From: an uncultured archaeon
Lineage (GTDB): Archaea; Asgardarchaeota; Thorarchaeia; Thorarchaeales; Thorarchaeaceae
DNA: 28,906 nucleotides
NCBI GenBank assembly: GCA_964631415.1
Contig: CAZVZC010000028.1
Span: 1-28,906 of the forward strand
Direction: 5' to 3'
Part shown: positions 1 to 28,906 of the stretch, piece by piece
Position numbering within the stretch: position 1 is the stretch's first letter
Layout: the number at the start of each line of letters is the position of its first letter
Program-made: the position numbers and the translations under genes
Notes under the pieces: model-generated
Told to the model about the DNA's origin: nothing
What the model saw: only the letters and a program-made list of their open reading frames with translations
The model's database searches: none

Positions 1-429
1 GTGTTTCCCGGCGACTCTCCCGACAAGTACTACTCCGAGGATGATCTCCCGTACCCGAAGAACTTCTATGCCCTAACCAAGTTGACTGGGGAATACTTCG
101 TCAACGGCTTCTCAAAGATCCTCAGACTTCTCGTCGTCCGGACGAACTTCATTGAGCGAGGTGAATGGCCCTACCCGACGGCGTTCACCGACCGGTACGC
201 CACCTACCTGTACTCGGACCAATTGGCCAAGGCAATCAAGGAACTTGTCAAGAAAAGGACGGTTGGGCTTGTACATGTATGCGGGGACAAGCGCATGAGC
301 ATGTATGACTTCGCAAGACTCACTGACCCCCGCGTTAAGCCGATGACTATAAAGGACTACACCGGTCCTCCCCTCACAATGAACATGAGTCTCACATCGA
401 GAAGAATCCCCTCAATTCCATTCGAATAG
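1..429 (+). CDS. C-terminal part of a dTDP-4-dehydrorhamnose reductase (RmlD)-like extended SDR; 5' end outside window
   Basis: YSEDDLPYPKNFYALTK contains the SDR YxxxK motif; AFTDRY and GLVHVCG..SMYDFA segments are typical of RmlD; it lies next to a sugar epimerase. Confidence 0.8.
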   Translation: MFPGDSPDKYYSEDDLPYPKNFYALTKLTGEYFVNGFSKILRLLVVRTNFIERGEWPYPTAFTDRYATYLYSDQLAKAIKELVKKRTVGLVHVCGDKRMSMYDFARLTDPRVKPMTIKDYTGPPLTMNMSLTSRRIPSIPFE

Positions 430-449
430 CCAAGAGAGAGCGATGAAGA

Positions 450-1376
450 ATGAGAATCCTAGTAGCAGGCGGAGCAGGCTTCGTCGGTAGTCACCTTGTG
501 GATAAGCTAGTCCAGCAAGGTCACAAGGTCGACGTCGTCGACGATCTGAGCAACGGCAATCTGGAGAACCTCCAGAGCGTGATGCCAAAGATCCGGTTCC
601 ACAAGCTTGACGTGTCTCAGCCGTTCGCTGAGCAGTTCTCTAAGGACTCCTTCGACGTGATTTACTACCTGCCCTGCTTTCCTCGGAGCCAGAGTTTCGA
701 GAATCCGAAGCGGGATGTGGAAGTCAACGTCATTGGCATGGTCAATGCGCTCGAGCTCGCCCGGAAACACAAATCCAAAGTCATCTTCAGCTCCAACTCG
801 GGAATCTACGACACGTCGAAGATTCCGATTGATGAGGAAACCGTCGACGACCCGAAGACCCCGTACGACCTGGACAAGCTTCAAGCTGAGAGTTTCATGA
901 AGCTGTACGGTGAGGTCTATGGAGTCGATTTTGTGATTTTCCGCTTCGCCACGGTCTACGGACCGAGGCAGAGCCTGTCGCCTACTTGGAAGCCTGTCGT
1001 GTTGGAGTTCATCGCAGAGTTGATGAAAGGCCAAAGACCCACCATCTACTGGGATGGCGAGCAAACCCGCGACTTCATTTACGTTGCCGACCTTGTCGAC
1101 GCCCTCGTCTTGGCCTTAGACAAGAAGGCCGCTGGCGAAACCATGATTCTGGGCTCCGGGAAGGAAACCAGCATAAACCAGCTCTTCCAGACGGTTTCGC
1201 GGATTTTGAGAGTTAGTGTTGAACCCATCAGAGAACCCAAGAAACTTGGCGACATCAAGCGAATGCGCTACAACTGCCGAAAGGCTGAACGTATCTTGGG
1301 ATGGAAAGCCCGAACCGGTCTGGAAGAAGGAATAGAACGAATCATTGCAGCTGACAAAGAACGCCTACTCCGCTGA
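450..1376 (+). CDS. NAD-dependent nucleotide-sugar epimerase/dehydratase (GalE-like extended SDR)
   Basis: N-terminal GGAGFVG Rossmann motif, YDLDK catalytic motif, FRFATVYGPRQ and DGEQTRDFIYVADLV motifs. Confidence 0.92.
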   Translation: MRILVAGGAGFVGSHLVDKLVQQGHKVDVVDDLSNGNLENLQSVMPKIRFHKLDVSQPFAEQFSKDSFDVIYYLPCFPRSQSFENPKRDVEVNVIGMVNALELARKHKSKVIFSSNSGIYDTSKIPIDEETVDDPKTPYDLDKLQAESFMKLYGEVYGVDFVIFRFATVYGPRQSLSPTWKPVVLEFIAELMKGQRPTIYWDGEQTRDFIYVADLVDALVLALDKKAAGETMILGSGKETSINQLFQTVSRILRVSVEPIREPKKLGDIKRMRYNCRKAERILGWKARTGLEEGIERIIAADKERLLR

Positions 1377-1583
1377 GCCAGGACTCCGGATTGAAGAACC
1401 CCCGATAGACGTTCTAAGCCGAAAACTGTCACTACGATTGCGATTTCACATAAATGAGGAAACCGAAGGCTTGAAAGAGCAAATCCGCCTTAGACGTTGT
1501 GTCTAGGATCTGGAGACTTCGCTTTCCCGAAATGTTAAAGCCCAGAGCCGATCCATTGTAGATCTGAAGGAGCGTTAGAACTC

Positions 1584-2246
1584 ATGAAGGAGTTTGACTT
1601 TCAATGGGAGAACCTACCCTCACCAGCAACAGAATACACAAAGGACAGAGTGAAAGAACTCCTCGAATACTCACAGGTGAGTTCTTCTTTCTTCCAGGGC
1701 AAAGCTTGTTTAGATGCAGGCTGCGGGAACGGCAGATACACATATGCCATGCAACAACTTGGCGCTAGAGTGGTTTCTTTTGACATAAGTCCACAAGCAG
1801 TAGAACAGTGTAAGACGGTAAACCCTCAGGCTTACATCCACGACATAATGAGCTTGGGTCCTAATCCGGTATTCGATTTTGTTGTATGTTGGGGGGTTCT
1901 GCATCATCTTGAGAAATCTAGGGAAGGCTTTGCCAAGGTCGCATCCCAAGTCAAGCCAAAGGGCACCCTCCTGATTATGGTCTACCATAGAGACACGCAG
2001 AAAATCTACGAAGATGGGAGAAGAGAATGGCCTAGTTTAGCTCATGAAGAGCGGATTGCACTCTGCAAAGAAATGATAGCGAAACGTGGAGGTAATCTTC
2101 ACGGTTGGTGGGATGCCTTCAACCCACAGTACAATTGGAGTTTTGAGCCAAAGGAAATCGAAAGATGGTTCAAGGAAGAAGGGTTCAAGAAGATTAAGCT
2201 AACCAAGAAATACAACATAAACATGAGAGGAGAACGGTTGTTGTGA
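1584..2246 (+). CDS. Class I SAM-dependent methyltransferase
   Basis: LDAGCGNGRY motif I, FDFVVCWGVLHH, VKPKGTLLIMVY; AAGGAG RBS upstream. Confidence 0.9.
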   Translation: MKEFDFQWENLPSPATEYTKDRVKELLEYSQVSSSFFQGKACLDAGCGNGRYTYAMQQLGARVVSFDISPQAVEQCKTVNPQAYIHDIMSLGPNPVFDFVVCWGVLHHLEKSREGFAKVASQVKPKGTLLIMVYHRDTQKIYEDGRREWPSLAHEERIALCKEMIAKRGGNLHGWWDAFNPQYNWSFEPKEIERWFKEEGFKKIKLTKKYNINMRGERLL

Positions 2247-2474
2247 AAGGATGGGAGCAGGCAATCTGCCTAGCGATGGACAGACACTCACTACGGGCCG
2301 TTCGGATGAATGTCGCCATCCGCGCTTGAAAATCTGGGTCGATTCTCAGTTTCCAGAGGAGGCCACTCGAGAATCAGGCGAGCTTCCAGTCGAGTTTCTG
2401 GCTCAGCTTCTTCCAGTATTCGTTGTATTGTAGGAATTCTGTAAATGACTCCATGCCGAGATTCTCCACCATGA

Positions 2475-4070
2475 TTAGTGGCTCTGGTTGTCATCATCAC
2501 GTCGCGAGTGTCGTCCAAGAAGCTCGTAGAACCGGATTAGGCGATCGAGTCTCCCTTTACTTGCTCGGGACACGATTTCCAATTCAGGCCTCACAAAGCA
2601 CGACAGACCGCCGGAAAGGATGAACAGAGACAATAGCGTGAATGCAGCGATTATCGCGAGGTCCATGAAGCCGATAGGGGAAAGCCACAGGGTAAGGATG
2701 AATGCTATTCCTGTCTGCAAGATGCCCAGTACTGCAACACGAGTCAGCGCTTGCCGTCCGATTTGCCTTAGTTCCTCTGTCTGACGCATCAGAAGCAAGA
2801 GAGTAGCCACGAAACTCAACGCTGTGCAGATTGCCATACCCGCTATCCCTAGGACTTGAAGCCACCCAAGAATAGCGAACACGAAATAGAAGGGAATTGC
2901 CGCCAGGGCGTAGAACGCTTCGAAGTAGAGAAGCCGATACGTCAAGCCCTTCGCGCCTATAAGGTTCAAGAAGACCGCATTGAAGACAGTAGCGGCCATC
3001 ATGATCGTGGCGAATGACAGAGTTGCATCGGTTTCCGGGCCTAGGTATTGTGAGCTCGTAATGATCTTCATTACCTCTCTTCCGCAGAAGACTAGGACGG
3101 GCGACACATACAGGACTGCGTGCGCCAGCATCTTTAGGACGGTCCCCAAAGCGATCCCAACCCTCTCAGGCCGCGTCTTGAGCATGACAATTATGATGGG
3201 CGAGAAGGGAATCATTAGTGTGATAATTACGTCTGTCGCCATCGTGGTCAATCCGATAACAAGATTGTATGTCGCGAAGTCGGCAGTCCCGAAGAACACG
3301 AACGTGAGGAAATAGTTTATGGCTCCTCGGAATGCATCAAACACAGTAAGAAGGATGATTGGCAGGGTGAATGCCATAAGTGCCGTGGTTGGCCATTTTG
3401 GACGATAGAGCGACGCTTTACGACTCAGTCCAGAGGTCGGGATTGCCACGATTATCGTGAGGACATCAGCAATGACCCAGCCCCAGAAAATCATGATGAT
3501 ATTCCTCGTGACGAGGTACATGCCAAGGGGGATGAGTTGGTAAGCTACTGTTCGGGCCCCTCCAACAACAACATTGCGTTCTATTCTCAAGTAGCAATTG
3601 TAGACACCCAAGAACAGTTGAGTCAGAGACGCCGTGACGGCGATGGGAATCATCATGCTGACCCCTTCTACAGAGAGCAGCGGGACGCCCGAGAAAACGG
3701 ACGCCAAAAAGATGAAGACAATCCCTAGAAGAGGCGCAAGTACCAGGCTCGCGATGATTCCGTACACTACCATCTGGTGAATGAAAACCTTTGATGCTTC
3801 TGAGTCTCTCTCCGCCAATCCCTTCTGGGTCATGACCCAGACAACCCACGGCACGGCGAGCCCTGCGACCAGACTCGCACCCAGCGCAACAAAACTGACA
3901 AGACCGTAGAGCTCCTTGCTCAGAATCTCGGGCTGCGTGATGATTTTTATCCATATGAGCTGAGTGCCACGGGTCGCGATAATCCGGATCCACCCAAGCG
4001 ACGTGGACCGTGCGTAGGTTTCTGCTAGCCCTGATTGTTCCGGATTGGTCCCCAATCCCTCGTCGTTCAA
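2475..4070 (-). CDS. Oligosaccharide flippase / polysaccharide-biosynthesis (MOP/PST family) membrane protein
   Basis: About 14 hydrophobic segments, N-terminal LSKELYGLVSF pattern typical of Wzx-like flippases, adjacent to sugar-nucleotide genes. Confidence 0.7.
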   Translation of the reverse strand: MNDEGLGTNPEQSGLAETYARSTSLGWIRIIATRGTQLIWIKIITQPEILSKELYGLVSFVALGASLVAGLAVPWVVWVMTQKGLAERDSEASKVFIHQMVVYGIIASLVLAPLLGIVFIFLASVFSGVPLLSVEGVSMMIPIAVTASLTQLFLGVYNCYLRIERNVVVGGARTVAYQLIPLGMYLVTRNIIMIFWGWVIADVLTIIVAIPTSGLSRKASLYRPKWPTTALMAFTLPIILLTVFDAFRGAINYFLTFVFFGTADFATYNLVIGLTTMATDVIITLMIPFSPIIIVMLKTRPERVGIALGTVLKMLAHAVLYVSPVLVFCGREVMKIITSSQYLGPETDATLSFATIMMAATVFNAVFLNLIGAKGLTYRLLYFEAFYALAAIPFYFVFAILGWLQVLGIAGMAICTALSFVATLLLLMRQTEELRQIGRQALTRVAVLGILQTGIAFILTLWLSPIGFMDLAIIAAFTLLSLFILSGGLSCFVRPELEIVSRASKGRLDRLIRFYELLGRHSRRDDDNQSH

Positions 4071-4257
4071 TCAAGCACCTTCGTCAAGTTCCTACGCTTT
4101 TCTTGGGACAGGCGAATTGTGGCAGAGCATCAGAGAATCTGTGAAATCCTCTTCTTTTCGTGGTTCAGGGCTCTTGGAAGCGCGTACGGCGGAAGTGCGG
4201 GAATAAGCTTATCGGTGTTGTTCCAGCCGTTCGTGTTCCGCCTTTCGTGGAAACATG

Positions 4258-4416
4258 TCAGTTGACTGGGGCGGCTTTCTCGCTAAGCCCATTGACGAAC
4301 CTATCGTCGCCTGACACATCATCAAAGCGACCCGCCCTGTGCGCGGCCGCAATGGCATCAATCATCTCATCCATCGGAAGTATGACTGTGTCACTGTGAA
4401 GGTTGATGGTCTTCGT
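4258..4416 (-). pseudogene. ltaE: N-terminal remnant of a low-specificity L-threonine aldolase
   Basis: KTINLHSDTVILPMDEMIDAIAAA...DDVSGDDRFVNGLSEKAA matches the family pattern IDLRSDTVTxPTxEMxxAxxxAxxGDDVYGEDPTVNxLEExAA; it stops after ~52 codons and the expected start codon reads ACG. Confidence 0.7.
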
Positions 4417-4535
4417 GGTTGACTGGGCGGCTGTATCCCGATCTAAGCCTGTAGTTGGCACCTATTTAGCAATGCATAAAGGTGCTTCACGTGCGGCATC
4501 GTTAGCCCGCTCAACATGTTCAGGGGCCAACTCTC

Positions 4536-5831
4536 TTGGAAGAACAGGTCAGATTGAGCTACATAGAGAAGCTGCGGCTGTTCAAGAAGGACGCGAAGCT
4601 ATACATCGCTTCAGCTGCCTCTGGCGCCTTCTCCGCTGGCATGAGCGGTGTCATCTTCAACTTGTACCTCATCGAAGCCGGATTCATTGAGGACTTCATT
4701 GGTTTCTTCCTCTCAATCTCGATGTTCGCCACCGCAGGAGTCGCTTTCATAGCGGGCATGGTGACTGACAGGAGCAGCAGAAAGACAATCATCCTCGGCG
4801 CGAATGCTGTATCTTTCTTTGCGGTCGCCGTTCAGTACACGGCACTCGAGCCGGTCGGGCTTCTATGGTCGCAACTGTTTCTTGGTCTATCAAGTGCGTT
4901 CACACAAGTCGCATGGTCTCCCTACATCACCGACCTGTCAACAAGCGAGGAGAGAGCTCACTTGTTCGCCTTCAGCAGCGGCATTTCTCTGATTGCAGTA
5001 CTATTTGGCAATCTGCTGGGGGGCTTTCTCCCTGGTTTGATCAAGGCAGTTCAAGGGACTGGGACGGAACTGGTCGTGGCCTACAGGCTTGCATTGTGGC
5101 TGAGTCTAATACCCCAAGCTGCCGCAATCATGATGATTCTCCCGATGACGCACGACCGTACACTGGGTACCAGGATTTACTTGGACCTAGGCAACGTGAA
5201 ACACTGGAACTTCATTGGCAAGTATGCGACCACGGTCACCATTGTGGGTCTAGGAGCAGGCATGATTGTGATCTTCTTCAACCTCTATTTCCAGGAGGTG
5301 TTCGAGGTCCCGCCTCATATGATAGGGGTCATCTTCGGCATCAACACAGTTGTCCTTGCTTCAGGGAACTTCCTTGCCCCCGCAATGGCTGACAGGATTG
5401 GCAAGGTGAAGACGGTGGTGTTCACGGAGGTGTTGTCAATCCCCTTCCTGCTCATGCTCTCGTGGGTACCCCGAGAGTATCTGTATCTCGCAGTGACCGC
5501 ATACGTCACACGTAATGTGCTGATGAATATGGCTGGCCCAGTGTCCAATGCCTTCTTCATGGAGAGCCTCACGAAGGAAGAGCGGGCCACTGCAGTCGGA
5601 ATCGTGCGGACTGGAGACTCATTCGTCCGTGGTATATCCGCGAATATAGGAGGTATGCTCTTGGCGGCAGGGTTGTACAGAGTGCCCTATCTGCTTGTTT
5701 CAGGGCTGTACATCTTGTCGGTTGTGTTGTTCTACTCCTTCTTCAAACGGAAGGAATCGGAAATGCAAGCCCTTCGTGAGGCCGAGGTCGTGCAGGAGGC
5801 CAAGCCAGAAGAGTCAGAAGGCATCACTTGA
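4536..5831 (+). CDS. Major facilitator superfamily transporter
   Basis: About 12 TM segments; motif A variants GMVTDRSSRK and PAMADRIGKVK; EERAHLF/EERATAVG motifs in both halves. Confidence 0.9.
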   Translation: MEEQVRLSYIEKLRLFKKDAKLYIASAASGAFSAGMSGVIFNLYLIEAGFIEDFIGFFLSISMFATAGVAFIAGMVTDRSSRKTIILGANAVSFFAVAVQYTALEPVGLLWSQLFLGLSSAFTQVAWSPYITDLSTSEERAHLFAFSSGISLIAVLFGNLLGGFLPGLIKAVQGTGTELVVAYRLALWLSLIPQAAAIMMILPMTHDRTLGTRIYLDLGNVKHWNFIGKYATTVTIVGLGAGMIVIFFNLYFQEVFEVPPHMIGVIFGINTVVLASGNFLAPAMADRIGKVKTVVFTEVLSIPFLLMLSWVPREYLYLAVTAYVTRNVLMNMAGPVSNAFFMESLTKEERATAVGIVRTGDSFVRGISANIGGMLLAAGLYRVPYLLVSGLYILSVVLFYSFFKRKESEMQALREAEVVQEAKPEESEGIT

Positions 5832-6654
5832 AGTACATCGCTCGAGCCCGATTCATGATTTCGTCATCTGCTGGGAAGACGAGGGGTATGGCTGTGTATG
5901 AGGACGAGCAAGGATTGCCCCTTGCGACATGAAACACTACCCTTGGTCTACTCGATTCCCGTTGATGATCAATCTCAACGACGTAGCTCATCACTGTTGA
6001 AGACTGACCTGCATTACTCGGGTGCTTGCAGACGCTCGCTTGGCCCTTCGACTCCCCATGATCCTTGAGCAGAGCAAAGACACTCTTCATATCAGAAACT
6101 CGTCTGATCAACTCGTAACCTCTCTCTACTCTCTTGACTGAGTCGGCGTACGAGCTGGTTTCATTAGATGATTCCGGGGCCGCGACACTATCGCCTGTTT
6201 CCAGCATGATGTGATGACCAGTCCTCAGGACCTTTCGTTCGGACCATTCTACCGCCTGTTGGTTTCCTGCGATCTCTATGACAAGCATGCTGTCATTGTC
6301 TGCCAAGACGAGGTTTCCCCATTGGTAGTTCCTTCCCTTTTTTAGATGGTCTAGAACCATGGTGAGTCCGTCCTCGGCGTCCTTGGCAAACGTCAGAACC
6401 TGCTCAGTCAGTGTGTGACAGGACAGGTCGCTCGTGCTGCGGACGTGCGTGTCTGCGACAGCCAGGCCATGGCGGTTAACGCCTATCGCGAGCCCGGTGA
6501 AGGCACCAGTGGATATGTCGACTCCTCGAATGCCAAAGCTGTCGACATCGTAGGCGACCTCCTCTTTGTGCTGACCTTGGACCGAGTCGCTGTTCTTGAA
6601 GAGAACTGTCTTCCTCAGGTCAGGAAATAAGACTGCACCAGCAAAGCTCGACAT
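5824..6654 (-). CDS. Ntn-hydrolase fold protein (peptidase C45 / acyl-CoA:6-APA acyltransferase-like)
   Basis: VLFKNSD, IGVNRHGLAVADT, GNLVLAD, RTGHH, LLKDH, SVCKH and C-terminal GNPC motifs resemble C45/AAT proteins. Confidence 0.65.
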   Translation of the reverse strand: MSSFAGAVLFPDLRKTVLFKNSDSVQGQHKEEVAYDVDSFGIRGVDISTGAFTGLAIGVNRHGLAVADTHVRSTSDLSCHTLTEQVLTFAKDAEDGLTMVLDHLKKGRNYQWGNLVLADNDSMLVIEIAGNQQAVEWSERKVLRTGHHIMLETGDSVAAPESSNETSSYADSVKRVERGYELIRRVSDMKSVFALLKDHGESKGQASVCKHPSNAGQSSTVMSYVVEIDHQRESSRPRVVFHVARGNPCSSSYTAIPLVFPADDEIMNRARAMYFK

Positions 6655-6690
6655 AATGTCCGCCTAATGCAATGCCGCGAATGCCACATG

Positions 6691-6697
6691 ATATAAA
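6691..6697. promoter_or_regulatory. Archaeal TATA box, probably shared by the divergent Ntn-hydrolase and biotin ligase genes
   Basis: ATATAAA on +, TTTATAT on -; the only strongly AT-rich motif in the ~100-bp divergent spacer. Confidence 0.55.
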
Positions 6698-6757
6698 TGC
6701 TCGTTGGGTCATGTGTACCGTCGGTCGAGCAAAACTGCTCGCCATCGCCGGGAGAAC

Positions 6758-7543
6758 ATGTGCATGCTGGATTCACAAGTCATCCAGAGAGGTCTGAAGA
6801 CCGTTGTCTTGAAGCCTGAACTGATCCTCGTAGACACAGTCGACTCAACCAACTCGATTGCTAAGGGCCTCATAGGTCGTGGAGCAAGTGAAGGCCTTGT
6901 AGTTGTTGCTGAGAACCAATTGAGTGGTCGAGGGCGACAGAACCGACAGTGGCATTCACCAGTGGGTGGTTTATACATGTCAGTGACTCTCAAGCCCCGA
7001 CTCTCTCCCGAGAAAACGCCCCTCTTTGGCCTGCTATCCGCCTGCGCTGCCGCAGAGGCCGTGCGCGAGATGACTGGGCTTCAGGTCCGCCTGAAATGGC
7101 CAAATGACATCATGCTAGGCGAGCGCAAGGTCGGAGGCATACTGAGCGAGGTTGTTTCGGTTGGCGAGAGAATCTGCGGGATAGTGATAGGAATTGGCAT
7201 CAATCAGAACACATCTCCAAGCAGACTGCCTGACGAGATCAGGGAATCTGCGACAACGATGCTCAGCGAATTGGGCCATGAAACCTCGCGCGAGGAGCTC
7301 GCATATCGGACAATCAATGCGATTGACCGAAGAGTGGCGAATGTTGAAACCTTGTCCTCGTTCTCTCCGGTTCTGGACGAGTGGCTGAAGACCAACACGA
7401 CAGTGGGAAGGCAAATCAGAGTGCATGAGGGCACAAATGTGATTGAGGGCACTGCAGTTGGTGTTTCTCCTCTCGGCTCGTTGAGGGTCAAGACAGCAAC
7501 CGGCGAGAAGGAAGTGCCCATTGGTGACGTCCTTCATGTCTGA
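6758..7543 (+). CDS. birA: Biotin--[acetyl-CoA-carboxylase] ligase (monofunctional, no N-terminal HTH)
   Basis: DSTN, QLSGRGRQNRQWHSP, KWPND and KVGGIL motifs; start moved to ATG 6758 (or 6764) after a GGAG RBS. Confidence 0.93.
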   Translation: MCMLDSQVIQRGLKTVVLKPELILVDTVDSTNSIAKGLIGRGASEGLVVVAENQLSGRGRQNRQWHSPVGGLYMSVTLKPRLSPEKTPLFGLLSACAAAEAVREMTGLQVRLKWPNDIMLGERKVGGILSEVVSVGERICGIVIGIGINQNTSPSRLPDEIRESATTMLSELGHETSREELAYRTINAIDRRVANVETLSSFSPVLDEWLKTNTTVGRQIRVHEGTNVIEGTAVGVSPLGSLRVKTATGEKEVPIGDVLHV

Positions 7544-7548
7544 TTGAG

Positions 7549-8427
7549 GTGGGCGTGTTGGGCTCGAACACAGTTTTGGTCGGCCCAGAACAGTTGGATG
7601 AGTTGCCCACGCTACTGCTTCAAGGCAAAGATGCAGCATTACTGAAGCCCACCAACCAGTACGAGGCCTTCCGAATCAGGTGTGGGGGAGGACTTGCTAT
7701 AGGCTACAAGACAGGCAAGATTGTCGTCAGTGGTGAGGAATGCAGAGCAGCTGTAGTGAAAGCCATAGCACAGATTGGCGGTAAAGAGTCAGGGCATGAC
7801 ATCACAATAGGGTCAGATGAGGCAGGAAAAGGAGAATGGCTTGGTCCCATGGTCGTCGCAGCCGTCGCGCTAACTCCTTCCCAGTCTATGACGTTGAGGG
7901 GTTTCGGTGTCATGGACAGCAAAGCATTGAAGCTGGCGAAGATTGCAGAGCTGGCAGTCGAGATAGCCGCGAACTCGACGTCGGCGAGTACAGTGTTAAT
8001 CTCCCCGAGGAAGTTCAATGAACAGTTCGCGGAGATACACAAAGAGGGAAAGAACCTGAACGATCTCTTGGCGTGGGCGCATGCCAAGGCCATATCCGAA
8101 GTCTATCAACACATTCAGCCTGACAAGCATGGTCTACGTGTCAGAGTAATAATCGACGAATTCTCCAAGCTCAAGACCGAGAGAAGGTTAAGCCGGGTTC
8201 TGGAGCTGGAATCTATCGAACTGATTCAGAGACCACGTGCAGAAGACGACATTGCTGTGGCTTCCGCGAGCATACTTGCAAGAAATGGCCGAGAGGTCTG
8301 GATTGACAAGGAATCACGTCGACTTGGCTTGGACCTGAGAGCCATAAGAGCTGCTGACGCACTCGGCAGGGCTGATTGTGGTTCGTTTGCCAAGCTCAGT
8401 TACCTCAAGCGACCTGCTGATGGCTGA
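7549..8427 (+). CDS. rnhC: Ribonuclease HIII (type 2 RNase H with N-terminal TBP-like domain)
   Basis: IGSDEAGKGEWLGPMVVAAV, GVMDSK, NLNDLLAWAH, IIDEF, AEDDIAVASASILAR; N-terminal PTNQYEAFR...GYKTGKIVVSG is TBP-like. Confidence 0.88.
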   Translation: MGVLGSNTVLVGPEQLDELPTLLLQGKDAALLKPTNQYEAFRIRCGGGLAIGYKTGKIVVSGEECRAAVVKAIAQIGGKESGHDITIGSDEAGKGEWLGPMVVAAVALTPSQSMTLRGFGVMDSKALKLAKIAELAVEIAANSTSASTVLISPRKFNEQFAEIHKEGKNLNDLLAWAHAKAISEVYQHIQPDKHGLRVRVIIDEFSKLKTERRLSRVLELESIELIQRPRAEDDIAVASASILARNGREVWIDKESRRLGLDLRAIRAADALGRADCGSFAKLSYLKRPADG

Positions 8428-8740
8428 ACAGATCAGCAGAGGATGCAAGTGAGTACAACGATGTAGGATTCTACTGAGATGCATTGTTTCTGCACAGCTT
8501 ATGCCATTAGAGGATGGGAATGGATCTGTTCCTGTCTTTCTGCCTGCCTTCAGCAGACATTCTCTCGTCCGGTGAGCAAAAAGCATCACTGTTGCCAGAA
8601 CGCCTTCCGCTGACACTGCGGACAATGGACCTGCAATCCATTTTGGCGACATTCACTGTTGGCTGAAGCATTACGCACCACAACTGGCCGTGATTCCGTC
8701 GTTGATCAGAATCCTACTGAGAGGAAACCCCTCTCTCGTA

Positions 8741-9253
8741 TCACTTCTTCCAGATGTAGACGAAGTCGCAGAAGTCATTGCCTTGCATGAGCGTCCTGGT
8801 TCGCTTGAGACCAACCTGAGGATGAATCGCTTTTGCAGACTCGAAATCATGTTCGCAGAAACGGTGGTATCCAATATCAGTCCCCTCGAGTTGTCTGAAG
8901 ACTCTGGCATAGATGCACTCTGTAACCGTGCAGGCACACTTGTCTGAGGTTTCCTCGGTTATGGACACCTCTTCCATGTTGTTGTAGTTCAGTTCCTCCA
9001 CCCATCGTTTGATGAGCGCCTTCACATCTGTGAAGCTCTTGATCGGCCTCTTCTCAGCTCTGACTAGATTCTTGACCGACTCGACGGAGTTCCGCTCCGA
9101 CCACTTACTGACTATGGCGTCAGCCTTCTCCTTGCCCAGTACTCTCTCCATTTCACGGATGACGGCCACTTCTTTCTGATGCATGTCCAAGAAGTGATGG
9201 AATACTGTGGTTTCGATCTTGGTATCGAACTTGTCTACCTTGTGTGCGCTCAT
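8741..9253 (-). CDS. L-2-amino-thiazoline-4-carboxylic acid hydrolase family protein
   Basis: VTECIYARVF..DIGYHRFCEHDF..LKRTRTLMQGNDFCDF three-Cys signature; start MSAHK (9253) preferred over the ORF-track start 9373. Confidence 0.8.
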   Translation of the reverse strand: MSAHKVDKFDTKIETTVFHHFLDMHQKEVAVIREMERVLGKEKADAIVSKWSERNSVESVKNLVRAEKRPIKSFTDVKALIKRWVEELNYNNMEEVSITEETSDKCACTVTECIYARVFRQLEGTDIGYHRFCEHDFESAKAIHPQVGLKRTRTLMQGNDFCDFVYIWKK

Positions 9254-9563
9254 TGCCTGTCCGTCCAACAGCCATTTGCCAAGCGAACCGTACGTTTTGA
9301 GTAATAGAGATGCCGATTCGCGGCTTGAAGTCGAGCTTCGGGGTCCACTCCACACAGAATCGACCTTGGTCATGCTCGGCAGTCGTTATCAGTATGCCAA
9401 CCAATCTCACTGTCTCTCTAGTTCCAGCGATCTCTACCTAGGAAGCGGCCAGAGGGCCACAAGCCCACATACCGTCGCTGTTTCAGTGGTCTAATCGCCG
9501 CAGAAGTCTGCCACGAAGCCTTTATGCTGGTCAGGCCTTAAACCATGCGGGGTTGATTGCAGA

Positions 9564-11399
9564 GTGAGGTTCCTGGGTAAGATTGAAAGGAATCAGCAGG
9601 CACTTGTCCTCTGTCTTGTGCTGATATGTGGCTCTGCCTTGGTTGCGCACTTCGTGCAGAATGACTTTGGCAGAATCGACATCGATGTTGTCACTATCGT
9701 TGACGAATCAGGCTTGTCGGTGACTGGCAAGCTCTATCGTCCTGTGATTGCCACCCAAGACAATCCTGTGCCTGGGGTTCTCCTTCTTCATGGCATGAAC
9801 AATGACAAGGATACTGAGGGACCAGCTGCTCTCGAGCTATCACGACGAGGAATAGTGTCTCTTGCTCTCGACGAGCTGAGTCATGGTGACTCTGATCCGA
9901 TTGACAACCCCCTTGGATTTCTGCTTCCAGGGTCTGTCTACACCTTGGGTGCGAACGCATCCTATCATTACTTGAGAAGCCTGCCTTTCGTTGATGCAGC
10001 CAGAACAGGGCTTGTTGGGCATTCTATGGGCGCCGGTGTTGCCAGAACTGTGGCTCGCACCAACCCAGACCATCGTGCGATTGTGATTCAGGCCGGTGGC
10101 CCAGACAATCTCACAACGCATAGCTACATGAACAACTACCTCAATGTGTGGGCATTCTATGAGGAGCTGTTTACCACCGCACCAAGAGCGACATTCTACG
10201 ACACGAGTATGAAAACGATCGAGTACAATGAGGGTCTGGCCGCGGGGCTTGGACAGTACGACCATACTTACGGTAGCTTCTCGGATGGTTCAGCTCGCAG
10301 GTACGCTCTGTGTCCGTGTACTCACCCTGGTTCAACTTGGAATGCCAAGGGGATATCCGAGACCTGTGCTTGGATGCTTGAGGCATTGTCAGGGCTTTCT
10401 GAGTCTGAGGCATGGGCTGAGTCGCAGACTTCCACTCAGACATACATGGTTCGAGAAGGCGCGACGCTCTTCGCTTTGATTGTATCTGTTCTGTCACTCA
10501 TCCCACTCGCCAGCATCCTGTTGAAGCAGCCCTACTTCCAAATCGTGGCCAAGCCACTTCCAACGAAGGTGCCGCTTAGTAAGAAGGCATGGTGGAAATA
10601 CGCCTCAGTCAACACGCTGATAGGGGGCGTCACCTTCCTCTTCGTACCCATGTTGGGCCTTCTGATAGGAGCGGTGATAGGAACAGTCATTCCTATCTTC
10701 TTGTTGGCGACAGCTAACGGATCGGTTCTGTGGCTCCTAGTCAATGCATTGGTTGCATGGCTGTTCTTCAGACGATGGTTCAGGAATGCAAGCGCTCAAG
10801 ATGGCCTAACTCACGCCGATGTCGGTCGATTCGCAAGCCTGAAAGACTCTGAGAGCCGCGAGGTCCTCATCAGGACCGTGCTCCTAGCGACAGTGCTCTT
10901 CGGATACCTGTACGCGATTGTGACCCTGTCAGTATCATACCTCGGAGTCGAGTTCCGCTATATGTGGCCCGTGTTCAAGATGTTCACACCACTCAGGTTT
11001 GAGCAATTCCTGCTATACTTGGTCCCAGCCTTGGTGTTCTTCATGATTAATGGAGGTGTACTTCTCTTTGGGATGTTGCGGCAGAAGGAGCTCAGCTCTC
11101 CATACAGGACACAGATCGTCTGGTGGCTCAAGGGGGTCTTTGCGATGGAGTTCGGACTGCTTGCTGCAATTCTGATCCAGTATGTGCCGATGTTCCTCCT
11201 AGGCACCGGTCCTGTCTTGGCGTTCGGAGGTATCTTCGGTCTCTATGGCGTCTTCCTCATGCAGATACTGCCGTGGTTTGGTGGAATGTTCTTCCTCGCG
11301 ACGGCTTTCTATCTGAAGACAGGGAGGATCTATCTCGGAAGCATCACGGTGACCATACTCAGCGTGTGGCTTATGGCAGTCAGTTCAATGCTGATATAG
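9564..11399 (+). CDS. Membrane-embedded alpha/beta hydrolase (N-terminal anchor, esterase domain, ~8 C-terminal TM helices)
   Basis: LLLHG oxyanion motif, GHSMG nucleophile elbow, candidate catalytic His in THPGS; long hydrophobic C-terminal half. Confidence 0.85.
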   Translation: MRFLGKIERNQQALVLCLVLICGSALVAHFVQNDFGRIDIDVVTIVDESGLSVTGKLYRPVIATQDNPVPGVLLLHGMNNDKDTEGPAALELSRRGIVSLALDELSHGDSDPIDNPLGFLLPGSVYTLGANASYHYLRSLPFVDAARTGLVGHSMGAGVARTVARTNPDHRAIVIQAGGPDNLTTHSYMNNYLNVWAFYEELFTTAPRATFYDTSMKTIEYNEGLAAGLGQYDHTYGSFSDGSARRYALCPCTHPGSTWNAKGISETCAWMLEALSGLSESEAWAESQTSTQTYMVREGATLFALIVSVLSLIPLASILLKQPYFQIVAKPLPTKVPLSKKAWWKYASVNTLIGGVTFLFVPMLGLLIGAVIGTVIPIFLLATANGSVLWLLVNALVAWLFFRRWFRNASAQDGLTHADVGRFASLKDSESREVLIRTVLLATVLFGYLYAIVTLSVSYLGVEFRYMWPVFKMFTPLRFEQFLLYLVPALVFFMINGGVLLFGMLRQKELSSPYRTQIVWWLKGVFAMEFGLLAAILIQYVPMFLLGTGPVLAFGGIFGLYGVFLMQILPWFGGMFFLATAFYLKTGRIYLGSITVTILSVWLMAVSSMLI

Positions 11400-11424
11400 C
11401 ATTTCGTGACGAACTGTCAGGCAG

Positions 11425-13149
11425 CTACAGGGCGAGAACCTGCCGTGTTGCTGCTGTTCTCGCCCGATGTCTAGAGAAGAGAACGGCCAGAACTAGGGTT
11501 CCCCCAGCAGCGACAGTGATTCCTGACGCGATTAGCAGGGCACCATCTGTTGATAGAGTGTGGGCCGAGATGATGAGTCGAGTGTACCCGGTGTAGTTGT
11601 TGCCCACCCTAATTGTGCAATTGGCCACAGAGAGGTCAACAGGCGACTGGAAGCTGCCCTGCATCGGCGTAGTTGTGTGTGGTGATGATACGGACAAGGA
11701 GCAGAGATGCGTTCCATCCATGGCAATCACTTCTATCTCCTCGGTGCTTCCAAGACGCGGGCTCAGGCACTCAACTCCCAAGTTGGCGGTCACCGTGGCG
11801 CCCTGATTTGTATCACCGGTGGCAGATGTGGCTACAATCGAGATTCTCGGCGTCATCTCAAGGAGGTAGTCAAAAGCTGGCATGATGTCGGTCCAGAGGT
11901 TCTCGATAGACTCAGCCACAGGGTCGAAATAGCCGAATATGTCGTGCCACTCCTCTATGTAGTGCGTCGAGTTGTCAACGATGAGTGTGAATGCCTCGTC
12001 CCTGTCCACAGCTGTGTTGTGGTAGAGCTCGAACGTGATTGGCACCTTGGTCCCCCTGTCAGCGTACATCCAGTCCTCCCACATTCCGCATCCTGTTTCA
12101 ATCATCGGCTTCTGAGTACGTGCAGATGCGAGAAACGAGCTCGACCGACCTTGATCACTGTAGAACGCCGGCGGGAGTATGCCGGTCAAGTCTTGAAGTA
12201 CCGAATAGTATAGTGCTGGCTCGGTGTATGCGCCATACGAGGTCAGGGGGAAGTATGTAGCGTTGGTTCCAGAGTGCAAAGTGTAGCCTATGGAAAACCT
12301 GTGCTGCAGGGCGAAGTCACGAAACGCTTGCGTCTCTGGCTCTGAGAAAGCATATGCTCCATGGTAAACTTGGCTCCAGGGGTCAGAAGACGACCCGGGT
12401 TCAGAACCCCAAGCCCTTGCGTAGTTCCGGTTCAAATCAACGAGGCCAATCTCGTCACAATTGATGCGTCCATCGTCATCGTCGTCGATGCCCTCGAAGT
12501 AGGAGTAAAGGTATGTGAGCACACTACCTCCATCGCTCTTTGCATACACATCGTAGGAGGAGATGAGTCCGTCACCGTTGGCGTCGTCTGCAGGGTCCTC
12601 ATCGAGAAGCCCGTCCCCATCATTGTCGTAGGGGCGAAGGTTCTTCCTGAGCCAGTAGTCATTGAGATTGACCACTCTCTCAAGTGCATCCGGGTTCATA
12701 GAGGGGATGATGTAGATCTCCTCTGTGTCAACGTACTGTGTAATCTCCTCATCAAGGCCGTAGCTGTCTAGCAAGCGTAATGCGAATCTGAGAGCCATTT
12801 CAACAGTGATTTGCTCACGGCCGTGATGTTGCGCAAGAATCAGCGTCTTCGCCTTCTGTTCTTCATTCAGCTCGTTTGTGATTCGCAGACACGTGATGTT
12901 GCGCCCCTCGTAGCTTTGGCCAATCACCCATGTGTCAACAAGACTTGGAGCGAGCGTTTCGAAACGTTGAATCTCCGCCTGCAGCTGCGATGGGGAGTGA
13001 TATTGGTCCTCATACAGAAGAGAGAAGTCCGCCCAAGTACGATTGACACTTGGCGTTTCGACCAGAGCTATGCTGAAACCCGAGTTACCAAGTGCTGGAG
13101 TGACGCCTTGGAACAAAGAAGCGAACAGGACCACCAACATTAGTGTCAA
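11425..13149 (-). CDS. Secreted, C-terminally membrane-anchored M14 zinc carboxypeptidase
   Basis: HHGRE Zn ligands, RKN, VDLNRNY, TLHSG, TFELY; DxDGDG Ca-binding-like inserts; N-terminal signal and C-terminal TM; true start may be 13176. Confidence 0.9.
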   Translation of the reverse strand: MTLMLVVLFASLFQGVTPALGNSGFSIALVETPSVNRTWADFSLLYEDQYHSPSQLQAEIQRFETLAPSLVDTWVIGQSYEGRNITCLRITNELNEEQKAKTLILAQHHGREQITVEMALRFALRLLDSYGLDEEITQYVDTEEIYIIPSMNPDALERVVNLNDYWLRKNLRPYDNDGDGLLDEDPADDANGDGLISSYDVYAKSDGGSVLTYLYSYFEGIDDDDDGRINCDEIGLVDLNRNYARAWGSEPGSSSDPWSQVYHGAYAFSEPETQAFRDFALQHRFSIGYTLHSGTNATYFPLTSYGAYTEPALYYSVLQDLTGILPPAFYSDQGRSSSFLASARTQKPMIETGCGMWEDWMYADRGTKVPITFELYHNTAVDRDEAFTLIVDNSTHYIEEWHDIFGYFDPVAESIENLWTDIMPAFDYLLEMTPRISIVATSATGDTNQGATVTANLGVECLSPRLGSTEEIEVIAMDGTHLCSLSVSSPHTTTPMQGSFQSPVDLSVANCTIRVGNNYTGYTRLIISAHTLSTDGALLIASGITVAAGGTLVLAVLFSRHRARTAATRQVLAL

Positions 13150-13484
13150 TGAAACTCTGTACTGATATTCTCTGATTGTGTTTCACCTCACGCTACCATC
13201 ATCTGTCGGGTTCTCACAATTCACGCTGGAACCGGTTGGAACGCATAGTCGTCGATTCTGAACACAGAAACTCGGGGAACCATGATAATACCGTTACTGA
13301 CGACGCAATTAGCCAGTTTGATTGTTATGTGAAGAAGCTGTTCGGCAACCCACTCGCAGTCAAATGTGGTCCAACTTTCACAGGCGGGATGGTTCTCAGG
13401 TGCACAGGATTTAATAGACATACGAAGCCCGAGTTGTTGAAGGAGTTTCAGAAATGAGCTCTGAAGCACAGTGAGATGATAGGT

Positions 13485-13886
13485 ATGAAGGGCTACTTCA
13501 CCGCTATTGAGAAAGACACTCGCAAGAACATCGATTATCGCCGCGTGTTGTACACAGGGAAACACAGCCAACTGGTGCTCATGAGTCTCAAGCCATTGGA
13601 AGAGATAGGTGAGGAAGTACACACCGACGTAGACCAGTTCTTTCGGTTCGAAGCAGGGGAAGGAAAGGTCATCATAGACGGCGCTGAGCATCGTGTCAGG
13701 GATGGAGATGTCGCTATCATTCCGTCCGGTGCCAAGCACAATGTAATCAACACCTCCAAGCAATCGGAACTGAAACTGTACACGATCTACTCGCCACCTG
13801 AGCATCAGGACAAGGTGGTGCGCAAGACCAAAGCGGAAGCCATCGCTAGTCCAGAGGAATATGACGGCAAACCGACCGAGAAGTGA
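13485..13886 (+). CDS. Cupin domain protein
   Basis: YRRVLYTGKHSQLVLMSL..EEIGEEVH..DQFFRFEAGEG..IPSGAKHNVIN..LKLYTIYSPPEH. Confidence 0.9.
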   Translation: MKGYFTAIEKDTRKNIDYRRVLYTGKHSQLVLMSLKPLEEIGEEVHTDVDQFFRFEAGEGKVIIDGAEHRVRDGDVAIIPSGAKHNVINTSKQSELKLYTIYSPPEHQDKVVRKTKAEAIASPEEYDGKPTEK

Positions 13887-14006
13887 AGCTTCCAGCCCGC
13901 AGGGCTGCCATCATGGGACGATCTAAGGAGCGTTGTTCGGGCTCCGAACCTCAGCATCCTCGGATGAAGCATTGGCCCACACGTATTGGTCGAACCTAGT
14001 GGAATC

Positions 14007-16373
14007 TCAGCAAGACCTCTGGAACCTGCCGATGACATCATTCTGAACATCTTGACTCAGGTCTACAAAGCAAGCACTGTATCCAGCCACCCTCACCAGC
14101 AGATTCCGATATTCACTGGGGTTTGTTTGAGCGTCACGGAGAATCTGAGGGTCCATCATATTGAACTGAATGTGCATGCCTCCAAGCTCTACGTAGGACC
14201 TCAGCAGATTCACGAGGGAATCAAGGCCTTGTCCTCCAGAAACGAAGCCAGGTTCCAGCGAGAGTGTGAAAGCAACTCCGTTCGCATACGTTGCGTAGTC
14301 GATACCTGCAACAGAGCTAAGGGCCGCCGTCAACCCCTTCGAGGGGGCTCCAATTGCGGGAGAACATCCGTTGCTCAAGGGCGCGGTCGCTAGTCGTCCG
14401 CTGGGCAATGCACCAGTGAAGTATCCAAATGGTACGTGACTGGTGACTGAATACATGCCCGCAATGAATGATCCACCCCGGATGTTCTTGTGCTTCTCTA
14501 CCTCCTCACTGTAGATGCGTGCAACAAGCTGAGCGTATTTGTCTGCCAACTTGTCGTCATTGCCGTATTTCGGACCCTTGTTCAAAAGGAGCTGCCTGAG
14601 TGCTTCTTTTCCCTCAAACCCATGTCTTAGTGCATCCAACAGTTCTGGCATGCTTACTCTCTTCTGTGCGAAGACCAATCGGTCCATTGCGGCGAGAGAG
14701 TCTGCCACATCTGCCATTCCAACACCTTGGACCCCGGTGAAGTTGTACCTCGCAGAGCCTGTCGTTATGTCTCGGCCCGCCTCAAAGCAGTCTTCTACGC
14801 AAAGTGACAGCAACGGCGACGGCATCAGCTCCATGTTTGCGGTCTCAAAGCTGTTGGAGCCCTCGGCCATAAGTCCGACAAGGTAGGACACTTGTTTGCG
14901 GAACGCTTCAACAATCTCATCCATCGACTGGAATCTCGATGGGTCACCAGTTTCGACACCAAACTTCGTTCCTAATTGGACACTCTCGCCGTTGTTGAGG
15001 GCCAGCTCAAGGCACATCGCCAGATTGAACAGCGCTGCATCCGACGAAGTAAAGCTGGTCCCAAAAGGAGCCAGCTCAACACATCCGACAGTCGAGTAGT
15101 CCCTAGATTCCTCCAGACTTACTCTCTGTCTCTGCCATGACCCGACGATTACGTCGTCATTGAACATGGCGATGTTGTTCGCTCCGGATGCCACAGTTGA
15201 TGCGATTTCTTTCAACAGTCGTGGCGGACTCTTCCTATGGATTCTGACGTGCACGTTCGGTATTGGCAATGCTGCATTCTTGGTCGCTTCAAGTATTACA
15301 TAGGTCATCTCGTTTGTCGAGTCAAGCCCGTCTTTGTTGATACCTCCGATAGTCACTGCTTGAGTAGTCAAGAGGCCCTCAAAATACATACCAGCAACGC
15401 TGTCAAAGATTGGGACCAGATCGTTTGTCTTTATCCAGAGCATCTCTACAAGCTCTACTGCTTTCTCGTGATCCATCGTGCCTGACTTGACGTCTATTTC
15501 GTAGAATGGCTGAAGGTACTGGTCCATTCGTCCCATTGAAACAGCTTGGCCATCATACGCTTCTATGCTCAGGGCGAGATGAGTGAATCGAACAAACTGA
15601 ATAGCTTCGTGGAGGTTCCTTGGAGGTTTCGCTGGGACTCGTCGACATGCTTCAGCTATTGTTTCGAGTTCCTTCCTTCTCTCGACATTCTTCTCTCCTC
15701 GTGCCATGATTGTTGCCTTTTCGGCATAGCGTGTGGCGAACTTGACGACTGCCCGCGCGACTATCTCGGCAGCCTTGTAGAATTGCACCTTGGCGACAGA
15801 GGCAGGATCGGATCTATCAGCATATTCGCGGACCCGTTCCTCCGCGGTCGTCCCAATCTTGTCAAAGCCAACTGAGAAGAGCATTGGATAATTGATGCTC
15901 AAGTGACCGAATCCAGCCACCTCAGTGAGTACGAATACCGAACCAGTGTACAGAATGTCCATTATGTTCTTGGGAGTGTTGTGCTCGGCATGAGCCAGCA
16001 TCGATCTGTCGGTCCAGTATGATTCGATCTGCCCGCGAAGGATTTGGATGTCGTCGTCTGAAACCGCAACCGACCGGCGATCTCGTTTCTTCAGTTCTTC
16101 AAGCTCTGGAAGTATTCTCGCGCCGTGTGCTTCGGGATAGATGACGGCTCCTCGAGGTTTGTCCGATGAAACGCCCACGATAAGCTCATCTGGGAGTATC
16201 TGAACTGGCATGCCTTCCAACACGTGAGCAAGAGCCTTTGCCTGCCGAATCACTCTCGGCTCTTCTTCGGTCTGTTTCAGGGATTCGGTGTACAGCCGTA
16301 TCCGGTCCATGCACAAGCTGGTTGTTGAATCCAGCATGTTCCTCCGCAGGTTCTGTGTTCTGGTACCTGTCAT
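14007..16373 (-). CDS. Glycyl radical enzyme, single-Cys (PFL2/eliminase-like) class
   Basis: C-terminal LLVRVAGYS glycyl-radical loop, GCVE Cys loop, PKYGNDD and SMGRMDQYL motifs. Confidence 0.92.
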   Translation of the reverse strand: MTGTRTQNLRRNMLDSTTSLCMDRIRLYTESLKQTEEEPRVIRQAKALAHVLEGMPVQILPDELIVGVSSDKPRGAVIYPEAHGARILPELEELKKRDRRSVAVSDDDIQILRGQIESYWTDRSMLAHAEHNTPKNIMDILYTGSVFVLTEVAGFGHLSINYPMLFSVGFDKIGTTAEERVREYADRSDPASVAKVQFYKAAEIVARAVVKFATRYAEKATIMARGEKNVERRKELETIAEACRRVPAKPPRNLHEAIQFVRFTHLALSIEAYDGQAVSMGRMDQYLQPFYEIDVKSGTMDHEKAVELVEMLWIKTNDLVPIFDSVAGMYFEGLLTTQAVTIGGINKDGLDSTNEMTYVILEATKNAALPIPNVHVRIHRKSPPRLLKEIASTVASGANNIAMFNDDVIVGSWQRQRVSLEESRDYSTVGCVELAPFGTSFTSSDAALFNLAMCLELALNNGESVQLGTKFGVETGDPSRFQSMDEIVEAFRKQVSYLVGLMAEGSNSFETANMELMPSPLLSLCVEDCFEAGRDITTGSARYNFTGVQGVGMADVADSLAAMDRLVFAQKRVSMPELLDALRHGFEGKEALRQLLLNKGPKYGNDDKLADKYAQLVARIYSEEVEKHKNIRGGSFIAGMYSVTSHVPFGYFTGALPSGRLATAPLSNGCSPAIGAPSKGLTAALSSVAGIDYATYANGVAFTLSLEPGFVSGGQGLDSLVNLLRSYVELGGMHIQFNMMDPQILRDAQTNPSEYRNLLVRVAGYSACFVDLSQDVQNDVIGRFQRSC

Positions 16374-16467
16374 CGACGAGTCTCCAGAGGGTTGCTTCTT
16401 CTCAGTCTATTAAGTGATGCGAATCCAATTGCCCCTGTCAGCAGAGTTAGCAGACCGCCTTCTCATT

Positions 16468-16495
16468 CTTACTATGCTTACCACGTCATAGTAAG
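16468..16495. promoter_or_regulatory. 9-bp perfect inverted repeat (CTTACTATG-N10-CATAGTAAG), candidate operator
   Basis: Lies in the divergent spacer between the GRE and methyltransferase genes. Confidence 0.4.
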
Positions 16496-16589
16496 GCACC
16501 AGAGGACGAGTCGACGATGGCGAACAGAATAGTTGAAATAGAAACACCGCTCAAACGCAGAGGCATCCAAGAATGTCCGGTGTCCCTCC

Positions 16590-17390
16590 TTGTCGAAGGC
16601 AACAGTAGAATCCTTTGAGTACCAATGGAAGAACCTTCCTGAGGGAGATTTCCTCCTCTCCGACGAGAGGTGGCGCAAGAACGTGGACAGCTACATTCTT
16701 GATGAGCTGCAAATGACGCGGGAACGCATTCGAGGCATGAAGGTGCTAGACGCCGGCTGTGGTCAAGGGCGGTGGGCGCTGGGCTTCGAGAAACTCGGTT
16801 GCAGGGTCTATGGAATCGACATAACACAAAGTGGTGTCCAGTCCGCTCGGAGGAACGTCAAGGGCAAATTCGAGGTCGGCAGCGTGCTGGACAAGAACCG
16901 CCTTGATGCACTCTACGGCGCAGAACGCTTCGACCTTGTCTGGTGCTGGGGCGTTCTCCATCACACGCCCGACCCCAAGAAGGGGTTTGACAATCTGACT
17001 ACGCTCCTGGCACCAAAGGGCATGATTCACATCTACGTTTATGGAATCAAAGGACCCGTCAGCCGGTTTTGGAGATGGGTCTTTGGAAGGTTCGGGCTAG
17101 CCAACAAGGAACGACTAGCTAGAACCATCAGCAGAATCGGCCTTTGGCTACAGAGGACTTTCAGCAAGAAGAGCCCACCAGCCGTCGGAAGACTGCTCCG
17201 CAGGCTGTTCCCAGCGTACACGCCACATACGATCTTCGATGCCTTCAGTCCACGAATCGCCAGCGAACATACCCGGCGCGAAGTCGGAGGATGGTTCCAG
17301 TCCAACGGATTAGAAGTGGTTTTTCACCGTCCCTCGTGGGGCGGCTCCAAAACAAGCACTGATATCTGGGCGACAGGATGGAAGAAGTGA
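16590..17390 (+). CDS. Class I SAM-dependent methyltransferase, same subfamily as 1584..2246
   Basis: VLDAGCGQGRW, FDLVWCWGVLHHTPDP, LAPKGMIHIYVY, FDAFSP. Confidence 0.9.
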   Translation: MSKATVESFEYQWKNLPEGDFLLSDERWRKNVDSYILDELQMTRERIRGMKVLDAGCGQGRWALGFEKLGCRVYGIDITQSGVQSARRNVKGKFEVGSVLDKNRLDALYGAERFDLVWCWGVLHHTPDPKKGFDNLTTLLAPKGMIHIYVYGIKGPVSRFWRWVFGRFGLANKERLARTISRIGLWLQRTFSKKSPPAVGRLLRRLFPAYTPHTIFDAFSPRIASEHTRREVGGWFQSNGLEVVFHRPSWGGSKTSTDIWATGWKK

Positions 17391-17416
17391 CCGAACGCAA
17401 TGAGCCCAGGTGTTGG

Positions 17417-17602
17417 CTACTTCTGAGTCACGAAGTAGAGACGCCGGCCGTTGGGGTCTGAGGGGCTGCGTTCCTGCAGTTTCTCTCAGCAGGCGCGTTC
17501 CCGTAGCTGAGCGTCGCTGAGGCACGTTCTGAGTTCTTCTGGCGTGTAGCCGCGCTCCTGATATACCTCTTCCACCCGGCTCCAGTGGTCCTTCTCTTTG
17601 TC
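17417..17602 (-). pseudogene. C-terminal remnant of a SAM methyltransferase with an internal stop
   Basis: Frame not in the ORF track reads DKEKDHWSRVEEVYQERGYTPEELRTCLSDAQLRERAC*EKLQERSPSDPNGRRLYFVTQK*, like the E-x-H-x-ER-x-Y...RxxFVxxK tail of methyltransferases; TGA at 17486-17488; no 5' part. Confidence 0.6.
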
Positions 17603-17934
17603 TCATAGAGGGGGTGGTATAATCTCAGGAGTCTGGAACGTTATGACTGATCTTCTGCTCAAATGGAGTCTACTCCCCGTCAAGTGATTATCACGGCCTC
17701 AAATTGACGCTATTGGTCATAGGGGCCTTTCAAGACCATCTCCGTAAATCGGAGCGTGCAGTTCGTCGATACGTTCGTGCTCATTTCCACCAGTCAGAAA
17801 ACGACGCAAGCCTGTCAAACCATAAGTGGACCATTGCTCTGCGCTAACCCCTGTTCCTTGCCCACGTCACCTTGACGTGAGTGTTCAGTCCCGAATACGC
17901 GGTTCATGGTTGCAGAGCTCATCATCCACAATCC

Positions 17935-18054
17935 AGAGTGCCAAACTCCTTGCACTAACATGATGCTTACGCAGCTATGAATGCCTATTCAACGGCTTTG
18001 AGCCCTAGACAAGCCCATAGCTAGGGCCCAGACTCGATACTGCTTCAGCTGCGA
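17935..18054 (+). repeat. Conserved 120-bp non-coding element, copy A
   Basis: Collinear match to 26650-26769; the 3' block matches at 37 of 43 alignment columns (manual alignment). Confidence 0.85.
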
Positions 18055-18070
18055 ATCGGAGCAATTAAAC

Positions 18071-18520
18071 TTGAATTCAGTGTTTGACGAAAGGCGCTCC
18101 GAACTGAGTGAAAGCGAGGGGCCTTCTGAGGGGCTCTTGTCATCAACCGAGATAGAAGCGGGGGAGGGGGACCACCCTGATAGTCAAGCTGACGACATCG
18201 AGGGCAGTCCTAGACAGGAGTCTATCGAAGCTGGCCGCGAATTAGAGCATGAAGAGCCCCATTCTGACACACGCGAGGACTCTCCGAGCGAAACCGAGAT
18301 GCGTCGCGAGGAAACCGAATCTGAAGAACAGACAACGGGAGCAGAGGAGGACTGGATAGAAGATCAGGAGTCTGCTGTGTTGTCAGGTCCTGAAGTGCAG
18401 CGCCTAGAATCTCGTGAGTCTGAGGAGAGTGAGGAACGCAATGAGGAGCCGTCCAAGTCCGAGCGCATCACTTCACTCGCGCATCCGCCACCTTCAGTTT
18501 CAGTGCACTCGTCATTCTGA
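18071..18520 (+). CDS. Highly acidic low-complexity protein, probably a truncated N-terminal fragment
   Basis: About 46 of 149 residues are D/E; GGAG RBS before the TTG start; composition changes abruptly in the last ~17 codons. Confidence 0.6.
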   Translation: MNSVFDERRSELSESEGPSEGLLSSTEIEAGEGDHPDSQADDIEGSPRQESIEAGRELEHEEPHSDTREDSPSETEMRREETESEEQTTGAEEDWIEDQESAVLSGPEVQRLESRESEESEERNEEPSKSERITSLAHPPPSVSVHSSF

Positions 18521-18668
18521 GGTTCACATCAGTCAATTCGCTCTCGATACCCTGAACCCATTGTAGCTGGTTGTTCCTCGTCTATTGAAATGTCACGTCC
18601 GGCCCAGTCGGCGGCTGTGTATGCCTTTGAAACGAACATTCATATGGAACCTATGGCACCGTTGATTC

Positions 18669-18777
18669 GTAGTTGAGAGCTGAGTAGAAGCACCGCCTCT
18701 GATCAGAGGTGAGATGCTCCCATCGACTGCAGATGACTTCAGTCATATGCAGGCAATCCCACTCAGCTCTCTACTAC
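18669..18777. ncRNA. Candidate structured small RNA (cloverleaf-like multibranch fold)
   Basis: Closing stem GTAGTTGAGAGCTGAGT/ACTCAGCTCTCTACTAC (16 of 17 bp) enclosing three hairpins. Confidence 0.5.
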
Positions 18778-18840
18778 ACCAGCGGAATTCTGTCATATAT
18801 CGATTCCCAATGGGCCAGAATCAGGCTCTCGTCCGAAGAC

Positions 18841-18846
18841 TTATAT
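18841..18846 (+). promoter_or_regulatory. TATA box of the secreted-protein gene
   Basis: TTATAT preceded by purine-rich CGAAGAC (BRE-like), ~80 bp upstream of ATG 18924. Confidence 0.5.
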
Positions 18847-18923
18847 CCGCGTGAGGAGTTTCCGCACAGTGGGATGTGATGGGAGCATCTGCAGTGCATC
18901 TGTACTTGCAGGTAGATGAGAGA

Positions 18924-19586
18924 ATGAAGAGATCGTGGTTTACTCTTAGCAGCAGTATTCTTGTGCTGTTTGCTGTTATGGGCTATATGACTAATCCTGT
19001 CGCTGCCGTGTTCTTCGGAAACGACACACCGCCTTATGGATGGTCTACGACCGACCAAGCGGGCAACTTCGCGTCATGTTCGAAGGATGCAACAACAGGG
19101 GAGTGTTGGATCCAGGTCGACCCACTGAGTTGGCCTTGGTGGTATGAGGGCGGAACTTGGTCAGCTGCAGTAATCGGAGCAGTGTACACAACGGACCAAT
19201 CAGTGACAGCAACTTGGTACTTCCTATCATCTTGGGACCTTGACTATCGACTGAATTGCGGATGGGGCGGAAGTGTGACGATTAGCGTCGTCTATCGTGT
19301 CTACAACGCAAACCAAGAGAGAATTGCGGACACAACTGCTTGGAGCAAGACTTGGGTTGGTCCTGCGTTCAGTTGGGATGATTGGGATGAAGAGATATCA
19401 AAGGATATCTACAAGTCCTTCACATTGGACCTTAGTAATGGGCAGACCTACTATTTCGCTGTTGGACTCAAGGTGTGCATCAACAACGACTCTGGAGCCA
19501 TCGATGTCAATGCCAATAGTGACAATAGTGAACCTGCTCTGCTCACGGTGGACAGTATCACATGGACTTTAGTCCCGCCTGAGTAG
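18924..19586 (+). CDS. Secreted Trp/Asp-rich, probably beta-rich protein of unknown function
   Basis: MKRSWFTLSSSILVLFAVMGYMTNPVAA signal peptide; 4 Cys; no C-terminal TM anchor. Confidence 0.8.
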   Translation: MKRSWFTLSSSILVLFAVMGYMTNPVAAVFFGNDTPPYGWSTTDQAGNFASCSKDATTGECWIQVDPLSWPWWYEGGTWSAAVIGAVYTTDQSVTATWYFLSSWDLDYRLNCGWGGSVTISVVYRVYNANQERIADTTAWSKTWVGPAFSWDDWDEEISKDIYKSFTLDLSNGQTYYFAVGLKVCINNDSGAIDVNANSDNSEPALLTVDSITWTLVPPE

Positions 19587-19597
19587 CAATGACTAGT

Positions 19598-19636
19598 GAC
19601 GCTGAGAACATCGGTTCCAGCGTCCTCCCCCTTTCC
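19598..19636 (+). terminator. Stem-loop plus pyrimidine tract after the secreted-protein gene
   Basis: GACGCTG(A)GAAC-atcg-GTTCCAGCGTC followed by CTCCCCCTTTCC. Confidence 0.55.
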
Positions 19637-19640
19637 AGTG

Positions 19641-19650
19641 GATATATATC
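19641..19650 (+). promoter_or_regulatory. TATA box (GATATATATC) for the ABC operon
   Basis: AT-alternating box immediately after the terminator, ~110 bp upstream of the ABC ATPase. Confidence 0.45.
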
Positions 19651-19756
19651 GTGCTCAGACTGTAGCTGGCGAGCCTTGATTGCACAGTCTATCGAGGACG
19701 TGGTATCATAGTTGCATCGACATGCAACCTAGTCGTGGATTGGACGGTAACGGGTC

Positions 19757-20725
19757 ATGAAGTCAGTTGGTTCGAATATCATCAAGATTGATGGACTGGT
19801 CAAGGACTATCTCTCGATTGGCCGCGCCGGAGCTCGTCCGAAGCTATCGAGAGTGAGAGCACTATCAGGAGTGCAGGGAGTCTTCGACGGGGGGATACTC
19901 GGTCTTGTTGGACCGAACGGTGCAGGAAAGAGCACTCTGATTCAGATAATGGCAGGGGTGCTCAAGGCCACAAGAGGCTCTCTGACCATCTTCGACATGG
20001 ACTCCTGGAGGTCCACGAAGAACATCAAGAAACGAGTGGCCTTTCTCATGGAGGAGCCGGAGTATCCTCCTCTTGCAGGATTGCGCTTCCTGAGGTACGT
20101 TGGGGAACTCAGGGGCATGGACCGGATTTCAGCAGAGCGTCACGCACGGGATGCTCTTGAGCGTATTGGGATGGCTGACAGTGGCAGGCGTTCGATCACC
20201 TCGTACTCTGCAGGGATGAGGCGGAGACTGGGCATTGCGACTGCATTCATCGGCGACCCCGCGTTGATAGTGCTGGACGAGCCTGCAAAGACCCTCGATC
20301 CCCAAGGAAGGCATCTCCTGAGCAGTCTCATATCTGATGCACACCGTGAGCATGGGACCAGCTTCGTGATATCGAGTCACATACTCTCGGATCTGGAGCG
20401 CATCTGTACCGAGGCGTGGGTCTTGCATCGCGGCGAGTTCGTTGTCAAGGGAACGATCGCAGAGATATCTGAGCGCTTCAGACCAGACCTGTTTGTGGTT
20501 GAGGTCGACCGGCCCCAACTGATGTTCGAGAGGATGAGCGAACTGGTCCCTGGCCGTGTCACAATCCAGGGGCATCGACTGACAATACAGGGCGACCCTG
20601 AGCAGGTTTCAAGGATGGTTTCGGACACTGTCGCCGCACTGGGGCTCGTTCTACGCAAGTTCGAGCCGGCCATGGGCGAACTCGAGCGAGTACTGTTCGG
20701 AGGGGAGTCAGATGCAGTCGGATAG
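19757..20725 (+). CDS. ABC-2 type exporter ATP-binding subunit
   Basis: Walker A GPNGAGKS, signature YSAGMRRR, Walker B LIVLDEP, H-loop SSH. Confidence 0.95.
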   Translation: MKSVGSNIIKIDGLVKDYLSIGRAGARPKLSRVRALSGVQGVFDGGILGLVGPNGAGKSTLIQIMAGVLKATRGSLTIFDMDSWRSTKNIKKRVAFLMEEPEYPPLAGLRFLRYVGELRGMDRISAERHARDALERIGMADSGRRSITSYSAGMRRRLGIATAFIGDPALIVLDEPAKTLDPQGRHLLSSLISDAHREHGTSFVISSHILSDLERICTEAWVLHRGEFVVKGTIAEISERFRPDLFVVEVDRPQLMFERMSELVPGRVTIQGHRLTIQGDPEQVSRMVSDTVAALGLVLRKFEPAMGELERVLFGGESDAVG

Positions 20726-21629
20726 GCGCTCCTTCCGGACACTTCCGAGAGCAATTGTCCAGACGGTGCACGAACTGAGGGTTGTTTCTTCTCTTCTCAT
20801 GAGAGCGAATCTGAAACGATTGCCTCTCTTGTTCCTTGTCCTCGCTTCACTTGTTTCCCTGATACCGTTCCTCAACACGTTCGCATGGCAAGCAGGCAAT
20901 CCCGAGGGGGGAATCCTGGAGCATGCGTCTCGGAGGGACTCGCCTGAGTTCACGATATACACCAGTGCAGAGGTCATCTCACTGACCATTCGAGGCCTCG
21001 GATACTTCACCAATCTTGCTGTGTTCTACGTCGTGTTCCTTGGCCTGTCGGACAGGTTGATCCGGGAGGACCGAACAATCATCACTCTGCCGGTGGGCAA
21101 TGGCGTGCTGGCCATCGCGAGGCTTCTTGCAGTGATAGTCCCGGTCCTTCTGGCCCGGGTGACACTTGTCCTACTCGGTCTCGGAGCCTACTTGGTATTG
21201 CTCTCCGGGTCCAGCTCTGGTTTCGTGGTCCAGTTCCTCTTCACCGTGTGGGCACCCGTGCTTGTGGTGCTGATACATGATCTCTTCCTCTATACAGCAG
21301 TCTTCCTTCTTGGCCGCATCCTCCGGAACCTGATTCTGGGAGTCGTTGCAGCCTATGCCATCGTGTTTCCGACTCCGATCAACGACTTCTTGTACAATGG
21401 CATATTCGCGAGGGTTCCGGGAGGCGTACTCGACTCAGAAACTGCTGTACTGTACCTGTTCTACTCGGTGATGCAGCCGAGCCAGTACGCCTATACTGGT
21501 TGGCAGGCCGCCCTCGGCACCGATTTCGCGACAACGCAGCTGGCCGGGGTATTCTCACTGTGGGTCCTCGGGGCGGTATTACTCCTGCCTGTTGCCGTGG
21601 CGGTCGTCCGAAGGTTCACGAGGGGCTGA
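20712..21629 (+). CDS. ABC-2 type permease-like membrane protein
   Basis: About 6 TM segments, REDRTIITLPV motif, overlaps the ATPase stop. Confidence 0.75.
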   Translation: MQSDRRSFRTLPRAIVQTVHELRVVSSLLMRANLKRLPLLFLVLASLVSLIPFLNTFAWQAGNPEGGILEHASRRDSPEFTIYTSAEVISLTIRGLGYFTNLAVFYVVFLGLSDRLIREDRTIITLPVGNGVLAIARLLAVIVPVLLARVTLVLLGLGAYLVLLSGSSSGFVVQFLFTVWAPVLVVLIHDLFLYTAVFLLGRILRNLILGVVAAYAIVFPTPINDFLYNGIFARVPGGVLDSETAVLYLFYSVMQPSQYAYTGWQAALGTDFATTQLAGVFSLWVLGAVLLLPVAVAVVRRFTRG

Positions 21630-21632
21630 TTG

Positions 21633-22430
21633 ATGGCCCGCTACTTCCATGGCATCATGAAGACTCTCTACAGAGGAGTCTTGCTGGTTCGTGTGTCAGG
21701 CGTGGCCATGTCCCTGCTTCTCTCACTTGTCTTGCTCACGCTGTTCAGGTTGCCGCTTGTCTACGTGGTCCAAGAGTCCACCAGCACTCTCGACTTCATC
21801 ATCGGTTCGCTTCAGTTTGAGTTCTTCATGGGCGGGAGTCTTCTCATCAGTCTGCTGATACTGTCTGCAGCAGTCTACAGAGTACTGCTATACGAGAAAC
21901 AGCTGAGGGGAGATGCACAGATACTTCTCCAGCCCGTCAGCGCCGTCTGGCTCTATGGGACTCGCTACATTCTCCTCGTGGCTTTGATATCTCTGTACGG
22001 CCTCATTGTCTTCGTGAGCTACTGGCTATCGTTTCTGGTCATCGCGGACACCGCGGTTCTTGAGTTCGGCATCCTTGCGACGCTGGTATCGGTCTTCTCT
22101 GGTTTCATGATGCTTTCCGCAGGCCTCCTTCTGTTTGCAGCTCCAATGAACGCCCTTCAAAAGGGGCCTCTGCTTCTTCTACTCGTGGTACTCAGCAATC
22201 TCTCTCTGTCACAGCAGAGTAGTGCACTGAGTGGGTTCCTCGGTTTCTTCATACCATCTCTACGGCCGTGTTTCTCAGAGGGCGTCATGGACATCTTGGA
22301 CCAGGCCAATGGTGAAACTATCGAGTTCTCCCTTATGCCGTTCGGACTTCTGATTGCTCTGATCCTTGGATCACTCGCACTCGCCTATACTTCGTTGAAG
22401 CACACCGAGATACTGCGACAAGGTTCCTGA
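21633..22430 (+). CDS. ABC-2 type permease-like membrane protein
   Basis: About 6 TM segments, EKQLRGDAQILLQPVS motif, starts 3 nt after the preceding permease stop. Confidence 0.75.
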   Translation: MARYFHGIMKTLYRGVLLVRVSGVAMSLLLSLVLLTLFRLPLVYVVQESTSTLDFIIGSLQFEFFMGGSLLISLLILSAAVYRVLLYEKQLRGDAQILLQPVSAVWLYGTRYILLVALISLYGLIVFVSYWLSFLVIADTAVLEFGILATLVSVFSGFMMLSAGLLLFAAPMNALQKGPLLLLLVVLSNLSLSQQSSALSGFLGFFIPSLRPCFSEGVMDILDQANGETIEFSLMPFGLLIALILGSLALAYTSLKHTEILRQGS

Positions 22431-22977
22431 GTGTGATGGTGCACCCCAAGCGGGAAACCTACGATTGTTTCGCATCTGGCCAGCGTATCTAGTTTCGGAA
22501 GGTGCATTCAGTGAACACTAGCTACGCTTGGGCAGCACTGTTCCTAGGTCTGGATGCAGGATTTTTGCCGAGCAGCCAAGAAACTAGGATGGAACCTGAG
22601 GGCGAAGGAGTTCAAGGGGGTCAGACTGGCGGTCTAGGACTATGACTGTTTCTTGAGAAACCAGAGAGGTCTGCAGAAGTTATGCACATCGACAACGGGT
22701 TCGTTCCTGTGAAAGCCAGATTGACTTCTACCAGAGTCTGCTGCATTTCGCGGCTTAAGAAAGCAGGTCACAGGTCTCCGGACAGCCCGTGCGCAGTGCC
22801 GGAATCATCTCACGTGCACCTATTCTGACTGAAACCGAGTGTGCTAGGCTAAGGCGAGGTGTTCGCCATCTAAGCCACACGCTTGTGAGAATACCTTACT
22901 GGGTATTGCCTGAGCACCAAGGAGTGCCTACTGCAGAAGGACCTGCCTTGGCGCTTCAAGATGCGGTTGAGTCGGCC

Positions 22978-23211
22978 ATGGCCATGGAAACCGAAAGACG
23001 TAGCCGTGACTGCGACTCGTTCACCGAGGAGAAGTCTGGCCCGGGCTACCACAGGGGAGAATGCCTGCACGAGAAACGGAACTCGGTCTCGCGGGACGAC
23101 GAGCCCACGCGTTTCCTCCCCATCTATCAGCCGGACAACCCGACACAGTGTCGCTTCTTCAGTCCAAACAAGAAGAGGCCAGCATGTGTCCAGACCACAC
23201 TAGACTTCTAG
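22978..23211 (+). CDS. Small Cys-containing protein (degenerate Zn-finger-like) with C-terminal QTTLDF
   Basis: RDCDSF...GECLH...QCRFFSP; start at MAMETE within ORF 22789..23211. Confidence 0.4.
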   Translation: MAMETERRSRDCDSFTEEKSGPGYHRGECLHEKRNSVSRDDEPTRFLPIYQPDNPTQCRFFSPNKKRPACVQTTLDF

Positions 23212-23216
23212 GTCCT

Positions 23217-23313
23217 GTCACTCACCCACTCCACTTCGACTATTCCGCAAGCGTCCGAAGAGGCATGTCGTCACGCACCCACTCCACCTTGACAACTCCG
23301 TAAGCGTCCAAAG
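23217..23313. repeat. Tandem 44-bp imperfect direct repeat (period 53 bp)
   Basis: 23217-23260 vs 23270-23313, 37 of 44 identical. Confidence 0.85.
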
Positions 23314-23548
23314 CCTTACCCATGCCTCGTTTCCTGCAAATCCGCAGGACTCTTGCGGAATAGCTGCGGCAACGTAGTTGCCCCAGTTTCTTTTTGACTT
23401 CCTGCCTGAACTGCTTTGTCCAGAGCCATTTCTTCCTGACAGGAAAGACGATGACACTGCCGCGCTGCTCATGCGCGAAGACGAAATCAAATCCATTTTC
23501 GAGTATGTCCCTCATCTTGTCGACGGGAGGATTGTCACATCCTGACAT
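23240..23548 (-). CDS. Hypothetical basic protein
   Basis: Open frame with a GGAGTGTG RBS before ATG 23548; protein-like composition. Confidence 0.55.
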   Translation of the reverse strand: MSGCDNPPVDKMRDILENGFDFVFAHEQRGSVIVFPVRKKWLWTKQFRQEVKKKLGQLRCRSYSARVLRICRKRGMGKALDAYGVVKVEWVRDDMPLRTLAE

Positions 23549-23721
23549 GAAGACCGCCACACTCCTAGGTCAGGCTATTCAGCATGGGGAATGATCTCTG
23601 TCCCACCGACCAAGCCACCATGCATTCTGTCAAGACTCAAGAGAATAGGAATCTTGCCCGGCCGTTAGCGGGCCTCGTGAAACCGCCACACTCTTAACAC
23701 TGAAGACACAAACTGTCCGTC

Positions 23722-24480
23722 ATGCCTCGTGTGCTGACAGTCGAGTGGGGAGGAAGAGGAGAGCCCAGCTCTGCCCGTGAGGCCGACAGGCTGGCCCTCT
23801 CACTCGGTCCACGCAAGAGGCTCTCGGCGAAGGACCTTGCTCAGGTCAAGGAGTGGAAGCGTGAGAGGCTGACACTGAAGAGCAGTCAGGACGGAGGCAT
23901 CGGGCCGAGCCGAGCGATCATGTACGAAACCTCATGGGCGGTCCTCTACAGCCCGCAGAGAGTTGTGTTCCGAGAAAGCAGCTTCAGCGCGAGCGACAGC
24001 ACCGAAGAGCTTGCACCTTGGCAGATACCGGTTTCACATATGCAGATAGTCGGCGAGGTCGCGAGGGGCCTCTTCGGCGCACACCGCTTCAAGGGCGTCA
24101 GGTTGTACGGCGACCGCCACATAGACAGCGGTGCGAGGTTGCATCTTGTGACTCTGAGGGAGAAGTCAAGCAGAGAGAAGAGGGCGATGGTCTTTGACGA
24201 GGCGGACGACGCCAAGCTCATGGTACTCCTGGCACGAGTCTTGGACAAGACTGAGCTTGAGACAGTGTCCGACGAGGTACTTGTGCCTAGGGTCGCGTAC
24301 AAGAGGGCGCCCTCAGGGGTGTCGGGACCAACGGCTCTCATGGACCTAGCCAGAGAGAACAGCATGAGGCAGAGGTACAGGCTGGACCGGCTGAAGGCAC
24401 AGGTGAAGAGGGGGCGCGAGGCCAAGGTCCTGATTGACCGCATCGAGAGAGAGGCGAAGTCTTCCGGAATCACACCATGA
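23722..24480 (+). CDS. Hypothetical protein
   Basis: 252-aa ORF with coding-like codon usage and a TTAACA TATA-like box ~25 bp upstream. Confidence 0.7.
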   Translation: MPRVLTVEWGGRGEPSSAREADRLALSLGPRKRLSAKDLAQVKEWKRERLTLKSSQDGGIGPSRAIMYETSWAVLYSPQRVVFRESSFSASDSTEELAPWQIPVSHMQIVGEVARGLFGAHRFKGVRLYGDRHIDSGARLHLVTLREKSSREKRAMVFDEADDAKLMVLLARVLDKTELETVSDEVLVPRVAYKRAPSGVSGPTALMDLARENSMRQRYRLDRLKAQVKRGREAKVLIDRIEREAKSSGITP

Positions 24481-24526
24481 CGTAGCATGCTCGTTATCCC
24501 TGTAGGAGCTTATTAGGCACAGGACG

Positions 24527-24620
24527 ACCTCAGGTCCGTGGTGCGGGCTCAATAACTGCTCTTGTCATCTCTTCCAAGACCCCTGTTTCTGAAACGCATG
24601 AGCCCCACCACAGCTGAGGT
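24527..24620 (+). promoter_or_regulatory. Structured leader whose 3' arm pairs the GAGGT(G) RBS of 24630..24854
   Basis: ACCTCAG/CTGAGGT, GTGGTG/CACCAC and GGGCTCA/TGAGCCC stacked helices plus two short inner hairpins. Confidence 0.5.
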
Positions 24621-24629
24621 GCATGTGGT

Positions 24630-24854
24630 ATGGAACAGTCGAGCAAGATGAACGAGAAATGGATGTCTGAGAAGTACGACGAGCGACAGCTGAGAGCGAT
24701 AGTTGAGGTCCTTGAGAGCTTCGACACGCAGGAATGGGACGTGGACTTGGACGAGCTTGGTCTATGCGATGCTTCCGCGGATGTGGCATCAGCCCTGAAG
24801 ACCGCCAGAGAGGTCCTTCAGATGAAGGAGGCGTGCAAGTGGATTGCCCATTAG
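24630..24854 (+). CDS. Small acidic hypothetical protein
   Basis: GAGGTG RBS 8 nt before ATG; its stop overlaps the next ORF. Confidence 0.6.
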   Translation: MEQSSKMNEKWMSEKYDERQLRAIVEVLESFDTQEWDVDLDELGLCDASADVASALKTAREVLQMKEACKWIAH

Positions 24855-25371
24855 GTTCTTCGATGATGTACAGGAGGCCATCGACGACATCTACAGCCGA
24901 CGTGCGGAGGCTGACTCTGTGATACTTCGCTGGCAGTGGGCACTCCCGAGAGCGGGGACATACGCCATCCGTATCGCCGACGGCGTGTTAATCTATACTA
25001 AGATCGTGGAGGAACTGAAGGCGCCACACCTGCGGGGCTTCGTGTTCGGGAAACACTACAGGATAGTTTCGAACGTGATTTCAAACGGTGTTGGGATTCT
25101 CCGAACGGAATCGATTACTCGTGCCTCACAGCTGCCGGTGCTCAAACATGCGGTCGATCGGTTGGGCCGCCTTCAAGAGATAGTGGAGATGATTGCCTCG
25201 ATGAAGTGGAAGCCTGTTTCAGAGGACGAACGCGAAATCATACTTCATCTGCACAGACAAGGACATACTCTCGGGGAGATTACATCCCTGCTTTGGGCCG
25301 AATTGGGCATAGCTCGCCGGCCGTCAACCGTAAAGGGCGTCATCGGAAGAGGAGCCGGGACTGGCAAGTAG
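24844..25371 (+). CDS. Probably chimeric ORF: virus/plasmid-type N-terminal fragment fused in frame to a small HTH protein (25201..25371)
   Basis: C-terminal VSEDEREIILHLHRQGHTLGEITSLL..RRPSTVKGVI resembles IS30/HTH_38-type HTH; an internal GGAG RBS precedes ATG 25201. Confidence 0.55.
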   Translation: MPIRFFDDVQEAIDDIYSRRAEADSVILRWQWALPRAGTYAIRIADGVLIYTKIVEELKAPHLRGFVFGKHYRIVSNVISNGVGILRTESITRASQLPVLKHAVDRLGRLQEIVEMIASMKWKPVSEDEREIILHLHRQGHTLGEITSLLWAELGIARRPSTVKGVIGRGAGTGK

Positions 25372-25675
25372 TGTGTTAGCTAGGCTCAACAGAACCTTCA
25401 AAACGTACTATCTTTGCTCGCTAGTCGGCTGAAAGGACGAGTAGAGTGAGATAAGCCATGCCAGACAAGAGATCTGAGCAAGTCCAGAGAAAGCGCGAGG
25501 AGCTCACATCAATCTGTTTCAGGGACTCAGTATACACACATACCCACGCGATGCACAAGCTAGTCATTGAGCCCAGTAGGGGACCTTGCAGCCTGTGTGT
25601 TGTCGTGCCTATCATCGCGGCCCTCCATAAGAAGCCGTCCGGTCAGTCTACTGACCAATGTGCATCCAATTGGGA

Positions 25676-25958
25676 GAAGAAGCACAGGCGGTGCTTTCTC
25701 CTGATGCACTTTCTGAGATTCCGTTTGTTGTCTGGGCGAAGGAAGGAAGAGAATACGGCCTAGGAGCAATCATGATCACTCAACAGCCCGGTGCAATCCC
25801 GACGAACTCCTAAGTCAAGGTGACAACTTCTTCGCTTTCCACCTGGTTTCCAGTTCAGATTTGGCGCGTTTCAGAAGGGCTAACGCGCACTACTCTTCTG
25901 ATATCCTAACCGCCATCGTGAACGAACCCATCAAGGGCAACTGCTACTACTGGTCTTC
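25676..25958 (+). pseudogene. Frameshifted C-terminal remnant of a HerA/DUF87-family ATPase
   Basis: EEAQAVL..PFVVWAKEGREYGLGAIMITQQPGAIP then a 1-nt deletion at ~25799-25800, continuing DELLSQGDNFFAFHLVSSSDLARFRRANAHYSSDILTAIVNEPIKGNCYYWS (Walker B, KEGRKY-like and TQQP motifs). Confidence 0.8.
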
Positions 25959-26119
25959 CCCGAAGCTCTCTTTCCAATGAGGGCAAGACTGAGAAACTTG
26001 GGGGATTCTCCTGTCGCTTGTTCGAAGTAGTACTTGACTTCTTCCAGCTCCCTTTTCCGTCCGGCGAAGAATCTCCGGTTTCTTATCGGTTTCGTGAAGT
26101 CATAGGGATTTGTTGGCAC
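25949..26119 (-). pseudogene. N-terminal remnant of an archaeal AAA/STAND-type ATPase
   Basis: NPYDFTKPI..FFAGRKRELEEV..LALIGKRASGKTS, truncated immediately after Walker A; TATA-like ATATAA ~30 bp upstream. Confidence 0.8.
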
Positions 26120-26520
26120 GTCTATTCATATTGGGTTACGAAGTTTTTCTTATATGCATTGCACATTACCAACCCGTGTGTGAAACGGACGAAGGCATGA
26201 CGCCCACCGGTTGCCGGCTATCTGGAGGTTTCTGGTGGCAGTGCTTTCCAACCTTACATGCAAGGGAGCCTATGCCGTGGTGCCTGTTTTCATTCCTGCT
26301 CTCATGGAAGCTTATTATGTCATCCCACGTGTCGTTTCTGGTTTATCAGGTCCAAGGTAATGTTTCTGAAACAAAGGAACTGCGCATCGCTTCTCCCCTT
26401 TAAGCGCAATAGATGAAATCTTAGCATCGGCTCTGAATGTAGTCCTAATCACTCTGACGCATCTGAAGCATCATCGGCAGAACCAATGCCAAAGACCACG
26501 TCTTACTATTGGATTGCTGG

Positions 26521-26542
26521 CTTGGTGCTCTGGGGCACCAAG
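26521..26542. repeat. 8-bp perfect inverted repeat CTTGGTGC-N6-GCACCAAG
   Basis: Directly visible; lies ~110 bp upstream of conserved element copy B. Confidence 0.5.
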
Positions 26543-26649
26543 AACGCTTGGGAACTTCCGCCATGATCGGCAAAGGTAAGCGTATGCACGAGTTCAATCG
26601 AACTCCGAATCGAAGGGCCCAGGGACGTCAAGTTTTTCATTTGCGGCCG

Positions 26650-26769
26650 AAAGTGCTGAACTCCGTGCATCCATCTGGCACTCTGACCGCTATCAATACC
26701 GTTTCGATGATTTTCGTAGTCATGAGTGCCCAATAGCTAGGGGCAAGACTCGATACTGGTTCACTACGA
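26650..26769 (+). repeat. Conserved 120-bp non-coding element, copy B
   Basis: Collinear match to 17935-18054. Confidence 0.85.
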
Positions 26770-26868
26770 GCTTGGAGGCAGAAGGTGTGGTTTTGACTTC
26801 TCACGAAGGGCATATGACGAACCATGCACCAGCCAGTGTTGTCGTCTAAGGTAGGTGAAGTCCAGACT

Positions 26869-28906
26869 ATGCCCCGTCAGCCCGGTACCGGTTCTTTTGT
26901 GTCGAAAATGCTCTGTGTCCTCATCCTCACCCTACTGCCAGTATTCTTGATTGGTGACCTGCTTGCTTCATTGGGCTTTGTGCCTGCGATGCTACGCTCC
27001 ATTGGGATGCTTTTTGCTGCGTGTTGTTTCCTAGTTGGCGCATGTGCCATGGCGTTCATCGGCGTGTCTAGGAACAAGATCATGATCTGGCTCAGTGGCC
27101 TTGCAGCTACAATTGTGGTTGTAGCAGCCAGCGCAGTGCTCATTCTGGGACAGCTCGCTATGATTTACCCCGTCGAAGCATTGATCACGACTCTCGTAGC
27201 TGTGTCCCTTCTCTTCGCCCTTAGTAGTCGAAGGGGGCAACGCGATGCACCAAGCGTTATGTATACTAAGGCATCGCCTTTGGGCGCGGTCGTTACTTCT
27301 GCCAAGATCTCACTTCGGTCGGTCGACCTAGTGAAAGGGGTTGAGGTCGTCGGGATCCCTGACGAATACCTGGGGCTCTCCGAAGAAGCGCCCCGGTCTA
27401 GAGCCAAGAGCCAGCCCTTCTACAATCTGTTACGAGTTCTCATGGTTGCTGGTGTCCCATTGGCCTTGCGGTTGGAACGCCACTCTGGCAAGACGCGTGT
27501 CTACTACCTGACTTGGTCCCATGATGCACAGAAGATGGTATACTACGAACAGTCATTGGTTGATGCAGTACGGGCTCATCTTCCCCAGTTCGACGTCCGG
27601 ATCGTGGACGCGCTTGGACCGCTTTCGATAGACTCACAGGACATCGGAATAGCAGTCCACCTCCATGGCGAGCCGCTATCATATGAGGAAGAGAAACAGC
27701 GGGTCGACAGCCTCACGGTCATGGCGGATGTCCTCCAGCAGCTTGACAACGGAATCATTCAGGCCCATGCGATTCCCTACGAGGCAAGCGGCTCAGAACT
27801 CAGGGCGACAGAACGAGACTATCAGAAACAGATGGAACAGTCCCAACGAACAGTTTCGACATCTAATCGTGCACTCCTAGCAGAGCAGTCCCAGCTATCA
27901 ACCACCCGGGTGGATGTGCGGGCGTCCCGCCTAGCGTCCCAGACTCTTCAAGATGTCAAGAGACTGAGCAGCCGGTATCTCTGTAGAGCCGGCGTGACTG
28001 CAGCCTGTTGGGATCGAGACGACAGGCGAGCAGAGCGAAACGCTCGTAGACTCATGGACGTCTTGATGGGCACGCTCGCACCTGCTGCAAAGGAGAAGGA
28101 CTTCTCTGTCACCTTGAGAAAGAGCAAGTCAGAGTTCGAGAGAGTGTGTCGGGGGCTCCCCAGCTCTGAGCTCACAGTCCTCACTCCTGAGGAGGCTGCT
28201 GTCTTCTTCGTGCTTCCGGAGCGCGACCTTGGCATAAGGGTCAGTAAGAGGAGTTCCTTTTCCTCCGGCTCTGCCTCAGTCATAGACACTCACGCCCAAG
28301 AGAACTCAATACCGTTGCCTGCTACGCCGCCGCAGCAGCCAGTCATAGAGGCTCCGTGGTCTAGACCTGTGGCACAGTGGAAATACGACTTCGGGAGGAC
28401 CATATTGCTTGGTTACCCGTTGAACTCGGCGGGTGAACCAATCTGTGACCGGCCGATCGGGATGCGTGTTGACATGATGGACTCCCACACATACATTGGA
28501 GGAGGGACGCGGTCAGGCAAGAGCACGACGGGAATCTGCATCTCGGCACAGAGCTCAAGACTGGCCATCCCTCCCGTGGTCCTTGCAGGATCAAAAGGAC
28601 TGGAGTGGGCCGTGCTTCTGGCGGTAGACCCTGATGCGAGAGTGTTCACTCCTGGGGACCCGGGCATCGCTCCGCTCTGCTTCAATGTCTTCCGTCCTCC
28701 TCCGGGTGTTCCAGTACACAGATGGCTCGATCGGCTCGTAAATGTGTTCTGCTCTTGGATGCCCAATGACGGTGTCCTAAAGATGCATTTTGAGGACGTG
28801 TTCTACACCGCATATCGCCGGTGCGGCTGGAGCGTCAGTGACAACACGCACGGGCGGGAGATGACGCTGGTCGATCTGTACGAGGCCGCCATGGAGGTCT
28901 CAAGAA
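26869..28906 (+). CDS. Membrane-anchored HerA/VirB4/VirD4-superfamily P-loop ATPase (partial, runs off window; absent from ORF track)
   Basis: Stop-free frame of 679 codons after an AGGTGA RBS; ~4 N-terminal TM helices; LTVLTPEEAAVFFVLP; Pro-rich linker; ILLGY..SHTYIGGGTRSGKSTT (Walker A 28501-28524); FTPGDPGIAPLCFNVF. Confidence 0.88.
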   Translation, partial: MPRQPGTGSFVSKMLCVLILTLLPVFLIGDLLASLGFVPAMLRSIGMLFAACCFLVGACAMAFIGVSRNKIMIWLSGLAATIVVVAASAVLILGQLAMIYPVEALITTLVAVSLLFALSSRRGQRDAPSVMYTKASPLGAVVTSAKISLRSVDLVKGVEVVGIPDEYLGLSEEAPRSRAKSQPFYNLLRVLMVAGVPLALRLERHSGKTRVYYLTWSHDAQKMVYYEQSLVDAVRAHLPQFDVRIVDALGPLSIDSQDIGIAVHLHGEPLSYEEEKQRVDSLTVMADVLQQLDNGIIQAHAIPYEASGSELRATERDYQKQMEQSQRTVSTSNRALLAEQSQLSTTRVDVRASRLASQTLQDVKRLSSRYLCRAGVTAACWDRDDRRAERNARRLMDVLMGTLAPAAKEKDFSVTLRKSKSEFERVCRGLPSSELTVLTPEEAAVFFVLPERDLGIRVSKRSSFSSGSASVIDTHAQENSIPLPATPPQQPVIEAPWSRPVAQWKYDFGRTILLGYPLNSAGEPICDRPIGMRVDMMDSHTYIGGGTRSGKSTTGICISAQSSRLAIPPVVLAGSKGLEWAVLLAVDPDARVFTPGDPGIAPLCFNVFRPPPGVPVHRWLDRLVNVFCSWMPNDGVLKMHFEDVFYTAYRRCGWSVSDNTHGREMTLVDLYEAAMEVSR

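Follow-up and report, generated by a model that had tools for sequence, protein, structure and literature searches.

A 120-base repeat in a Thorarchaeota genomic island: most probably the paralogous leader of an ATPase operon, one copy of which is broken

Operons duplicated within genomic islands can decay to pseudogene remnants whose pieces are joined at microhomology. Polymorphic effector and toxin loci have a constant acidic front and an exchangeable nuclease end. The archaeal proteins CedB and TedB are ATPases that import DNA (PMC9905601). The window analysed here, a stretch of 28,906 nt taken as a whole, contains two similar 120-base stretches, 17935–18054 (copy B) and 26650–26769 (copy B′). 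These are very probably paralogous leaders of one kind of operon, of which one cassette copy has been broken by deletions, making the repeat an ordinary leftover rather than a shared switch. The locus resembles a decayed operon duplicate in that the paralogous upstream DNA has diverged about as far as synonymous sites, gene fragments lie in their original order, a short in-register microhomology marks the join and other scars lie nearby. It differs in that the leader and the gene fragment joined to it seem to derive from cassette lineages that had diverged to different extents (60% versus 97%).

The repeat itself was confirmed as real. With one copy as the nhmmer query against the 2.16-Mb genome (G000, 85% complete), the other copy was recovered at E 1.1e-6 and the next match at E 2.7, giving two copies in total and no third. 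No gap is needed to align the first ~82 nt of the two copies; a 1-nt gap follows, and 73 of 119 positions (61%) are identical. A first-pass annotation of the window had described three conserved blocks separated by diverged spacers; its gapless ~80 nt and its 37 of 43 matching columns in block 3 were reproduced, the latter at the cost of two gaps, and the TGC-N10-GCA dyad and the GCCC/GGGC and GCTAT/ATAGC complementarities that it listed are all present. The homology in fact extends beyond the annotated end, to about 18086 and 26802. A GGAG motif does follow both copies (18058 and 26774), as had been claimed; with ~95 nt between it and the ATPase start, the one after copy B′ is not the ribosome site of that gene, a role taken by the GGTGA at 26854.

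A profile scan for further copies, which the annotation had proposed, yielded none in the genome, and in 85 family genomes only intragenic matches at the level of chance. BLAST of copy B against 60 relatives and a search of the 85 family genomes with a 3-mismatch pattern both returned nothing. The exact block-3 pattern was absent from viral contigs, and its one match in metagenomes, to block 3 alone, was taken as chance. A sequence-only model built on four leaders gave 18 marginal matches in the family genomes (E 0.004–0.09); these were rejected as additional leaders, all lying within long ORFs and none near the ATPase.

Comparison with metagenome relatives shows that 26647–26868 is the normal 5′ leader of a two-gene Thorarchaeota cassette. 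The cassette consists of a ~220-nt leader, a membrane VirB4/HerA-like ATPase (F2) and then a giant acidic LAGLIDADG/HTH protein (F1). Its features in the window are:

26647–26799, + strand: copy B′, the distal part of the leader in the second cassette (blastn match to L046 at 26647–28906, 87%, 0 gaps; 71% over 26650–26769)
26652–26669, + strand: block 1, the sole annotated block still kept in distant leaders
26800–26824, + strand: most conserved leader stretch (25/25 in the window, L046 and L053; p 5e-4 at 72% background)
26854–26858, + strand: GGTGA Shine-Dalgarno site of the ATPase, invariant in 6/6 intact leaders
26869–28906, + strand: membrane-anchored VirB4/HerA-like ATPase (F2), truncated where the contig stops (1055 aa in full-length relatives)

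Homology to the relative L046 starts at 26647 and runs gapless into the ATPase. Homologues of copy B′ precede the ATPase in L046, L052, L053 and L054 and occur nowhere else in those loci. The annotation was thus correct in regarding the repeat as upstream DNA linked in cis to the ATPase and in excluding a recent duplication. This right-hand cassette copy starts at 26647 and, as far as the contig reaches, appears intact.

F2 is 90% identical to P0001, and Pfam DUF87 was found on its relative P0002. The best Foldseek match of the predicted fold was TrwK/VirB4 over the whole length (E 4e-11), with HerA matching over the motor; together with its membrane anchor this likens F2 to the VirB4/TrwK proteins of type IV secretion. 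F2 scores only 15–19 bits with the NCBIfam models for CedB and CedD, whose cut-offs are 600–700, and unlike the Ced and Ted systems it has no conserved pilin or VirB6-like channel gene recognised beside it (nine loci, BLAST clustering only). Its motor domain gives weak profile and structure matches to the HerA anti-phage systems (Sir2-HerA/Nezha, HerA-DUF4297 and mad8 of MADS), but the scores are far below cut-off, F2 has four TM helices and a VirB4-like N-terminal domain, and none of the partner genes of those systems was recognised next to it. What distinguishes it from both VirB4 and Ced systems is its constant partner, the giant acidic nuclease-like protein.

In relatives, F1 is an acidic protein of 1335 aa that overlaps the ATPase stop, and an acidic ORF starts between −17 and +18 nt from that stop in 32 of the 33 evaluable locus rows, some of them duplicates. 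The annotation's view that the ATPase and an acidic protein belong together therefore holds, although as members of an operon and not of a regulon. The homologues of F1 have a common acidic N-terminus and end in either of two different LAGLIDADG-like types or in repeats with an HNH-like domain (L043), so that an acidic front with an exchangeable C-terminal nuclease-like end lies beside a translocase-type ATPase. In several loci a gene of ~200 aa follows; loci of the L046/L051 type have no third gene. By analogy with polymorphic effector and toxin loci, which likewise pair a constant front with an exchangeable end, the cassette may be a polymorphic secreted nuclease system with putative secretion, toxicity and immunity functions; the likeness is that of the cassette, not of the 120-base repeat. 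The ATPase has a patchy, multicopy distribution across 41 of 85 family genomes, and the cassette adjoins restriction-modification or CRISPR islands. We found no description of the cassette in literature on Thorarchaeota with VirB4, HerA or LAGLIDADG, and PMC11529989 lacks these terms.

The genomic island in the window starts at about 17601 and holds two cassette copies. The left-hand copy is broken into the following pieces:

17935–18085, + strand: copy B, leader of the broken ATPase-F1 cassette, homologous to 26650–26801 and cut off at the likely core promoter
18086–18095, + strand: deletion/recombination junction, F1-internal GACGAAAGGC in register with leader CACGAAGGGC (26802–26811), 8/10 match
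18086–18470, + strand: internal F1 fragment, acidic region, residues ~306–433 (96–97% DNA identity to L046, L050, L051 and L052)
25061–25371, + strand: C-terminal F1 remnant, end of the LAGLIDADG region plus HTH, residues 1234–1337 (87% protein identity to P0006; DNA match 25061–25502)
25372–25502, + strand: spacer and first ~15 codons of a truncated acyl-CoA carboxylase (Carboxyl_trans) gene (L046 and L051 run on into the full gene)

Copy B is 59–61% identical, in register, to B′ and to the leaders of L046 and L053 (local alignment z>22 versus shuffles). The fragments keep their original order and strand (leader, F1 306–433, F1 1234–1337, carboxylase start), with sharp junctions at 18086, 18470, 25061 and 25502 where intact relatives run on; contigs of relatives diverge from the window at 17601, 18470 and 25502. 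The acyl-CoA carboxylase gene, whose Pfam label comes from a paralogue in L052, normally follows F1 in relatives, and here the F1 C-terminus and this usual neighbour lie 6.6 kb further on. The broken cassette has no ATPase, and the ribosome site of the ATPase and the likely core promoter are also missing. The chimeric 149-aa ORF at 18071–18520 combines 5 codons of the leader with 128 from inside F1 and ~16 that do not belong to F1, and the other members of its cluster all have 1335 aa. What had been called an acidic gene at 18071 is an internal piece of F1 (97% identical), so that copy B is followed by a gene fragment and not by the start of a gene.

The microhomology of ~10 nt at 18086 is in exact register, and its 8/10 match has a chance of 4e-4. 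A single deletion or inter-cassette recombination at this point could have joined the leader 17935–18085 to the middle of F1. The cassette would thereby have lost F2 entirely, 305 codons of F1 and, from the leader, both the ribosome site and the likely core promoter. In a second event, F1 residues 434–1233 would have been swapped for unrelated DNA (a secreted protein and an ABC transporter). A point against this history is the mismatch in divergence from L046, whose leader shares only ~60% identity with copy B while its F1 shares 97% with the fragment; a simple deletion therefore needs a mosaic cassette, the alternative being a join between two cassettes. Mosaic cassettes were observed (F1 C-terminus 87% versus 68%), and an intact cassette with a B-type leader was not found. 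The repair mechanism at the junction is our reading of these sequences, and the leader in copy B is most likely a relic. A Logan contig, which may derive from the source sample, covers 17896–18448 without a difference.

Mismatches between B and B′ fall in clusters (p 0.002 in a runs test, p 0.012 for the best 34-nt window), but this clustering does not recur with L046 (runs p 0.60 and 0.96), and B′ is 71% identical to L046 as against 74% at neighbouring fourfold sites (Fisher p 0.55). The three-block pattern is thus not significant against a third homologue, and block-like conservation in a two-copy alignment should not be trusted before one has been consulted. In some comparisons the blocks were slightly more conserved than the spacers (p 0.03–0.25). 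Conservation in distant copies is lowest in blocks 2 and 3, with between-lineage identities of 0.34 and 0.35 against 0.61 for block 1, a value inflated by a gap within that block; ungapped, block 1 matches at 12–14 of 18 positions between L036 and L047/L055. Block 1 is the best candidate for a real binding site, possibly a factor site or operator.

The leader as a whole is nevertheless not fully neutral. There is almost no indel over ~215 nt, identity to distant leaders is 40–46% (versus 30% for shuffles and 32% at fourfold sites), and the leaders of L047 and L055 show an excess, 75% versus 60% (p 0.009). These comparisons draw on about three independent close leaders; L077 is identical to L055 and adds no information. 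Some weak constraint is left, in the fixed length and in the persistence of block 1, and the distal leader may be upstream promoter DNA under weak, mostly spacing-type constraint. The best-kept motif, 26800–26824, falls outside the 120-base repeat and is likely to be the BRE/TATA core promoter of the ATPase operon. A genome-trained promoter matrix placed its top plus-strand score there in five of six leaders, a hint only, as the matrix is weak and its best scores are within the background range. Mismatches are spread evenly over the three codon phases (p 0.3–0.97; one distant pair p 0.03); a decayed coding sequence or hidden small ORF was rejected, there being no phase bias and no frame open in all leaders. 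ARAGORN gave no match on the element.

The annotation had read the repeat as a promoter and operator selected in common by two genes of a regulon, a short acidic gene and the ATPase. The clustered identity between B and B′ speaks for this, as do a GGAG and a TTG with a chance spacing of 9 nt ahead of the 149-aa frame and a block 2 that is TATA-like in L053. However, the acidic ORF comes from inside F1, the very gene that follows the ATPase, all other homologues of the element precede the ATPase rather than a second genuine gene, no third copy exists in the genome and the clustering does not recur with L046. The matches to F1 and the chimeric ORF had already largely refuted this proposal, and we regard it as very improbable. 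The annotation's other suggestion, a structured non-coding RNA with a hairpin and pseudoknot, has an equally slim chance. The 12 proposed pairs can form in 94% of cells over four sequences, with two G-U-preserving changes, but such high pairing is expected for pairs chosen from shared columns; compensatory changes were seen at 0 of 12 pairs (four sequences only). The folding z-score of −1.8 for copy B is offset by +0.7 for B′, the consensus fold reaches only a weak −11 to −12 kcal/mol, Rfam has no match to the element, and the pairs lie in blocks 2 and 3, which distant leaders have not conserved.

An unlikely addition to the broken-cassette explanation, with which it is compatible, is that a relaxase-less mobile cassette has a functional end or transfer origin at the left edge of the leader (about 26647/17932, including block 1), which the HTH/LAGLIDADG domains of F1 would recognise and the ATPase would move, copy B being the preserved end of a dead copy. 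The unrelated flanks of B, B′ and L046 lose homology within ~15 nt of each other, with none further upstream; block 1 is the part kept at depth; and the cassette is patchy, multicopy and placed beside restriction-modification or CRISPR islands. Against this, an edge of constraint would yield the same picture, and in the sister lineage L047/L055 homology reaches ~130 nt further upstream. The left and right cassette ends show no inverted or direct repeat and no similarity above shuffles, and no shared motif stood clearly above shuffles in 27 family leaders (52.8 versus 42–50). No integrase was found within the cassette at the loci examined, nor any ATPase relative in viral contigs. A MITE or IS end was rejected, there being no terminal inverted repeats and two copies only instead of many dispersed ones.

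As the trace of a duplicated, broken operon, the repeat carries little weight in itself. For the ATPase-acidic nuclease cassette of Thorarchaeota, it delimits the left edge and points to the likely promoter at 26800–26824 and to block 1 as a candidate operator, and it illustrates how cassettes stack, recombine and decay in islands. The boldest reading, to which we give a low probability, is that Asgard archaea have an undescribed mobile cassette lacking both relaxase and integrase, and that the left edge and block 1 form its cis-acting end or transfer origin. The site would be recognised or cut by a protein of homing-endonuclease type with an acidic leader, and a VirB4-like motor in the membrane would carry DNA or the nuclease from cell to cell. 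The repeat would then be the first candidate DNA substrate for such a system, and the leader offers a defined DNA of ~220 bp for F1 binding tests.

By sequence comparison, B (17935–18054) and B′ (26650–26769) are homologous stretches of the window, which makes up an entire contig. A named homologue, together with hits throughout the family, suggests that the genome is a Thorarchaeota-type MAG. When the whole 2.16-Mb assembly was searched with B, B′ was recovered at E 1.1e-6 and no other match fell below E 2.7. The two align without gaps for ~82 nt, with identity in 73 of 119 columns overall, and the third of the conserved blocks described in the first-pass annotation matches at 37/43, with two gaps. 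The likeness claimed there is thus borne out.

The ATPase behind B′ has a patchy distribution: 41 of the 85 family genomes carry homologues, often as multiple copies. Among the 33 locus rows that could be evaluated (several represent one and the same locus), an acidic ORF begins −17 to +18 nt from the ATPase stop in 32. The proposed link between the ATPase and an acidic protein therefore holds, but the reason differs: it is an operon rather than a shared element. Among intact relatives, the nearest are contigs from metagenomes, encoding an ATPase of 1055 aa (90% identical) and an overlapping F1 partner of 1335 aa. Three close relatives (L046, L052 and L054) match the window from 26647 directly into the ATPase, with 0 gaps in 2260 nt, so B′ is the distal portion of an ATPase leader of ~220 nt. 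Two features of this leader are as follows:

26800–26824, the most conserved stretch, 25/25 in three sequences (p 5e-4), outside the B/B′ repeat and missing from B
26854, the ATPase Shine-Dalgarno site GGTGA, invariant in six leaders

B could be aligned to the same leader as far as ~18085, where the F1-internal decamer GACGAAAGGC and the leader's CACGAAGGGC coincide in exact register, with 8/10 positions matching (chance 4e-4). B is thus the leader of a second cassette, joined to mid-F1. The 149-aa 'acidic gene' (18071–18520) has 96–97% DNA identity to the intact relatives, limited to 18086–18470, which corresponds to the F1 interior (residues 306–433); leader DNA makes up the first five codons, and the last ~16 are of unrelated sequence. 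The last 104 residues of F1 recur at 25061–25371; after them come the spacer and ~15 initial codons of the carboxylase gene, F1's downstream neighbour in relatives. Fusion of leader B to the middle of F1 deleted the ATPase, its Shine-Dalgarno site and the 26800–26824 stretch from the second cassette. Sediment contigs part from the window at three points (17601, 18470 and 25502). One contig, which may be from the source sample, is identical to the window across B and the 18086 join. The identity of B to every other close leader is ~60%, but that of the F1 piece to L046 is 97%, so this was either a mosaic cassette or a recombination between two cassettes. Mosaics are present in this family, the C-terminus of the window's F1 being 87% identical to L051 and 68% to L046. 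The shared element is very probably the leader of two copies of one operon, one copy being broken.

Other readings of the repeat were weighed against this one. No terminal repeat shared with the right end was found, and the scan for further copies proposed in the first-pass annotation, run on this genome and its relatives in the family, gave no dispersed copies; a transposon end was rejected on these grounds. It is unlikely, too, that the leader serves as a genuine end of the element or as its origin of transfer. Coding was also rejected, as substitutions among the leaders lack three-base periodicity and no reading frame is open across all of them. The suggested structured RNA fared no better: single-strand folding was unremarkable (z −1.8 and +0.7), consensus folds were weak, the 12 proposed pairs showed no compensatory change in four sequences, and an Rfam search with the element gave no match.

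The pattern of conserved blocks and diverged spacers had been taken as a sign of selection. Mismatches between B and B′ are indeed clustered (runs p 0.002), but significance was lost once L046 was added as a third homologue (p 0.60 against B′; p 0.96 against B). B′ matches L046 at 85/120 positions (71%), compared with 74% at fourfold sites of the adjoining ATPase (p 0.55), and blocks were slightly better conserved than spacers in some pairings (p 0.03–0.25). Leader length is kept relative to the sister lineage (L047, L055 and L036), with 40–46% identity compared with 30% for shuffles and 32% for fourfold sites; the L047 and L055 leaders are 75% identical, above their fourfold sites (60%, p 0.009). 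At this depth block 1 (26652–26669) is retained, with an identity of 0.61, but block 2 (0.34) and block 3 (0.35) are not. The kept length, the excess identity and the retention of block 1 argue that the leader is not wholly neutral but under weak constraint, with block 1 the sole candidate site. The position of 26800–26824, ~55 nt ahead of the ATG, and its BRE/TATA-like appearance in L047 and L055 suggest a putative core promoter; a genome-trained promoter matrix placed it top on the plus strand, yet with a score within background.

The predicted ATPase model (pLDDT 69, pTM 0.42) has four N-terminal helices coinciding with hydrophobic sequence and best matches TrwK/VirB4 (E 4e-11), with HerA next; the ATPase scores far under the cut-offs for CedB, CedD and anti-phage HerA. 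For a Ced or Ted system a pilin is needed as well as a VirB6-like channel (PMC9905601); neither was recognised with the cassette. F1 combines an acidic front with exchangeable ends, either of two LAGLIDADG-like types or of repeats plus an HNH-like domain. In the F1-position protein at L043:12644–14500, the place of LAGLIDADG behind the acidic front is taken by numerous short helical repeats plus an HNH-like domain. Most likely the cassette is selfish and would serve to transfer DNA or effectors; no published description of the ATPase–F1 pair was found in the literature searched.

At L052:14–736 and L046:15957–16277, the island, which holds the cassette together with an operon for an Eco57I-type methylase and HATPase, is flanked by one 3′-truncated acyl-CoA carboxylase gene and a second such gene, ~72% alike, as if the island had entered by recombination within the carboxylase gene. 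In the sister lineage (L047:1–9770, L055:1–9700), the leader is directly preceded by a type I CRISPR-Cas locus, complete and with its array; this region is 94% alike between the two, ~400 nt then differ, and the match resumes ~350 nt before the ATPase.

A second diverged pair, 16271–16431 and 25513–25672, is 68% identical over 161 nt. The former covers the 5′ end of a glycyl radical enzyme gene (14007–16373, minus) together with DNA upstream of it. The latter is what remains of a frameshifted paralogue and meets the truncated carboxylase start head-on at 25502. Immediately left of B, 17830–17930 forms a stable branched hairpin (z −3.8 plus strand, −3.0 minus); its minus strand holds AUGAUGA and CUGA, with a sub-threshold match to the C/D-box sRNA sR28 (E 1.2), and 17600–17935 has no homologue in the 85 family genomes. 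Convergent fragments at 25676–26119 comprise a HerA-like C-terminus (plus), outside the F2 ATPase family (best E 0.6), and an AAA-type ATPase N-terminus (minus). The 252-aa protein at 23722–24480 belongs to no known family; in two other genomes (L039 and L040, ~30% identity) its homologues stand 1–1.4 kb upstream of the ATPase in divergent orientation, which makes it a possible accessory gene of the cassette. The stretch 18876–22430, lying within the broken F1 gene, encodes a secreted Trp-rich protein, an ABC ATPase and two permeases, with permease paralogues on contigs C2 and C31.

Follow-up and report, generated by a model that had tools for sequence, protein, structure and literature searches.

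A nested-hairpin element beside a secreted-protein gene in a Thorarchaeales genome: candidate small RNA or young DNA palindrome?

Upstream of a secreted-protein gene in an uncultured archaeon of the Thorarchaeales lies a short stretch of intergenic DNA that folds into a tightly nested set of hairpins and shares short exact boxes with the start of the neighbouring gene's leader. What sort of entity is this – an RNA, a group of DNA sites, or a by-product of rearrangement – and is it linked to the gene beside it? An earlier note, drawn up from the letters alone, saw a cloverleaf-like RNA that would act upon the secreted-protein gene, either as an antisense regulator (or alternative-fold switch) transcribed from the plus strand, or as a decoy transcribed from the minus strand. 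We followed up this proposal in the window (the whole stretch of 28,906 nt analysed here; it makes up contig C28 of a 2.16-Mb MAG with 85% completeness), in the remainder of the genome and among relatives. The explanation that we prefer, tentatively and at something short of even confidence, is that the element is a strain-specific, single-copy gene (or gene core) for a small structured RNA of ~105-110 nt, with the minus strand slightly favoured. The features on which the argument turns are collected in Table 1.

Table 1. Features of the element and its surroundings (positions are those of the window; a dot marks features given no strand).
Feature	Position	Strand	Evidence or remark
Retained fragment of large protein (about aa 306-433; tblastn match aa 304-439)	18086..18470 (tblastn match 18080-18487); breakpoint 18470/18471	+	tblastn, contig alignment
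Nested-hairpin element	18669..18777	. (- slightly favoured)	closing stem around three hairpins, 109 nt
Closing stem, 5' arm	18669..18685	.	16/17 paired with 18761-18777
Hairpin 1	18696..18709	.	perfect 14-nt palindrome CCTCTGATCAGAGG, 14/14 self inverted match
Box copy 1, GATG-N4-CATC	18712..18724	.	exact reverse complement of 18878-18890
Hairpin 3, CTGCA.ATGAC-TTCA-GTCAT.TGCAG	18727..18752	.	fold and sequence
Closing stem, 3' arm	18761..18777	.	followed by ACCA at 18778-18781
ATATAT, weak TATA-like box	18795..18800	-	hexamer 3.2x enriched upstream of genes; putative promoter
CTTATAT, likely TATA box of secreted-protein gene	18841..18847	+	TTATAT 7.7x, CTTATA 4.6x enriched upstream of genes
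Leader start, AGTGGGAT, GATGGGAGCATCT, CATCTGCAGT	18868..18895	+	inverted copies of three element pieces
Secreted Trp-rich protein gene	18924..19586	+	translation; signal peptide from MKRSWF; homologues
ABC ATPase and two permease genes	19757-22430		after the secreted-protein gene; Pfam
C-terminal fragment of same large protein (about aa 1234-1337)	25063..25368 (tblastn match 25057-25368)	+	tblastn; right edge of replacing segment

Architecture and stability of the element

The pairings described in the earlier note were all recovered. The closing stem joins 16 of 17 positions, with a single T.T mismatch, and is laid out as 5 bp, the 1x1 mismatch and 11 bp with zero bulges. Within it the arms CCTCTG and CAGAGG (at 18696 and 18704) are present and, together with their centre, form a loop-less perfect palindrome of 14 nt; the GATG-CTCC-CATC hairpin stands at 18713-18724, and the third hairpin, of 5+5 bp with a TTCA loop, is present as described. 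The label "cloverleaf-like", by contrast, has to be given up: the element is a closed three-hairpin junction and no tRNA cloverleaf. Folding places the four helices in proper nesting, with the closing stem bracketing the hairpins exactly. The loops are of neither the GNRA nor the UNCG type. On the plus strand 38 of the 39 pairs are Watson-Crick; the minus strand forms 45 pairs in total, including five extra G.U pairs worth 7 kcal/mol. Inspection of the sequence after the element revealed no oligo-T terminator on either strand, and between 18669 and 17606 the minus strand holds no ORF of at least 50 aa.

Comparison with shuffled sequences bears out the proposed structure. A stretch of 118 nt folds at -51.9 kcal/mol on the plus strand (z -6.98, equalled by none of 200 shuffles) and at -58.9 kcal/mol on the minus strand (z -6.35). 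Measured against the genome itself – 53,654 windows of 120 nt taken from the plus strand at a step of 40, with folding energy regressed on G+C – only 9 of the 53,654 lie as far below the regression as the plus-strand fold, and none of these plus-strand windows lies as far below it as the minus-strand fold. This puts the element within the top ten of the genome for structure. The closing stem on its own is unremarkable: 25 inverted repeats with at least 14 matches within 200 nt occur in the genome, among which this stem ranks third, and chance would supply about one 16/17 repeat at such spacing per genome. The rarity lies in the nesting of the four helices, an arrangement not expected of independent DNA palindromes. 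Nesting and extreme stability argue for selection on the fold, be it in RNA or in single-stranded DNA. The fold is equally a property of double-stranded DNA, because the plus-strand pairs are Watson-Crick with one exception and one hairpin is a palindrome without a loop.

Promoters and the boxes shared with the leader

The TATA box assigned by the earlier note to the secreted-protein gene stands up well: CTTATAT at 18841 agrees with the hexamers that this genome has in excess upstream of its genes, which for the long ORFs are TTAATA, TAAATA, TTATAT and similar. The second box, ATATAT at 18795-18800, from which a divergent transcript had been proposed to start, is indeed TATA-like in its enrichment, but weaker than CTTATAT. 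It lies ~20-25 nt upstream of the element as read on the minus strand, and the start expected from it (18772-18778) lies within the stem, a few bases from its end. For the plus strand the sole promoter candidate is TCATATG at 18640; its hexamer CATATG is represented at 0.6x and has no promoter likeness. Transcription of the secreted-protein gene probably starts near 18868, and the likely start codon, ATG 18924, is supported by homologues that align from residue ~16-28. These homologues are 25-45% identical and come from 10 of the 85 family genomes; among 5.8 billion proteins the secreted protein had one distant match.

The earlier note had also drawn attention to three internal pieces of the element that recur, as reverse complements, just downstream of the TATA box. 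All three matches are exact: 13 of 13 nt between 18712-18724 and 18878-18890, 10 of 10 between 18726-18735 and 18886-18895, and 8 of 8 between 18756-18763 and 18868-18875. The 13- and 10-nt sites nevertheless overlap on the leader (18886-18890) and are mutually exclusive as targets. With dinucleotide shuffles (downstream 140 nt), an inverted match of at least 13 arose in 5 of 2000 and summed inverted matches of at least 31 in 3 of 2000. The motif GATG-N4-CATC is found two times within 270 nt, where 0.016 would be expected. The two copies of the 13-mer are inverted relative to each other; 166 bp separate their centres, and the proximal one spans about +10 to +22 relative to the putative transcription start. 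In the minus-strand reading of the element the 13- and 10-nt boxes stand in swapped order relative to the leader; element and leader thus hold one 18-19-nt unit in circularly permuted forms and opposite orientations, with no collinear target site. A more extensive inverted duplication of promoter plus leader was considered and rejected, local alignment recovering the 13-mer alone at a score within reach of the shuffles. The position of the shared boxes, beside the presumed start site of the cassette, argues for a link to the secreted-protein gene.

What might that link be? The exact 13-, 10- and 8-nt complementarity to 18868-18895 invites the reading that a plus-strand RNA, or a long 5' UTR switch, pairs with the leader of the secreted-gene mRNA, and a co-fold of the two does employ the 13- and 8-nt pairings. 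The net gain is a mere -4.6 kcal/mol (-74.1 together versus -69.5 kcal/mol separately), because all three leader-matching segments are tied up in helices within the element. When 18660-18945 is folded as one molecule the element closes on itself with zero long-range pairing; the 13- and 10-nt sites cannot pair together; the complementary region of the leader stops short of the ribosome-binding site and the start codon; and upstream on the plus strand no promoter-like box is to be found. We consider antisense action of this kind very unlikely, and infer that the decoy version of the earlier note, in which the minus strand is transcribed, fits slightly better.

The same boxes could act without any RNA. 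The palindromes would in that case be operators for dimeric DNA-binding proteins, the pair of 13-nt boxes would allow repression or looping, and the RNA fold would be incidental. Such DNA-level operators would account for the exact inverted duplication of the 13-mer with one copy just past the TATA box and start of the cassette, for the scarcity of GATG-N4-CATC in the genome (125 copies in 2.16 Mb) and for the perfect 14-nt palindrome without a loop; a second intergenic stretch of the island, 23217-23363, also has 17-nt motifs in direct and inverted orientation. They would leave unexplained why four different palindromes and a 17-bp outer inverted repeat should be nested. Moreover, no regulator gene is recognisable beside the cassette, and the box was not found at other promoters of the genome. 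We regard operators as an unlikely account of the element.

Relatives and known classes

The element is single-copy in the genome. The pattern of its closing stem is absent from all 399 other Asgard genomes searched and from viral contigs, and blastn searches of 60 relatives and of phage records returned nothing or chance matches of 16-30 nt. A covariance model built from the single sequence gave two weak partial matches in 86 family genomes (26.7 and 22.6 bits), each with one hairpin missing and with mismatched stems, which we judged to be chance. The closing-stem pattern met four matches in JGI metagenomes; these are long palindromes unrelated to the element, in which the 11-mer occurs by coincidence. 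Among public runs the element is present in one sample alone (X1-X4, probably the source), where an independent 351-nt contig of run X1 reproduces 18560-18866 with zero differences; none of the public runs with this DNA is catalogued as RNA. In the same run the interval 18369-18448 of the window exists in a second variant, with 5 differences in 80 nt and at similar depth, so at least two related strains coexist in the probable source sample. The earlier note had suggested a look for the same RNA upstream of homologous secreted-protein genes. The upstream regions of 12 homologues are non-syntenic, unrelated in sequence and without a comparable element, and no locus homologous to that of the element came to light in these searches.

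Other very stable folds exist in this genome. They cluster on contigs C13 (3889-3998, 4891-4994, 7700-7850 and 14700-14880) and C30 (17140-17370), rank with the genome's most structured windows, and include a perfect 18/18 inverted repeat with its arms 74 nt apart. Long-stem elements elsewhere in the genome (C13:3889-3998, C13:4891-4994, 23240-23363 of the window, and others) were examined as possible family members and rejected, since they share neither sequence nor architecture with the element.

The 17-bp terminal inverted repeats, ~109 nt apart and located in an island, bring to mind a MITE or the relic of an insertion-sequence end. The earlier note had named multiple copies with target-site duplications as the mark of a MITE, and this can be set aside: the element has a single copy, its flanks (TTGATTC and ACCAGCG) are unrelated and show no target-site duplication, the genome and metagenome searches just described yielded no further member, and no transposase lies nearby. 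We give this origin almost no weight.

Nor did the element match a known class of RNA in the searches made. Rfam 15 assigns no family at gathering thresholds anywhere in the window. With E values up to 10 allowed, the sole Rfam match within 18400-19000 is to sR43, at 16.3 bits versus a gathering score of 45. sR43 is a C/D-box sRNA model. Such RNAs carry a C box (RUGAUGA) and a D box (CUGA) near their ends, a K-turn and C'/D' boxes in ~50-70 nt; here the alignment is weak (E 0.13), the boxes are degenerate, and the element is 109 nt long with a 17-bp terminal stem. Hammerhead and other ribozymes likewise received no support in the Rfam search of 18400-19000, and the Y RNA family of Rfam has no match at the element. 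Ro60 (the TROVE domain, PF05731), the partner protein that a Y RNA or YrlA-like RNA would bind through a bulged stem, has no match in this 85%-complete genome, while control genomes were positive.

ARAGORN found no tRNA, either by default or with introns allowed; at a threshold lowered to 80% it made a single call, which we judged spurious because its cloverleaf is mismatched and interrupted by an "intron" of 144 nt. The ACCA after the element follows a 17-bp helix rather than the 7-bp acceptor stem of a tRNA. Processing as a circular RNA or archaeal intron depends on a BHB motif, in which two 3-nt bulges on opposite strands flank a 4-bp helix; the closing stem has no bulges, and this candidate was dropped.

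A further candidate was the integron attC site, a type of recombination site reported in Archaea, including Asgard. Like attC, the element is an imperfect palindrome with a length in the range of 57-141 nt; it forms a hairpin structure beside a promoter-less-looking cassette in a variable region. An attC site has RYYYAAC at its 5' end and GTTRRRY at its 3' end, stands in an array and is served by IntI. Here the 5' end has GTTGAGA and the 3' end has TCTCTAC, so that the order of the core boxes is reversed; no array of sites and no integron integrase accompanies it, and a search for tyrosine recombinases (PF00589) was negative in the 85%-complete genome and positive in all 14 control genomes. 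The assignment was rejected.

The island, and the nature of the element

The context of the element is itself informative. The ORF upstream of it, which appears as an acidic gene of 149 aa, has no match among proteins of similar length. When a 67-aa stretch was searched among longer proteins, two proteins of 1,335 and 1,337 aa came to light with 96-97% identity: P0005 and P0006, the intact forms, from the ENA sediment assemblies ERZ27247687 and ERZ27247880, respectively. Their N-terminal region is acidic, and they end in a LAGLIDADG-like domain. Alignment shows that the "acidic gene" is a fragment of this giant LAGLIDADG-domain gene, which is intact in related sediment populations, and the mapping leads us to re-label it accordingly as a gene fragment. 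In the sediment runs X7 and X8, 18300-18470 is matched at 96-99%, and from 18470 on the sequence is unlike. The C-terminal piece of the protein turns up beyond the cassette, there fused to 73 new codons (ORF 24844-25371). The remainder of the large protein has no tblastn match anywhere in the genome, and no fragment of its missing middle was found inside 18471-18923.

Judged by these alignments, some 6.6 kb (18471 to ~25060) has replaced the middle of the giant gene. Besides the element, the replacing segment contains the genes for the secreted protein, the ABC ATPase and two permeases, and several orphan ORFs; the element lies about 200 nt (198 nt) inside the left junction, and the left (18471) and right (~25060) junctions share no terminal repeats. 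Upstream of the acidic fragment, 17883-18095 is a diverged duplicate of 26592-26811, which precedes a HerA/VirB4-like ATPase gene; it thus seems, from sequence similarity, that the fragment acquired the 5' flank of that gene. A fragmented giant gene with a duplicated 5' flank marks the island as a patchwork of recent rearrangements. The stretch from 17.4 to 28.7 kb is absent from congeners. One of these, G003, shares 1-13884 of the window and a methyltransferase gene (91% protein identity), and nothing of 17400-28700. The pyruvate formate-lyase-like gene at 14007-16373 is missing from the 40 kb of G003 (G003:C4) that is syntenic, and the methyltransferase that adjoins it (compared over 14007-17414) is inverted there; the break in synteny therefore begins before the island. 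Within the island, 23217-23363 is a second repeat-rich intergenic stretch with a 44-nt direct repeat (84% identical), and 23240-23256 pairs with 23347-23363 as a 16/17 inverted repeat, 90 nt apart and at about -45 kcal/mol, unrelated in sequence to the element.

Rearranged DNA can gain palindromes through mutation, and a critical issue is whether the element is simply a product of this process. Template switching or fold-back repair during rearrangement of the island could have left nested quasi-palindromes and inverted copies that have yet to decay. The stems are almost purely Watson-Crick, including the loop-less palindrome; the short inverted copies are non-collinear, permuted and crowded into 170 nt; the breakpoint where the sediment relatives continue with unlike sequence is close by, and the large gene lies in two fragments 6.6 kb apart, behind a duplicated 5' region; and neither a homologue nor a promoter or terminator of good quality was found. 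All of this accords with a mutational by-product. That explanation demands, however, three or four independent palindrome-forming events within 109 nt, with perfect nesting as the outcome. Moreover, the element stands near the top of the whole genome for structure, whereas the other rearranged parts of the island hold nothing comparable except 23240-23363. We take a by-product of mutation to be a serious possibility, albeit one that we would not bet on.

A strain-specific island that resembles a decayed mobile element also suggests a functional origin at the level of single-stranded DNA: the element may be a relic, for instance of a single-strand origin, a priming site, a hairpin of the oriT type or a recombination site. 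The parent would have been a degraded integrated element that encoded the HerA/VirB4-like ATPase and the giant LAGLIDADG-domain protein. A fold equally strong on either strand and built from Watson-Crick pairs is what hairpins in single-stranded DNA should look like. Yet the window has no recognisable gene for a replication initiator, relaxase, transposase or integrase, the search for tyrosine recombinases was negative, the other junction has no matching structure, and the element sits inside the 6.6-kb replacing segment, outside the backbone of the older element. An origin of this sort is in our view improbable.

We return to the small RNA. Its preferred form is that the element was selected for its fold and belongs to a horizontally acquired secreted-protein/ABC-exporter cassette. 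Transcription would run, by a slight preference, on the minus strand from ATATAT, divergently from the cassette promoter at 18841; the minus strand is slightly favoured because that box stands at a suitable distance and because of the five extra G.U pairs, with their 7 kcal/mol. The RNA so made would fold into the closed three-hairpin junction and would carry, in the same sense, AGUGGGAU, CAUCUGCAGU and the GAUG-GGAG-CAUC hairpin that open the mRNA leader, and might compete with that leader for a factor that recognises the boxes. Alternatively the boxes may be DNA operators shared by two divergent promoters. Transcription, its strand, both promoters, the start sites and the regulatory link to the secreted-protein gene are all points that we infer. 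Against an RNA count the loop types, the weak promoter likeness of ATATAT and its expected start inside the stem, the lack of terminators, the permuted boxes and a breakpoint ~200 nt away. Indeed the near-absence of G.U pairs on the plus strand, the loop-less palindrome, the unclear promoter and terminator, the permuted boxes and the rearranged location fit palindromes at the level of DNA, which may be functional (operators, or a relic single-strand origin) or merely mutational. A still more ambitious version of the small-RNA reading – a new riboregulator that travels with an archaeocin-like secreted-protein/ABC-exporter cassette, the divergent RNA titrating or sharing a factor with the leader – strikes us as highly doubtful.

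Comparison with known systems is instructive. In Methanosarcina, Haloferax and Sulfolobus, dRNA-seq has revealed lineage-specific intergenic sRNAs. The element shares with them a length of ~100 nt, an intergenic location, a single copy, the lack of a family, and a place beside the promoter of a possible target with short exact matches to the 5' region of its mRNA. It departs from them in that archaeal sRNAs are defined by detected transcripts, whereas the element is known here as sequence; and it is far more structured than is typical, has no oligo-T terminator and has no relatives even in its genus. The minus-strand RNA also recalls the bacterial decoy RNAs CsrB and RsmZ in carrying the GGA hairpin of the leader (GAUG-GGAG-CAUC). 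It differs in having a single copy of the motif rather than many, and the hairpin in the leader lies off the ribosome-binding site of the accepted start; moreover, we know of no CsrA-like protein in archaea.

The lesson of the locus is mainly a cautionary one: a highly structured element with exact boxes and no relatives is, from its letters, indistinguishable from a young DNA palindrome. A more concrete gain is the map of gene replacement, with a giant LAGLIDADG-domain gene split by a 6.6-kb cassette. To our knowledge RNA-based regulation in Asgard archaea is experimentally almost unstudied. Should the element be transcribed, Asgard archaea would have a further small structured RNA specific to one lineage, tied to a mobile secreted-protein/exporter cassette; and if the RNA does mimic the leader, it would represent a control circuit based on RNA mimicry in the archaea closest to eukaryotes.
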